Shown: positions 1 through 64,000 of the stretch, one piece after another
Layout of the letters: each line of letters starts with the position of its first letter
Numbering within the stretch: the stretch's first letter is position 1
Source: an uncultured delta proteobacterium
Lineage (GTDB): Bacteria; Desulfobacterota; WTBG01; CAIYCZ01; CAIRTM01
NCBI GenBank assembly: GCA_963804955.1
Contig: CAWDSQ010000024.1
Location: 160,001-224,000, forward strand
Direction of reading: 5' to 3'
DNA: 64,000 nucleotides
Made by a program: the position numbers and the translations under genes
The notes under the pieces: generated by a model
What the model saw: only the letters and a program-made list of their open reading frames with translations
Databases searched by the model: none
Told to the model about the DNA's origin: nothing

Positions 1-70
1 TAGATGCTCACTAATTAGGTAACTTTTTTGGTCGATATACATAGTATAATAATCCAAAGGAGATACGGCT

Positions 71-880
71 ATGGTAATCCCATGGTACGGTTTGGTTTTT
101 TTTATCTGCTATCTAGTCGTCATCTGGTTCATAAACGCTCTGATGATGCGAAGCCTGCGGGGCATGGCGGGGCAGAAGAAGAAGCATGCAACATGGCTTG
201 CCCTGTCAAATATCTGTCTTGCCGCGGGAGACACCGTGCTGTTTCTCAGCCTGCTGATCAGCTTCGTGCAGAATGCGGCGCCGTGCGAGTTCTCATTTTT
301 TTATCTGCCCCTCTTTTCGTCAATGCCCGGCACGCAGTTCCTGACCGTGCCCGGAGGGATATTCGCCACATCGGTTACCATGTCCCTGTATTATCTTTTT
401 CTGGCGCTGTATGTTCGTGACGTGTTTGAAACCGGCATGACCGGCCCGGCAATGGCTGCCGTATATGTCCTGTGCGCGGCACGGATGCTGCTGCTGCTCT
501 CTCCTGACAATATCTGGCTTGCTTCCTGCCTGCCGGCCAATACGCCCAATTACAGCGCCTGGCTGCGCAATGCGCCGTTTTTTGCTTACGGTATGCTTGC
601 CATTCTGGCACTGGCCCGCGCCACGCGTCGGGCGGGCTCTCATGGCGGGAGCCGGGGTACAGGGTATTTGAAAAATATGACTGCTGTGATAGCCGCTTTG
701 CTGTGCTCCTTCACCTTTTATGGCATTGACATCTTTTTCTCGCACAAGATCGGCGGAATGGGCATATGGATGGCCATGATAGCCAAAACCATCGCCTATA
801 TTGTTGCGGCGATTGCCATGTGGCGTGCGGAGTTTAAAAGCGGACCGGAGCCGAGCGGCAGTTTATTATCTGACATATGA
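71..880 (+). CDS. Multi-pass membrane protein of unknown function
   Basis: 269 aa ORF with about 7 hydrophobic segments; motifs GD..., TSVTM.LYY, R..L.L.P.N.W, W.RN.PF and KT.AY resemble a conserved hypothetical membrane family. Confidence 0.65.
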   Translation: MVIPWYGLVFFICYLVVIWFINALMMRSLRGMAGQKKKHATWLALSNICLAAGDTVLFLSLLISFVQNAAPCEFSFFYLPLFSSMPGTQFLTVPGGIFATSVTMSLYYLFLALYVRDVFETGMTGPAMAAVYVLCAARMLLLLSPDNIWLASCLPANTPNYSAWLRNAPFFAYGMLAILALARATRRAGSHGGSRGTGYLKNMTAVIAALLCSFTFYGIDIFFSHKIGGMGIWMAMIAKTIAYIVAAIAMWRAEFKSGPEPSGSLLSDI

Positions 881-1062
881 AGAATGTTACCCCGTTTGCA
901 CTTCTGTATATCATGGTATTATCAGTAATAAACAGACTATTCAATAATGTATTTGACAATATTACTATAGTTTGAAATAAACAAATTAAACAAAAATCGG
1001 AAATCACAGAATTCTATAATATATGTTAGGCGTTTTCTTTACAACAACAAGGTGAATAAACT

Positions 1063-2241
1063 GTGAATCGAAATGATGAAAAACTTGAAGTGAGGAAACT
1101 TACAGTAGAGTTAGCCCTTGCCAATAAAGAACTTGCTCTTCAAAAAGAAGAGAAGAGAAAACGGGCAGCAGAGTTAGTCATTGCCAACAAAGAACTTGCT
1201 CTTCAGAAAGAAGAAAAAAGAAAACGGGCAGCAGAGTTAGTCATTGCCAACAAAGAACTTGCTTTTCAGAACGAAGAGAAAAGAAAAACGGGCAACAGAG
1301 TTAGTCATTGCCAACAAAGAACTTGCTTTTCAGAATGAAGAGAAAGAAAAACGGGCAGCAGAGTTAGTCATTGCCAACAAAGAACTTGCTTTTCAAAATG
1401 AAGAGAAAGAAAAACGGGCAGCAGAGTTAGTCATTGCCAACAAAGAACTTGCTTTTCAGAAACGAAGAGAAAGAAAAACGGGCAGCAGAATTAGTCATTG
1501 CCAACAAAGAACTTGCTTTTCAAAACGAAGAGAAAGAAAAACGGGCAGCAGAATTAGTCATTGCCAACAAAGAACTTGCTTTTCAGAACTGAAGAGAAAG
1601 AAAAACGGGCAGCAGAGTTAGTCCTTGCCAACAAAGAACTTGCTTTTCAGACTGAAGAGAAGAGAAAACGGGCAGCAGAGTTGGTCCTTGCCGACAAAGA
1701 ACTTGCTCTTCAGTATGACAAGAGAAAAAAAGCAGAGGTATTGGCAACGCATGACCATTTAACAGGATTACCCAATCGAGTCTTGCTCAATGATCGCATC
1801 AATCAATACTTACTTCTAGCCAAGCGAACGAAGACATTGGCAGGTTTGATAACTTTAGACATAGATGGATTCAAACAGATAAATGATACTTATGGACATC
1901 ATATAGGCGATGTCGTTTTAATGTCAATTGCAAAACGATTAACTGAACTAATTCGGGAATCAGACACAATTGCACGTCTTGGAGGAGATGAGTTCATTCT
2001 GCTCGCTACAGAAGCCAAGAGTATGAACGATATCAAGAATCTCGCCAATCGTATTTTGAAGATTGTCCAAAATCCAATTATTGTGGGCAAACAAAAAATT
2101 ATGGTTAAAATTAGTATTGGCATCGCCTGCTATCCATCTAGTGGACAAACAGCCAAGACATTAATGAACAATTCGGATAAAGCCTTATATGCTGCTAAAG
2201 CACAAGGCAAAAACTGCTATGCAATTTGGGGGGTCAAATGA
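1063..2241 (+). CDS. Diguanylate cyclase (GGDEF) with N-terminal 21-aa coiled-coil repeats; split by three +1 indels
   Basis: HDHLTGLPNR, DIDGFKQINDTYGH, RESD I-site and RLGGDEF in ORF 1561-2241; ORFs 1063-1338 and 1244-1621 carry the same repeat; first and last ORF are in the same frame. Confidence 0.85.
1108..1735 (+). repeat. Ten tandem ~63-bp coding repeats (EKEKRAAELVIANKELAFQNE)
   Basis: TTGCC-A/G-A-C/T-AAAGAACTTGC recurs at 1118, 1181, 1244, 1308, 1371, 1434, 1498, 1561, 1625 and 1688 (spacing 63 or 64). Confidence 0.97.
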
Positions 2242-2358
2242 TATGTATATAAACTAAAGTACGTTGTTGACAAATTGTACATGCTTAAATCCCCCCGCTT
2301 CTGTTTTTAATATTTTAAACCGCCAACAACATATTAATTCTGGACAATAATTTAGTTC

Positions 2359-2439
2359 GTAGGGCGGGTGCTAACCCGCCATTTTTAATTCATGATAACC
2401 CTTATCTGACTTATTGCGCGGCGGGTTAGCACCCGCCCT
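2359..2439. repeat. GTAG-type REP doublet (REPIN-like), copy 1; right REP interrupted by IS110
   Basis: GTAGGGCGGGTGCTAACCCGCC (2359-2380) and inverted GGCGGGTTAGCACCCGCCCT (2420-2439) around a 39-nt spacer; near-identical copy at 5114-5205. Confidence 0.85.
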
Positions 2440-2539
2440 TCTATGAGGACCGTTGTCAAGCCTCGGGTTAATTTTTTTTGTTTTTTTCTTTCTTTATCTT
2501 TTGATACTCATTCCGTTTTGGCCGGTTGGGCTTGTCGTT

Positions 2540-2705
2540 TTCCGGGAACCTTGCCCGGAACCACCTTCTATCCGTGCCGGTATTATAACCGTGCATCCAC
2601 ATACTGCGTGCGCCAATTGGCGTCAGTCCAACCAGTTTAAGAAGCCTTCAATCTACAAAGACGGTGCTTTTAGACCCAGGGCGGGTACGAAGGGCTTCAC
2701 CAACT
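2540..2705 (-). ncRNA. Candidate bridge RNA / seekRNA of the IS110 element (ends approximate)
   Basis: Two stem-loops carry guides matching the target (ACCCGCCCT at 2686-2678; TGTAG at 2657-2653) and the donor junction (AGTAT at 2605-2601; ATAGAAG at 2571-2565). Confidence 0.7.
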
Positions 2706-2745
2706 GGAATGCCTATCAAATCCTTTTCCTCCTGTTGTATGTCCT

Positions 2746-3888
2746 TTATGCCATCTTCAGTATCGCGCCTTCCGGCACGATGTCGTGATCAACATACTTC
2801 CACAGCGCTATGAGCAGTTTTCTGGCCAGCGCCACGATCCCTATTCGCCTCATTCGCTTGTTGCCCCCTCCAAAGCGCTCATGAAACCACGTGCTTAGCT
2901 TACTGCCAGGCTGCCATCTCAGCCATCCCCAGGCTAGCTCTATCAGCAAAGCTCGTATCCGCCGATTGCCCGCTTTGCTTATCCCTTGCTCAATCTGCAT
3001 ATCCCCGCTACTGTAGGGCATTGGCGCAAGACCCGCTGCACCTCCCACCTGCTTCACATTCTTGAATTCCCGCCAGCCAAAAAACTCATAGATCAAATCC
3101 CATGAACTGATCGGCCCAATTGCCCGTATCCGGGCAAGCTTGCTTACCTTGCGCATTTGTTCAGGACTTGCCGCAAGCTGCCGCTTCTTTTCCTCTTGTA
3201 TCTGCCTCAGCTGCCGGTCCAGCACCCCTATCCGTTCATACTCCCGCTTCATCTCCTGCACGATATGCTCTGGCAGTTTGCTTCCATCCCAGGCTCGCAC
3301 TTCTTCTAGCAGCTTCAGAAATTTACTGCCTACCTCTGCATGTATCCCATACAATACAAGTAATGACTTTATCCGGCTTACATGTGCTCCCCGTTCCTTT
3401 AACAGCCGATCCCGCTCTCGGTTGAGTCGCCGTTCATCTTCCTGTTCCTGTGTCGGAACCCGTACCACACTCCAGACTTTCTGCTCTCCTCCCAAGTGCC
3501 GTATCAGCATGGTTAACAACTTTAACCCATCTACCCGGTCCGTCTTGGCCCGCCGATGCCGCCGGTTCACTTCGATACTGGCCGAGTCCACCACGATATT
3601 CTTTATCCCTATGCTCTCCAAATACCGATGTATCCAAAACCCGTCTCGTCCCGATTCATAACAGCTGTATATGGCGCAATCTTCATCCAGGCTAAAATGC
3701 TTCCGGGCCTTGACCAGCTCTTCCTTAAACTCTTCAAGATCTGCTGATGTTATTGTTCGCTCCCTCCTGCGTTGCCCGTCCCCAAACGTCAGGTTCCATT
3801 TCTTGTTGGACAGTTCAAGGGATATGTACAAAACCTGCTTACCTGTGCTATTCTTTGCCTCGGTTTGGATCATTTGATTGTTCGCCAT
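2746..3888 (-). CDS. IS110-family transposase/recombinase (DEDD RuvC plus Tnp domain)
   Basis: ISLELS, CYESGRDGFW, KTDRVDG, and C-terminal GLAPMPYSSG...GISKAGN...VALARKL; SD AAAGGAG upstream. Confidence 0.95.
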   Translation of the reverse strand: MANNQMIQTEAKNSTGKQVLYISLELSNKKWNLTFGDGQRRRERTITSADLEEFKEELVKARKHFSLDEDCAIYSCYESGRDGFWIHRYLESIGIKNIVVDSASIEVNRRHRRAKTDRVDGLKLLTMLIRHLGGEQKVWSVVRVPTQEQEDERRLNRERDRLLKERGAHVSRIKSLLVLYGIHAEVGSKFLKLLEEVRAWDGSKLPEHIVQEMKREYERIGVLDRQLRQIQEEKKRQLAASPEQMRKVSKLARIRAIGPISSWDLIYEFFGWREFKNVKQVGGAAGLAPMPYSSGDMQIEQGISKAGNRRIRALLIELAWGWLRWQPGSKLSTWFHERFGGGNKRMRRIGIVALARKLLIALWKYVDHDIVPEGAILKMA

Positions 3889-3930
3889 GTTTGTCTCCTT
3901 TATGCTGAAAGTTATTGACGTGACTTTTTT

Positions 3931-3958
3931 AGCATATCCGAGACGTGACGCCTGTCAA
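3931..3958 (-). promoter_or_regulatory. Putative sigma70 promoter for the transposase
   Basis: Minus strand TTGACA-N16-TATGCT about 45 nt upstream of the start codon. Confidence 0.5.
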
Positions 3959-3959
3959 A

Positions 3960-4020
3960 TGATCCTTTCCTTCATAGTATCTACCGGCTAATACTTGATC
4001 CTTTCCTTCATAGTATCTAC
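3960..4020. repeat. Direct duplication of the 25-bp IS end
   Basis: TGATCCTTTCCTTCATAGTATCTAC at 3960-3984 and 3996-4020. Confidence 0.95.
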
Positions 4021-4028
4021 AGACTGTT

Positions 4029-4472
4029 TTAATCTTGCGCCAGAACTTTTTTGGCAATCATCCGTTTATAAATCCACTGTGAGATATTAATAAAATAAAC
4101 AGCATTGGCAAAAAGCATGCATGCGGCCAATCCGTTCTGGCCCCAGTTTAACCAGAGCCCGGCAAAATAGAAAATATACGATAAAATAGCCGCCAGATTG
4201 CCAACATCCTCCCAGAAGAATTCACGGCACATGAAATATTTATTATAGAACTGCTTCTCCCAAATTATACCGATTATGGTATTGACCCAAAGCAGCACAA
4301 AATTAATCCAGAAGGTGATCAGCGCGCCGGTCCATCCCTGGCCGGTGAGCAGGACACGCAGCACATAATACAAGCTCATGAATAAAATTAAAATCTGCAC
4401 CCCGCCTATCATCATCATCGCGCGGGTCAGCGGCGACGCGTCCTGCCGGGTCTTTTGTTCTGCTGTATACAT
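4029..4472 (-). CDS. BchF-like membrane protein (3-vinyl bacteriochlorophyllide hydratase family homolog)
   Basis: MYTAEQ..R.DASP, LTG.G, G.IWEK, EFFWEDVG and Y.IN..Q match BchF hallmarks; AGGAGG SD places the start at 4472 (147 aa). Confidence 0.75.
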   Translation of the reverse strand: MYTAEQKTRQDASPLTRAMMMIGGVQILILFMSLYYVLRVLLTGQGWTGALITFWINFVLLWVNTIIGIIWEKQFYNKYFMCREFFWEDVGNLAAILSYIFYFAGLWLNWGQNGLAACMLFANAVYFINISQWIYKRMIAKKVLAQD

Positions 4473-4488
4473 AAGGACCTCCTGTCGT

Positions 4489-4739
4489 TTATTTTCCAGT
4501 TCCAAGTTGTTTGGACACGGTTGCTTCGTCATTCATGCCGAACTGCTTTTCAACTCGGCGATATAAGCCGGTTGTTAATGCATTGACTTGATCTGATGTT
4601 CTATGGCCACCCCATACATGCTTAAGATAAAAGACCAGAAATTTCCGGTACAGCTTCATGGGCATGAAACGACGGAGAACGTCACATAGTATAACCTGTT
4701 CAGAACCAGTTGCTTTGAAAAAAAAGCTGGGAAATTCAT
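4489..4739 (-). CDS. Possible small hypothetical protein (~83 aa) upstream of the bchF-like gene; needs one indel in an A8 run
   Basis: Reads MNFPAFFF/KATGSEQVILCDVLRRFMPMKLYRKFLVFYLKHVWGG...LGTGK*; stop abuts the SD of the bchF-like gene. Confidence 0.35.
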
Positions 4740-4841
4740 CTGTTTATTTTGTTCGATCATGCGGTTTATTGCGCTGAACATGCAGCAGGTTCCAAACAAA
4801 ATTATAACAAGGTGTTTAAAAAAATTTGTTTCTTTAAGGAA

Positions 4842-4870
4842 AGTATAAATTCAACGGCTTTTGCTGTCAA
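4842..4870 (-). promoter_or_regulatory. sigma70 promoter upstream of the bchF-like unit
   Basis: Minus strand TTGACA-N17-TATACT. Confidence 0.6.
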
Positions 4871-5026
4871 TAAAATAGTACATGCGCGTTTACAAATTTT
4901 CAAGCTTTGCATCTTACCAGTTTATCCGTCACAACGTACCCACATATTTTTAAATTTTCACCGTTGCGAAAAATTGCCTGGGAATAAATCGAAAACAGCA
5001 AACAATTTAGCCTCACAGTCCGTCAT

Positions 5027-5110
5027 TCATTCAACTTCTTTTTCAGGCCGGTACTCTCCAAGCTCCTTGCCGCCGAACTGCGTAATGGTCAACTTGAAAA
5101 AATTTGAATG
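5027..5110 (-). pseudogene. 3-prime remnant of the PNPOx-like gene at 7025-7522
   Basis: 5029-5110 matches 7027-7108 at 80/82 nt; encodes HSNFFKLTITQFGGKELGEYRPEKEVE*. Confidence 0.85.
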
Positions 5111-5113
5111 CCC

Positions 5114-5205
5114 AGTTCGACGGGCGGGTGCTAACCCGCCATTTTTAATTCATGATAACCCTTATCTGACTTATTGCGGCGGGTTAGCACCCGCCCTTCA
5201 CACTG
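5114..5205. repeat. REP doublet, copy 2 (uninterrupted)
   Basis: Same inverted pair and spacer as 2359-2439; ends in ACCCGCCCTTCACACTG. Confidence 0.85.
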
Positions 5206-5288
5206 AAGGCAAGGACGCGTTTGTGTAATTTGTCAACAACGCTCAAGCTACCACATATAAATTTGAATCAACCTTCTTGTTTGTGATG

Positions 5289-6927
5289 CTAACGAACAGT
5301 GCGCGACATATGTATAAGCTGCACGGTATCATTGGCATCAAAAATCATAAAACGCGGTTCCGGTGAGAGCTTTCTTTTTGGCCATACCGTCCACTCCGGC
5401 AGTTCCGGCACGTTCGGATCGCCCGTCCGGGCAAACTGGGCATTATAGGCCATTATGGCATCCGTTAGCGCCTGCCAGCCCGGGCGATTGTCTTCCCGGA
5501 AGATGAGCTTCTCAATACCGTCAAAAACGGGAGAATGACCCGGTAAGGCCGAAATTAAAGGGTATATCAAGGCCGTGGCAGGCCCCGAGTGCCTGGGCCC
5601 AGCTCATTCTATTTGTAGGGCCAATGTCGGTGGGCCAGGCATTATAGCCGAACCTGCGGTACTGGCCGTACTCAAAGATATAGCTGTAGACACCCGGCTG
5701 CGTGTCATGCGCGCTCATTTTGTATGCCAGGGAATCAAGCCCCGTGATGCGGGAAATCTGCGTTCCCTGTTTGCCAATCAACTGATAAAGGCTTTTAGGA
5801 AAAAACTTATACACACCAAACAGATACATGAACAGCTTGCCTTCTTCAGACGTGCTGCCGATGATAATCGGAACCTGGGCATATTTTGCAGGATCGTCAA
5901 AGGCGCCGGCGCCCTCGGCAGGAATGACCGCTCCATCGTTGAAAACATCCGGATTGCCCTTCAGCCCGGAGGTTGCCGAAAAAAAGTCTGCCGTGGTTTT
6001 TGACAGCAGATAGGCCCTGATCCCGGCATTGCTCATGCTCTCCCGCTCAGCGGCTGCCTGGTCCGCAGGCGTTCCATCCTTCACCAGCAGGGCCTCGATG
6101 ACGCTGTTGGCGTATTCTTCGCCCTCTTCCACTGATTTGGGCGCAAGGCCGCCGCTCTGCGATATGACCCGGTGAAAGAGGCCTTTGGCCGGGGGTGAAA
6201 TCATCAGGATCAAGCCATTCACCCCGCCTGCCGACTCTCCGGCAACGGTAATATTGTTCGGGCTGCCGCCGAAGGCCTCGATATTGTCGCGCACCCAGGC
6301 AAGGGCTTTTATGATATCAAGGATGGCAAAATTGCCGGAGCCGCTGAGGGGGTCCCGGCCTTCGCGCAGCGCCGGGTGGGTGAACCATCCCAGGGGGCCA
6401 AGCCGGTAGTTGATGGTAACAACAACCATGTTGTTCCTGCCGGCCAGAGCCGCACTGATGTAGGGGTCGGCAGAGCCGACCTTGTTGCTGCCGCCATGAA
6501 TCCAGAAGTAAACGGGCAGATTTTTCTCTGTTGAGCGCGGCCGCCATATATTCAGATAGAGGCAATCCTCGCTGCCCTTGAGGACGGTTGTGCCATTGTC
6601 AGAAGCGGTTTGCGGGCACCAGCTGCAGAACTCTGTGCTCTGTTTTGTCTCCATCCAGGCATCAGGATCCTGCGGCGCTTGCCAGCGCAGCTCTCCCACC
6701 GGGGGCCGGGCATACGGGATGGCCTTCCAGACCCGGGTTGTATAATTATCTTCAAAGCCCTTAACAGCGCCCCGGTTTGTGGTGACGGTTGCAGTATCCT
6801 CCCATGAAGCTGCTGCATACGCATTCGGGGTCGGACCGCTGCCGCCGTCTGCCTGCATGCCCGGAACAGCCGACAGGGCAAAAAGCAGAGCGGCAAAAAA
6901 AGCTGTTCGCAGGATATGTGTGCTCAT
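5289..6927 (-). CDS. Secreted carboxylesterase type B (alpha/beta hydrolase); one frameshift near 5525-5570
   Basis: Signal peptide, IPYARPPVGELRW, SEDCLYLNIW, WIHGG, nucleophile GESAG, ACHGLDIPF; C-terminus continues in ORF 5289-5570 (FARTGDPN...W). Confidence 0.9.
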
Positions 6928-7024
6928 AGGCTTCCTCCCTGTTCAATAAAAAGGAATGAAGGTTTGTGCATGCTGGATTAATCAGGGATAGCCACCGATG
7001 CTGCGCTCCCCTTCTGTCCTTTCT

Positions 7025-7522
7025 TTATTCAACTTCTTTTTCAGGCCGGTACTCTCCAAGCTCCTTGCCGCCGAACTGCGTAATGGTCATCTTGAAAAAA
7101 TTCGAATGTTCGGGGTCCTTCAGGATAGGGCCGAGAAATTTATCTTTCAAGCCAGGCGGAAACATGCCCCGGGCTTCCATCGTGTCGCCGAGTGCCATGA
7201 TCTCCTTCGGGTCGGTAATCTGCGAAAGCTCTCCGTCGAGAATGACGCTCCACCAGCCCCGCCGCCGCGGATCGCCGCCAATCTGAAAGGTATGAAAGAC
7301 CGTAAAGCAGACATTTTTGCAGGTCTTAAAGTAGTTGTACTTTCTGCCGCTCAAGCCCAGGCCGAAGTACAAACCGCCATTATCGTAATGCGTATAGGTG
7401 AGCGGCACGCCATAGGGCCGGCTGCCGTCGGTGAAGCACAATACGCCGTCGCGCTTGGATTTCAGCAGCTCTTCAATTCTCGGCTTTTCCAAAAACAGTG
7501 ATTGTGTTTTAAGCTCTGCCAT
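7025..7522 (-). CDS. Pyridoxamine 5'-phosphate oxidase-like FMN-binding split-barrel protein (NimA-like)
   Basis: GVLCF..G.RPYGVPL.Y, LYF...GRK, NVCFTV, WWSVIL.G. Confidence 0.8.
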   Translation of the reverse strand: MAELKTQSLFLEKPRIEELLKSKRDGVLCFTDGSRPYGVPLTYTHYDNGGLYFGLGLSGRKYNYFKTCKNVCFTVFHTFQIGGDPRRRGWWSVILDGELSQITDPKEIMALGDTMEARGMFPPGLKDKFLGPILKDPEHSNFFKMTITQFGGKELGEYRPEKEVE

Positions 7523-7630
7523 AGGGTACTCCTTTTAAAATAATTAGAATTCAGAAGCCAGTAGCCGGAATTCAGAATGAAGACAATAAAATCAAAAAAT
7601 AATTGATTGAATCGGTGCGCGGTGCGAACC

Positions 7631-8188
7631 CTACCTGCTTTCCTGTTTCTCCCACACCACATTGCGAAATCCTTTGCGCAGGTCAAGATAGCGTATCTTA
7701 TGCGGTTCAATGGTTATGATATTGAAATTGACATTGTTTACCGCCTGCTCAAGCCCCTGTGCAGCCACGGCCTCTCTGTTGCGGAAATATTTCATGACCT
7801 CCTGCGCCCGGGCCGGATCGTCATTTTTTTTAAACAGCGTTGCGCTGCCCCATACCTGCAGCCCCGAGGCGCTCAGATAGTCTTTTTCGGGATAATACGG
7901 ATCATTGATGGTGTAGGACACGGAAGGATTTTTTTGCATGCTTAAAATCTTGCTGCCCCCTTCGGACAGAATATAGACGGTCAGCCCGTTGTTGAAATAT
8001 TCCAGCGTGGTGCAGCGCGGCTCATTGTCGCGGCAGGTGGCAAGGTTGAGCACATTGTGCGAGCTGATGTAGGCAGCGGCGACTTTTTCAAACTCAGCGG
8101 CAGACATGGCTTCGATAAGATGGATGCCGAACTTTTCGAAGACAGCCTGCTCCTGCCTGTTTGCATGGGGGATTATAAGCTTTGGCAT
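7631..8188 (-). CDS. Pyridoxamine 5'-phosphate oxidase-family protein
   Basis: LNLATCRDNEPRCT.LEY, EGGSK...NPSVSYTI, GLQVWGSA; start may be 8188 or 8203. Confidence 0.8.
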   Translation of the reverse strand: MPKLIIPHANRQEQAVFEKFGIHLIEAMSAAEFEKVAAAYISSHNVLNLATCRDNEPRCTTLEYFNNGLTVYILSEGGSKILSMQKNPSVSYTINDPYYPEKDYLSASGLQVWGSATLFKKNDDPARAQEVMKYFRNREAVAAQGLEQAVNNVNFNIITIEPHKIRYLDLRKGFRNVVWEKQESR

Positions 8189-8263
8189 AGCTGAAGACTC
8201 CATAAAAACAGAAATAAAAAAACAGAGGCCGGCATTCAGAAGTCAGAATAGAGAAAATAAAAA

Positions 8264-8500
8264 TCAGTTTATCGGTGGGCATAGCCCGGAAACCTTCTTG
8301 TTCTTTTCTATAAACCCCATTTTTCTGCCTTTTCGGGATATGGTCAGACAGATGGTTCCGGAATCATATAAATATGCCAGGGGTATGCCGTACGCGGCGC
8401 CAACGCCGGCAAGCGATAAAACGCCGACCTTATTCTGGCGTAAGAACGACTCGATGGCCTGCATTGAAAGTTCTTTTACATTGCTCTTTGTTTTCATCAA
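8264..8500 (-). pseudogene. Truncated PNPOx-like paralog (N-terminal half only)
   Basis: FLRQNKVGVLSL...AYGIPLAY.Y...GRKM.FIEKN.KVS, then stops at 78 aa. Confidence 0.6.
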
Positions 8501-8759
8501 GGTTCCCTTTAAAAAATTACACGCTTGTTTTATTTTTGAATTGTTAATGGCGTGTGAAGTTCGTGCGGCTTTGTTCTCACCGGCTTTATAAGCATAAAAT
8601 ATTATAATGAATACTTATGAAATTTTGTAAAATCTGTCAATTGTAAAAACAACTTCGGCATGCATAAGCAAACAACCCGAGAATCAAAAGCAGTTGACAG
8701 TGTGCGCAGTGTGCACCGCATGACGATAGGGTATTTAAAAAATGGCGCGCAGTGCGCAG

Positions 8760-10223
8760 CTACACCCGCTTCATGTTGGCAATAAGGTCCTTCACGGAAA
8801 CCGTTGCCATGCCCGAGGTGGTATCGGACATGGCATAGGGGATAATCAGCTCCCCGCGGTTGATAAGAGCGCCGCAGGAATACACCACATTGGGCACATA
8901 ACCTTCCCGCTCTTCATCTTTGGGCTTCATGAGCGGCTCGTTCAGCACCGCTGTGACACGGCCGGGCTCTTCCAGGTCCAGGAGAATAGCGCTGATGCTG
9001 TACTGCCGCATGGGCCCGACGCCATGGGTGAGCACAAGCCAGCCTTCCGGGGTTTCCAGGGGCGAGCCGCAATTGCCGATCTGGATGAATTCCCAGGGAC
9101 GGCTGGGCCGCTGTATAATCGTTGATTTCTGCCAGAAGTGCAGGTGATCGGAAAACATTATATGATTGTTTTCGTTATCCTGCCGCGACAGCATCACATA
9201 TTTGCCCTTGATGCGCCGGGGAAACAGGGCCATGCCCTTGTTCTGTATGGCGCGGCCGTTGAGCGTTATCATTTTAATCGTGAGGAAGTCCCTGGTTTCG
9301 ATAAGCTGGGGCAGTATGACAAGCCCGTTATAGGCGGTGTACGTGGCGTAATAGGTCACCTGGCCGTCATCATCCACAAATCTCACGAACCGCGCGTCTT
9401 CAATGCCGCTGCGCTCATTTTCTGAGGCCGGGAAAATGACCCGCTCCGAGAGCGGGCTTGCCGGGTTGAACTTCAGCTCATAGTTTGACCGCGCAAGCCA
9501 CTGCACCACGTCCAAACTTTCATCGCGCTGTTTTTCGGTGAAGGCGCTCTCCCTCTCGAGCAGCATGATCTGCTCGCGGAGCTGATTATAGTTAAAATCC
9601 TCCGGCAGCCGGTCCAGCAGGCTCGTGGTTATTTCATTGCATGCCTGCATTTCATTGAGCTTGAGCTGAAACAGATGTTTGTTGTACGTGGTGTCGAGCT
9701 CCAGCTCGGCCCGCTCAACAAAATCGCTGACCGCGTCAAAGGCAATGGCATTATTTTCATCGATGATGCCGCTTCTGAACTCGATTGAGGAAATATGCCC
9801 CTCACCGACTGCGCGCAGGCTCATGATAAAGCGTATGGCCCCGGTATTAAGGCCGCATTGATCCGGATGCAGGACTATGGAGGGATTGAACAGCGCTGCC
9901 GAGTCAATTGAATACTCCATGGTGAAATAGGCGCCGATCAGCTGCTGCTTTACATCCGAGACCTGGTCTTCCGGCATCATCAGGCGGGAAACAACCGTGA
10001 AATGGCGCCGGAATACATCATCGATATTGCGGTGCCTTTCTGAAAACTCCGCGTACACGCGGTCAAGAAGAGCAGCGGCTTCCTGATCGGGCATGCGCAT
10101 AACCCGCTTGATGATCCGCAGGATGCGGACCGCCCGGTGCGGCAGATGCAGCCGCGTAATGACTCTGGTCGGGTCCCGCTCGATGCGTTTTCTTCTGCGC
10201 CGTACTATCGGCATGCCGTCCAT
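8760..10223 (-). CDS. Glycoside hydrolase family 130-like (mannoside phosphorylase/glycosidase)
   Basis: LFNPSIV, IEDARFVRF, YYATYTAY, NKGMALFP, GNCGSP, GYVPNVVYSCG. Confidence 0.85.
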   Translation of the reverse strand: MDGMPIVRRRRKRIERDPTRVITRLHLPHRAVRILRIIKRVMRMPDQEAAALLDRVYAEFSERHRNIDDVFRRHFTVVSRLMMPEDQVSDVKQQLIGAYFTMEYSIDSAALFNPSIVLHPDQCGLNTGAIRFIMSLRAVGEGHISSIEFRSGIIDENNAIAFDAVSDFVERAELELDTTYNKHLFQLKLNEMQACNEITTSLLDRLPEDFNYNQLREQIMLLERESAFTEKQRDESLDVVQWLARSNYELKFNPASPLSERVIFPASENERSGIEDARFVRFVDDDGQVTYYATYTAYNGLVILPQLIETRDFLTIKMITLNGRAIQNKGMALFPRRIKGKYVMLSRQDNENNHIMFSDHLHFWQKSTIIQRPSRPWEFIQIGNCGSPLETPEGWLVLTHGVGPMRQYSISAILLDLEEPGRVTAVLNEPLMKPKDEEREGYVPNVVYSCGALINRGELIIPYAMSDTTSGMATVSVKDLIANMKRV

Positions 10224-10531
10224 TAAACACCTCCATCATTGAATGTTGCCTGTCCACCGGCCGGTCAATATGCCGGCAGGGGACACGGTACTCAAACCAG
10301 CGGATCATGACTTTTTAGTTTAACACACCTCACCTGATGGCAGGGCGGTGAAAGGAAGAATATTTGACTGATAATTTTAAATGCCATGGACCTCTCGTTA
10401 TAGTCTCCATTGCTGTATTGTACCACATGTTGCTAATTTCAGCCTGAGATATCAACCTGAGCTTGCTCTGTGCGAAGTCGAAGCAAGCAGGATGATTCCT
10501 ATATTTTTTCTGTACGCCGCAAAAAAAAACG

Positions 10532-10565
10532 AAAAACCCTGCTGAACATAGTCAGCAGGGTTTTT
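10532..10565. terminator. Rho-independent terminator of the rrn operon
   Basis: AAAAACCCTGCTGA-ACATAG-TCAGCAGGGTTTTT. Confidence 0.85.
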
Positions 10566-10574
10566 CAATAAAAA

Positions 10575-10690
<116 letters not shown>

Positions 10691-10763
10691 AATAAGTCTT
10701 ACATATGGAAGATATTGAGATTATAAGCAGCGCTGATCGCTGTAATTTAACAAGTAAAGATAA

Positions 10764-13785
<3,022 letters not shown>

Positions 13786-13917
13786 ATGCTTGAGAAATTA
13801 CTTTGATCAACGCTATTATAATCTCAATTTTCCATATGTAATTTTCAAAGAACGGTATTAAAACAGCAAGTGACTGCTTTTTCTAAAAAAGCTTTCGCCT
13901 GCGGCTTTAATGGGGTA

Positions 13918-13990
13918 TGGAGGTAATCGGACTCGAACCGATGGCCCCCTGCGTGCAAAGCAGGTGCTCTCCCAACTGAGCTATACCCCC
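13918..13990 (-). tRNA. tRNA-Ala(TGC), CCA not encoded
   Basis: GGGGGTATAGCTCAGTTGGGAGAGCACCTGCTTTGCACGCAGG...TACCTCCA. Confidence 0.95.
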
Positions 13991-13997
13991 TATTTCA

Positions 13998-14071
13998 TGG
14001 GCCTGGGTAGATTCGAACTACCGACCTCACGCTTATCAGGCGTGCGCTCTTACCAGCTGAGCTACAGGCCC
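13998..14071 (-). tRNA. tRNA-Ile(GAT), CCA not encoded
   Basis: GGGCCTGTAGCTCAGCTGGTAAGAGCGCACGCCTGATAAGCGTG...CAGGCCCA. Confidence 0.95.
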
Positions 14072-14175
14072 ATAATTCAACCTGTACCCGAAGGCTTAAA
14101 AAAAAAGATAAATAGAGAAGGTAACTGCTCGTGAGTTATTTTGCTGCTTGTGTTGCTTATTTGGTTATTACACCA

Positions 14176-15740
<1,565 letters not shown>

Positions 15741-15789
15741 ATTTTTTGAAAAGTTTTAACTCAAAAGACAATTAACCTTCTCTATTTAT

Positions 15790-15800
15790 TTCAAAGAACA
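15790..15800 (-). promoter_or_regulatory. boxA antitermination motif (second copy in the ITS near 13845)
   Basis: TGTTCTTTGAA on the minus strand in the rrn leader. Confidence 0.6.
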
Positions 15801-15822
15801 TAGTGCTCTAAGGCATCTACTC

Positions 15823-15850
15823 ATTATATCCGAGTAAATTGTTTTGTCAA
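15823..15850 (-). promoter_or_regulatory. rrn P2 promoter
   Basis: TTGACA-N16-TATAAT. Confidence 0.85.
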
Positions 15851-15958
15851 CTTTTTTTTAAAAGTTTTTCATGCCTAATTGCAGCGCAAGCAAGGAACTT
15901 GAAAACTGCATAAAGACAATCACTGACGTGCCAAAGAACAACATAAAATTATCTTGTC

Positions 15959-15987
15959 ATTATATCGTATCTAAATGATTTTGTCAA
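15959..15987 (-). promoter_or_regulatory. rrn P1 promoter with AT-rich UP element
   Basis: TTGACA-N17-TATAAT preceded by A-tracts. Confidence 0.85.
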
Positions 15988-16073
15988 ATCTTTTTTCATT
16001 TTTTTCATTTTTTTTGCATCTTGCTGAAATAGCTTACTTTTTTAATGCTTGCCATAAAAAAAACCGGTAGAAT

Positions 16074-17298
16074 TTACCGAATTTCTATCTTATGAAAACG
16101 CTTTTTGCCGGCACGCAGCATGATAATGCCGTTTTTAACGTGAGCAGGGTGTAATCCTTGTGTCAAATTGATCAAGCCGCTCTCCATTGATATAAGCGCC
16201 GCCTTCGGCAACAAGGCGCCGGGCATCACTGCGGGAACTGCAGAGGCCGGCTTCGGTAAAGAGCATAAATGCCGCTACCCCCTCTTCCAGCCGGCGTGGC
16301 TCAACGACCGTTGTCGGCACAGAGTCCAGATTTGCCCCGTCACCATAAAAAACGCTGCGGGCGCTTTCCTGCGCCTGTGCAGCTGCATCGCTGCCGTGGG
16401 TTATGGCTGTTGCCTCAAATGCCAGCCGCTGCTTTGCTGTATTAATATTTGCTCCCTGCGCAGTCAGACAGCCTATCTCTTCCATGGAAAGAAAGGTAAA
16501 AAACGCAAGAAAGCGGGCGACATCGCGGTCATCGGCATTTACCCAGTACTGATAATATTCATAGGCGGAGGTTCTTTCGGCATCAAGCCAGACAGCCCCC
16601 TTCTCCGTTTTCCCCATTTTGGCCCCTGCAGCCGTCGTAATCAGCGGAAAGGTCAGCCCGTAGGATTCCCTGCCTTCAACACGGCGGATAAGGTCAATGC
16701 CGGCTACAATATTACCCCACTGGTCATTGCCGCCTATCTGCAGCATGCAGGTATGATTTTGATTAAGATACAGAAAATCATATGACTGCAGAAGCATGTA
16801 ATTAAACTCAATAAAGTTCAGTCCTGTTTCGAGACGCTTTTTATATGACTCGGCGGCTATCATTCTGTTGACGCTGAAATGCCTGCCGATATCGCGCAAA
16901 AAATCTATATAGCGCACCGGCACGAGCCAGTCGGCATTATTGAGCAGCATCGCGGCAGAGCCGCCGCTGAAATCGATATACCGGGCAAACTGCTCTTTTA
17001 TTTTTTTACCGTTTTCCTCGACCTCTTCACAGGAAAGGATTTTACGCATCTCATTCTTGCCGCTGGGATCACCGATCAGCGCCGTGCCGCCGCCCAGAAG
17101 AACGATGGGGCGATGACCGGCCCGCTGCATATGGGCAAGGGCCATAATCGGCAGCAAATGGCCCACATGCAGGCTCGAAGCCGTCGGGTCAAAGCCGGCA
17201 TAGCAGGTAAGCGGCCCTTGAAGCGCATCTCGAAGAGCCGGCTCATTGGTCACCTGCTCGACAAAGCCGCGTTCTTTGAGAATGTCGTAAATGCTCAT
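16074..17298 (-). CDS. tyrS: Tyrosine-tRNA ligase; frameshift near 16148
   Basis: GFDPTASSLHVGH, QIGGNDQWGN, KMGKT; C-terminus MLRAGKKRFHKIEIR* in another frame. Confidence 0.95.
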
Positions 17299-17394
17299 AG
17301 CGAACTCCGCCTTTTTAAATGTAAAACTATAAATCCTGTTTGCAGTGCAGCTCAGGTTACTGTTTACGCATACGCCATCATCTGCGCAAAACTC

Positions 17395-17422
17395 GCAGGG
17401 GCGGTTCGCGAACCGCCCCTAC
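17395..17422. repeat. GTAG-type REP palindrome
   Basis: Perfect 24-bp palindrome AGGGGCGGTTCGCGAACCGCCCCT ending in CTAC. Confidence 0.75.
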
Positions 17423-17499
17423 ATTTTCATATCAGATTGCAGGTTGGGCTGCGCCCACCTTATCAATACCCTGCGCAGCCGCTACTACGGCTGAAACCA

Positions 17500-19063
17500 T
17501 TACTTTGCATACTCAATTGCGCGGGTCTCACGTATGACGGTGACTTTTATCTGCCCCGGATAGGTAAGGGACTCCTCAATCTTCTTGGCAAGATCCTTTG
17601 AAAGAACCACCGCGCCATCATCGTTTATATCGCCGCTTTCAACCATGACACGTATTTCGCGGCCGGCCTGCACGGCATAGGATTTGCTGACGCCCTTAAA
17701 GGCATTGGCAATATCCTCAAGGTCCCGGAGATGCTTGACATAGGTCATCAGCATTTCGCGCCGGGCCCCCGGCCGCGCTGCGGACAGGGCATCAGCGGCC
17801 TGCACAAGCACCGCAAGCACGGTCTGCGCCTTGACATCATCATGATGGGCAGCTATGGCATGAATGATCTCTTCAGCCTCGCCGTGCTTCTTTGCAAGGT
17901 CGGCGCCGATAAGGGCGTGCGACCCTTCAACTTCATGATCAACGGCTTTGCCGATATCATGCAGCAGCCCCGCACGCTTGGCAGACTTGACATTGATGCC
18001 GAGTTCGGATGCCATCATGCCGCACAGGTAGGAGACCTCCAGAGAGTGCTGGAGCACATTCTGATCATAGCTGGTGCGGAATTTCAATCGTCCCAGCAGG
18101 CGCAGCAGCTCGGGATTTATTTTCTGAATGCCGACATCAAAGGTTACCTGCTCTCCGGCCTCCCGAATGGTGTTGTCCACCTCGCCCCTGACCTTCTCCA
18201 CGATCTCTTCTATCCGCGAGGGGTGAATGCGGCCGTCGGTAATCAGTTTTTCCAGAGCGATGCGCGCAACTTCGCGACGTATAGGATCAAAGGATGATAT
18301 CAGTATTGTTTCAGGCGTATCGTCAATGATCAGATCAACGCCGGTAATCTGCTCAATAGCGCGGATATTGCGGCCTTCGCGGCCGATAATGCGCCCCTTC
18401 ATCTCATCATTGGGAAGGGCCACCACGGATACGGTCTTCTCTGCGACATAATCGGCGCTGTAGCGCTGTATGGCTATGGCAATGATATTGCGGGCAATCT
18501 TATCGGCATTCTCTTTGGTTTCCTCCTCGATCCTGCGTATGGTTCGTGCAGACTCATGCTTGGCCTCATTTTCCAGGTTTTGCATCAGAATCTTTTTCGC
18601 CTCCTCGGAGGTCATGCCCGATATGCGCTCAAGCTTACGCTTCTGCTCTTCAAGAGACTGCGTATACTGGTCCTCCATGTCCTTCACGGCCTTTTCCTGC
18701 GCCGAAAGGGTCTTTTCACGTTTTGCAATGGTGATTTCCTTCTGATCGACCAGTCCGACCTTCTTTTCGAGGTTTTCCTCCCTCTGCGCAAGCCGCTTTT
18801 CCTGCTTTTGCATTTCGAACTTCTTGTTGCGCGACTCCTTTTCAAACTCTGCCTTTGTGCGGTACAGCTCTTCTTTGGCCTGCAGTTTGGCCTCCTTTCA
18901 CAAGCGTGTCTGCTTCCTTTTTTGCTTCATTTATAAGCTTGCCGACCGTCTCTTCAGCAGAAGATATTTTATTTTCTATAATTTTTTTTCTTAGAAAAAA
19001 TCCTACGACGATTCCGGCGACAGCACCGGAGATACCGGCTAGTGCTATGTATATCGGGTCCAA
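17500..19063 (-). CDS. rny: Ribonuclease Y; frameshifted near 18850-18900
   Basis: N-terminal TM segment, KH motif [16 protein letters not shown] motif [28 protein letters not shown]. Confidence 0.95.
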
Positions 19064-19216
19064 AGTTATTCCTCCTTTATCTGATTATTATATGTAGCAG
19101 CCGTAAGGCGATGTTACGACCGGTTGCTCGTATACCAAGCATATCTTTAACCGGCACATTCATCAACTTTACGCTGATGAGCAGCACCTGCACTGAAAAA
19201 AATTCCCGGACTTGTG

Positions 19217-19434
19217 AGAACTGTGAACGGAATGAAAGGCTGGCTGCAGAAGGTCTTTTACAATAAAAACATTATGCGGATTTATAGCTGCTGTTAGAAA
19301 CACATCCCATTGAATGAACAGGCATTAAAAACAAACCATCGTATATGCCCTGTGGGTACTCTGTATAAATGTTTAAAGGCCTTACACACCTTTTTTAAGC
19401 TCTTTTACTCCGCTATGCTTTCATTCACAGTTCT
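19217..19434. ncRNA. Candidate rod-shaped structured RNA (6S RNA-like position)
   Basis: Nested complementary segments with a central bubble, located between zapA and rny. Confidence 0.35.
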
Positions 19435-19553
19435 GTCTGAAAATCTATACACAAGGGCTTTTTAAATCCCCATATTAAAAAACAGTTCCCTCCAAGAAAA
19501 ATTTTATATAATTAATAGAATTTAACCGTATAGGTGAAACGAGTATACATACT

Positions 19554-19832
19554 TTACAATCGCGAATCAATCAGTTTTACAAGCCGCTCAGAATCCGCCT
19601 CAATGCTTCCGGCCAGACTCTTTAGTGCATCATCCTTTTTAATACAGTCATCTGCAAGATTTAAGGCCACCAGAACCATCAGGTTGAACGTATCTGCCGT
19701 CGCCCCTGTTTTGCGAGCCTGATCTATCTGATCATTAAGGAAATTTTCAACGCGCGCCACATGCTCTGCGTCATGTGTGCCCTTGAGCAGATAGGTCTGC
19801 CCCATTACCGTTATTTGAAAACTTTCCCCCAT
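19554..19832 (-). CDS. zapA: Cell division protein ZapA
   Basis: ITVMGQTYLLKG...VLVALNLADD; synteny with rny. Confidence 0.85.
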   Translation of the reverse strand: MGESFQITVMGQTYLLKGTHDAEHVARVENFLNDQIDQARKTGATADTFNLMVLVALNLADDCIKKDDALKSLAGSIEADSERLVKLIDSRL

Positions 19833-19847
19833 CTAGATATACCTATG

Positions 19848-20075
19848 CTATATGCCGAGCTCCTCGATTTTAGCCAGTATTGCATCTACCCGCTGACTGA
19901 CCGCACCACGCTCACTGGAGAACTCATCTATTTTTTTAATCATCTGGTCGCGCTCCTGTGCGTGAGCAGATATCTGCTGCTCAATTGCCTCTTTTTCTTT
20001 TACAACGGTTTCATACTTTTCAATAATCAGTTCAACCTTGTGAGCCAGCGTATCAAATGCATTCAGAGTATCCAT
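19848..20075 (-). CDS. zapB: ZapB-like coiled-coil protein
   Basis: Short all-coiled-coil ORF ending ER..V..RVD.IL.KIE, directly upstream of zapA. Confidence 0.65.
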   Translation of the reverse strand: MDTLNAFDTLAHKVELIIEKYETVVKEKEAIEQQISAHAQERDQMIKKIDEFSSERGAVSQRVDAILAKIEELGI

Positions 20076-20319
20076 CCATAACCTCAAGCAATTAAATTAA
20101 TATTTTACCAGTTAAGTTAAAAGGTTATATGCTAAAAGTCAAGCTGTTTCTTAAGGCAACAGCAACCCTCGTAGCAGTTGGCTTGATGTAGCCTTAAAAG
20201 GGCATACTAAAAAAAACACGCTGTGTTGCCGTTGCCTTCTCCAGGGATACATCGCCACAGGCGATGGTTTGCGTGAAGACAATGAAACAGCAGCCCCTGA
20301 CCATCAATGGTCATTCCAT

Positions 20320-21384
20320 TTACAGACGGAACACCTGCCAGTTAAAAGATTGAATTTTCTTTACTTTTTCTATACTCGAGCGGGTCGCCGGCAGAATCAT
20401 GGAATCTTCAAAAAAACCTGCATGCGTATCGGCCGGTGACCCGCAGCTATCGCTCAATGCACGAAGGGTTTGCTTAACTGATTGCGCAATGCCTTGCAGA
20501 TGATAGCCGCCCTCAAGGACAAACAGCAGCCTGCCGCCGCATACAGTTTCAGCGAGTTGCCTGATAATCCTTGTCATGTCATAAAAACCCTGAGGGGTGA
20601 CATCCATAGTACCAAGCGGATCATGCTGGTAAATGTCAAACCCCGCTGACACCAGCACAAATTGGGGCTGGTACTCAACGGCAAGCGGCACAAGTATCTC
20701 ATTGAAAATACTTGCATAATCACCGTCGCCCTGCCCACCTGACAGAGGAACATTTACCGTAAAACCCCGGCCTGCATTTTCCCCTGTCTCTTCAAAAGCA
20801 CCTGTTCCCGGATAGTAGGGATACTGGTGAGTCGACACATACAGCACCCGCGGGTCAGCATAAAAAGAGTGCTGCGTTCCGTTGCCGTGATGGATATCCC
20901 AGTCGACAATCAGAACCCGCTGCATTTTATGCTTTTCAAGCAAATAACGGGCTCCGATAGCTGCATTATTAAAAAGGCAGAATCCCATTGCATGGCTGTT
21001 TTCGGCATGATGACCCGGGGGGCGAACCAGAGCAAAACCATTATCGGCCGCACCTGAAAGTATCATATCAATACCGTCCAGCACTGCGCCCACAGCATGT
21101 GCAGCTGCATCCCAGGAACCTTCAGACGTGCCCGTATCGGGATCAAGACTAGAGGGCGGCCTGCCTGCCGTGGCGGCTATACGCTCTATATATGCCGGAG
21201 AATGATTCAGGGCAATTTCAGCTTTTGTTGCCCTTCGCGGTGAAATCTCTTCGAAACATCCTGCCATATCCCCGTCCTGAAGCATGGCATAGATTGCTTC
21301 CAGACGCTCAGGACTCTCCGGATGGCCATGCTGCGTTACATGGCCAAGGAAGCATGTGTCCTTAAAAATAACGGTTCTTCCCAT
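20320..21384 (-). CDS. Histone deacetylase-family (class II-like) Zn amidohydrolase
   Basis: HPESPERL, RPPGHHA, GFCLFNN, DWDIHHGNGTQ, SAGFD...DPL, LEGGY. Confidence 0.93.
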   Translation of the reverse strand: MGRTVIFKDTCFLGHVTQHGHPESPERLEAIYAMLQDGDMAGCFEEISPRRATKAEIALNHSPAYIERIAATAGRPPSSLDPDTGTSEGSWDAAAHAVGAVLDGIDMILSGAADNGFALVRPPGHHAENSHAMGFCLFNNAAIGARYLLEKHKMQRVLIVDWDIHHGNGTQHSFYADPRVLYVSTHQYPYYPGTGAFEETGENAGRGFTVNVPLSGGQGDGDYASIFNEILVPLAVEYQPQFVLVSAGFDIYQHDPLGTMDVTPQGFYDMTRIIRQLAETVCGGRLLFVLEGGYHLQGIAQSVKQTLRALSDSCGSPADTHAGFFEDSMILPATRSSIEKVKKIQSFNWQVFRL

Positions 21385-21499
21385 GGCATTGCTCCGCTAT
21401 AATTTATTCCGGATGTTATGTTGACAATACTGTAAAAAGCGGCTACAAACAACAAAAAGATTTAATAAAATACCACTATAAAAACAGGCTGTAGTAACT

Positions 21500-21751
21500 A
21501 TGTTCGGCTTGGGATTTCAGGAAATTATTATCATCCTCGTTGTTGCGCTGCTTATTATCGGGCCGCGCAAGCTGCCTGATCTGGCAAAATCGCTGGGCAA
21601 AGCATTTCGTGAATTCAAGCATGCAACAGACGACATCAAACAGAATTTTGATCTTGACTCGCTGACACGGGAAGCCCCCCCTCCCCTATCAAAAAAAACA
21701 TCCCCGACTGACGACGAAGCGCAAAAAACAGATCACAAAGAACCCGCGTAA
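21500..21751 (+). CDS. tatA: Twin-arginine translocase TatA/TatB subunit
   Basis: MFGLGFQEI...IIGPRKLPDLAKSLGK. Confidence 0.85.
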   Translation: MFGLGFQEIIIILVVALLIIGPRKLPDLAKSLGKAFREFKHATDDIKQNFDLDSLTREAPPPLSKKTSPTDDEAQKTDHKEPA

Positions 21752-22488
21752 TGGAAGAAGAAAAACTCCCCCTGACCTCACATCTGGAAGAACTGCGCAA
21801 ACGCCTGGTAATCAGCCTTATCGCTACGGGCATCGGTTTCTGTGCCTGCTACGGATTCTCAGAGCAGATATTTCTACTGTTATCCGCCCCGCTTATTAAA
21901 GCCATGCCCGAAGGCAGCTCGTTCATATTCACCGGCGTTACGGAAGCCTTTTTCACCTACCTGAAGCTTGCTTTCTTTGCAGGGATATTTGTCGCGAGCC
22001 CTGTCATTATTTACCAGATATGGGCCTTCGTCGCCCCCGGTCTGTATGAAAAGGAGCGCAGCAGCATACTGCCGTTTGTCTTTCTGGCTGTTTTCTTCTT
22101 TATCGGCGGAACGGCTTTCGGCTATTTCATCGTCTTTCCCTCGGCCTTCAAGTTTTTCCTCACCTATAATACGCAGTATGTAAAAATCATGCCCTCAATA
22201 GGTGAATACCTTTCTTTCAGCTGCATTTTTCTGCTGGCATTCGGCGTTGTATTTGAAATGCCGGTCTTCATAATCTGTCTGGCCCGTCTCGGGATCATTA
22301 CCCATAATCAACTTCGAAAATACCGCAAAATGGTCATTATAGGTATTTTCATCTCTGCGGCAATACTGACGCCGACGCCGGATGCAGTCAATCAATTGCT
22401 GATGGCCGTGCCAATGCTGGTTTTATACGAGCTGAGTATTATTGCCGTACGGTTTTTTGAAAAAAAAAGGAGAGCTCAAATTGATTAG
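21751..22488 (+). CDS. tatC: Twin-arginine translocase TatC
   Basis: HLEELRKRL, QIWAFVAPGLY, FEMP, LTPTPD, LYE. Confidence 0.96.
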   Translation: MEEEKLPLTSHLEELRKRLVISLIATGIGFCACYGFSEQIFLLLSAPLIKAMPEGSSFIFTGVTEAFFTYLKLAFFAGIFVASPVIIYQIWAFVAPGLYEKERSSILPFVFLAVFFFIGGTAFGYFIVFPSAFKFFLTYNTQYVKIMPSIGEYLSFSCIFLLAFGVVFEMPVFIICLARLGIITHNQLRKYRKMVIIGIFISAAILTPTPDAVNQLLMAVPMLVLYELSIIAVRFFEKKRRAQID

Positions 22489-23593
22489 CTGAGTTTCTGC
22501 AGTTTTTTTCTGAATGCCGCCATAAGCCGATACCCGTCATGAACCGGCTGTTCTGCAAGCTGCTGCAAAATTTTTTTCTCCATGCGCGATATCTTTTTGG
22601 GCATTTCGATATGAAAGCGGTACACCATGTCCCCCTGTTTGCCGCTCTTCTCAGACACAGCCCCCGTGCCTTTAAGCCGAACCTCAGCTCCGCTCTGTAA
22701 GCCTCTTGCAATCTTTATCTTTTTTACACCTTCAAGAGCAGGCACCGTCACATATCCTCCCAGCATGGCCTGATAGAATGGAATTGGAACAGAACAGATA
22801 ATATCAAGGCCGTCGCGCTCAAAAAACGGGTGCTTTTCCACATGCACAACGACCATAAAATCACCCGCTGCGCCACCATCCCGGCCCCGCAGCCCCATAC
22901 CGCGCACCTGGAGCCGTGCTCCGGTTTCTACACCGCCTGGAATTTTTATGTGAACCGGCCGCTCAGACCAGGCAGTGCCTTTTCCTTTGCACCGCGGGCA
23001 CTGCGCAGTGGCTGTTTTCCCCGCTCCCTTACAGGCTGTGCATTGATGCGGCAGGCCGCGCCGGTCGTTGACCTGGCCACTGCCCCGGCATTGCGCACAG
23101 GCAACCAGCTTTGAGCCGGCCCGTATTCCTGTGCCACGGCACTGCGGGCAGGACTCCCAAAAAGGGGATATGAATCTCGGCATCGCATCCGAGGGCGGCA
23201 TCTCTGAAACTCACTTTCAGATTCCGCCGAAGGTCATGCCCCTTTATTGCCTCTATTTTTGGGCCCGTCCTGTCGAAAATAAAACCCCTCATAAAAATCA
23301 CGCAGCATTTCGTCACGGGGCATATAAAAATCGTTGCGCGGCGGGGGCGTGGTTTCGCGGCGTTTAAACTCAGCGGCCTGACGGCGCACAACCATATCAT
23401 ATTCGATGCGTTTCTCAGCATTGCCAATGGTTGCATAGGCCTCATTCACGAGCTTGAATTTCTCTTCGGCAAGTTCATCACCCTGATTTCTGTCAGGGTG
23501 ATAGTTCATCGCAAGGCTTCGGTAGGCTTTCTTTATAGAGGCTGCGCTTGCCGTATGCTCAACACCCAGCACCCTGTAGTAATCAGGCTTCAC
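22485..23593 (-). CDS. DnaJ-family chaperone paralog (J domain, Zn finger, C-terminal domain); frameshifted near 23190-23240
   Basis: DYYRVLGV...YHPDRN; four CxxCxGxG repeats; [16 protein letters not shown] start overlaps the upstream stop. Confidence 0.85.
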
Positions 23594-24598
23594 GCGCCCC
23601 CCTGCTGTGCAGCCATCACTTCGGGGTAATAGCACATCGTGGCTCTGCACGAACGCTTGTAGGTTGCCGTATACAGCATGCGGGCGGCTGTGCGATATGC
23701 CGCCTGCGTTGGGCTTTCATCAAGCATGTCCAGAAGGGTTTTAAGAAACTCCACATCGCGCAGCTTGCGCTCAAGGGGGTTTCCGCGCCCGACGACTTTC
23801 AGGCTTCCGATGCCGAGCTTTTTAAATTCATACAGGGCGCAGGCGCCGCAGGGATGGTCGTCAACATGCACGCGCTCCCATATGCGCTGCCGCTCTATCA
23901 TGCAGGCCTGCCGCATGAACGGCACACTCTGATCGCGGGAAGCTATCTGCACCTCAAAAGGCAGCATGCAGGCATTTTTAAACATGGGGGGCACCTCTTT
24001 GCGCGCCAGCCCGTGCTGAAATGTGCAGAAGCCGTCAATATTTATGCAGCGGGAATTGAGAACAAAAGCCGTTGTTTCCATGGGCGGCATCTGCGCCGTA
24101 ATATCCTCTGATTTCCGCAATCGAGAGATGGCGGGGAAAGGTGATATTGCAGGCGCCCAGCTGTTTAAAAAAAGCTGCGGAGCGCCAGTTAAACACCGTG
24201 CCGCCGGTGCTGATATGTATGGCCGCCGGATAGCTCTGTTCTTTTATAAACTGCAGCAGCCCGAAATCGGTAATGATAAAAGCATCAACCCCTGATGCTG
24301 CCGCCTCGTCAAGATACCACCTGATAAGATCGTATTGCGCCTGCGTATAGTAATGCTCATTGACCGTAAAGTATACAGGAATGCCCAGGCCGTGAGCTCT
24401 GCCGACAGCCTCTTTCAAATCTTCAAAGCGCCGAAAATGCCCTTTGCCGGCAGGCCGCCTGTTTATGGATATAACCGGATATTTCTCATACCAGCTGTCT
24501 TCCAGGACTCCGCAGAAGAATTCACCTGCTCCGGCCTTTGCAAGCCCGTCGACTTCTTCGATGCTGTCAAGCGGCGATAGTATCTTCATTGCTTTCAT
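23590..24598 (-). CDS. U32-family (Fe-S) protein; frameshift near 24110
   Basis: KILSPL...[57 protein letters not shown]. Confidence 0.8.
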
Positions 24599-24600
24599 AC

Positions 24601-25399
24601 TCAGACCGGCAGCTCCGGCTGCACGACAATACGGTCGACCTGCTGCCGGGTAACGGCATCGGGTATGGATTCATGTATAAAAAAAACGGCATTGCCCCGA
24701 CGGATAAGCGGCAGGGTCATGACGGGATTATACAAATTAAAGCTGTACTTCAGGCATTCTCTGCCGCAGGGGAAAATGCCGGTAGAGCCCATCTTTGCCG
24801 GATCATCGCAGTTCGCGCTCAGGCAGAAACGGGTTGCCGAAACAAAAGCAAACGGTACATACAGCGACTTGTGAAGGCTGGCGTCAGTGCCCTCCAGGTG
24901 CAGACCCTGCAGAAGATTATCAAACTCCACGCGGCTCGATGCCCTGCTGCGTCAAAAAACGCACGGCTGCCGGCACGTCAAGATTGGAGCCCTGAAAGTA
25001 GTCCTGCGTTTCGACGGGAAGCTGATCGAAAATATTCATAATGCGGGGCCCGCGCTTGCTCTTGTTGAGCAGTCTTCCGAGCACGGGATTGAGATCAGGA
25101 TACTCACTGCGCAGCAGCTGAAGAACACCCCAGTCATTCACAACCACTTCAGCATCAGGCAGGGTCTGCGCAAGCACGGGCAGCAGATCTTCAAGCAGCG
25201 CAAGGCCCCGGTTTGTCACAAACGGGGTCATAAAGGTAAATGCGAGGGATCTTTCGCGGGCGCTGCGCAGTGCCGTTTCAAGCTCATGCCGCGGCGGTAT
25301 CAGCCGCTCGCAAAATTCCGCTCCGAAATACAGCCGCGTAAAATCATCGCTTGCGTAGTGCAGGTGATCGACACTGTTTATATAAACTGCCTGTTCCAT
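24601..25399 (-). CDS. U32-related partner protein; frameshift near 24930
   Basis: RLYFGAEFCERLIP, TPFVT, EVVVNDWGVL, GRLLNK, SLYVPFAFVSATRFC, C..EC, RGNAVF. Confidence 0.7.
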
Positions 25400-25492
25400 A
25401 TACTGTCCAAGGAAAGCGCCCCGAAGCACCTGCTGCTGCACCATGACCGGCAGCCGCTCTCACCACGCCGGGTCATGAGCACAAGGCAGCGG

Positions 25493-26107
25493 TCAGTCAA
25501 ACGGCGTTTCATTCATCAGGCGCACGACCGGGACGCCGTCAAAAAAATCTATAATATTCAGGCCTCCATACGCCTGATCAATACGGGGTATCATTTTCAA
25601 ATCAAGCCCGAGGGCATGACACAGAATAACACGGTTCACACCGCCATGGGCAACCAGCAGTATATTTTTGCCCTGGTGCTGATCAAGGCAGGCTGTCAGG
25701 CGCGGTATCACACGGTCGCGCATGTCGATAAAACTTTCGCCGCCCTGTATCCTGTAGCCCGCTATATCCGCGGAGCGTTGATCAAACTCCTGAGTAAAAC
25801 GCGCCGTAATCTCTTCGCGGGTCAAGCCCTCCCACTGTCCGAGATGTATCTCCCTGAAAGCAGGCTCCGCTGCCGGCTCAAGACCGATAGCTTTGCCGAT
25901 AATCCAGGCAGACTCTACCGTGCGCATAAGGTCGCTGGACAGCAGCACATCTATTTTTTCCATGCTCAGCCTTCGGGCAAGACGGGATATCTGGGCCCTG
26001 CCTTTATCATTGAGAGCCACATCCATATGCCCCACATACCGCCATTCATGGGAGGTGACGAGCTCGCCATGCCGCGCAAGATAGAGCCGGGTCCGGCCGG
26101 CGCTCAT
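25493..26107 (-). CDS. Histidine phosphatase (CobC/GpmB family)
   Basis: LARHGE, SSDLMRT.ESA, E..LGQWEG, GGES, VAHGGVNR. Confidence 0.88.
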   Translation of the reverse strand: MSAGRTRLYLARHGELVTSHEWRYVGHMDVALNDKGRAQISRLARRLSMEKIDVLLSSDLMRTVESAWIIGKAIGLEPAAEPAFREIHLGQWEGLTREEITARFTQEFDQRSADIAGYRIQGGESFIDMRDRVIPRLTACLDQHQGKNILLVAHGGVNRVILCHALGLDLKMIPRIDQAYGGLNIIDFFDGVPVVRLMNETPFD

Positions 26108-26263
26108 CTGCTCAAGCTCACGGTGTAAGGAAAAACGGAGTCGATGCGTTTTTCTGCTCAATAGTCAGGGAACTGCTCATGGTGTGATCAGTATGAAAAT
26201 AATGGGGTTGTTAACGCATACAAACACAGCGCCGCCCATACCGCGCATCTCTGCAAAGCAGCC

Positions 26264-28427
26264 TCAGAGATGCATCCGGTCACGGATCATACGCACCATT
26301 GTTGTATTTTCGGTATGCCCGGTCATATTTGCAGTAATCCGTGCGCGGATGGGGCGCCCAAGCAGGTAGAAATCTCCTATCATGTCAAGAATCTTATGCC
26401 GCACAAATTCATCGGGAAACCGGAGCTCGGTGTTCACAATCTTCTCATTGTCGATAAGAATAAAGTTATTGAGCTTGCCGCCGCTTGCCAGCCCCCGCTC
26501 TTGAAGGGCCTCAATGTCGCGTAAAAAGCCGAATGTGCGCGCCGGAGCAATCTCCTTCTTGAAGGCTTCCTCGTCGTTCATGATAAAGGTGTATTCCTGC
26601 CGTCCGACCGGCTTTGGATACTGCAGCATATAATGAATTGAAAATCGCTCCGCCGGCTCGACTATCATGTGCTTTTTAGCGCCATCGATTTCACCGACAA
26701 CGAATTTTTCCGTCAGAATGATGTCATCGGCAGGAGCGTCCTGCTCTTCAATGCCCGCATCCTCAATCATCTTGCAGAAATCAACGGCAGAACCGTCCAT
26801 GATGGGCACTTCATTATTGATCTTGATCATGAGATTTGTGATGCGATAGGCATGCAGCGTTGCAAGGCAATGCTCTATCGTTCGTGCTGTTGAGTTGGTA
26901 TTCTGCAGGCATGTTGAATAGTCGGTTGACACAACATAATCGATAGACGCAGGAATAGTATCGTCGCTTGAAATATTGCCGAATACGATGCCGCTGCCGG
27001 GAGGCAGCGGGGTTAAAATAAGGCCTGTTTTGTCTCCGGAATGCAGGCCCTGACCGCTCACGACCATGGCACTCTTAAGCGTTCTCTGAAATCGTTTACC
27101 TGAAGGATTTTCTTTGGCAAAAACAATGCCGTACTCCTTTATTAATTTCTTCAGCTCCTTCTCCCTGATGTGTATTGCGGCAGCCGTTTTCGCTACATTG
27201 CGATCATTTTTGCGCAAATGATGCAGCAGATAATTTTTACGCCAGGCAACTTCAGCCTCTGCCATGCTTGCACATTGCTCATAGGAGCGGGATGAGGCAT
27301 GCTGAGACTCTTCGCGTATGGCCGAGGGCAAATCCTGAGCGGAAATGGTTTTTGTCGGTACCGATACAGCCATTTTTTCAGTGAGATTCTTCAGTTCCTT
27401 AACATTGCCCGGCCAATCATAGTTCACCAGAAGTTCAAGAGACTCGTCATCAAACTGCTTTTCCCTGCAGCTGTATTCCTTGCAGAACTGGCCGAGAAAA
27501 GCGTTGAGCATAACCGGTATATCGCTGCGGCGCTCACGCAGGGGTGGCAGCAGTATCGTGTGCTGAAAACTCTCGGCAAGCGACTTCTTCAAAACTCCGT
27601 CACCCGCTGTTTTGATCGTTGCTCCGACAACCCGCAAACATCCTTCTTCTGTATGCAGCAGCTTGCCCAGCTGATCGGCAAGCCGCTTTTGCATGTCGGG
27701 AGGAACCGCATCAAGCGCCTGCAAAAACAGCACCCCCGTCGCCTCTCCGGTCAGCAGGCCATGCTTGCCGGGCTGGTTGTCGCCGAAAAGTTTTGCCGCA
27801 AGTTCAGCAGGCGTCAAAAAAGCACAATTGATCTTTGTAAAGGTTTTTTTCTTAAATCCGGATCCGCTGTGGATCAACTGCGCCGCATGCTCCTTACCCG
27901 TTCCGATTTCACCCAAAAGCAGAATATGCCCCCTGCCGGATGCAGCGCTTTTGATCTGGTCCATGGCCCTTAAAATTGCATGACTCTCTCCGGACAAAGC
28001 CGGCAGTTCTTCGCGGGCATCTGCGGTTTTCGATCCTGCAGAGCTTTTGCCTGCCGTCTGCTGTTTTTCCTTGATCTTTCTTATGATATCGATAACGGCA
28101 TCAAACGAAAAAGGTTTTTCGAGAAAATCGAAGGCTCCGTGCTTCACTGCCTGAACCGCCGTATTCACCGTGCCGTGACCGGTCATCATAACAATATCAA
28201 TAGCACTGTCAAAGTCCTTAACAGCCTTCAAGGTCTGAATGCCGTCCATCCCGGGAAGCCAGATATCAAGAAAAATAATATCCACAGGATTGAGATTTTA
28301 CGATCTCCAGAGCACGGTTGCCGTCTGAGGCCGTCAGCAGAATATGGCCCTCGTCCTCAAGGCTGCCTCGAAGCGAATTTACAATGGAAGGTTCGTCGTC
28401 AACCAGCAGTATTGCTAAATTTTTCAT
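26264..28427 (-). CDS. lpxC: NtrX-like response regulator (REC, degenerate AAA+, HTH) fused to LpxC (UDP-3-O-acyl-GlcNAc deacetylase); one frameshift near 28290
   Basis: REC: LLVDDE, FLDIWLPGMDG, EKPF. AAA+: GEIGTGKE, WPGNVKEL. LpxC domain 26264-27088: QRTLK, GLHSG, TIEH, EVPIMDGSA, IAPARTFGF, RHKILD, TGH. Confidence 0.85.
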
Positions 28428-30690
28428 TATACGTTTCCCTTCTGAAGCTTATGGTCGGTGATACCGGCAGCTGAATGATGAAACAGGCGCCTCTCGGCTG
28501 ATTGTCGCGCACGCGAATAAATCCATTGTGGTCTGATACAATCGTGTTGACGATAGCCAGCCCCAGACCGGTTCCGGCCTGTTTTGTGGAAAAATAAGGA
28601 TCAAAAATTTTGGTTTTAAGCGCAGGCGGGATGCCGCAGCCGGTGTCCGCAACCTCGATGATTACCACGTCAAGGGCCTGATTGTATGCTGTCTTGACCG
28701 TTACCGTTCCGCCATTTTCCATGGAGTGAACCGCATTGTCAAGCAGATTGATAAGCACGCGTTTTATCTGGTCCCGGTCAAAATTAAACCGGATCGTGTC
28801 CAGCTCACGCACGGCGCTGAAAACAATGGTTTTATGCGCTTCACGGTACAACTTGAGGGTCTCATCAACGACTTCGTTGAGCTCATTGGGCAGGGGATTG
28901 GTTGCCGGCATACGGGCAAAACTCGAAAACTCATTGACCATGGTTTTGAGTTCATCGACCTGATTGATGATAACCGTTGTGCATTCATCAAACACCCCCA
29001 CATCGGATGTGATCTGATGCTGAAACTTCTTCTTCAGCCGTTGAGCTGAAAGCTTGATCGGCGTGAGCGGGTTCTTTACCTCATGGGCTATCCTGCGCGC
29101 AACCTCTTTCCATGCAAATGCCCGCTGCGCCTGCTGCAGCTGGGTGAGGTCTTCGGCAACCAGAACAAGCCCCATGCTTGTGCCCTCGGCGTCAAAAAAC
29201 ATATTGGAGCGCACGTACAAAAACACCATCCTGTCGGCAAGCGACAATGCTATCTGCTGCTCGACGGATCGAAGCCGGCTGACAAGAACCTCGCTGATAA
29301 AATCCTTTAGCGGCGCGAGCTCTTCATGCGCAAACACATCACCGTATGGGCGGTTGACGACCTGCGCAAAGGTGGTATTGAACATGCGTTCCGCTGAATT
29401 ATTGAATGCAGTAATGACACCGTCCTGATCGGTTGAAACAACAACGGAGGCGACATTATCAAGCAAAATCTCCATATACAGCCGCCGGTGCTCAAGCTCC
29501 CGGATGGTTTCCCGCAGGTTGCTGGTCGTTGATTCAACCTGCTGCGTGCTTGCTTTGAGATCATGGGTCATTTTATTGAATGAATGTATCAGGCTGCCGA
29601 TCTCGTCATCGGACGACGGCTCTATCACAACATCCAGATTCCCCTGAGCTATCTGTTCTGTCGCAGTCGCCAGTGAGCTGATGGGTACGGATATCACCTT
29701 TGAAAGGTGAAATCCGAACCACGTTGCAGAAAAAATAATCAGCAGCGTCACGGCAGACAGCAAAATAATATAAATGCCCTTAATGGGGCCCTTGGATATT
29801 TTAAGCTGTTTATATTCCTGATACGCCCGGTTGATCTCGTCCATTTTGATGACAAGACTCTTGGGATTATAAAAATTTACAATCACGGCGCCAACTATCT
29901 CCTGCTTGCCACCCGCAGGCCGCACAGGAACAACGCCGCGAACGATATCTCCGTTGTCGGCAGGCTGAATGCGGGTAACCTCCTTGCCTTCGAGCGCCAG
30001 GCGCACAAGGGCCGCATCTGATCCTATAAAATCCTTCTCGGGCACATCGGCACGGGCAACTTTGACCAGCAGCTCTCCACTGGCTGAAAATATCTCGACC
30101 ACGCCAAGATCGTACTCGGACTGTTTTTCAGCTACCAGCCTCCATAAGGGCTCTGATGCACGATCCCCGAGCATTTTTTTTGCTGCGATACTGCCTGCAA
30201 TCTGGCGGGCGTAGTGGAGCGCTTTTGAGGACGAGTTGCGGTAATAGGCATCAACAACATTGAGTGACTCTTCAAGAGAATTCTCAACTTTAAAGCTGAA
30301 CCAGTTTTCAATCGTATTGGTTATAAAACTGATGGATACCCAGAACAGCAGCATGGTCGGCACCAGGGACAGCCCCACAAAAGCTATGACCAGCTTTGTG
30401 CGCAGCTTCGACCCCAAAATGCCCCTTCTGCGCTCGAAAAAAAGCTTCACAACATTGCGCACAACAAGAAAAAGCAGAAGCAGCAGCAAAATAGCATTCA
30501 GATTGATGAGACTGAAAACAAGAATATTCTGCGGCAGAAGAGCCTCGCCGCTGCGGCCGGTCACATACATCAACAGCGATGTGAGGGCAATGACGACCGG
30601 TATGGCAATAAAAATAATAGTCTGTTCCCGCTTGCGTCGCTTCTGCTCCTCCCGCATCTGACGCTGGAGCCTGTCATTGTCGATGGCCAT
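28399..30690 (-). CDS. ntrY: NtrY-like sensor histidine kinase (TM, HAMP, PAS, HisKA, HATPase)
   Basis: SKLRTKL, WKEVARRIAHEVKNPLTPIKLSAQRL, EFSSFARMP, NLLDNA, DTGCG, GTGLGL. Confidence 0.9.
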   Translation of the reverse strand: MAIDNDRLQRQMREEQKRRKREQTIIFIAIPVVIALTSLLMYVTGRSGEALLPQNILVFSLINLNAILLLLLLFLVVRNVVKLFFERRRGILGSKLRTKLVIAFVGLSLVPTMLLFWVSISFITNTIENWFSFKVENSLEESLNVVDAYYRNSSSKALHYARQIAGSIAAKKMLGDRASEPLWRLVAEKQSEYDLGVVEIFSASGELLVKVARADVPEKDFIGSDAALVRLALEGKEVTRIQPADNGDIVRGVVPVRPAGGKQEIVGAVIVNFYNPKSLVIKMDEINRAYQEYKQLKISKGPIKGIYIILLSAVTLLIIFSATWFGFHLSKVISVPISSLATATEQIAQGNLDVVIEPSSDDEIGSLIHSFNKMTHDLKASTQQVESTTSNLRETIRELEHRRLYMEILLDNVASVVVSTDQDGVITAFNNSAERMFNTTFAQVVNRPYGDVFAHEELAPLKDFISEVLVSRLRSVEQQIALSLADRMVFLYVRSNMFFDAEGTSMGLVLVAEDLTQLQQAQRAFAWKEVARRIAHEVKNPLTPIKLSAQRLKKKFQHQITSDVGVFDECTTVIINQVDELKTMVNEFSSFARMPATNPLPNELNEVVDETLKLYREAHKTIVFSAVRELDTIRFNFDRDQIKRVLINLLDNAVHSMENGGTVTVKTAYNQALDVVIIEVADTGCGIPPALKTKIFDPYFSTKQAGTGLGLAIVNTIVSDHNGFIRVRDNQPRGACFIIQLPVSPTISFRRETYNEKFSNTAG

Positions 30691-31011
30691 GGTAGGTCTA
30701 TCCTTCGAGAGTGCTGAGTTTTTATAACCATAACACATATTCGGGTTGAGTTGCATGTGTTAAAATACTGCATCCCGGGCTGATACAATAAACAACAGCA
30801 GAAGGTAACCGAAGGCAAAAAAACATATTTTTCTATAAGATTTTTTAGCACCTTCTGCAGTATAATGATATGAATAACCTTGACAATGCAGTTGAATTAT
30901 GTTTTTTTATACGTTCGTATTTTGTGGAAGAACATAAAACTCAAATTATTGTAACAGCTTAATAAAACGCACTACATCCAAAGCACTATTTAAGAAAACA
31001 GGGAGACGACC

Positions 31012-31146
31012 TTGAAACAGACATTCCAGCCAAGCATCTTAAAACGCAAAAGAACTCATGGGTTTCTTGAGCGCATGAGCACAAAGTCAGGACAGAACGT
31101 CATCAAAAGAAGGCGGCGAAAAGGCAGAAAAGTGCTGAGTGCATAA
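31012..31146 (+). CDS. rpmH: 50S ribosomal protein L34 (TTG start; not in the ORF track)
   Basis: [44 protein letters not shown]. Confidence 0.95.
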
Positions 31147-31158
31147 CGCAAAAGATAT

Positions 31159-31497
31159 ATGTCCAACTTCTCCTTAAAACGCGCTGAAAAAATAAAAAAA
31201 AGCGCTGAATTTCTAATTATATATCGAAAAGGAGCAAGAAAAGAGTCTCGGCACTTCAAGGTTGCAATCCTGGGGAACAACCTTCCATGGAGCCGTTTGG
31301 GGATAACCGTCAGCAAAAAAATCGGCAACTCGGTACAGCGCAACCATGTAAAGCGCCGTATACGGGAATATTTCAGACTGCATAAAGCATTGCTGCCAGC
31401 ATCAAGCGATATTGTTTTTACGGCAAAACCTGGGGCGGATCATCTGCTCTATGCGGGCATAGCCAGCGAAATCGACCGGTTATTTGATTGCTCATGA
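31159..31497 (+). CDS. rnpA: Ribonuclease P protein component
   Basis: RLGITVSKKIGNSVQRNHVKRRIRE. Confidence 0.95.
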   Translation: MSNFSLKRAEKIKKSAEFLIIYRKGARKESRHFKVAILGNNLPWSRLGITVSKKIGNSVQRNHVKRRIREYFRLHKALLPASSDIVFTAKPGADHLLYAGIASEIDRLFDCS

Positions 31498-31514
31498 ACC
31501 TGAATCGCATTTGA

Positions 31515-31766
31515 ATGAATAAACAAATACTTTGTTCTGTATCGGAGCCCGGCAACCGGATTAACAGGGTCTCCATATTTCTCATACGCTGTTACCAGGT
31601 GCTGGTATCTCCCTGTCTTGGTTCTCACTGCCGTTTTATCCCCACCTGCTCCAATTATGCCATAACGGCCTTTGCAAAGTACCCATTTTTCAAAGCATGC
31701 CGGCTCACATGCTGTCGTCTGCTCAAATGCCATCCGTTTCATCCGGGCGGCTATGATCCGGTCTAA
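31515..31766 (+). CDS. yidD: Membrane protein insertion efficiency factor
   Basis: [26 protein letters not shown]. Confidence 0.93.
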
Positions 31767-31862
31767 ATTTTTTACGACTGCCACACGACACTACAAGGAG
31801 CAACCAGGGATTCAGCATGTCGGCTGAATCCATGCAATCAATCCTTAAATAAGGAACTGTTC

Positions 31863-33641
31863 ATGGATAATGAAAAAAGAATTCTCCTGGCTGTTGCGCT
31901 CTCAATTGCCGTACTTTTCAGCTATCAGTACCTGTTCACCCCACCTGCCAAAAAGGCAGACACCCAGGCTGTCCCGGCAGCTGAAAAAACGCACAATGCT
32001 GCAGCGCCAGCACCGGCTGTAGTTACTCAGCCCCAGATAAAAAATGCAAGTCCGCAGCTGGCTCAACTGCCCCAGGCGCCCATCGTCGATGACGGCCGGA
32101 ACATTGATGTCGAAACAGGCCTTTTTAAGGCGCTTTTCGTGCGGGCAAGCGGTGGCCCGGACAGTTTCACCCTTCACAATTACAAGGAAGTCCTCGTGCC
32201 GACGGCTGCGGAGCGCCTGATGAAAAAACTTTTCAATGTCGGGCCCGACTTTCCGGCAGACGCAGGTCAAAAAGACAAGCAGCTTCTCCATGTGCGTTCT
32301 GCTCAGGACCTGCCGCTGCGCACCCTCTTTATCGACGCAAGTTCCGCCATGTCTGGCGCCGGGCCGTGGCAGGCCGATCGCGACAGCCTTCGCTTGCGCG
32401 ATACCGCACAACAGGGCGCCATAACTTTTTCGCAGCATGACCAGCAGGGGTTGAAACTATCCAAGCAGTTCGCGTTCACGGACAAGGACTACAAGTTCGG
32501 CCTCACCCTGACCCTGCGCAATGACGGTTCCGCTGACCGCACGGGCACGCCGGTCATTGAATGGAAGGCGCATATTCCAAACCAGCAGGGTGGCGGGTTC
32601 TTCGGCGGCGATACGACAGACGTGACCCAGTTCACCTATTTTCTAAAAGACAAGGTCGTCAAGCAGGATCTTGGTAAGGTAAAGGAAGAAACACCTATCG
32701 AGGGCGACATTCTCTGGACCGCCATCGAGGAAAAATATTTCATGTCGGCCCTTCTCATGCAGGATCAGAAGCCCGCACAAGTGCGCATAAGCAAAACCGC
32801 CGATACCACAGTCACCTATCAGGTGTTCTTCCCGCCCGTTACCATCCAGCCCGGACAGGAAGCGCAGTACCCGCTGCAGCTCTATATGGGGCCAAAAGAC
32901 ATGGACATACTGGCGCAGCAGGGCCACCAGCTTGAAAAAACACTTGACTTCGGGTGGTTCGACATCATCGCAAAGCCGCTGCTCATGTGTCTGAAATTCT
33001 TCTATGGCTTTCTCGGCAATTACGGCCTTGCGATTATCCTGCTGACCATTATCATCAAAATTCTCTTCTGGCCGCTCACGCATAAAAGTTTTGAATCCAT
33101 GAAGGGCATGCAGAAGATTCAGCCCGAGCTGACTGCTCTCAAGGAAAAATATAAAGACAACAAGGAAGAATTCGCGCGGCAGCAGCTCTCGCTCTACAAA
33201 AAATACAATGTAAACCCGCTGAGCGGCTGTCTGCCCATATTGATTCAAATACCGGTCTTCATTGCGCTCTATAATGCGCTGATGTACTCCATCGAACTGC
33301 GGCATGCAAGCTTCGTTTCATTCTGGATCAACGACCTGTCGGCAAAGGATCCAACCTATCTCGCGCCGATTATCATGGGCCTCTCGCAGTTTCTGCAGCA
33401 AAAAATGACGCCGTCGGCAAGCATGGATCCGATGCAGGCAAAAATGATGCTTTTCATGCCCCTTGTATTTACGTTCATGTTTCTCAGTTTCCCATCGGGG
33501 CTTGTCATCTACTGGCTTGTCAATAATGTCATCTCTATTGTTCAGCAGTACTACATTAACAACAAAATCAGTACCGCAGGAGGAAAAGAATGCATCCCAT
33601 CGAAGTCGAAGCCAAAACAGTTGAAGAAGCAGTCGAGCTAG
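31863..33641 (+). CDS. yidC: Membrane protein insertase YidC
   Basis: LYMGPK, DFGWF, NYGLAII, NPLSGCLP, WINDLS, PSGLVIYW. Confidence 0.96.
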   Translation: MDNEKRILLAVALSIAVLFSYQYLFTPPAKKADTQAVPAAEKTHNAAAPAPAVVTQPQIKNASPQLAQLPQAPIVDDGRNIDVETGLFKALFVRASGGPDSFTLHNYKEVLVPTAAERLMKKLFNVGPDFPADAGQKDKQLLHVRSAQDLPLRTLFIDASSAMSGAGPWQADRDSLRLRDTAQQGAITFSQHDQQGLKLSKQFAFTDKDYKFGLTLTLRNDGSADRTGTPVIEWKAHIPNQQGGGFFGGDTTDVTQFTYFLKDKVVKQDLGKVKEETPIEGDILWTAIEEKYFMSALLMQDQKPAQVRISKTADTTVTYQVFFPPVTIQPGQEAQYPLQLYMGPKDMDILAQQGHQLEKTLDFGWFDIIAKPLLMCLKFFYGFLGNYGLAIILLTIIIKILFWPLTHKSFESMKGMQKIQPELTALKEKYKDNKEEFARQQLSLYKKYNVNPLSGCLPILIQIPVFIALYNALMYSIELRHASFVSFWINDLSAKDPTYLAPIIMGLSQFLQQKMTPSASMDPMQAKMMLFMPLVFTFMFLSFPSGLVIYWLVNNVISIVQQYYINNKISTAGGKECIPSKSKPKQLKKQSS

Positions 33642-34246
33642 CCGGACAGCAACTGCATACCACTGAAGACAATCTTGAAATTGAAGTGCTTGAACCGACA
33701 CCCGGCAAATTTCTTTCCCTCTTCTCCGGGAGGAAAGCAAAAATTCGTGCGGCGCTGAAAAAAACACCGATTCAGGCAACGCGGTACGGCGCTGCACAGG
33801 AGACTCTTGATACGTTAAAAATTCTCTTCGATCGAATTGTCCGGCACATAGACCCGGCTGCGCGTATCGAAACAGCAATGAACCATGATGAGGTTATTTT
33901 CAACATCATCGGTGATGGCAGCGGCATTTTTATCGGAAAAAAAGGACAGACGCTTGAGGCTCTGCAGTATCTGCTCAATAAAATACGGGCCAGGCAGGCC
34001 GCAGACATGCCGCACATTCTCGTCGATTCCGAAGGGTACCGTTCCCGCCATGTGGAAAATCTCGAGAGCCTGGCCATGCGCCTGAGTCAAAAAGCAAAGA
34101 CGAAAGGAGGTACGGTAACCACCCCCCCCCTGAATGCTTCAGACCGCCGTATCATTCACATGACACTGAAACAGGATCCTGCACTGACGACATGGAGCAA
34201 GGGGGATGGCGTCATGCGCAAAGTTATCATAGCCCCCCGGCAGTAA
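33590..34246 (+). CDS. jag: Jag/EloR (KhpB) RNA-binding protein
   Basis: AKTVEEAV, IGKKGQTLEALQYL, R3H motif RRIIH. Confidence 0.92.
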   Translation: MHPIEVEAKTVEEAVELAGQQLHTTEDNLEIEVLEPTPGKFLSLFSGRKAKIRAALKKTPIQATRYGAAQETLDTLKILFDRIVRHIDPAARIETAMNHDEVIFNIIGDGSGIFIGKKGQTLEALQYLLNKIRARQAADMPHILVDSEGYRSRHVENLESLAMRLSQKAKTKGGTVTTPPLNASDRRIIHMTLKQDPALTTWSKGDGVMRKVIIAPRQ

Positions 34247-34532
34247 GCCTGACACAGGCACAGGCGGCAGAAGCCATTCATGGTGCCTGCCGTCTTTGCC
34301 TGGCATGATCGCCGCGCCCTATGACGTCTCTTGCGGACTTTATGAGTGCCGCGTCTTGACCACACCCCGACACATCAGATCCGGAAATTCTGTATCGCAG
34401 CTGTTAGTGTAAGACCCGGCCAGACGATTGATCTGCGCGAATGCTGGAACACTGCAGCGCACCTTGAAAATAATTCATTGTAAATATGGTTTTTTTTTGA
34501 TTAAATAAATAAAAAACAACTTGCATACCATT

Positions 34533-36056
34533 ATGGCACTTGAAGGCAATCTAGAAACTTTTTATCTCTCCAGTCTTTTTCAACTGCTTTCCAATGATAA
34601 AAAGACCGGGAATTTACGCATTACCCATGACGACGATGTGGTTACCGTCCACTTCTGCGAGGGCACGATAGTCTCTGCCACCAGCTCCGACAATGAAAAG
34701 CATCTCGGGTACCTCCTTCGAAGCGAAGGCGTCATCGGCTCCATGGAACTTGAAAAGCATCTGCAGATTGCCAGAAACCGCAAAGAGCGGCTCGGCAAAG
34801 TGCTGGTTGATGAATGCTTCATATCAAAAGAAGAGCTTGATAAATTCGTCCGCATGCAGGTGGAAAATATACTCTTCACCCTTTTTCACTGGATACAGGG
34901 TAAATTCCGGTTTGAAGAATGCGCTGTGTCGGCTGCTGAAGCAACGGACACACAGTTTGAAACCATGGGATTGATACTGGAAGCTTCCCGAAGGGTTGAT
35001 GAGATGTCTGTTCTGGAAAAACAAATACCGGCAAAAGATCAGGTGCTGCGCTATACAGCGGATGCGGCTTCAGCAAACAGGCAAACAACGCTTAACAACC
35101 AGGAAAATGCTGTTCTGCGCCTGGTCAACGGTATGAACACTATAAAGGAAATCATCTACCAGAGCGGTTATGATGAATTTACCGCAGTCAAGGCTCTGTA
35201 TACTCTTTTATCAGCCGGCATAATTGATGTTAAAGAAAAAATAGCACTGTCACTTGAGGCAGATCAGCCACAAACTGTCTCTGCCGAGCCTGCATCCGGC
35301 AAGACGCTGGAAAAAACCTCCCCTGAGGTACCCGGCCAGCAGCAAAAAAAAAGGCCTCCTATCCCTTCAGCTCATGACATTGACCTTGGAGGCGCCCCCC
35401 GGCGAAAAAATCGCTTCTTCAGCATCGCCATTGCCATCATAGTCCTGTTTACCATAGCCGCCGGCGCTGGCGTGCTTTTCAAAATGGGGGTTGTACCTGA
35501 TTTTTTTCGCATAACCGTCAATCCTCCTGACGCCACTCAGCAAACGGCAGTAAAACCGGTGGAGAAAACAGAACAGCCTGAAAAAAACCTGCCTGACGTA
35601 CAGTCCCTGCAGGACAAAAATTCCTTCTTTTTTCTGAACCTGCCTTCTGGATTTGCCTATCAGGATACATCCAGCCCCCGCAAATCAAAAATTACTGCTT
35701 CATACGCAGCAGATATTACCGTCTCAATCGAGGCTCAGCGCTGGCCCGGGCAGTGGAATGCTGAAGATGAGATGTATAAAAAAATTGGCGGATTTCAGGA
35801 TGGGCAATCAGACAGGTCCCGGGCATCAATAGAGTCCCATGGACTCATAAGCATGGGCGGAGGGCAGGGTTTTAAAATAACATCAGCTGAAACGATCAAT
35901 GCCTCCCTGTTCATGACGCATTACTATACCCTTGTCGGGCACCAAAAAATAATTTCAATCCAAATCACCTGCAAAAACTGCAGGCAGGTGGAAACTGGCC
36001 CATTGTTCAACAAAGTTGATGAAGCAATTAAAAAATCTCTACTTATATACCCATAA
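34533..36056 (+). CDS. DUF4388 (PATAN-like) domain protein with TM segment and periplasmic C-terminal domain
   Basis: ALEGNL..F.L..LFQLL...KKTG.L, LFHW..G.F.F, LILEASRRVDE; TM near residues 300-322. Confidence 0.8.
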   Translation: MALEGNLETFYLSSLFQLLSNDKKTGNLRITHDDDVVTVHFCEGTIVSATSSDNEKHLGYLLRSEGVIGSMELEKHLQIARNRKERLGKVLVDECFISKEELDKFVRMQVENILFTLFHWIQGKFRFEECAVSAAEATDTQFETMGLILEASRRVDEMSVLEKQIPAKDQVLRYTADAASANRQTTLNNQENAVLRLVNGMNTIKEIIYQSGYDEFTAVKALYTLLSAGIIDVKEKIALSLEADQPQTVSAEPASGKTLEKTSPEVPGQQQKKRPPIPSAHDIDLGGAPRRKNRFFSIAIAIIVLFTIAAGAGVLFKMGVVPDFFRITVNPPDATQQTAVKPVEKTEQPEKNLPDVQSLQDKNSFFFLNLPSGFAYQDTSSPRKSKITASYAADITVSIEAQRWPGQWNAEDEMYKKIGGFQDGQSDRSRASIESHGLISMGGGQGFKITSAETINASLFMTHYYTLVGHQKIISIQITCKNCRQVETGPLFNKVDEAIKKSLLIYP

Positions 36057-36098
36057 CAGCTTCCTCTGTCCATCCATCTCTTCTTCTGCGGTTTAACT

Positions 36099-37481
36099 AT
36101 GCAGCACAACGACACCATTACAGCCATCGCAACGCCGGTTGGCAGCGGCGGCATCGGCATCATTCGACTGAGCGGCCCTGAGGCATGTCACATTGTCGGA
36201 AAATTTTTTAAATCAAAAAACTTTACCCCGGAAGCACTCAGCTCTCATCGCCTTTATTTCGGCATCATCATTGACCCGGTGGACGGCAGCGATCTTGATG
36301 AAGCTCTTATCTCCTTCATGAAGGCCCCGCGCACCTATACCGGCGAAGATGTCGTTGAAATCAACTGCCACAGCGGCATTGTGCTGCTTGATAAAATACT
36401 GCGTATGACGATTGATGCCGGGGCACGCCTTGCCGAAGCAGGTGAGTTCACCCGTCGCGGTTTTCTCAACGGACGGATGGATCTTACACAAGCCGAGGCG
36501 GTTATTGATGTTATTGAGGCGAAATCAGAACTTGGTCTCAAAATCGCTTCCCGCCAGCTGACAGGGAAACTCGCACAGCGTATTGACCATCTGTACGACA
36601 ATCTTTTGACTATCACCGCCACAGTTGAGGCCGCTATTGACTTTCCCGAGGATGATATCCTGATTGCCGCGGCGCCGGTTCTGGCCGCTCAGATACAGGC
36701 TGTCCAGGAAGCTGCCGGCGGACTGATCGCTACATTCCACGACGGCTGTCTCTATGCAAGCGGCGTACAGACGGTTATTACCGGAAAACCCAATGTCGGC
36801 AAATCAAGCATCCTGAATGCGCTGCTGGGAGATGAGCGGGCCATCGTTACTGCCATTCCCGGCACGACCAGAGATCTCATTCAGGAAACCATGACCATCG
36901 GCGGCATGCCGATACACCTTATCGATACAGCCGGCCTGAACGACAGCGATCAGGAAATTGAGGTTGCGGGCATGGAGCGGGCTCGCGTAAAAATAGCCCA
37001 TGCCGATATTGTGCTGCTGGTCCTTGATGCAAGCATGCCGCTTGATCATGCCGATCACGCGGTGGCAGGTCTTCTTGCCAATAAAAACCTTATCATCGTC
37101 ATGAACAAAACCGATTTACCTGCTGCCTGGGAACCCGGGCAGCTCCCCGGGTTTCTGCCTGCAGCCGGCACCGTCGCAGTGTCAGCCCTGCGCCATACTG
37201 GCATCGTGCAGCTTAAACAGGCCATTTCACATATGGTCGGCAAACATGGCGGCATTTCCCCTTCAGACATTCTCATCGCCAATGCCAGGCATCGCTCTGC
37301 CCTTGAAAAAACGCGTGCCGCACTCGGACAGGCTGTCTCGGGTTTGCTGTGCGACCGCGCTCCTGAGCTGATTTCGATAGATCTGCATACCGCACTTGAT
37401 GCTCTCGGAGAGATCACCGGCAGGACCACTGCCGAGGATATTCTCGATGTCATTTTCAGCCGTTTCTGCATAGGAAAATGA
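36099..37481 (+). CDS. mnmE: tRNA modification GTPase MnmE
   Basis: DTITAIATP, YTGEDVVEI.CH, GKPNVGKSS, GTTRD, DTAG, NKTD, FSRFCIGK. Confidence 0.97.
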   Translation: MQHNDTITAIATPVGSGGIGIIRLSGPEACHIVGKFFKSKNFTPEALSSHRLYFGIIIDPVDGSDLDEALISFMKAPRTYTGEDVVEINCHSGIVLLDKILRMTIDAGARLAEAGEFTRRGFLNGRMDLTQAEAVIDVIEAKSELGLKIASRQLTGKLAQRIDHLYDNLLTITATVEAAIDFPEDDILIAAAPVLAAQIQAVQEAAGGLIATFHDGCLYASGVQTVITGKPNVGKSSILNALLGDERAIVTAIPGTTRDLIQETMTIGGMPIHLIDTAGLNDSDQEIEVAGMERARVKIAHADIVLLVLDASMPLDHADHAVAGLLANKNLIIVMNKTDLPAAWEPGQLPGFLPAAGTVAVSALRHTGIVQLKQAISHMVGKHGGISPSDILIANARHRSALEKTRAALGQAVSGLLCDRAPELISIDLHTALDALGEITGRTTAEDILDVIFSRFCIGK

Positions 37482-37687
37482 TGCCGGGGCCTGCCCTTTG
37501 ACGCCTGCTGCTCAAGAGCTGGCTATCGAGGCCTCTTTCGCAGCCTGAAATTCTCCGGCGCCTTCTTCGCGCAGGCTGATGCACTGACACATGCCACAGC
37601 CCCGATGCAAAACGCCGGAAAATTCCTGCTCGCCGCTGGGGGCAGACATATACCCGCGAATAAAAAAGGCTGACGGCATCTGCCGAT

Positions 37688-38611
37688 TCACCGTATGGAA
37701 GAGAATTCAAGAGAGTGCACCATGCGGGTCAGCATGCAGTTTACCGGCGCTGCAAGGCCAAGACGACTGGCGTATTCCACAATAACACCGTTGATGCTAT
37801 CGATTTCGGTACGCCTGCCCGAGCCGATATCCTGCTGCATTGAAGAAAAATTTTCAGCGGTGGCATAACAGACTTCCGTGGTTCGATCTACCGGATCGGG
37901 ATAGGGCAATGCAATGCCCAGCCGTTGCGCCACAGCAGCCCCCTCGAGAACGGCCCGGCGCATAACCGAATGCAGCGGCGCCATATCTCCCACCCTGCCG
38001 TTTTTTACACCCATGATTGCAGTCAGTGCGTTGATGCCGGCATTTACCAGCAGCTTGCCCCAAAGCACCGGCTGTATGTCTTCAGCCAGGGCCGTCGGGA
38101 CACCTGCGCTTTGAAAAATTTCCTGCACAGCATGCGCCCGCACGGCCCCTTCCGGCACAAGAGGGCCTATCACTGTTTCGCCCCTGCCTGCATGCCGCAC
38201 CCTGCCATTGCCCAGAAGTGTTGCCCCATGTGCCGTGGTTCCGGCAAGGATCAAAGACTGCGGCACAAAGCCGGTGATGGCCTCGATATTACCCAGGCCG
38301 TTCTGCAGCGTCAGCACCGTTGTCTGCGGGCCGATTACCGGCAGAGATGCTTGTACTGCAGCTGCGGTATCATATGCTTTCACGAGCAGTATGAGCACAT
38401 CGGCAATGCCTGCATCAGCCGCATGTGCCGTGACAGCGGGCCTGGCGACTGAAAGCACAGCGCCGTCACGCTCTATGCTGAGCCCTGAGCAGCGTATCGC
38501 ATCCACCCTTCCGGCATCCTTTTCAAACAGCCACAGCTCATGCCTGGATCCCGCAAGCAAGCCTGCAAACAAACACCCCATAGCTCCGGCGCCTGCAATG
38601 ACTATCTTCAT
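37688..38611 (-). CDS. panE: 2-dehydropantoate 2-reductase
   Basis: GAGAMG, VKAYD, LQNGLG, WGKLLVN, SSMQQD, TEIDSING. Confidence 0.93.
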   Translation of the reverse strand: MKIVIAGAGAMGCLFAGLLAGSRHELWLFEKDAGRVDAIRCSGLSIERDGAVLSVARPAVTAHAADAGIADVLILLVKAYDTAAAVQASLPVIGPQTTVLTLQNGLGNIEAITGFVPQSLILAGTTAHGATLLGNGRVRHAGRGETVIGPLVPEGAVRAHAVQEIFQSAGVPTALAEDIQPVLWGKLLVNAGINALTAIMGVKNGRVGDMAPLHSVMRRAVLEGAAVAQRLGIALPYPDPVDRTTEVCYATAENFSSMQQDIGSGRRTEIDSINGVIVEYASRLGLAAPVNCMLTRMVHSLEFSSIR

Positions 38612-38816
38612 AAAAACAACAGCCCGAAAAGATTTTCTATGCTAAACAGACCATGCATATAACGCTCCCCGTGCCGGCTGAAATTCCGCCTAAAAATGGC
38701 TTGACAATTAAAGGGGTAAAATATAAGCTTACAATCTAATTTTATAACTGGTCATAGCATATTCATCAACTATAATTTTGCTTAAATTCATTTAAAATCG
38801 CAAAGGAGACCCAACT

Positions 38817-39096
38817 TTGATCAGCAAAACATTCAAGCAGGAAAAAGTGGGCTGTCAATTGCTGGAAGCAGGGCAAGCGCAGCCTTATACGCCGGGAACC
38901 AAGCCGCGAACTTGGGCCTGTCTGGGACAAGTCATTGTGCGTGCGTTGCGCACTCTGCTATATTTACTGCCCCGACGCAGCCATCAGCCGTCAGGAAGAC
39001 GGGTATTATGATGTTGATATCAAATTGTGCAAGGGATGCGGCATCTGTCATCGCGAGTGCTGGTTCGGCGCCGTCAGCATGCAGGAGGTTGAATAA
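38817..39096 (+). CDS. PorD-like 2[4Fe-4S] ferredoxin subunit; one frameshift near 38915
   Basis: Alternative frame reads PVWDKSLCVRCALCYIYCPDAAI...LCKGCGICHRECWFGAVSMQEVE*. Confidence 0.8.
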
Positions 39097-39818
39097 TGGA
39101 TACATACACACTTTATGCAGCACAGTTCTTACCTTTCAAGGAACATTTCAACCCCAAAGGGCATAATGCCTGCAAGGGATGCGGCGTGGCACTGGCCGTA
39201 CGGCAGGTCTACAAATCACTGGAAGGCAGCAGTGCAAATATCGAGCAGGCGAAATGGCAGATACCGTGGCAGGAAAGCATTATTGTAGCATCCGGCGCCA
39301 TTGCTGCAGGCTCTCAGCCTGCGCTGCTGAGCATTGCCAAGAAAGACGGCTCTCTGTATATCTGCTTCGACAACGAAAGCACCGACGGCAAGGTAGACAA
39401 AGCTGTGATGATGAAAAAGCTTCCGGCAGTAGCCAGCGCCAGCGGGTGCGACTATACCGCTACAGCATGCCCGAGCCATCCCTTCGACCTTATGGAAAAA
39501 ATTCGCAAAGCCTGGGACTGCGCCGGATCAGCCTTTGTGCATATCCTGTGCCCCTGCCCGGTCGGATGGGGATTCGAGGCTGAAAACTCGGTTAAGGTCG
39601 GGAGAAAGGCTGTTGAGAGCCTTGTGTTCCCGCTCTATGAAATAGCCCAGGGATACTATAAAATCACCTGCGAAGACTCAAAGCCGCAGTCGGTTGCAGC
39701 CTATGTGAAGGCACAGACCCGCTTTGCCGGCTGGAGCGCAAAAAAAATTACGGCCCTGCAGGAAGAAGTCAATGCAAACCTTGATCTTCTGAAAAGCAAA
39801 ACCCAAAAAACGCTCTGA
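39096..39818 (+). CDS. Shortened PorB-like (2-oxoacid:ferredoxin oxidoreductase beta) protein lacking the ThDP motif
   Basis: GHNACKGCG, W.IPW, LYICFDNE, Y.ATA.P, HILCPCPVGW, FPLYEI, Q.RF; no GDG or YMNTG. Confidence 0.75.
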   Translation: MDTYTLYAAQFLPFKEHFNPKGHNACKGCGVALAVRQVYKSLEGSSANIEQAKWQIPWQESIIVASGAIAAGSQPALLSIAKKDGSLYICFDNESTDGKVDKAVMMKKLPAVASASGCDYTATACPSHPFDLMEKIRKAWDCAGSAFVHILCPCPVGWGFEAENSVKVGRKAVESLVFPLYEIAQGYYKITCEDSKPQSVAAYVKAQTRFAGWSAKKITALQEEVNANLDLLKSKTQKTL

Positions 39819-39863
39819 GCACAAGGCGCTGAAACAAAATAATTCAATAGTAGGGAGTTTATA

Positions 39864-40523
39864 ATGTCAGAGGCAACTGCTATAACCTGGTCAGGCAAAA
39901 GCGAAGCCATGTTTGAAATCATGCTCGGCGAAGTTCCTGAGGCGATGAGGGAGGTTTTCCGCGGAAAACTGTCTGCCGTGATCGCACAGAAAGCCCAGGG
40001 CGGCCCGACTCTCGAGGACCATGTTAAGGCCGTGGTCACCGAAATAGTACCTGATCCGTTCAAAACCGCTATTCTCAAAAAATTCAAGGAGCTGGGCGAT
40101 TTTGACATAAAAGTCATCGATGAAATCATCAAAAAGCACGGCACGTCGCAGGATAAGCTCATGTACATTCTGCACGATATACAGGATGAAGTGAGCTATT
40201 TGCCTGTTGAAGCCCTGCGCGCCGTGAGCAACAAAACAGGTATCAGTTTGAGCACCATCTACAATGTGGCGACATTCTATAAAACCTTCAGACTCACCCG
40301 CCCGGGAAGCCATCATGTAAAAGTCTGCTGCGGCACAGCCTGCCACCTCAATGACAAAAACGGCATTGCGCGGCAGATTGAAGAAAAAGTGACTGCTTCA
40401 CCGGCCGTCAGCATGGAAAAAACCCTGTGCATGGGCTGTTGCGACTGCTCCCCGGCCGTTGAAATCGACGGCAGAATTTACACGGGCGACGAGGCAAAAG
40501 CCAAAATTGAAGCACTTGCATAA
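39864..40523 (+). CDS. NuoE/HydC-like [2Fe-2S] subunit with extra N-terminal helical domain
   Basis: ILHDIQ...YLP, VATFY..F, VCCGTACH, CMGCCDCSP. Confidence 0.85.
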   Translation: MSEATAITWSGKSEAMFEIMLGEVPEAMREVFRGKLSAVIAQKAQGGPTLEDHVKAVVTEIVPDPFKTAILKKFKELGDFDIKVIDEIIKKHGTSQDKLMYILHDIQDEVSYLPVEALRAVSNKTGISLSTIYNVATFYKTFRLTRPGSHHVKVCCGTACHLNDKNGIARQIEEKVTASPAVSMEKTLCMGCCDCSPAVEIDGRIYTGDEAKAKIEALA

Positions 40524-40555
40524 GAGCATTAACCGCGTTACTGACGAGGAATAAC

Positions 40556-42252
40556 ATGAAAGTACAGACAGCAGAAGATTTAGCAAAGGCAAAGGAACAG
40601 GGTAACAAAACGCTCTTCCCCGGCACAGTGCGCATTAATGTCGGCATGTCAACCTGCTGCATTGCAAAAGGCGCCGATGTGGTGCTCAGCGCGCTTGAGT
40701 ACGGATTGAAATCACGGGGCATGAAGGCCGAAGCTAGCAAAAGTAGGCTGCAGCGGCCTGTGCCATATGGAGCCGACCGTTGAAATTCAACAGCCGGGCA
40801 AATCAAAAATCATCTATGGCAATGTTAAAGAACAGGATGTAAACCGGTTGCTTGATGCTGTCGCAGCCGGCAGCGTGGTTGAAGACATGGCTTTTGCCCG
40901 TATCGACAGTGAAGACCATGCGCTGGTGGGTGAAATAAAGTATCAGTACAGCGCTGATGCAGGCTCCTCTGCTTCTGTCAACTCCGTCAATGATATCGAA
41001 TTCCTGAAGGCGCAGCGCAAAGTTATCCTGCGCAATGCCGGCAGCATCAATCCTGAAAACATTTATGAATACATAGCGCGCGATGGCTATGCTGCTCTTG
41101 CCAAGGCTATTGCCATGAAGCCTGAAGCCATCATCAAGGAAATTATTGATGCGGGGCTGCGCGGCCGCGGCGGCGGCGGCTTCCCTGCAGGCCTCAAGTG
41201 GAAAGCCTGCCGCGAGTCCGCAGGTTCGGAAAAATACCTTATTTGCAATGTCAGTGAAGGGGAACCCGGCATCGGCATGCATCGCAGCTTCCTTGAGTCA
41301 GATCCGCACTCGGTACTGGAAGGTCTCATTATCGGCGGATTTGCCATCGGCGCCAGTACCGCCTATGTGTACATCCGCGATAATTACCGCATAGCCCTCA
41401 AGCGGTTCCAGAAGGCCATAGATGATGCCACTGAAATGGGACTTCTCGGCGACAATATTCTCGGATCATCCTTCAGCATGACGGTTAAAGTAAAAGAAGG
41501 CGGTGGACGTTTTGTCTGCGGTGAAGAAACCGCGCTCATCGCCTGCATCGAGGGCCGCATTGGAGAACCCTGCCAGAGACCTCCCTTTCCGGTTGAAAAG
41601 GGCCTTTTCTCCAAGCCAACCTGCATAAACAATGTTGAAACCTGGGCCAATGTTCCGGTCATTATTTCTAAGGGCAGCGCGTGGTACAAAACAATCGGAA
41701 GCGAAACAAGCAAAGGAACCAAAGTACTGTCACTTTCGGGCAATATAGCCCGGGCTGGCATGATTGAAGTGGCTATGGGCACCTCGCTCAAGGATGTTGT
41801 GCACACAATCGGCGGCGGTAGTCCCGGCGGCAAAAAGCTCAAAAGCATTACAAACCGGCGGACCGTCAGGAGGCGTCATTCCCGCAAGCCTTGATACTCT
41901 CACGGTTGACTATGATTCGCTTAAAAGCGCAGGAACGATGCTTGGCTCAGGCGGCATTGTTATTATGGATGAAACAACGGATATGGTTAAAATCGCGCGC
42001 TATTTGACCGACTTTTTCGTACAGGAATCCTGTGGAAAATGCGTGCCCTGCCGGGAAGGGGTATGCAGAATGTGCGCCATGCTCGACGAAATTATCGCAG
42101 GTCGCGGCACGGCACACGACCTGTCCCTGCTGCAGGAAATGTCAGATCCCATAATAAGCGCCTCAGCATGTGCTCTGGGAAAAACAGCGCCCATACCTGT
42201 TCTCTCATCGCTCAAACATTTCCGCGACGACTACACTGCTTATATTAAATAA
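40556..42252 (+). CDS. NuoF/HydB-like FMN and NAD(P)H-binding subunit; frameshifts near 40745 and 41845
   Basis: N-terminal TCCIAKGA thioredoxin-like domain, GLRGRGGGGFP.G.KW, FVCGEETAL, NNVET, GGPSGG, ESCGKCVPCREG, SACALG. Confidence 0.88.
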
Positions 42253-42267
42253 AACACAGCATCACCC

Positions 42268-42302
42268 AAAAAAGCCCATCCGCATCCGGATGGGCTTTTT
42301 TT
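42268..42302 (+). terminator. Rho-independent terminator
   Basis: AAAAAAGCCCATCCG-CATC-CGGATGGGCTTTTTTT. Confidence 0.9.
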
Positions 42303-42532
42303 GTGCCCGGCCGCACGAAGTAATACGACAAGCATTCACGCATACCGTATCAGTGCCCTCCATTTTATAACAATAATCTACCATACATATTTCCTACTGA
42401 AAAAAGAGGCTTTTATTCCAATAAATGCATTTTTATTCCATTTTGGAACAAGTCTGACGAGAAAGCCTTGGATGCAAATAAAAAAAACACTGCAATTACA
42501 AATAGTTAATTTTTTTTATAAAAAAAACACAG

Positions 42533-42548
42533 CGGCACGCTATTTGCT
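42533..42548 (+). promoter_or_regulatory. sigma54 (-24/-12) promoter
   Basis: CGGCACGCTATTTGCT, GG-N10-GC, about 40 nt upstream of the sigma factor start. Confidence 0.65.
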
Positions 42549-42587
42549 ATTCATAACAGTTGAACTTTAAAGTAAAGGGGCAATGGT

Positions 42588-43955
42588 ATGAATACAAAAA
42601 ATGAAGCACTTAACGAAGAACATTTTGAAGACATGTTGATGGATGCAACCGAATGTCTGGAAACTGAAGATTGTAATGACAGCGAAATAGAGACTCCTGA
42701 AGTATCTCAGGGGTCAGACATGCACGATAAAAGCTCACATGGAAATGTTATAACGGCCTATCTCAATGAAATAAAAACGTGGCCTGTTGTGTCGCGCGAT
42801 AAAGAGATGGATCTGGCCATTGCCTATTCTGAAGCAGACAAAAAAAAACACGCTGTCATCAGGCAGTGGGCTCTCAGTTTTTCTTCAATTATAGACTGGA
42901 AAAAAATATCCGCTGCAGCCAAACAGGAATCGCAGGATAAAAATACCGTAAAAATACTTGAACTGCTGCAAAAAATACAAACGGCGCACCGTACCGTATT
43001 GGCGGTTGAGGCAACACTTGAAAAAGAAAAGCACAGTTACTACAAAAGCAAAAAACTTTGCAGGGAAAAAGCGGTGGCAGTACTTGAGACCGATGATATT
43101 TGCATGCATATGGATTTACTGCGAACATACAAATCAGGAGTTGTAAAAAAGCTCTACCCTTTTATTAATCCGGCTAAAGTGCACAAAGCCAGAAAAAACA
43201 TCCTGTCTTTGCTGCGCCAGTATCTCAAGGCCGACCGTAATGCAAAAAAAGCAAAAAATGAACTGGTCGGTTCAAATCTTCGTCTTGTGGTTGGTATAGC
43301 AAAAAAATATGCCACCCGCGGACTTCCTCTTTCGGATTTGATTCAGGAAGGCAATATAGGGCTTATGCGGGCCGTGGAAAAATTTGACTACCGGCTTGGC
43401 AACCGTCTGAGCACCTATGCAAGCTGGTGGATACGCCAGACCATAATCAGGGCAATAGAAGACAAGTCGTCAACGATAAGAATTCCCGTTTATATAAACG
43501 ATAAAATCAAAAAACTGCTGCACGAATCAAAAAACGATGCGCAGCTCCTGCACGCTGAGAGCGCTGTTGGTGGCGCCGATAATGAAACAGTCAATGTTCA
43601 TTTTGCCCTTCAGATCACACGGGACCCTCTCTCGCTGGAAACACCCTTTGGTGAGGATGGCAGCAACCTGCATGAATGCATTGCCGCAACCATGCCGCAA
43701 TCACCTATTGAACATGTGCTCAAGTATCAGCTTGAACATGAAACCGAGGAAATGCTTAAATGCCTGTCACCCCGGGATGAAAGAATTCTTCGTATGCGGT
43801 TTGGGCTTGGTGTTGACGGAGAGCATACACTTGAGGAAATTGGTGAAAAATTCGGCATTTCACGCGAGCGCGTTCGCCAGATAGAAACAACGGCGCTGCA
43901 ACGTATAAAGGCTTCGACATGCTCGGAGGTTTTACGGCCATTTCTGGTCAATTGA
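42588..43955 (+). CDS. sigma70-family RNA polymerase sigma factor (RpoD/RpoS-like paralog)
   Basis: YLNEI region 1.2; NLRLVV.IAKKY..RGL...[46 protein letters not shown]. Confidence 0.92.
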
Positions 43956-44032
43956 ATATGCCCTGACAGGCAACTCGTCAAATCAGGCGCCCGTCATAGT
44001 AAGCTGCAGCCCCTGCAGTTGAGCTGAATACC

Positions 44033-45386
44033 CTATGCACGTTCAAGGCCATATTCTTTAATTTTACGCCACAGCGTATTATAGCCGATACTGAGCCTTT
44101 TAGCCGCCTCCCGCTGATTCCAGCCGCAGTGAACAAGCATTTCCTCTATGTGGTGGCGTTCAAGATCACGCAGAGTCATGTGCGAAAAATTATACGACTG
44201 CGCTTTCCTGCCATTATAGTTTTCAAGCAGTATATCATCGGATGTCAGCTCATCAGTCTCCACCAGAATCATGGCCCGCTCAATAGTATTTTCAAGCTCT
44301 CGAACATTGCCTGGCCAGTCGTACAACTCCAGTTTTTGTATCGCGTCTTTGGAAAACCCGATTAATTTCCTGTCTGTACGTTTGCAGTATCGCTCTACAA
44401 AAAAACGGGCAAGCGGCAGGATATCTTCACGACGCTCCGCAATAGGTGGAATATACAGAGGAATCACATTGAGCCTGAAATAAAGATCCTGACGAAAACG
44501 CCCATCCTCAACCAGCTGCTTGATCGGGACATTGCTTGAAGCAAGCACGCGGACGTCGATGACGATATCCTTTGTATCCCCGACGCGCCGTATTTCATTC
44601 TCCTGCAGAACGCGCAGCAGCTTCACCTGAAACGCCGGGCTGGTTTCCCCTATTTCATCAAGAAATATTGTGCCTCCATTTGCCTCTTCGAAAAGTCCTT
44701 TTTTCGTAATATTGGCGCCGGTAAATGCTCCCTTGACATAGCCGAACAGCTCACTTTCAAGCAGTGTTTCAGGAAGAGCCCCGCAATTGATTGCCACAAA
44801 AGGGCCGTCGCTTCGAAGGCTGTAATTGTAGATGGCATGGGCGATAACCTCTTTGCCGGTGCCGCTTTCGCCTTCAATGAGCACCGTTGAGGACGACTTG
44901 GCAACGCGCCTTACCATAGTCAAGAATTTTCTGCATCGCCGGGCTTGTTGCTACAATATTGTCGAATTTGAACAAATCATTAACCTGGCTTCTCAAATTC
45001 TTGACTTCGGCGACAAGGCGCTGCCGTTCAATCGCCTTGTGCACCACAAGATTGAGCTCAGTCAGGTCTATAGGCTTCGTTATATAATCAAAGGCCCCCT
45101 GCTTCATTGCCTGAACAGCAGAGTCCACCGAACTGTTGCCGGTTATTATAATCACCTCGGTGTGCGGAGCAACCTCTTTGACTTTTTTCAGTATATCGAT
45201 ACCGGTAACAGAGTCAAGCATGAGGTCGGTTATAACAACATCGAAGATATCCTCCTGCAGTATCTGCAGAGCGCGCATGCCATCGCTTTCTTCCCGCACA
45301 GAAGCACTCTGCCTGAGAAAAAACTTGGACAGCATGCTGAGCGTTGACTCATCGTCATCAATCAATAAAATATGTTGTTTTTTCAT
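44033..45386 (-). CDS. sigma54-dependent response regulator (NtrC/AtoC/ZraR family); frameshift near 44920
   Basis: REC (LIDDD, TDLML, TKP); [35 protein letters not shown]; Fis-type HTH. Confidence 0.92.
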
Positions 45387-45704
45387 TGTGTTAGGCGAGT
45401 AATAAAAAGTTCCCCTCTGATACCTGCATGGGTTTTCAACATGTGTCAAACATACTACTAGCACAACCGCCGTGCGCCGTGCAAGATTGAATTAAAAAAA
45501 GAAGGGCTTGCAAAGGTTTGAGCTAAAAGCTTAAAATTAATTGCTTGACAAAAAGAAAAAAATGAACTAATTATCACTTCTTTAATTATCATAGATAACA
45601 TCCTCCCCAAAACCTCTACGGCTCGGGGTAGAATTATCAAAGCGACAGTTCCGCTAACAACAGTAACTCAACCGGCTCAACACGTAACCTGCAAGGAGTG
45701 TATT

Positions 45705-46022
45705 ATGTACGCCATCGTGAAAACGGGTGGTAAGCAGTATCGGGTCGCCCCTGGCGACAGCCTAATGATTGAAAAGCTTGAAGGTGAGCCCGGCTCCAGT
45801 GTCGAGTTCACTGACGTGCTCATGGTTGCTCCGGAAAACGGGAAAAACATTCACATTGGCACACCGATTGTTGCAAACGCCAAAGTATCAGCCGAAATCA
45901 AACGCCAGACAAAAGGCAAGAAGGTAATTATCTTCAAGTCAAAACGCCGAAAAGGCTATCGCAAAAAAACCGGCCACCGTCAGCTACTTACCGAAGTGAC
46001 CATAAAGGATATTAGTTTATAA
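45705..46022 (+). CDS. rplU: 50S ribosomal protein L21
   Basis: MYAIVKTGGKQYRV...GHRQ. Confidence 0.97.
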   Translation: MYAIVKTGGKQYRVAPGDSLMIEKLEGEPGSSVEFTDVLMVAPENGKNIHIGTPIVANAKVSAEIKRQTKGKKVIIFKSKRRKGYRKKTGHRQLLTEVTIKDISL

Positions 46023-46054
46023 TATCCAAACCATTCTTATCAGGAGGATGTATT

Positions 46055-46450
46055 TTGAAAGGATACGAACTCTGCATAATTTTCCAGCCGGAGGCAAGCG
46101 ATTCCGTCATGGATGAATTGTTCAGCGCCCTGGGGGCAGTCGTTGCTAAATATAACGGCTCTATGCTTAAAACCGAAAAATGGGGCAAGCGCAATTTAAA
46201 ATATGCCATCAAAAAGCATACAAAAGGCAATTTCTGCTTCCTTTTCTTTACCGGTACGGCTGAAACGCTCAAAGACATTGACCGAACTGTGCGCTATAAT
46301 GAACAGATTATTCGCTATACAGTGCTCAAGCTCGAAAAAAACTTTACCCCTGCTGTTATTGAAAGCGCACTGACTGCTGCTGAGACCTCAATACAGGCTG
46401 AAGCGCCTGTAGAGGCAGTCGAACCCGCTGCAACGACAGCAGAAGCGTAA
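46055..46450 (+). CDS. rpsF: 30S ribosomal protein S6
   Basis: YELCIIFQP, WGKRNLKYAIKK. Confidence 0.93.
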   Translation: MKGYELCIIFQPEASDSVMDELFSALGAVVAKYNGSMLKTEKWGKRNLKYAIKKHTKGNFCFLFFTGTAETLKDIDRTVRYNEQIIRYTVLKLEKNFTPAVIESALTAAETSIQAEAPVEAVEPAATTAEA

Positions 46451-46519
46451 AAGCGTCACAACTATACAACCAAACCGCTCACAGCCTTTTGAACATACAG
46501 TCACCGGTAGGAGGTCAAG

Positions 46520-46771
46520 TTGATTAAACGGAGAACACAAAAAAGAAAACCATTCTATACCAAGCGTAAAATCTGCCGCTTCTGCTCGGACAGCAACCTT
46601 GATATAGCATATAAAGACTACAACACACTGCGGCACTTCATCACCGAACGCGGAAAGATCATTCCCCGCAGAATTTCCGGAAACTGCGCCAAGCATCAGC
46701 GGGAGCTGGCCAGGGCGATAAAGCGCGCCCGCGTGCTTTCGATCATGCCTTTTTCCGTAACATCCTTTTAA
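46520..46771 (+). CDS. rpsR: 30S ribosomal protein S18 (Zn-binding form)
   Basis: [26 protein letters not shown]. Confidence 0.96.
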
Positions 46772-46810
46772 TACTATTTTAATGCACCTATCAGGTAAGG
46801 GGCCTCAACA

Positions 46811-47254
46811 ATGAAAGTGATTTTGACTGAAGATGTAGCGCATCGCGGTTCCGCAGGCGACATGTTGAAAGTTAAGGACGGCTATGCCCGAAATTTTTTG
46901 ATACCAAACGGCATGGCAATAATAGCAACAACAGAAAATGTCAAGCAGCTTGAGCACCAGAAGCGCCAGGTTCAGGCAAAGCTGAACAAGCTAAAAAAAG
47001 AATCGGAAGGCGTTGCAAAAAAAATAGAAGGCATTTCCTGTACGATAGCGCGGGCTGCCGGCGAAGAGGATAAGCTCTTCGGTTCCGTCACCTCAGCCGA
47101 CATTTACACCAGCCTCAAAAATGAAGGCATTGAAGTAGACAAAAAGAAAATACTGCTCGATGAGCCGATCAAAAACCTGGGCATTTTCACCGTGCCCATT
47201 AAAATACATGCTGAAGTAACCGCCAATCTGAAAGTATGGGTTGTCAAAGAATAA
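46811..47254 (+). CDS. rplI: 50S ribosomal protein L9
   Basis: MKVIL.EDV, VKDGYARNFLIP, KLFGSVT. Confidence 0.97.
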   Translation: MKVILTEDVAHRGSAGDMLKVKDGYARNFLIPNGMAIIATTENVKQLEHQKRQVQAKLNKLKKESEGVAKKIEGISCTIARAAGEEDKLFGSVTSADIYTSLKNEGIEVDKKKILLDEPIKNLGIFTVPIKIHAEVTANLKVWVVKE

Positions 47255-47273
47255 GGAGCCTCGGGGCAACTTC

Positions 47274-48627
47274 ATGGGCAGCAACGCTCTCCAGAACGTA
47301 CCCCCACAGAATCTAGAAGCGGAGCAATCGCTTCTAGGCTCAGTGCTGCTGGAAAATGAAGCCCTTTTCAAGGCACTGGAAATCATAAAAACAGATGATT
47401 TCTACCGCGAGTCGCATCGCCAGATTTATCAGGCGATGCTGGATCTGTACGAAAAAAACGAACCTGCCGATCTTATCACCGTCACCGAAGTCCTGAAAAG
47501 AAAAAACAAGCTCGATGAAGTCGGGGGAGCTTCCTATCTCGCCGACCTGCTTGAAAAAATACCCACCGCCGCCAATATCGAGTACTACGCAAAGATTATC
47601 CGGCAGAAGTCAATACTGCGCAATCTTATCTACTCCGCTACCGAAATCGTCTCAAAGGCAACGACGGCTGAAGAAAATGTCGAGGATATTCTCGATTTTT
47701 CAGAAAAAACAATCTTCCAAATTTCAGAATACCAGATAAAACCTTCATTTTACCCGCTGAAAACGATACTCAAGTCGACGTTCAAAGATATTGAGCGGCT
47801 GTATGAAAAAAAACAGACTATCACCGGCGTGCCATCGGGGTTTGCCGATCTCGATGTCGAAGACATCAGGATTTCAGCCCTCCGATCTCATTATCATTGC
47901 CGGGCGTCCCAGTATGGGCAAAACCGCCTTCTGCCTCAATGTCGCTCAATATGCATCGCAGGAATCCCATATCCCCATAGCAATCTTCTCTCTTGAAATG
48001 TCAAAAGAACAGCTGGCGCTGCGCCTGCTGTGCAGTGAAGCGCGCGTCGACAACCATAAGCTGCGCACGGGCAACATTGCAGAAACAGACTGGGGCAAAC
48101 TGTCCATGGCAGCGGGCAAACTTGCCGATTCAAAGATGTTTATCGATGACACACCCGGCATAACAGTCTTTGAAATGCGAACCAAAGCCCGGAGGCTCAA
48201 GGCCGAACAGGGCCTGGGCATGGTCATCGTAGACTATCTGCAGCTCATGGCCGGCTCAAAAAACCGCTCAGACAGCCGCGAGCAGGAAATATCAGAAATC
48301 TCACGGTCCCTCAAGGGGCTTGCCAAGGAACTCCATGTGCCGGTTATCGCACTTTCTCAGCTCAATCGCAAAGTGGAAGACCGCGTCGATAAACGCCCAC
48401 ATATGGCTGATTTGCGTGAATCCGGTGCCATTGAACAGGATGCTGACGTTATCCTGTTCATTTACCGGGATGAAGTCTACCATCCCGATTCTGAAGAATC
48501 AAAGGGCAAAGCCGAGGTGATAATCGGCAAACAGCGCAATGGGCCAACCGGCGAAGTACAGCTTACTTTCATCAATGAATATACCCGGTTTGAGAATTAT
48601 TCCTACAGAGACATAATGCCGATTTAG
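47274..48627 (+). CDS. dnaB: Replicative DNA helicase; frameshift near 47855
   Basis: [56 protein letters not shown]. Confidence 0.96.
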
Positions 48628-48898
48628 CCCCCACTGCCTTCTTCCCGCTATTCAAGATGGTACCAAAGCCCCCGCATAAACTATACGCAGGCTTTTCCTG
48701 TAGAGTTTATGAGCTGAAAAAAGACATACAGCATTCATAAACCTTTGAAATAAATTGTATATTTTTTCAATCCTGCCATTGACTCGCACTCAACTCGTGG
48801 TTATCTTTCACAGGAATAATAAAGCACTACTTATTTATAGATTATAGTAATCTTTAAAATAAAAATCAGTTATTCTGAAAAAATTCAAGGAGGCAGGT

Positions 48899-50807
48899 AT
48901 GGCAAAAGCAATCGGCATAGATTTAGGAACAACCAACTCTGTTGTTGCAGTCATGGAGGGTGGTGAACCGACGGTTATCATCAATGAGGAGGGCAGCAGA
49001 ATCACCCCTTCTGTTGTTGCATTTACCAAAGAAGGAGAAATTCTGGTTGGTCAGGTTGCAAAGCGGCAGGCGATCACCAATCCTGAAAACACAATTTATT
49101 CAATCAAGCGCTTCATGGGACGCAAGTACAGTGAAGTAAGTGAAGAAATGAAAATGGTTCCCTACAAAGTACTGGAGGGAGCCAATGGTGATGTTCGGAT
49201 CGAAGTACGCGGCAAACAATATTCACCGCAGGAAATTTCAGCCAAAACCCTGCAGAAACTCAAAAAATCAGCTGAAGCATATCTCGGCACCGAAATAAAA
49301 GATGCGGTGATCACGGTACCCGCCTACTTTAATGACAGCCAGCGTCAGGCAACCAAAGACGCCGGCACGATCGCCGGCCTGAATGTACTGCGCATAATCA
49401 ACGAACCGACAGCATCTGCCCTTGCCTATGGTCTGGACAAGCAAAAGGAAGAAACAGTTGCAGTCTATGACTTCGGCGGCGGAACCTTTGATATCTCCAT
49501 ACTTGAAGTCGGCGACAATGTCATCGAGGTCAAATCAACAAACGGCGACACGCATCTTGGCGGCGACAATCTGGATCAGCGTATTATCGACTGGCTTGTG
49601 GCAGAATTCAGAAAAGACCAGGGCATAGACCTCAGCCAGGACAAAATGGCGCTGCAGCGCCTCAAAGAGGCTGCGGAAAAGGCAAAAATAGAGCTTTCAT
49701 CAACGGTTGAAACAGAAATAAACCTGCCGTTTGTTACGGCTGACGCCTCAGGGCCAAAGCATCTTAACTGCCGCTTGAGCAGGGCGAAATTCGAGCAGAT
49801 GATTGACGATCTCATCGAGCGCTCGCATATACCATGCGAAAAGGCTCTTCAGGATGCCGGACTGCAGCCCAGCCAGATAAACGAGGCTATTCTTGTCGGC
49901 GGCTCGACACGCATACCCAAGGTGCAGGAAATGGTGCGCAAAATTTTTGGCAAAGAGCCGCATAAAGGCGTTAATCCGGATGAAGTTGTCGCGCTGGGAG
50001 CTTCCGTGCAGGCGGGTGTTCTGTGCAGGAGAGGTTAAAGATGTGCTTCTTCTTGACGTTACCCCCTTGTCCCTCGGCATAGAAACCCTGGGCGGCGTCA
50101 CGACCAAGCTCATCGAACGCAACACGACAATACCGACAAGGAAAAGTGAAATATTCACAACGGCTGCCGACAACCAGACAAGCGTTGAAATCCATGTGCT
50201 GCAGGGTGAGCGCGATATGGCACGCGATAACCGTACGCTTGGCCGGTTTCAGCTTGTGGGCCTTCCGCCGGCGCCTCGCGGCGTGCCCCAGGTTGAGGTA
50301 ACCTTCGACATTGATGCCAACGGTATCGTGAACGTATCGGCAAAAGATCTCGGAACCGGGAAGGAACAGAAAATAACCATAACGGCATCAAGCGGGCTGA
50401 ACAAAGACGACATTGATAAAATGGTCAAGGATGCCCAGTCGCATGCAGACGAGGACAAAAAGCGTCGCGAGGAAATTGAAGTGCGCAATCAGGCAGACAG
50501 CCTTGTGTACGCAACCGAAAAAGTACTGAAGGAAAACCGCGATAAGGTGTCAGAGGCAGATGCTACAGCAGTTGAAGATGCGCTAAAGGCTACACGTGAT
50601 GCCATAGAAAAGGGGAATACGCGACGAAATCAAGGCTCGCATGGAAGCTCTGAACACTGCCTCTCACCGGCTGGCTGAAGCCATGTACAAGAAGGCATCA
50701 GCTGGCTGATGCGCAGCCTGGCGCAGGCAGCACAGGCCCCCAGAGCACCGGCGCCGACAGGACAAAACGATGTCGTTGATGCGGAATTTGAAGAAACCGA
50801 TAAATAA
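48899..50807 (+). CDS. dnaK: Chaperone DnaK; several frameshifts (~50025, ~50620-50760)
   Basis: [53 protein letters not shown]. Confidence 0.97.
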
Positions 50808-50845
50808 ACAGGTTTTTTCTTGACAAAAGACGTCTTACATCAAAT

Positions 50846-50882
50846 AAAGAGGATGAAGCACATCGGTTTCATCCTCTTTTTT
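50846..50882 (+). terminator. Terminator after dnaK
   Basis: AAAGAGGATGAA...TTCATCCTCTTTTTT. Confidence 0.75.
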
Positions 50883-50923
50883 GACTATAGCTTCACACTA
50901 ACTGAAAGGTATTCAAAATCCGC

Positions 50924-51536
50924 ATGCTCAGTGAAAAGCTTGGACACAGACTGGACAGCCCGCTTTCCCAGCTCATCAAAAGGGGCCCGCTGTCAAAGCT
51001 CAGCCCGACAGCCCTCACTCTTACCGGTCTCCTCGTCAACCTGATAGCCGCAGGTTTCATTATCCCGGGATGCGTGGAAAACAGCCGCCATTCTCATTCT
51101 TGTTGCCGGACTGTTCGACATGCTTGACGGCGCAAGCGCAAGAACCACGGAAAAAACCACGCTCTTTGGCGGATTTATTGATTCCGTTGTTGACCGCTAT
51201 TCTGATATGGCGATTCTTACTTGCCTTCATCATTTACTATGCCCTGGATAACCCGATAACATCTTCATGGTGAGTCTCTGCGCGGTCACCTGCGTGGGCT
51301 GTGTACTGATTCCCTATACGCGGGCGCGGGCTGAAACAATTATCCCCATATGCAATATCGGCATCATGGAACGCGCCGAAAGAATTCTTCTTATCGTTGC
51401 GGGTTGCTACTTCAATCTTATGCAGCCTGTTTTTCTGATTCTTGCGGTATTGACGCATGTAACCGTACTGCAACGGATCTATTACACGTGGGAAAAAACA
51501 CAAAAACAAATAAAACATGACTGTGCTATGGAATGA
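50924..51536 (+). CDS. CDP-alcohol phosphatidyltransferase family protein; frameshifted
   Basis: SPTALT..G; in a shifted frame DMLDGASAR...FGGFIDSVVDRYSD; YTRARAE, GIMERAER. Confidence 0.85.
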
Positions 51537-51551
51537 TGAGGGAGGCGACTT

Positions 51552-51952
51552 ATGGAAGAAAAACAGGGAAATGGCTTTACTTTTAAAGACAAAGAGTGCT
51601 GCGTTCAGGATGAACAAGTAAACAAAGCCGGACATGAAGAACAGCAGCCAATGGTAAAAAAAGCACCTCTCAAGATCGTATGAGCGCACACGACCTGCCT
51701 GAAATCAATTTCGCTTCTTTTATCATATCCCTCAGTTCATCAGCACTGTTCCATCTGGGCGATATTCCTGATCCGGCAACAAACCAGACGCAGCGCAACC
51801 TGCCCCTTGCCAAGCAGACGATTGATATACTTGGGCTTTTAAAGGAAAAGACCGTCGGAAATCTTGAACGGGATGAAACCCAGCTGCTGGAAAACCTGCT
51901 GTATGACCTGCGCATGCGGTACGTGGCAGAACTGAAAAAAGACGCTCTGTAA
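51552..51952 (+). CDS. DUF1844 family protein; N-terminus probably frameshifted
   Basis: LPEINFASFI.SL..SAL.HLG...NLPLAKQTIDIL..L..KT.GNL. Confidence 0.8.
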
Positions 51953-51960
51953 ACCCAGCT

Positions 51961-52830
51961 ATGGAATCACTTGTCATCAGCGCCCCTGCAAAAGTCAATC
52001 TGTGCCTTGAAATCATCAAAAAACGGCCGGACGGCTATCATGAAATAAGCACCATATTTCAAAAAATCGGCCTTTTCGATGAACTGACCCTGCAAAAAAC
52101 AGCTGCTCCCGGCATACGTCTTACCGTTGACAACCCGGCTGTTCCCTCAGACCGTACAAATCTTGTGTACCGGGCGGCAGAGCTCATTATGGGGCACTGC
52201 AGAGCAGAACCGGGGCGTAGCCATCAAGCTGCACAAGCGGATACCGGCAGGGGCAGGCCTTGGCGGCGGCAGCAGCGATGCAGCAGCAGCGCTTGACGGC
52301 CTGAACAGGCTTTTTGACCTGGGGCTCTCACTGCAAACTCTCCAGCAGCATGCGCTCAGACTGGGGGCTGACGTGCCTTTTTTTCTTTCACCCTGGCCAA
52401 CAGCCTGCGCTACCGGCGTCGGTGAAATACTGCAGCAGGTCCACCTGCGCACTGAGCTCTGGTTTGTCATTGTTTTCCCCCGTTTCAGCATATCAACGGC
52501 ATGGGCGTACGCAACCTACAGCAAAGATATCATATTGACAAATCAACGAAAAAATATTATTTTACCTAATTCTATTGATGACCTTGCACAGGTACGAACA
52601 CTGCTGCATAATGACTTTGAGCAGGTGGTTATACCCAGGCATCCCGAGATCGCCGCCATACAACAGAGCCTCATGCAGGCAGGGCGCTGAAGGCGCACTG
52701 CTCAGCGGCAGCGGTTCATCGGTTTTTGGTAGTTTTTGAAAACCGCGAGATCTGCCAGAAAGCTGCTGCACAGCTCTCGGAGAGCATAAACGGCGATATT
52801 TTCATAGCCCCAGGTCTCTGGCAGGAATAA
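51961..52830 (+). CDS. ispE: 4-diphosphocytidyl-2-C-methyl-D-erythritol kinase; frameshifted
   Basis: APAKVNL.L, DGYHEI, IPAGAGLGGGSSDAA, LGADVPFF, NDFE, LSGSGSSVF. Confidence 0.93.
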
Positions 52831-52943
52831 GCCCAAGCGGACTGCTCACAGAGCTGAAATCCGCGAAGAGCCCGTGATGCAGCACTGCTCAATAAACCCT
52901 TGTCCTGCGCTGAATTGTCAGGAGCATAAAAAAGGAGTCTTGC

Positions 52944-53885
52944 GTGAACGATCTTAAAATTTTCTCGGGCAATGCAACCCCGGCCCTTGCTAATGAAATC
53001 TGCAAATATTTCAATCAGCCTCTGGGCGCAGCCAAAGTCGGCTCCTTCAGCGATGGCGAGACCATGGTCGAAGTGCAGGAAAACGTACGCGGCATGGATG
53101 TTTTTGTTGTGCAGTCAACCTGCAATCCCGTCAATACGCACCTGATGGAACTGCTGATCATGATTGATGCCCTTAAACGGGCATCCGCAGAAAGAATCAC
53201 CGCAGTTATTCCCTACTACGGATATGCCCGGCAGGACCGCAAGGTTGCACCCCGCGTGCCGATAACGGCAAAGCTGGTTGCGGACCTGCTCACCACCGCA
53301 GGTGCCGACCGCGTTCTGACCATTGACCTGCATGCCGGACAGATACAGGGATTTTTCAGCATTCCTGTTGATAATCTTTTCGCTTCGCCGATCATCTACC
53401 AATACCTGAAGGAAAAATACGCGGGCAAGGAAGTTGTCATTGTTTCACCCGATGCCGGCGGCGTCGAGCGTGCCCGCAGCATGGCAAAACGCATCGGCGC
53501 CACAATTGCCATTATCGACAAACGCCGCCTGCGGGCAAATGAAGCAGAGGTCATGAATATCATCGGTGATATCGAAGGCAAGCATGCCCTGGTGCTCGAC
53601 GATATGGTTGACACGGCAGGAACACTTACCAAAGCGGCAGATGCCGTCTGTTCGCGCGGGGCGCTGTCAGTTGCCGCATGCTGCACGCATCCCGTGCTTT
53701 CGGGTGCTGCCATAGAAAAAATCAATCAATCCTGTCTCGAGGAAATCGTGGTCACCAACACTGTTCCGCTCACCCCTGAAGGGGCTGCATCAAAAAAGAT
53801 AAAAGTGCTGTCCATTGCCGAATTTTTTGCCGTGGCCATCAGGCGCATTCACAACAATGACTCGGTAAGCTCGCTTTTCATATAA
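52944..53885 (+). CDS. prs: Ribose-phosphate pyrophosphokinase
   Basis: FSDGE, PYYGYARQDRK, DLHAGQIQGFF, SPDAGG, DDMVDTAGT. Confidence 0.97.
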   Translation: MNDLKIFSGNATPALANEICKYFNQPLGAAKVGSFSDGETMVEVQENVRGMDVFVVQSTCNPVNTHLMELLIMIDALKRASAERITAVIPYYGYARQDRKVAPRVPITAKLVADLLTTAGADRVLTIDLHAGQIQGFFSIPVDNLFASPIIYQYLKEKYAGKEVVIVSPDAGGVERARSMAKRIGATIAIIDKRRLRANEAEVMNIIGDIEGKHALVLDDMVDTAGTLTKAADAVCSRGALSVAACCTHPVLSGAAIEKINQSCLEEIVVTNTVPLTPEGAASKKIKVLSIAEFFAVAIRRIHNNDSVSSLFI

Positions 53886-53930
53886 AAACAGACTATAGTT
53901 ACCATATACCAACAGCTGTAAGGAGGCACC

Positions 53931-54626
53931 ATGAGTCAGACAATCACCATCACCGCAACATCGCGCGAGGGCGCAGGCAAAGGCGTTAACCGCAAACTGC
54001 GCGCAAAGGGACTCATTCCGGCGGTCGTGTACGGTCATCATTATGACGCTGTTTCGCTCTGCGTCAATGCCACTGAAATGGATAAAATGTTCCGTCCCGG
54101 CCATGAGGATATGCAGGACTACCAGCTCTACAAACTGGTTGTCAAGGCCGCGGATTCAAAGGAAACCATGGTCGTGATTAAAGACATCCAGCGCGACCCG
54201 ATCAAAGAAAAAATCCGGCATATAGACTTTTTTGCCGTACGCATGGATGAAAAAATAATAGCGCCCGTGCATGTACGAATCATGGGCAAGGCTATTGGCG
54301 TCAAAAATGGCGGCATTCTGCGCCACCTCCTGCATGAAATCAAGGTAAAGAGCCTGCCGGCAGATGTGCCGCCGCATATTGATATTGATGTGACCGCAAT
54401 GGAAATCGGCGATTCCGTGCATGTAAAAGATTTGCAGGTGCCGGCAAATGTCCAGATTTTAACCGATGCGGAAGCGGGCGTTGTCAACATCATGGCGCCT
54501 ATCGTTGCCAAGGAAGAAAAAACAGAAGCTGAAGCGCCAGCCGCCCCGGCTGCGGCCGCCAAAGCAGCACCTGCAGCCGGCAAGGCTGCTCCTGCTGCCG
54601 CCAAGGCTGCTCCTGCGAAAAAGTAA
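53931..54626 (+). CDS. rplY: 50S ribosomal protein L25/Ctc with Ala/Pro/Lys-rich tail
   Basis: GKG..RKLR..G.IPAVVYG, HIDF, GVKNGG. Confidence 0.95.
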   Translation: MSQTITITATSREGAGKGVNRKLRAKGLIPAVVYGHHYDAVSLCVNATEMDKMFRPGHEDMQDYQLYKLVVKAADSKETMVVIKDIQRDPIKEKIRHIDFFAVRMDEKIIAPVHVRIMGKAIGVKNGGILRHLLHEIKVKSLPADVPPHIDIDVTAMEIGDSVHVKDLQVPANVQILTDAEAGVVNIMAPIVAKEEKTEAEAPAAPAAAAKAAPAAGKAAPAAAKAAPAKK

Positions 54627-54697
54627 TGCCAGCCCGGCAGGCAGTATATGATTTTCACACAGAACTGCCTGCCGCGTAAAAGCTTGATATGCGTCCT

Positions 54698-55311
54698 GTG
54701 AAACTCATAGCAGGTCTTGGCAATCCCGGCGATGCCTACAGCCTGACCAGACACAATATCGGGTTTATGGCTGCTGATCGAATCGCTCGGGAAACAGGCA
54801 TTGCCCTGAACAAATTCAAATTTCATGCCCTGGTGGGGCACGGCAGGCTGGTGCGGACATGACGTCATCATTGCCAAACCCCAGACCTTCATGAATCGCA
54901 GCGGCATGGCAATCAGCGCACTTGCAGACTCCCTGCGCCATTGCAGCCGAAAACATCATCGTCATGCACGATGATATGGATGTAGCTTTCGGCAGCCTCA
55001 AAATAAAAATCCGCGGCGGCAGCGCCGGCCACCGCGGTATCGTATCACTCATTGACCAGCTCTCCACAGACGTATTTGTGCGCCTGCGCATCGGCATTGG
55101 ACGGCCGCCCGCCGATATGGCTGGCCCCGACTATGTACTAGAAACATTTTCCTGCCAGGAACTGAATCAACTAGCTGGCATAACCGCAATGGCGTTCCAG
55201 TGTCTGGAGACGCTCCTCACGCAAGGCATCGCAGCCGCTATGAACCGTTTCCATACGGGGGCCGCTGAAGCACCGAAACAGCGCAGCTCATCAGAAGATC
55301 CTGGTTTTTAG
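54698..55311 (+). CDS. pth: Peptidyl-tRNA hydrolase; frameshifted
   Basis: [51 protein letters not shown]. Confidence 0.93.
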
Positions 55312-55393
55312 AGCCTTTTTTACCTCAGTTGTTTATAAAATCCTTGCCTCTCAATCATTAGTATGCTATTTAGTTTGTGATAATTTACATCAA

Positions 55394-55466
<73 letters not shown>

Positions 55467-55475
55467 TAAAAAATT

Positions 55476-55510
55476 AAAAGCACTCAGCCTTACCGGTTGA
55501 GTGCTTTTTT
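55476..55510 (+). terminator. Terminator after tRNA-Glu
   Basis: AAAAGCACTCA...TGAGTGCTTTTTT. Confidence 0.85.
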
Positions 55511-55737
55511 GTTTTGAGTTGAAGGACCCTCGCACGGAGAGAAATGTCAGGCGGGTGAAGGCTGTAAAAATTGCATCTAGTAACTAAACAACAGTAAATA
55601 AAAAAACCACCTGGAATCAGAGCTACTATGACATTGTTAATATTTCAACATTACGACACGTAGTGTTGACTTTTAAGAGAAAAGGCCCAACTACTATATC
55701 TAGTAGTCAGGCCCTGATTTGTATTTCTGTATAAGCT

Positions 55738-57165
55738 TTACTTCTTCCCTACCATCGGCGCAATCATTTCAAGAACCCTTCGGGCAACGGCCTGCAACTC
55801 CGGGCTGCGTTCAAGGGCGGCATTGATGCTGTTGGCATTATTGTAATAAATTTGTATTACCTTCCGGCCAATGGCGCTTCGGGCAAGATTGCTATCTCGA
55901 AAATCACGCAAATTTTCAAGTTCCGGATTATCCACCCCCAGAACCTTTATTGCCGGGCATCTGCTGCCAGGAGTTGTCGTAGTGGTGGTTGTCACCCAAG
56001 GAACCATCGAGCCCGTAGGGCTGCCCCCGATCCCGCCGATACGGTAGATTCCCATACCCGACAGGTCGTAGATAAGCGGCGAGTTGATAGAGGAGTTGAA
56101 GGACACGTCGTGCATCACAGCGGCAGCGGCGTTCTGCACGTCCATGTGATACACCCAGATTTTGCTCCCGCTATACAAGCTCACGGTCACGCCGCCATCG
56201 CTGCCTGCGGCAAGCAGAAAATAGCGGTGATTCATATTTTCAGTATTGGGGATATCAACGGCGATGTCCCTGTCCTGCAGAAGCGTGCCGTTATCGTCAA
56301 AGTAGAACAAGTGGGTGATATGGTCGCTGCCGTCCACATTGCCCAGGGCGACGAACCCTCCACGGGGCATGCCGACCATGTTTATGAGCGTGCGCTGCAG
56401 ATCGCTGATATCTTTGATGGTCTGCAGTGTCAGGTTGTCGCTGTAAAAGCAGAGCAGGGGCGTATACCCCACGGCTCCTTCCCCTGTTGCAAGCCGGCCG
56501 CTTTCAGGCACCACCACGAATCCGCCGCTGCTCAGGCTGGCTATATCGCCCGAGCCATGCCAGATGCGGGTCCCGGTCGCCTGCTCAACATCAAGCCGCA
56601 CGTCTATGGTTTTCAGCAAAACGCCGTCTCCAGCAGTCTGCGTAAGCGCCCCGGAATAGAAATCGTTTTGCACGATCGTGCCGTTGCGCAGGCCCGCATA
56701 AAAAATACCTCCAATTGTTGCCGGTATCATACTGCCGCGCATCGTGCCGCTGGTGTCCATATGCCATATGGTAAATGTATCCATGTCGTAGTTACAGCCC
56801 TTGATTAGCCAGCCGCTGTCGCCTGCAGTGCGCATGGTCCACCAGTTGTCGAGGGTGTTTATATCGACGGTATTCGTGCTGCCTGTTGCATTGTCGAAAA
56901 TCGTTACCGATTCCAGTTGTGTATCGAGGACTGCGAATGCAGTGCTGCTGTCGCAGGCATCGCCATAGCCGTCGGTGTCGTTGTCCGACTGGTCGGGATT
57001 GTAGACGCCCGGGCAGTTGTCGCCCGCATCAGTAATGTTGTCGCCGTCGCTGTCGCTGTTTTCAGCAAACCCATCGAGTTTCTGTTTTGTCCAGTCGGCG
57101 AAGGAATACTGCGGTACAAGAATGAAAATACAAAAGACTAAAACAGCTGCACGGAATTTTTTCAT
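55738..57165 (-). CDS. Secreted protein with thrombospondin type-3 Ca-binding repeat, beta-rich core, Thr linker and CFI-box-like C-terminal domain
   Basis: Signal peptide; DSDGDNITDAGDNCP..YNPDQSDNDTDGYGDACD; TTTTTTT; CP...LG.......LRDFRD..L..SAIGR..I..YY. Confidence 0.75.
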   Translation of the reverse strand: MKKFRAAVLVFCIFILVPQYSFADWTKQKLDGFAENSDSDGDNITDAGDNCPGVYNPDQSDNDTDGYGDACDSSTAFAVLDTQLESVTIFDNATGSTNTVDINTLDNWWTMRTAGDSGWLIKGCNYDMDTFTIWHMDTSGTMRGSMIPATIGGIFYAGLRNGTIVQNDFYSGALTQTAGDGVLLKTIDVRLDVEQATGTRIWHGSGDIASLSSGGFVVVPESGRLATGEGAVGYTPLLCFYSDNLTLQTIKDISDLQRTLINMVGMPRGGFVALGNVDGSDHITHLFYFDDNGTLLQDRDIAVDIPNTENMNHRYFLLAAGSDGGVTVSLYSGSKIWVYHMDVQNAAAAVMHDVSFNSSINSPLIYDLSGMGIYRIGGIGGSPTGSMVPWVTTTTTTTPGSRCPAIKVLGVDNPELENLRDFRDSNLARSAIGRKVIQIYYNNANSINAALERSPELQAVARRVLEMIAPMVGKK

Positions 57166-57817
57166 ATTGCCCCTCCTCTGATTTGTGATTGCGGAATAGA
57201 TTCTGCCCTGTAGATACAGGCATTTCCTACTTATATAAACATTAAGAATGATAAATAATTATTTTGATTGAGGCAATACTATGCCACACTTACCCATGCC
57301 TCCTGCAAGGGCCTACAAAAAATGTTCGTAATAAAATTAGATACAAAAACCATACCAAAAAAATTAAATCTCTTTAAACAATCTAATATTTAATAAAAAA
57401 TAAGTAAAATCGGATATTTAAAAAAAATAAAAATTACGCTATTGATTTGGCCCATTGAAGTGGTGAAAAATGATTGGCTGATTTCAGCCAACAAAAGGCG
57501 TTTAAACATATTTTATTGGTTGAATCCAGCCAATTTACTGGATGTGATTGTTTGCTGGGATGGCCTCTTTATAGGAGCAGCAGAGCTGTATTCTGGAATA
57601 AACAGGCAGAACTCAGGCGTTAAAGTAAGGACAGCCAGTTAGACTTCTCTTCAAGAACCATATGCAATATCTTGCGCCCTCACTTTGCAGTCAAACTCCA
57701 CACTAGCGGCTCTTACTGTCGAACAAATCAAAATCCGGAAAATTACAGTTTACCAAACGTATCTTTCAAAGGTATGGATAAGCACAAGGAGATTCGGTTT
57801 TGAAAAGATTAAGAATC

Positions 57818-59218
57818 TTACTTGCTATGCGCCATACGGCTGTGGCGGATGCCGTAGAAAAAGTACACAGCTAAGCCGGCTATCATCCATACGGCAAACC
57901 GTATCCAGGTAAGCCTCGGCAAAGACAGCATAAGACCTGCGCAGAGGCTGATCCCCAGAAGCGGAACTACGGGAACAAGCGGGCAGCGGAAGCTGCGTTT
58001 CATTTCAGGATGAGTCTGCCTCAGCACGACAACGCCGCCGCAGACAATGCAGAAAGCAAACAAGGTGCCTATATTGCACAGTTCTGCCGCAGTGCCGATG
58101 TCAAGAAACCCGGCAAACAGCGCAACGACTGCGCCGGTCAGTATCTGGGCAATATAGGGGGTTCGAAAGCGCGGATGAACTTTGGCAATCCAGGGCCAGA
58201 GCAGCCCGTCGCGTGACATGGAGAAAAAAATGCGCGGCTGGCCCATAAGCATGACTAAAAGAACACTGGTGATGCCGGCCAGCGCTCCGACAGAAACAAG
58301 CGCCGCCCCCCAGGTGTAGCCGACGAGGTTCAACGCATGGGCAACAGGAGCAGGATGATTCAGCTCTTTATAGGAAACCATGCCGGTAAGAACACCCGAT
58401 ACAAGAAGATAGAGAACTGTGCATATAACCAGCGATAAAATAATGCCTATGGGCATGTTGCGTTGCGGGTCTTTCGTCTCCTCTGCTGCAGTTGAGATGG
58501 CATCAAAACCGATATAGGCGAAAAAAATGATGGCAGATCCTGTCATCACACCGCTAAACCCGAAAGGTAAAAAAGGGCTCCAATTTGCCGGCTTTACCTC
58601 AAAGATGCCGACTGCCACAAAGACGAGCACGGTGAGCACCTTGATAAAAACCATGGCGCTTGTAAACCGAACGCTTTCTTTGATACCGACTATAAGAATT
58701 GCTGACAAAAAAACTACCACAAGCACAGCCGGCAGATTTATTAACGCATCAGGCGTGGTTCCCGGAGCGCTTGCGCACCATGCAGGCACTTGAATGCCTA
58801 AACCAGCAAGAATATTTACAAAATAGCCTGACCACCCGATTGAAACTGCAATGCAGGCAACGACATATTCAAGGATGAGATCCCAGCCGATAATCCAGGC
58901 TATCATTTCGCCAAGAGTAGCGTAGGCATAGTTGTAAGCACTGCCGGAGGCAGGAATGAGGGAGGCGAACTCCGCATAGCACAATGCCGTAAAAAGACAT
59001 GCGCAGCTCGAAATGACCAGAGAGAGAAGTATGCCCGGACCTGCGTATTTTGCTGCAGCAGTTCCGGTAAGCACAAAAATACCAACCCCGATAATGGCGC
59101 CCACGCCCAGAACGGTCAGGTCGAAAGCATTGAGAGATCTATGGAGCCGATGCTGCTCCATATCTAATTCTTCAAGAATGTGGTGCGGAAATTTTCGGCG
59201 AAAAAGTCTTTTTGGCAT
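57818..59218 (-). CDS. APC-family amino acid permease (cationic amino acid transporter-like)
   Basis: LGVGAIIGVGIFV, CYAEFAS..P.SGSAY.Y, GWDLILEY, FFAYIGFD, EETKDPQR, MSRDGL. Confidence 0.93.
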   Translation of the reverse strand: MPKRLFRRKFPHHILEELDMEQHRLHRSLNAFDLTVLGVGAIIGVGIFVLTGTAAAKYAGPGILLSLVISSCACLFTALCYAEFASLIPASGSAYNYAYATLGEMIAWIIGWDLILEYVVACIAVSIGWSGYFVNILAGLGIQVPAWCASAPGTTPDALINLPAVLVVVFLSAILIVGIKESVRFTSAMVFIKVLTVLVFVAVGIFEVKPANWSPFLPFGFSGVMTGSAIIFFAYIGFDAISTAAEETKDPQRNMPIGIILSLVICTVLYLLVSGVLTGMVSYKELNHPAPVAHALNLVGYTWGAALVSVGALAGITSVLLVMLMGQPRIFFSMSRDGLLWPWIAKVHPRFRTPYIAQILTGAVVALFAGFLDIGTAAELCNIGTLFAFCIVCGGVVVLRQTHPEMKRSFRCPLVPVVPLLGISLCAGLMLSLPRLTWIRFAVWMIAGLAVYFFYGIRHSRMAHSK

Positions 59219-59952
59219 TGCAGTTTTTCCTTAAGATAGATACGCCCGGCATAGTAGATCAGCGGAATGCTGTACTTACACTATGTTATCATATTTTGTA
59301 AAGTTTTTTATAGATTCCATCATAAAACGCCTATATGCTTGCACGAAATCCCTTGACCTGCTCATTGACTCGTAAGTCTATTCAAGGCAAGTGACTCGTC
59401 ACATTTAAAACCAGCAATGGCAGGCCCCTCCCCTTCCTCCCCTCCCGTCACAGGAGGGAATAAAAATGGACCTCTTTACTTGTGGGTTGGCGTGAGGGGG
59501 CCTGCAAAATCAATTGTGCAGACCCACGAGTATTCGTGATGTTGTACAGATCAAGCAGAACACGTTGAATTTTATGTGATGGGAAGCGACAGGCTCATGA
59601 TAGGCTCTGAAGCGGATACACCGTCAAATGCCGGCCGACAGAAACAATCACCCGGACCATACAACTCTCCTAAGATAGGCATTTAATGTCCTCCTGAGCG
59701 AGATGAAGGATCCCTTAATACGATTGTACCCCCTTTAGCAAAGGGGGATTAAATAGGCTTATTTTATCGTATGATAATTAATAGTGCACCCTTGTTTATG
59801 GGGCGCTGTCCTTAATCATTATGCCAGCGGAAGATTTCTGCAGGCCCAACCGTCCTGTCCACACACATCCTCACGGCCTGCATCTGGCTGCCAAACTTTT
59901 ATGACTTGATTTTTTTCTTGGTAAGTGATAAAAAAATTTATTAATTTGTTGC

Positions 59953-60029
59953 GGCGGTGTAGCTCAGCTGGTTAGAGCATGCGGCTCATATCCGCAGTGT
60001 CCGGGGTTCAAGTCCCTGCACCGCCACCA
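59953..60029 (+). tRNA. tRNA-Met(CAT), elongator type, CCA encoded
   Basis: GGCGGTGTAGCTCAGCTGGTTAGAGCATGCGGCTCATATCCGCA...CACCGCCACCA. Confidence 0.92.
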
Positions 60030-60159
60030 CATTTTCTTAAAAGCCGCATGTACAAATCCTTTCTTAGCATTTATGCTTTCGCTGCATTCCCGCGGCATAA
60101 ATGCCAGCACATATCAGAAATATCCGGTAAAGGTAAAAGTTCTGACGACAGATATCCGC

Positions 60160-60788
60160 ATGACTGGTGTCCCGCAAACCATCATTTTCGATCTGGGCAA
60201 GGTAATCGTCGACTTCGATCATATGACCTTCTGCCGCAATGCCTCGCGCTACTGCCCGGCATCGCCGTGCTGAGATCTATAAAAAAATATTCCTTTCCGG
60301 CCTTGTGCTACAGTATGACAGCGGAACACTTCCATCGGATGCATTTTTTAAAGCCGCACAGGCTGCTCTTGATATTCGAACAGACATTGATCTCTTTGCA
60401 CGCCTGTGGTCTGATATTTTTACACTCATAAACGGCATACAGCCTCTTATCGAGCGGCTAACAGCAGCATTCCCAGCTTATATGCCTGTCTAATACCAAC
60501 CCCTGGCATTTCAGCTGGTGCAGAGAGCATTTCAAGGTTCTAGACGCCTTTGATGCTTTCATACTTTCCCATGAAGAGGGCTGCTGCAAACCGGAACCGG
60601 AGATATACAGACGGGCGCTTGCAAAAAGCCAGGCGCCGCCGGACCAGTGCCTCTTTATAGATGATAGTGCCGACAATGTTGCAGCAGCCAGACTGCTCTC
60701 TATGCAGGGCATTGTTTTCTCCTCGGTCGGTGCACTTGAAAAAAAACTGCTGGAACGTGGCTGCCTGCAGCATACTGTTGCAACATAG
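60160..60788 (+). CDS. HAD-superfamily phosphatase (YihX-like); frameshifted
   Basis: IIFDLGKVIVD; in other frames LSNTN, KPEPEIY, LFIDD. Confidence 0.85.
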
Positions 60789-61069
60789 AAACACTGCATT
60801 GTATGCAACAGGAATTATGACGCAGGGACCAGCAACAATTTAAAATCCGCCTGTGCTCCGCTCACAGGCTTGCAGTATGGCCTTTTATTCGTTCAAAGGG
60901 CTCTCACACTGGCGAGCACAGGTGGCCGGTGAACCGAAGCACATGCCGAATGAACATGATAGCGCCGTATGACTGCCTGACCGGCAGCACATACGGTGCC
61001 GGCAAAAAAAGCACGCGGCACACAGTGCGGCAATCTGTGATTTCACACAACCAAAACGGAGGCATACAT

Positions 61070-61987
61070 ATGCAGCAACTGACTATCATAGGCTCTGGCC
61101 CGGCCGGGCTTACAGCAGCAATCTATGCTGCCAGGGCGGGACTTGCTCCACTGGTCATCGAAGGCCTGCAGCCAGGCGGACAGCTGACAACAACAACCGT
61201 TATTGAAAACTGGCCCGGCTCACCTGATGGCATAGATGGCCCGAAACTCATGGCTGATATGCGCAAGCAGGCAGAAAACTTCAATGTGCAGTTTATGAGC
61301 GGTCTTGTTACCGGTGTGGATTTTCAAAAAGCACCGTTTAAAATATCCGTAGACGAGCAGGAGGTTGAAACCAGCTGCACCATCATTGCAACAGGGGCAT
61401 CACCCAGAATGCTCGGCCTTGAAGTTGAGAAAAACCTCATGGGGCGGGGGCTTTCCGTATGCGCTACCTGCGACGGATTTTTCTTCAGAAAAAAAGATGT
61501 CCTCGTGGTAGGCGGCGGCGATACGGCAATGGAGGAGGCTGTTTTTTTAAGCGGCCTTGCCGCCTCTGTTACGGTGGTGCATCGGAGGCATGAGCTCCGT
61601 GCAGCACAAGCCATGCAGGAACGAGCGCGCTCAACGCCGAACATCCGCTTCATATGGGATTCCGTCATTGATGACATCCTTGATATATCCCGCAATACGG
61701 TCACTGGCGCCATGCTTCGAAATGTCAAAACAAACCAGGTTGTATACCATCCATGCGACGGCATTTTTCTAGCCCTGGGGCATGTTCCCAATACATCCTA
61801 TTTGCAAAACCAGATCGAGGTTGATTCGCAGGGGTTCATAGTTGTACGAAAGGGGTCTGCAACAAATATTCCGGGCGTATTTGCCGCTGGTGATGTCGCG
61901 GATCCGGTGTACAAGCAGGCCATAACGGCGGCAGGCATGGGATGTATGTCAGCGCTTGATGCAGAGCGTTTTTTAAAGGGCATCTAA
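61070..61987 (+). CDS. trxB: Thioredoxin-disulfide reductase
   Basis: IIGSGPAG, GGQL, CATCDG, VGGGDTAMEE, HRR, FAAGDV, QAITAAG. Confidence 0.96.
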   Translation: MQQLTIIGSGPAGLTAAIYAARAGLAPLVIEGLQPGGQLTTTTVIENWPGSPDGIDGPKLMADMRKQAENFNVQFMSGLVTGVDFQKAPFKISVDEQEVETSCTIIATGASPRMLGLEVEKNLMGRGLSVCATCDGFFFRKKDVLVVGGGDTAMEEAVFLSGLAASVTVVHRRHELRAAQAMQERARSTPNIRFIWDSVIDDILDISRNTVTGAMLRNVKTNQVVYHPCDGIFLALGHVPNTSYLQNQIEVDSQGFIVVRKGSATNIPGVFAAGDVADPVYKQAITAAGMGCMSALDAERFLKGI

Positions 61988-62057
61988 GCAGACGGGGTGT
62001 GGCAGGAGGGCGAACAGACGGCCTGCTGGACGCAGAGAGAAAGAGCACTGGAAACAA

Positions 62058-63128
62058 TTATGGTCCTATAGTGATATCGAAGGAGCCCCCCGTTTTTTTA
62101 TACACAATAGCATGCCTTTCGATGCTGGCAATCTCCTGCTTTGAAAGAATTCCAGCGTCGGCTATCCCGCGAAGTGTTTCCGGATACGATCCGGTTATAA
62201 GGCGATATATTTCAAGGGCTCTTTCAAGCCTTGTTGCTTCAGCGCTAACAAAAGCCTGCTGGAGCGGTGTGTGTTCCCATCGCAACAGACGAACCACAGG
62301 AAAGGTACTCTCCAAAAAACTGCCCGGCAGAAACAGCATCAGGGCTGCAACAGCGGCCAGCCAGCAGCATGAGGCTATGCCCATGCCGGCCAGGGGAATC
62401 AGATTGCCGGTATCGACCTTCGTTTCAGCCCTTTTAGACAGCAGCCGTATCGCGCCACGCTCGAGCAACTGCACAAGAGTCTTGCAGGCAATAAAACTTC
62501 CCAATACACTGGCGTCAATAATATCCTGAACGCTTCGCTGCCCGTCAACCAGCGAACATACCCGCTCCTCATCGGAATCAAGGTCCGGGAGAGCCGCATA
62601 ATTATTTTCAAAAAGCATATCAAAAGAGCTTATTATAGAACTGATTTCAGGCCATTCGTCAATCCTGCGAAGCACGTCCAGCAGAATGGATTCAAGGCCC
62701 GGCAGTTGCACAAGGCCAGATGTCCGTGTTACCGTTTGAGCAATAAAACGGTACGTTCCCGTATGCCACTGCAGCATTTCATAGATCACCTCATAGATAT
62801 GCGTGAGGATGATACGTTCGAAATTCACCCTGCTAAGAAGGCCCTGTGCAAGCAAAACAGTGCAAATATGTTCAAGCGTGGTTTTGTGCTTTTCAAGGGC
62901 CTGTCGAAACTGTTCAGCTGGCACAAGTGCGCTCTTGACAAGAATAGCGCCCAGGCGTTCCGTGTCTTGTGCTGTCTTAACATCAATGAGATCACCGTTT
63001 AAAAAATAAATCTCAGCCGTCTCCCTGTCGTGCGCGACAAGTAAAACGCCTGTCTTCTGCTGCTGCGCCAGCAGCTGGAATATATCAGCAACACCGAAAT
63101 CTTTTATAGAACCCTGCAGTGCTGTCAT
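62058..63128 (-). CDS. DUF4388 domain membrane protein
   Basis: ALQGSIKDFGVADIFQLLAQQQKTG.L, LLDVLRRIDEW; C-terminal TM and ALE.Y....G.YP..L. Confidence 0.8.
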   Translation of the reverse strand: MTALQGSIKDFGVADIFQLLAQQQKTGVLLVAHDRETAEIYFLNGDLIDVKTAQDTERLGAILVKSALVPAEQFRQALEKHKTTLEHICTVLLAQGLLSRVNFERIILTHIYEVIYEMLQWHTGTYRFIAQTVTRTSGLVQLPGLESILLDVLRRIDEWPEISSIISSFDMLFENNYAALPDLDSDEERVCSLVDGQRSVQDIIDASVLGSFIACKTLVQLLERGAIRLLSKRAETKVDTGNLIPLAGMGIASCCWLAAVAALMLFLPGSFLESTFPVVRLLRWEHTPLQQAFVSAEATRLERALEIYRLITGSYPETLRGIADAGILSKQEIASIERHAIVYKKTGGSFDITIGP

Positions 63129-63137
63129 AATGTCCCG

Positions 63138-64000
63138 CTAGGCAATAATTCTTAAAAGCAGATTTTCTTCTGTTGATCTGTCCTGAATTTGTCGTACATG
63201 ACACGGTCATGAAGAACCAGTACACAAAAAGCAGCGAGCCATATGCAGCACCTGTTCCAATCCGGGATCCCAGCAAAAAAGACCAGGGGCCTTCAAGAAC
63301 AAACGGCATGACCGTCTTGAGTACAAGCATGAAAAAAACAAGCATTCCGGCAATGCCTATAAGGGTCTGCCCGGCATAAAAATGTCCCGCACCGGGAAGG
63401 ATATAGCCTAAGGCTACAACAGTAATTCTTTTTCTGGTGATATAGCTCTTTATACGGTTCCGTTTATCTTCCCTGACACCATATCCCAGCATACTCTGTT
63501 TTCGCAGCAGGCTTTGACAATGTGTACAAACAAGATCGTCAGTGGCAGTGCGCTGACAACGCCGGCATATAACCATACCGCACAGTTTGCAGCGCACGGA
63601 GATACGTATCTTGTCTTTGCCCGGAATATACACGGCCAGGAGGGCAAGTGCCAGCAGGATAAAAAGATCATATGGAAAATACAATGCCGCCAAAAGCATA
63701 GCCCCAGGCATCGCGTGTATACGCAGGGGTAGCAATGAAAAGATTGAATCCGCGCACCCAGAGTTGCGAAATATCAACGGGTTCATCAATTATTACACGA
63801 TTAAAATTATCGGAAATATCTTTCAAATACGAACCGACACGCGGAAGATCAAGATTCTTGGCCTTATTAAGAGCCTGCTCTGATTCGTTAAACATAAATT
63901 TCGACTGATAAATCCGGGACAGGTTAAAGTGCGCTGCTGCAGTTTTAGCAGGAGCCATGACTGCCGCCTGATTGTAGCAGCTAATTGCTGCATCCCAGTT
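63138..64000 (-). CDS. TPR-containing membrane protein, partial (runs off the window) and frameshifted
   Basis: TPR-like AAAHFNLSRIY; C..CG...C.RC...C..C cluster; LPGAGHFYAG TM region. Confidence 0.6.

Follow-up and report, generated by a model that had tools for sequence, protein, structure and literature searches.

The window, as the whole stretch of 64,000 nucleotides analysed here is called, contains an insertion sequence with a long non-coding end downstream of its transposase gene, and the question raised by this locus is whether that end encodes an RNA which selects the site of insertion. RNA-guided recombination of this kind, in which an RNA specifies both the target and the joined ends of the element itself, was first described in 2024. 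The element is in all likelihood an IS1111-type member of the IS110 family with a downstream target-guiding RNA, for which an RNA-guided insertion cycle is proposed. An earlier note on this DNA had called it a new candidate programmable RNA-guided recombinase. The assignment as an IS110-family transposase with guides holds; the novelty is only that of a new member, since the downstream RNA of IS1111 elements, their REP targets and their programmability were already known. The locus adds a further example of a known mechanism and organisation, and no new mechanism. The features of the element are collected in Table 1; all motif coordinates given in the earlier note were confirmed on the sequence.

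Table 1. Features of the element, its predicted RNA and its target, numbered along the window.
Feature	Position	Strand	Remarks
Insertion sequence body, 1541 bp	2440-3980	(-)	same ends in four full genomic copies
RE, end downstream of transposase gene, 306 nt	2440-2745
LE, end upstream of transposase gene, 92 nt	3889-3980
Transposase (bridge recombinase), 380 aa	2746-3888	(-)	E25, E78, D117, D120; motif GLAPMPYSSG
Target, right arm of REP-like inverted-repeat pair, GCGGCGGGTTAGCACCCGCCCT	2419-2439	(+)	same arm beside all four copies
Left target and core, ACCCGCC-CT	2431-2439	(+)
Core CT, RE side (AG in gene direction)	2438-2439	(+)
Core CT, LE side	3981-3982	(+)
Sub-terminal inverted repeat, RE copy, CTATGAGG	2441-2448	(+)
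Sub-terminal inverted repeat, LE copy, CTATGAAGG	3969-3977	(-)	8/9 positions match RE copy, one extra base
Predicted bridge/seek RNA, approximate boundaries	2522-2707	(-)	covariance model match 2526-2722, 135 bits
Target-loop closing stem, 5' arm, GAAGCCCTTC	2689-2698	(-)	helix 1; 8/10 pairs change on both sides
5' target guide, ACCCGCCCT	2678-2686	(-)	9/9 to plus-strand left target and core
Target-loop inner hairpin, GGG...ACC	2663-2677	(-)	helix 2; 97% paired
3' target guide, TTTGTAG	2653-2659	(-)	TGTAG (2657-2653) is the reverse complement of plus-strand CTACA
Target-loop closing stem, 3' arm, GAAGGCTTC	2641-2649	(-)	pairs with 2698-2689
Small hairpin between loops, CGCC-AATT-GGCG	2611-2622	(-)	helix 3; 84% paired
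Left donor guide, AGTAT	2601-2605	(-)	complementary to first five LE bases, ATACT
Donor-loop inner hairpin	2575-2595	(-)	helix 4; 96% paired; 5/8 pairs change on both sides
Right donor guide, ATAGAAG	2565-2571	(-)	7/7 to RE end and core
Hairpin after donor loop, CCGGG...CCCGG	2542-2558	(-)	single-sequence folds; sequence differs between relatives
TTGACA, -35 box of predicted junction promoter	2454-2459	(-)	read from sequence
TACTAT, -10 box of predicted junction promoter	3974-3979	(-)	read from sequence
Promoter-like site in LE, TTGACA-16-TATGCT	3931-3958	(-)	10/12 consensus; 1 site against a shuffle mean of 1.4

The ends of the element are visible in its junctions with the flanking DNA. On the plus strand the RE junction reads ...GCACCCGCC-CT, then TCTATGAGG..., with ACCCGCC as the bases before the core, and the LE junction reads ...CATAGTAT-CT, then AC. 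The CT core that had been proposed is present at both junctions, and the donor or circle junction ATAGTAT-CT-TCTAT had been derived correctly from the two. The target had been reconstructed as ACCCGCC-CT-ACA; the junction itself was right, but the triplet beside this copy is ACC, the ACA having come from a second, 24-bp copy of the element end at 3997-4020. The sub-terminal inverted repeats begin one and three bases inside the element ends, in keeping with the 7-17 bp repeats that define the IS1111 group; some relatives, L020 among them, have longer ones. In four runs, metagenome contigs that carry relatives 90-99% alike part from the window sequence at 2418-2430 and 3984, which brackets the same two ends. 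Alignment of the contigs from these four runs to the element gave no joints, neither of an empty site nor of a circle.

The transposase matches the NF033542 profile ('IS110 family RNA-guided transposase') at 171 bits against a cut-off of 140, with residues 22-367 covering positions 2-339 of 343, and the PF02371 transposase domain at 60.7 bits (cut-off 21.3). The N-terminal domain PF01548 reaches 25 bits, under its cut-off of 29. This match is weak across the clade, as three of five relatives score 20-33 bits and the scan gave no match in the relative L020 or the plasmid homologue L045, compared with 74 bits for IS5075 and 44 bits for ISSso6. The protein is 23% identical to IS5075. It also carries the C-terminal motif G-(L)-x-P-x4-S/T-G, described as a mark of the family (PMC11187229), in which G295 is invariant in the alignment. 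The only indication that the transposase is active lies in the four near-identical copies of the element.

In a MAFFT alignment with IS5075 and ISSso6, residues E78, D117 and D120 align with the last three residues of the canonical DEDD tetrad. The first catalytic position, where both reference proteins carry D, is occupied by E25, so that the Glu reported earlier within SLELS is indeed the counterpart of the canonical Asp. Among 34 related loci this residue is Glu in 28, Asp in four (L029, L031, L035 and L040, which form one subclade) and unreadable in two; the Glu is therefore a trait of the clade and not a defect of the window copy. A literature search for IS110 with 'EEDD' returned no papers, and the Glu variant may still have been described. 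Since the element has evidently multiplied, its conserved Glu suggests that the catalytic tetrad tolerates this substitution.

Four full copies of the element, 98-100% identical, are present in the genome (36 contigs, 87% complete). All four sit in one REP-like arm, with the arrangement GGCGGGTT[A/G]GCACCCG[C/T]CCT, IS, AC[C/A/G]; the triplet after the LE is ACC in the window copy and ACA, ACG and ACG in the other three. In the window, the partner arm lies at 2359-2380, and the two arms form 22-bp inverted repeats 39 bp apart, the second consisting of 2419-2441 plus AC. The arm motif GGCGGGTT[AG]GCACCCG is found at nine genomic sites, four of which contain the element, and the 11-mer ACCCGCCCTAC at three sites without an insertion. 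Copies at unrelated sites had been named as the observation that would speak against guided insertion; all four full copies and a truncated one are at matching sites. The truncated copy (G000:C7:252707-253003) is a 299-bp LE-side fragment, 93% identical, which includes the start of the transposase gene and is preceded by GATGTAG. Within about 40 bp after it lies an insertion-free REP arm resembling the insertion site on contig C30; this look-alike (G000:C7:253047) has a single CT and no insertion.

Some further observations concern the surroundings of the element. A second pair of 22-bp inverted REP-like arms, also about 39 bp apart, is present at 5114-5199 of the window, the first pair spanning 2359-2441. 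The left arm is followed by ATTTTT on the plus strand, and the arms may double as terminators. The region at 1063-2241 contains about ten tandem repeats of about 60 nt encoding ...ELVIANKELAFQNEEKEKRAA..., followed by a C-terminal stretch with a GGDEF motif. Its frame is divided into three overlapping ORFs, split by changes in the length of A-runs, and it could be a pseudogene, a phase-variable gene or a sequencing error.

Relatives for the study of the non-coding end were collected by a protein search with one genome per species, in which 59 stretches matched and 34 encode a relative at 39-58% identity. Alignment of the 300 nt past the stop codon (27 distinct sequences) revealed a conserved block with two hypervariable patches. 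The RNA had been placed 3' of the gene, and a conserved structured RNA is located there, within the RE. The formal RNA alignment comprised 24 of 35 sequences; five were left out as identical (L013-L016, L039) and six for want of the anchor motif ACG[AG]ATAG[AG]AG (L017, L024, L030, L041, L043, L044). A structure of 25 pairs in four helices, set by hand, was scored on it. Across the 24 sequences, 86.1% of the pairing cells are paired, against 34-47% when the 3' partner is slid by 1-3 columns, and 16 of the 25 pairs vary on both sides. For covariation the score is 0.392; the slid structures give 0.141 at most, and none of 500 shuffles reached the observed value. Some rows have the outer stem out of register, which depresses its figures. 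For the same reason RNAalifold found only 16 pairs when run on the raw MAFFT alignment, and was replaced by the hand-set structure.

Folding of the single sequence had been suggested as a check. The stability of the window RNA is no better than that of shuffles (z = -0.27, -1.49), and single-sequence folds are therefore given no weight as support; the stem 2689-2698/2641-2649 is nevertheless supported by the pair changes in the alignment. The other check suggested was a covariance model with a test of covariation between guides and targets. The model (R1) finds the RNA, matching all four genomic copies at 135 bits as well as L043, L045 (98 bits) and, partly, L024, and both target guides covary with their flanks, as described below. 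It gave no match to the IS5075 and ISSso6 loci, so homology with the RNAs of those elements cannot be claimed. Among the 4227 families of Rfam none matched the RNA, and the only hits were sub-threshold, microRNA-like chance matches on the REP palindrome. The RNA is present in two of 21 genomes of the host's taxonomic order, the window genome included, and in none of four genomes of the same genus, those being 76-90% complete. Such a patchy distribution is as expected of a mobile element.

The layout of the RNA proposed earlier, a target loop followed by a donor loop, is borne out; the target loop carries a 5' guide of 9 nt and a 3' guide of 5-7 nt. A candidate stem closing off the donor region, 7 bp or longer, is found in 13 of 19 loci, yet also in 29% of mismatched pairs, and is suggestive only. 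Tentatively, the donor region appears to occupy a branched junction flanked by hairpins, as opposed to a simple internal loop. The donor region of L024 (about 2760-2850) contains a tandem duplication of about 24 nt (GGGGAAAGCTTCCCCCGCTTTATC twice) directly before ATAGAAG, and this copy is probably decayed.

Read in the direction of the gene, the target loop runs from the outer stem through a 9-nt patch ending in CT, the inner hairpin and a patch ending in AG back to the outer stem. The 5' guide ACCCGCCCT is complementary to AGGGCGGGT, which follows the RE end, and the 3' guide TTTGTAG, which extends to 7 nt in relatives, is identical to the gene-sense flank before the LE. As in the IS1111 group, the guide that pairs with the gene-sense (top) strand comes first in the RNA, 5' of the bottom-strand guide. 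The earlier description of the order as IS621-like is correct only if the strand with the CT core is called top; relative to the gene direction it is reversed, as in the published IS1111 arrangement. The 4.26-Mb genome contains the sequence ACCCGCCCT 36 times, counting both strands, which gives about 0.001 expected occurrences in 306 nt of one strand.

To place the 5' guide match, the 730 nt downstream were searched with the reverse complement of the patch. The highest-scoring site, alone or tied, agrees at 7-9 of 9 positions and immediately follows ...CATAG[A/G] in the window copy, L011, L018, L019, L020 (tied) and L021, as well as in L025, L026, L027, L028, L038 and L042. In L012 the match follows the deviant end CATCGT, and the guide ends in CA where the flank carries the AG core. 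This locus belongs, with L013-L017 and L039, to one genome with seven copies, in which the RE end CATCGT mismatches the element's own ATAGAAG. The 3' patch matches at 7 of 7 positions directly before the LE start A[TC]NNTATG in L019, L020, L023, L032, L033, L036, L037, L038 and L042. Agreement of the 5' guide falls to 4-6 of 9 in L033-L037, which are more distantly related.

Both target guides covary with the flanking DNA. In a permutation test the ends were defined by motif, the near-duplicates L018, L027, L029, L040 and L042 were dropped, and the search windows (12 nt or 10 nt according to the guide) were equal for own and foreign pairs. The 5' guide matched its own RE flank at 7.41 of 9 positions and those of other loci at 3.93 (17 loci); for the 3' guide and the LE flank the values were 6.25 and 3.79 of 7 (16 loci). 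The summed score was reached by none of 20000 shuffles in either case. Four RE flanks were entered by hand, three from a motif scan and that of L019 from the guide match itself, and the L019 data point is circular for that reason. Some foreign pairs reach 9/9 because several elements share one REP-like target. Among the relatives, the guides vary together with about ten different targets.

One homologue, 50% identical, is found on plasmid pBB2 of Cupriavidus necator N-1 (L045; 230514-233438), where it is annotated only as 'IS110 family transposase'. Its guides AAGTGAGCC and CTTATAG match its own flanks. This copy adjoins a group II intron reverse transcriptase gene.

The flank beside the LE of the window copy, CCGGTAG, agrees with the 3' guide at 4 of 7 positions. 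The last 22 bases of the element and the following AC (3961-3984, GATCCTTTCCTTCATAGTATCTAC) are repeated at 3997-4020, after a spacer CGGCTAATACTT of 12-14 nt that is found nowhere else in the genome. This outer copy of the end abuts ACAGACTG, which agrees with the 3' guide at 6 of 7 positions, compared with only 4 of 7 for the inner flank. The repeated end may record a previous or aberrant recombination event that used alternative ends. A tandem duplication was considered as the origin of this 36-bp extra end copy and rejected because the second unit is incomplete.

The donor guides are conserved, and they covary in part only. Judged from the sequences, the RNA probably reads the donor through its second loop. 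An alternative is that the RNA guides the target only, as a seekRNA, while the protein reads the ends through the sub-terminal repeats and AGTAT and ATAGAAG are kept by structure or descent. The donor motifs are nearly invariant across the family, which suits this alternative and also makes covariation on the donor side weak. The right donor guide has only two variants, and in 18 of 19 readable loci the A or G of ATAG[A/G]AG is the one found at the RE end. The G form, as TAGGAG in the RNA, accompanies CATAGG-AG ends in six loci from two clades (L033, L034, L036, L037, L038 and L042). The single exception is L012, whose ATAGAAG disagrees with its RE end, a point for guidance of the target alone. 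The left donor guide gives a divided picture, being 5 nt long with frequent mismatches, one to two or more, in L011, L012, L018, L020, L036 and L037, whereas in L029, L031, L035 and L040 ends in ACCAT accompany TGGT in the RNA. In favour of the alternative, long sub-terminal repeats are characteristic of IS1111 elements, and their abundant transposase-bound RNA is short, at 82-96 nt (PMC11187229); against it, donor loops have been predicted for IS1111 elements (PMC11208160). Guidance of the target alone is considered unlikely.

A further alternative is that the non-coding end acts as DNA, in the form of a single-stranded hairpin or a target mimic, through DNA-DNA pairing and without RNA. The palindromic nature of the target itself would suit this, but the helices stay paired through G-U-type changes, which are typical of RNA, and the RNA of related elements has been reported to co-purify with the transposase and to work in trans (PMC11187229), so that pairing at the DNA level is very improbable. 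That the matches arose by chance, or are target DNA fragments captured by the element, is almost inconceivable, since TGTAG and AGTAT are short enough to be expected by chance in 300 nt but the 9-mer is not (about 0.001 times), the guides stand at fixed places in a conserved structure and covary with some ten targets, and the guide-flank permutation test contradicts it.

For a target-guiding RNA that also reads the donor, we infer a cycle covering the production and binding of the RNA, the formation of the circle and its promoter, the reading of the donor by the second loop and the strand-exchange chemistry. A circle would be released when the recombinase joins the two ends of the element through the core that they share (plus-strand CT, read as AG in the gene direction). 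With the ends joined through one core, the predicted circle junction ...CATAGA-AG-ATACTATG... would set TTGACA 17 nt from TACTAT and so form a promoter. The same boxes would be 19 nt apart in the Cupriavidus copy, and in relatives TGAC is retained immediately inside the RE end. The downstream end would then supply an RNA of about 190 nt that binds the recombinase. In the first loop of this RNA, ACCCGCCCT would pair with one target strand beside the core and TTTGTAG with the opposite strand on the other side of the core; in a second region, AGTAT and ATAGAAG would pair with the circle junction. Exchange of strands at the core would finally place the element in one arm of a REP-like palindrome.

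A scan of the surroundings of the RNA gave no sigma-70-like promoter or terminator, and the RNA may therefore be cut from a longer transcript. Processing from a longer transcript has been suggested for related elements (PMC12288879). A search of public sequencing runs listed no RNA run with the sequence of the element.

It is possible, though doubtful, that the clade is a distinct and deep lineage of bridge recombinases, apart from the characterised IS110 and IS1111 members, with a protein of about 380-390 aa, Glu at the first position, a sub-threshold N-terminal domain, a downstream RNA family of its own and donor strands in a branched junction. If so, and if active, it would provide an independent programmable recombinase with target guides of 9 and 7 nt, and the orphan copy of the end (about 20 nt) would be the trace of a side reaction between alternative ends. 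The peculiarity of the clade is its distance from characterised members, as seen in the 23% identity to IS5075, the 380 aa, the weak N-terminal match, the Glu and an RNA without a curated family match. The supplementary tables of PMC11208160 and PMC11187229 may already include members of it. Each bridge recombinase with readable guides is an independent starting point for programmable DNA insertion. As the guides can be read directly, about ten naturally paired guides and targets are available from this clade in environmental bacteria, together with the plasmid copy of Cupriavidus necator N-1. For annotation, the 306-nt 'non-coding' end becomes a predicted RNA gene and the REP-like palindromes its landing sites.

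Elements of the IS1111 type have already been described with sub-terminal repeats, a downstream RNA, this guide order, REP targets and an AG/CT core (PMC11187229, PMC11208160, PMC12288879). The downstream RNA, the sub-terminal repeats and the guide order have been shown experimentally for ISEc11, ISPa11 and ISKpn4, and the transposase-bound RNA from the downstream end of the family was found by experiment to be required for transposition and to be reprogrammable (PMC11187229). Bridge RNAs have been predicted in the RE of 93% of IS1111-group elements (PMC11208160). The present element resembles this group (ISEc11, ISPa11, ISKpn4 and ISPpu10; PMC11187229, PMC11208160) in its long non-coding end downstream of the gene, here 306 nt against 92 nt upstream. 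It also shares the sub-terminal repeats, the guide order, the core dinucleotide at both junctions, the use of repeats as targets (REPs, transposon ends) and the predicted promoter at the circle junction. It differs in the size of the transposase, 380 aa compared with the 330-350 aa given for the group (PMC11187229). The differences from IS5075 are the low sequence identity, the weak PF01548 match, the Glu at the first position and the failure of R1 to match the IS5075 locus.

Similar to IS621, the element has a target loop followed by a donor loop, a CT core within the guides and a recombinase of the same family (PMC11208160, PMC11208158). The structure PDB 8wt6 matches the C-terminal part of the transposase (E = 0.037). 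In the IS621 RNA the 5' side of the loop pairs over 8-9 nt with the bottom strand and the 3' side over 4-7 nt with the top strand, core included, and the guide lengths seen here, 9 nt and 5-7 nt, equal these (PMC11208160). The IS621 RNA lies upstream, in the sense of the CT-core strand, whereas here the RNA lies downstream and antisense to that strand. The target-matching segments of IS1111 elements have been reported in the opposite order to those of IS110-type elements (PMC11187229).

ISPpu9 and ISPpu10 of Pseudomonas putida differ from the present element in host, sequence and position of the RNA, and ISPpu9 is reported to lack a hybrid promoter at its junction, of the kind predicted for the present element (PMC12288879). 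In their behaviour they resemble it: both insert into REPs, preferably into inverted pairs (BIMEs), carry AG at both ends and have extra end-like boxes and partial modules nearby (PMC12288879), as does the element in the window.

Follow-up and report, generated by a model that had tools for sequence, protein, structure and literature searches.

In a window of 64,000 nucleotides from an uncultured delta proteobacterium, a response regulator and LpxC, the enzyme that commits the cell to lipid A synthesis, are encoded in one polypeptide next to an NtrY-like sensor kinase. The regulator-LpxC fusion is genuine and not an assembly artefact. On balance we favor, with some reserve, the explanation that the locus is a two-component operon whose output is LpxC under phosphorylation control at the protein level. 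That the sole LpxC is fused in this way suggests that signals control outer-membrane synthesis directly. No published account of a regulator-LpxC fusion was found in the literature searched and we know of no earlier description of LpxC controlled by an attached receiver. The features of the locus, all on the minus strand, are as follows.

25493..26161 (-): histidine phosphatase superfamily gene (His_Phos_1, Pfam 4.8e-57), 102 nt downstream of the fused gene
26264..28285 (-): main ORF, 673 aa plus stop; C-terminal part of REC, degenerate AAA+, HTH-like region and LpxC
26285..27088 (-): LpxC domain (UDP-3-O-acyl-GlcNAc deacetylase), Pfam 3.7e-84
27089..27121 (-): short basic linker (VFAKENPSGKR) joining the HTH-like region to LpxC, free of in-frame stops
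27122..27253 (-): three-helix HTH-like region of an eroded Fis type, aligning with the HTH of Brucella NtrX 5m7n
27290..27994 (-): AAA+ module, a Sigma54_activat fragment plus AAA_lid_14 (Pfam, aa 98-332)
28082..28285 (-): C-terminal part of REC (Pfam, aa 1-68), with the phospho-acceptor Asp in FLDIWLPGMDG and the conserved Thr and Lys
28289..28291 (-): one-base insertion splitting REC, with CAAT in place of CAT (extra A at about 28290-28291)
28292..28427 (-): N-terminal 45-47 residues of REC (MKNLAILLVDDEP...IVKSQ), out of frame with the remainder
28399..30756 (-): NtrY-like sensor histidine kinase, 785 aa (Pfam NtrY_N, HAMP, PAS, HisKA and HATPase_c)

Pfam matches on the 673-aa ORF run from Response_reg (aa 1-68, profile 43-110) through Sigma54_activat (aa 98-206, profile 2-117 of 168) and AAA_lid_14 (aa 250-332) to LpxC (aa 400-667, 3.7e-84). 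They agree with the single REC, AAA+, HTH and LpxC frame described in an earlier note made from the DNA alone, and the motifs it quoted (FLDIWL, LFGDNQPGKHG, LFLQA, TIEH, RHKILD and TGH) are each present in the translation. The same note had cautioned that one base missing at the junction might conceal two overlapping genes, an ntrX with its stop at 27098-27096 and an lpxC starting at TTG 27126 behind AAGGAG (27139-27134). The AAGGAG, the out-of-frame TTG and the out-of-frame TAA do exist, and frameshifts are abundant in this assembly. However, independent genomes and one gap-free contig rule out the missing base; the two-gene reading is already refuted at the family level, and we give it practically no credence. 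First, 24 of 40 related genomes encode the whole query, from residue 1 or 2 to at least 669, in a single frame of 726-783 aa free of stops, and six further matches span the junction. Second, a continuous frame across the junction is shared by more than 100 database clusters and by other phyla; of the 120 best-matching clusters, 106 reach 700 aa or more. Third, an independent short-read contig (record 2 of run X1) covers 27051-27302 with 0 gaps. Moreover, the AAGGAG is accounted for as the codons for K-E of the conserved ...KEYGI at the end of the HTH, and the linker has a dN/dS of 0-0.16 over 11 codons. Three-frame translation of this assembly gives no in-frame stop between the HTH-like part and QRTLK. 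In the predicted model the linker has low pLDDT at residues 439-442. Most of the genomes in which the frame is continuous are many-contig assemblies.

A real frameshift of this assembly lies further upstream, in the receiver. The REC frame starts at ATG 28427, and three-frame translation shows that Response_reg profile positions 1-45 are covered by the out-of-frame N-terminal piece. The earlier reading of REC therefore stands in part: the phospho-Asp is intact, but the first 47 residues are out of frame, which had been missed. The extra A near 28290 is most likely an assembly or sequencing error, since dnaB, dnaK and dnaJ in the same window are also split; together with genes for a U32 peptidase, a NuoF-like protein and another sigma-54 regulator they make six other window genes broken into adjacent frames, which bears out the earlier description of the assembly as indel-rich. 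In the alignment the extra A is absent from 3/3 congeners, and one base is omitted at 28289/28290 in one short contig each of runs X1 and X4, from close relatives. Were the extra A true, the first 47 residues, with the acidic pair, would be missing from this copy. A receiver-truncated protein made from the internal GTG at 28285, or a decaying gene, seems very improbable to us. In its favor, the assembly does contain the frameshift, and among the sequencing runs compared the best word share with this strain is 0.10. On the other hand, the genome has lpxA, lpxB and kdtA and no LpxC but this one, the remaining ORF is intact and under purifying selection, the broken dnaB, dnaK and dnaJ are themselves essential, and a complete rRNA operon within a long contig fits a long-read assembly.

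A single LpxC match, the fused gene, was obtained in the source genome. A standalone lpxC elsewhere, a possibility raised previously, was found neither there nor in the other carriers tested: none of 25 fused-type genomes of the class and none of 5 carriers from other lineages has a second LpxC, which makes the fused gene the sole LpxC in 30/30 carrier genomes. The catalytic and zinc residues, already recognized in this copy, are invariant in the family, and the LpxC part has a dN/dS of 0.05. The domain is about 40% identical to Pseudomonas aeruginosa LpxC (1.7e-51), and Foldseek matches to LpxC structures have a target-normalized TM-score (TMt) of 0.80-0.91 and an rmsd of 2.2-3.0 A. These observations identify the fused gene as the working LpxC of its genomes. 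Stand-alone LpxC of E. coli, P. aeruginosa and Aquifex aeolicus shares the fold, the catalytic and zinc residues and about 35-40% identity. In contrast to stand-alone enzymes, the fused clade has a long stem (0.73) separating it from 57 stand-alone sequences, scores about 285 bits with Pfam versus about 360 for stand-alone relatives, has conserved residues of its own, among them KTG after GLHSG and H83, K93, C109 and Y161 (domain numbering), and lacks a C-terminal tail.

Of 401 sampled genomes of the phylum, 104 have the fusion in one of two architectures, REC-AAA-HTH-LpxC or the shorter REC-LpxC; open-frame length is the sole basis of 16 type A calls outside the class. The shorter form, without AAA+ or HTH, is present in 74 of the 401; of 14 candidate loci, 12 show it when read as ORFs and the remaining two after reframing. 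In the phylogenetic tree, the 34 fused LpxC domains all group in a single clade (SH-aLRT 100), separate from the 57 stand-alone LpxC sequences; the fusion thus has a single origin. REC-LpxC nests within this clade, and the tree requires 4-5 architecture changes. The receiver is the constant partner of LpxC across the fused forms. The AlphaFold2 model of the short form (pLDDT 89.1, pTM 0.85) is consistent with a fixed REC-LpxC packing; the long-form model has a pTM of 0.45.

In E. coli, LpxC is controlled by proteolysis, which in enterobacteria proceeds via FtsH/LapB. Proteolytic control of the E. coli enzyme is also stated in PMC3333781 and in the abstract of PMC6339880. In one reading, the receiver, with the AAA+ module, sets the amount of LpxC and not its catalysis: as a degron or adaptor that depends on phosphorylation, it would hand the fused enzyme to FtsH, Lon or Clp and take the place of the enterobacterial LapB/FtsH route. 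We regard this as unlikely. It would fit the fused protein stopping right after the last LpxC helix, and no LapB equivalog above the cut-off was found in the source genome (best 39 bits vs 363). However, a LapB-type zinc ribbon is present at 249534-249617 of contig C20, and LapB is not callable as absent because the genome is indel-rich and 87% complete. Furthermore, given its high pTM, the short form looks more like an enzyme of two packed domains than like a free degron.

The regulator part of the fusion shows a mixture of retained and lost functions. In the receiver, D10, D11, D54, T82 and K104 are invariant in 51/51 family members. Among the 106 full-length members, the Walker A GxxGxGK and the arginine finger R299 are found in all and the sensor-II position is K in 105, whereas neither a GAF[TS]GA motif nor a Walker B DE is found in any. 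The missing GAFTGA and dead Walker B noted earlier for this protein are therefore family-wide. The AAA+ module has kept its nucleotide pocket and lost the motifs for hydrolysis and sigma-54 contact. It has a dN/dS of 0.16-0.20, indicating purifying selection; in view of this and of the invariant pocket, the label of scaffold proposed earlier may undersell it. The HTH-like region has a dN/dS of 0.05-0.08 within the genus, and because it is as constrained as LpxC, a DNA-binding role may persist in the long form.

Among solved structures, the REC-AAA+-HTH part is best matched by NtrX of the Brucella abortus NtrY/NtrX system (PDB 5m7n/5m7o/5m7p), with a sequence match of 2e-43 and a Foldseek match of 1.5e-31 between the N-terminal 395 aa and 5m7n. 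The two systems also share the NtrY_N-HAMP-PAS-HisKA-HATPase layout of the kinase. Here, in contrast to NtrX, the regulator carries an entire C-terminal LpxC and the HTH is eroded. This likeness bears on another reading, that the regulator still acts mainly as a DNA-binding, sigma-54-independent transcription factor comparable to alphaproteobacterial NtrX, with LpxC as a passenger or as a metabolite-sensing "trigger enzyme"; phosphorylation would then act on gene expression and not on the enzyme. The match to 5m7n spans full-length NtrX with its HTH, NtrX in the same alignment also lacks GAFTGA, and the HTH-like region is under strong purifying selection with three helices predicted. Nevertheless, Pfam HTH_8 at E <= 0.05 matches just 3 of 51 members, the HTH is absent from the aligned Desulfomonile form, and REC-LpxC, in the same clade, does without the entire AAA+-HTH part. 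Brucella NtrX also keeps its Walker B (LYLDEV), which is lost here. We therefore find this reading rather doubtful as a replacement for protein-level control; for the long form, the two are compatible.

Unfused relatives may provide some clues regarding the origin of the regulator. In 4/4 unfused genomes of the same class, lpxC lies in an lpxC-DUF4390-ntrY-RR cluster whose kinase is 47-54% identical to the kinase here and whose regulator, of the canonical sigma-54 kind, has LFLDEIGD and, by pattern in 3 of 4, GAFTGA. Like clusters occur at four unfused loci (L068, L071, L075 and L089), and in 3 of 8 unfused loci lpxC is preceded, at a distance of 45-64 nt, by a sigma-54-like -24/-12 box. Probably, the activator of these relatives drives lpxC transcription. 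Since the nearest unfused relatives of the lineage have GAFTGA, its loss here may be independent of that in alphaproteobacterial NtrX. There are published data on comparable links. In Desulfovibrio vulgaris, the single mapped target reported for the sigma-54 regulator DVU2934 (kinase DVU2931) is lpxC, and in Syntrophobacter fumaroxidans lpxC adjoins the orthologous regulator operon, according to Rajeev et al. 2011 (PMC3333781). The latter linkage resembles lpxC-DUF4390-ntrY-RR at the 8 unfused loci. Compared by linkage, DVU2931/DVU2934 is likewise a dedicated two-component system with an NtrC-family regulator tied to lpxC in the same broad lineage. DVU2934 is a separate protein acting on transcription, while here a single polypeptide holds both regulator and enzyme and has lost the sigma-54 motifs. 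In Rhodobacter sphaeroides, NtrYX is linked to the cell envelope, and its loss raises lpxC mRNA 8.8-fold and increases LPS, as given in PMC7240162.

The NtrY-type kinase placed directly upstream by the earlier note corresponds to the 785-aa ORF, with an NtrY_N match of 26 bits (cut-off 23.2). The end of this ORF overlaps the regulator ATG (28427) by 29 nt. The source genome has no second NtrY-type kinase, and no other kinase shares this sensor region. Of the 34 fused loci examined, 19 carry an NtrY-like kinase gene immediately upstream, among them all 11 of the window's own class. With this query an adjoining kinase was not detected in the other 15, among which L018 has 341 nt of upstream flank only and L024 has a weak match. 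As the 15 include Nitrospinota and all Acidobacteriota loci, the kinase pairing is not universal.

Taken together, the most likely function of the fusion, an inferred one, is direct phospho-control of LpxC by the NtrY-like kinase. In the two-gene operon, the gene for a membrane NtrY-like sensor kinase precedes that for a hybrid response regulator, which has the only LpxC of the cell as its output domain. The regulator would derive from the sigma-54-dependent NtrC/NtrX-type activator of the lpxC-DUF4390-ntrY-RR clusters; after fusion the loop for sigma-54 contact and the catalytic residues of Walker B disappeared, whereas the receiver phospho-site, ATP pocket and arginine finger were retained. 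In the most likely mechanism, NtrY would sense an envelope or redox cue and phosphorylate the receiver Asp. The receiver would then pack differently, or the ATP-binding, hydrolysis-dead AAA+ would change its oligomeric state, and LpxC activity or availability would change at the protein level. The REC-LpxC form, having neither AAA+ nor HTH, strengthens the case for post-translational gating.

Receivers joined to enzymes are familiar from the CheB methylesterase, the PleD and WspR diguanylate cyclases and the RpfG HD-GYP protein, in which phosphorylation acts on catalysis. REC-HD-GYP is also mentioned in 10.1101/2021.11.05.467447. As in these proteins, the attached receiver would control catalysis without transcription. 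Unlike them, the fusion has as its output a core biosynthetic enzyme of an essential pathway, not a signaling enzyme, and its long form has a vestigial AAA+-HTH between receiver and enzyme. LpxC is also naturally fused to a second domain in the LpxC-FabZ/FabA proteins of FCB/PVC groups, described in 10.1101/2025.10.16.682753; there the partner is a C-terminal metabolic enzyme, here an N-terminal signaling module. Finally, the His_Phos_1 gene lies downstream of the fused gene in 11/11 loci of the class.

The REC-AAA-HTH-LpxC fusion in the window is real and not an assembly artefact. The genes concerned are arranged as follows:

28399..30756, minus strand: NtrY-like membrane sensor kinase, 785 aa (Pfam: NtrY_N, HAMP, PAS, HisKA and HATPase_c)
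26264..28285, minus strand: fused regulator-LpxC ORF, 673 aa, with the following four Pfam matches
in ORF 26264..28285, minus strand: receiver, C-terminal two thirds (Pfam profile positions 43-110)
in ORF 26264..28285, minus strand: Sigma54_activat, partial (profile positions 2-117 of 168)
in ORF 26264..28285, minus strand: AAA_lid_14 (Pfam)
in ORF 26264..28285, minus strand: full LpxC domain, aa 400-667 (Pfam, 3.7e-84)
25493-26161, minus strand: His_Phos_1 (histidine phosphatase superfamily) gene (4.8e-57), 102 nt downstream of the fused gene

The kinase and fused regulator genes overlap by 29 nt. As claimed in an earlier note made from the sequence alone, a kinase of the NtrY type, with the five Pfam domains listed above, lies directly upstream of the fused gene, and every motif quoted there was found in the window translation. 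The note had cautioned that one base missing at the HTH/LpxC junction would leave two separate genes. The signals behind this caution are all present, namely AAGGAG at 27139-27134, an out-of-frame TTG at 27126 and an out-of-frame TAA at 27098-27096; the split itself is contradicted by continuous frames in relatives and by a gap-free contig. In the window, no in-frame stop lies between the HTH-like part and QRTLK. With the 673-aa window ORF as query, 24 of 40 related genomes matched from residue 1 or 2 to at least residue 669 in a single stop-free frame of 726-783 aa. Six more matches span the junction: four are cut by contig ends or a late start (G003, G012, G036 and G024), and two have one stop each somewhere within the match (G010 and G040). 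The remaining 10 of the 40 genomes gave no fused match. The frames of the relatives run continuously through KEYGI, about 12 residues and QRTLK, and the AAGGAG codes for K-E of the conserved KEYGI, which is the end of the HTH. An independent contig over 27051-27302 differs by 13 substitutions and 0 gaps. In a large protein collection, LpxC was present in all the 120 best clusters, 106 of which are at least 700 aa long. The REC(+AAA)+LpxC architecture, for which a search of independent genomes had been suggested, is found in full in relatives and also in further phyla. An internal in-frame start giving a free LpxC was considered and rejected: there is no in-frame ATG, GTG or TTG between AAGGAG and QRTLK, and the next Met comes only after the invariant Q447 and T449.

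In a multi-phylum survey with one genome per species, the fusion was found in named MAGs of four phyla (Thermodesulfobacteriota, Nitrospinota, Acidobacteriota and Binatota) and in further bacteria. Two types can be distinguished: type A, REC-AAA+-(HTH)-LpxC, of about 700-745 aa, and type B, REC-linker-LpxC, of about 420-460 aa, without AAA+ and HTH. Among the best 150 cluster representatives at 50% identity, dozens belong to the family. Of 401 phylum genomes sampled evenly, each with a completeness of at least 85%, 104 have an LpxC of the fused clade. In sixty of these carriers a REC-LpxC query matches over its full length, and 14 more encode REC-long linker-LpxC on direct reading. Another 29 have long frames, 13 of them seen as type A among the 40 relatives and 16 assigned to it solely on a frame of 690 aa or more; in the last carrier the fused gene lies at a contig end. 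A search of the phylum with the Pfam LpxC model returned only stand-alone proteins as its best 150 matches and hence gives no count of fusions.

In a maximum likelihood tree of 91 LpxC domains (34 fused and 57 stand-alone), all the 34 fused domains, 20 of type A and 14 of type B, form one clade (SH-aLRT 100, stem 0.73). The two types are interleaved within this clade, requiring 4-5 changes, and even distant type A proteins share homologous AAA+-HTH parts, with losses in common. The single clade, the interleaved types and the homologous AAA+-HTH parts with the same losses suggest, as the simplest history for these sequences, a single fusion event after which AAA+-HTH was deleted repeatedly.

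The LpxC domain of the window scores 282.8 bits against PF03331 (cut-off 27), covering profile positions 1-266 of 268. In alignment with P. aeruginosa LpxC, every one of its catalytic and zinc residues has an identical counterpart; we take the zinc ligands to be the His of TIEH and the His and Asp of HKxxD, and the catalytic residues to be Glu, Thr, Lys, Asp and His. The retention of these residues, read from the window alone in the earlier note, extends to the family: E518, H519, T631, H677, K678, D681, D685 and H704 are invariant in all 51 long forms, and the catalytic and zinc residues are universal across the 91 LpxC domains. The AlphaFold2 model superimposes on solved LpxC structures with TMt 0.80-0.91 and rmsd 2.2-3.0 A. 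The genome of the window (4.26 Mb, 36 contigs, 87% complete) has a single LpxC match, and lpxA, lpxB and kdtA are also present. Among the 34 genomes of this class with at least 80% completeness, 33 carry LpxC: 25 of the 33 have the fused form without another copy, and in eight the lpxC stands alone, its open frame measuring 291-336 aa. A second LpxC match in G012, one of the related genomes, stems from the same gene, the end of which lies on a separate contig. Beyond the class, the fused copy is likewise the only one in five carriers (Syntrophobacteraceae, Binatia, Thermoanaerobaculia, Nitrospinaceae and Desulfomonile). The check for a stand-alone lpxC elsewhere, also suggested previously, was negative in all 30 carrier genomes tested. 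As judged from its sole-copy status and conserved residues, the fused protein is the housekeeping LpxC, with predicted deacetylase activity. Eight residues (T25, G26, H83, K93, C109, Y161, G166 and L215, domain numbering) occur in at least 90% of 28 non-redundant fused domains and in at most 15% of the 57 stand-alone ones; they may mark a receiver-facing surface or a changed acyl-chain preference.

The phospho-Asp was described as intact in the earlier note. In the window it and the other receiver pocket residues are all present, but the acidic pair is in a frameshifted N-terminal piece. Receiver residues 1-47 (MKNLAILLVDDEP...IVKSQ, from ATG 28427) lie in another frame than the rest of the gene. 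Aligned with the DNA of three congeners, the assembly has a single additional A at about 28290-28291 (CAAT in place of CAT); two short contigs of close relatives, taken from public runs, likewise lack one base at 28289/28290. Six further window genes are broken likewise, which bears out the view of the assembly as indel-rich; essential genes are among them:

22485-23650: dnaJ (three pieces)
23590-24598: U32 peptidase
40767-42252: NuoF-like
44033-45464: sigma-54 response regulator
47241-48627: dnaB
48899-50678: dnaK

That essential genes are broken suggests sequencing indels left uncorrected, and the receiver frameshift is therefore read as probably a sequencing or assembly error. The rival explanation is that the window copy is truly damaged in this strain. 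The read mapping consists of short contigs of relatives only, so that uncovered parts of the stretch carry no meaning; among the public sequencing runs, the best share of the window's sampled words was 0.10, and no RNA run was listed. Since the assembly is indel-rich, single-frame arguments in this genome need relatives. Besides the split genes, the starts of RNase Y (17500-18813) and Pth (54922-55311) fall inside their Pfam profiles.

In the relatives, the REC pocket is complete: all 51 long forms have D10, D11, D54, T82 and K104, and the 40 short forms all have D10, S81 and K103, with D9 and D53 in at least 90% of them. The absence of the GAFTGA loop and the dead Walker B, first noticed in the window, hold throughout the 106 full-length members:

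AAA+ Walker A GxxGxGK (G172, G175, G177, K178): 106/106
AAA+ arginine finger R299: 106/106
AAA+ GAF[TS]GA (sigma-54 contact loop): 0/106
AAA+ Walker B DE (ATP hydrolysis): 0/106
AAA+ Lys at the sensor-II position, which is Arg in canonical activators: 105/106

D occupies the first Walker B position in 42 members; E is never found at the second, where S (66), A (36), G (3) and F (1) occur. Values of dN/dS within the genus are 0.05 for LpxC, 0.05-0.12 for the receiver, 0.16-0.20 for AAA+ and 0.05-0.08 for the HTH-like region. By these sequence measures, the predicted ATPase-dead AAA+ module is under relaxed selection, without decay. The HTH-like region aligns with the Brucella NtrX HTH and has three predicted helices; the Fis-type HTH model HTH_8 (PF02954) matches 3 of 51 members at E <= 0.05. 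It is here that a rival to enzyme control arises, namely that a DNA-binding role of the regulator part persists.

The unfused relatives may provide some clues regarding the origin of the fusion. Each of four unfused genomes of the class has the cluster lpxC-DUF4390-ntrY-response regulator; their kinases are 47-54% identical to the window kinase, and their regulators have LFLDEIGD and, in three of the four by pattern, GAFTGA. A similar cluster is present in an Acidobacteria MAG (L068) and, without DUF4390, in a Deltaproteobacteria MAG (L075), the regulators of which score 246-249 bits with Sigma54_activat and match HTH_8. In two other loci (L071 and L089), kdtA takes the place of the regulator. 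Overall, lpxC lies near an NtrY-like kinase in eight unfused loci (L109-L112, L068, L071, L075 and L089), and in six of them the regulator is next and of the GAFTGA type. Three of the eight have a -24/-12-like box (TGGCA-N6-TTGC) 45-64 nt ahead of lpxC (chance expectation for a stricter box pattern about 0.01 by our own estimate). DUF4390 gave no match in the window's genome by profile search or tblastn, a genome 87% complete and with control genomes also silent. The clusters and boxes fit published results: one study reports lpxC as the single target of the Desulfovibrio vulgaris sigma-54 regulator DVU2934, and in Syntrophobacter fumaroxidans lpxC adjoins the operon orthologous to that of DVU2934 (PMC3333781); in Rhodobacter sphaeroides without NtrYX, another study gives an 8.8-fold increase in lpxC mRNA and increased LPS, with no NtrX site at lpxC (PMC7240162). 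The evolutionary path would then lead from a sigma-54 activator of lpxC through fusion to its target and decay of the activator motifs to loss of AAA+-HTH.

Brucella NtrX (5m7n) is the best solved match overall, with 2e-43 by sequence and 1.5e-31 by Foldseek, and the fused gene resembles it in having REC, AAA+ without GAFTGA and an HTH-like region behind an NtrY-type kinase. However, NtrX stands alone and has a LYLDEV Walker B, whereas the present family is fused to LpxC and lacks DE throughout. Given that the unfused orthologous clusters of the lineage have GAFTGA regulators, the likeness to NtrX may be convergent.

Within the class, the kinase adjoins the fused gene in 11 of 11 loci, as does the downstream His_Phos_1 gene; over all lineages, the kinase does so in 19 of 34 fused loci. 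The other 15, including the Nitrospinota loci and all those of Acidobacteriota, gave no adjacent kinase with the query used, which speaks against a general pairing. No second NtrY-type kinase was found in the window's genome. Phospho-control of LpxC by the NtrY-like kinase is plausible from these gene arrangements; it is the most likely reading, with more in its favour than the sequence alone could show. The kinase would phosphorylate D54 of the receiver, and the signal would act on LpxC at the protein level, in type A through an AAA+ that binds but does not hydrolyse ATP and in type B through the receiver alone. AlphaFold2 gave pLDDT 89.1 and pTM 0.85 for type B (40-sequence alignment) and pTM 0.45 for type A, a modelling hint that receiver-LpxC packing is fixed in type B. 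A complex prediction for the long form, pairing its receiver (1-125) with its LpxC domain (441-720) and using alignments, scored 0.00, which is neutral as evidence. In NtrC1-type activators, the unphosphorylated receiver keeps dimers apart. By analogy, the hydrolysis-dead, ATP-binding AAA+ might be a phosphorylation-gated assembly switch, in which phosphorylation by NtrY would allow an ATP-stabilised ring or oligomer to turn the tethered LpxC domains on or off jointly, the short REC-LpxC having this switch reduced to receiver docking; we consider this version rather unlikely.

A further rival to control of activity is control of LpxC stability. Regulation of LpxC is well understood in enterobacteria only, where it proceeds by FtsH/LapB proteolysis. 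The LapB zinc-ribbon Pfam model also matches Gram-positive controls, and the NCBIfam LapB equivalog gave nothing but weak TPR matches in the window's genome. A LapB-type zinc-ribbon match lies there in a 93-aa open frame (C20:249507-249617), which may be the end of an indel-broken LapB-like gene.

LpxC sets lipid A flux and is a major antibiotic target. In a quarter of the phylum genomes sampled (104/401), and in members of at least three other phyla, LpxC is made only as a two-component output domain. If phosphorylation acts on the enzyme, a membrane sensor would be wired directly to the committed step of outer-membrane synthesis, and a core biosynthetic enzyme would join the list of response-regulator outputs. 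A full-text literature search found no paper on a receiver-LpxC or NtrX-LpxC fusion, and the database names of the fused proteins are automatic, either LpxC or NtrX. A term search of a 2025 review of lipid A regulation returned neither 'fused' nor 'fusion', and NtrX only in the reference list (PMC12444477). The known fusion partner of LpxC, according to a recent preprint, is FabZ/FabA (10.1101/2025.10.16.682753).

Finally, the window holds a complete rRNA operon inside the long contig (10574-15740, minus strand), with 5S, 23S, two tRNAs and 16S. An ORF at 4029-4532 (minus strand) matches BCHF, 2-vinyl bacteriochlorophyllide hydratase (8.6e-26), a surprising match for a relative of sulfate reducers, and adjoins an IS110-family transposase at 2746-3888. 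Two proteins have an N-terminal DUF4388 (34521-36056, plus strand, and 62058-63128, minus strand), and the gene of the first comes after the rnpA-yidD-yidC-jag group and before mnmE.
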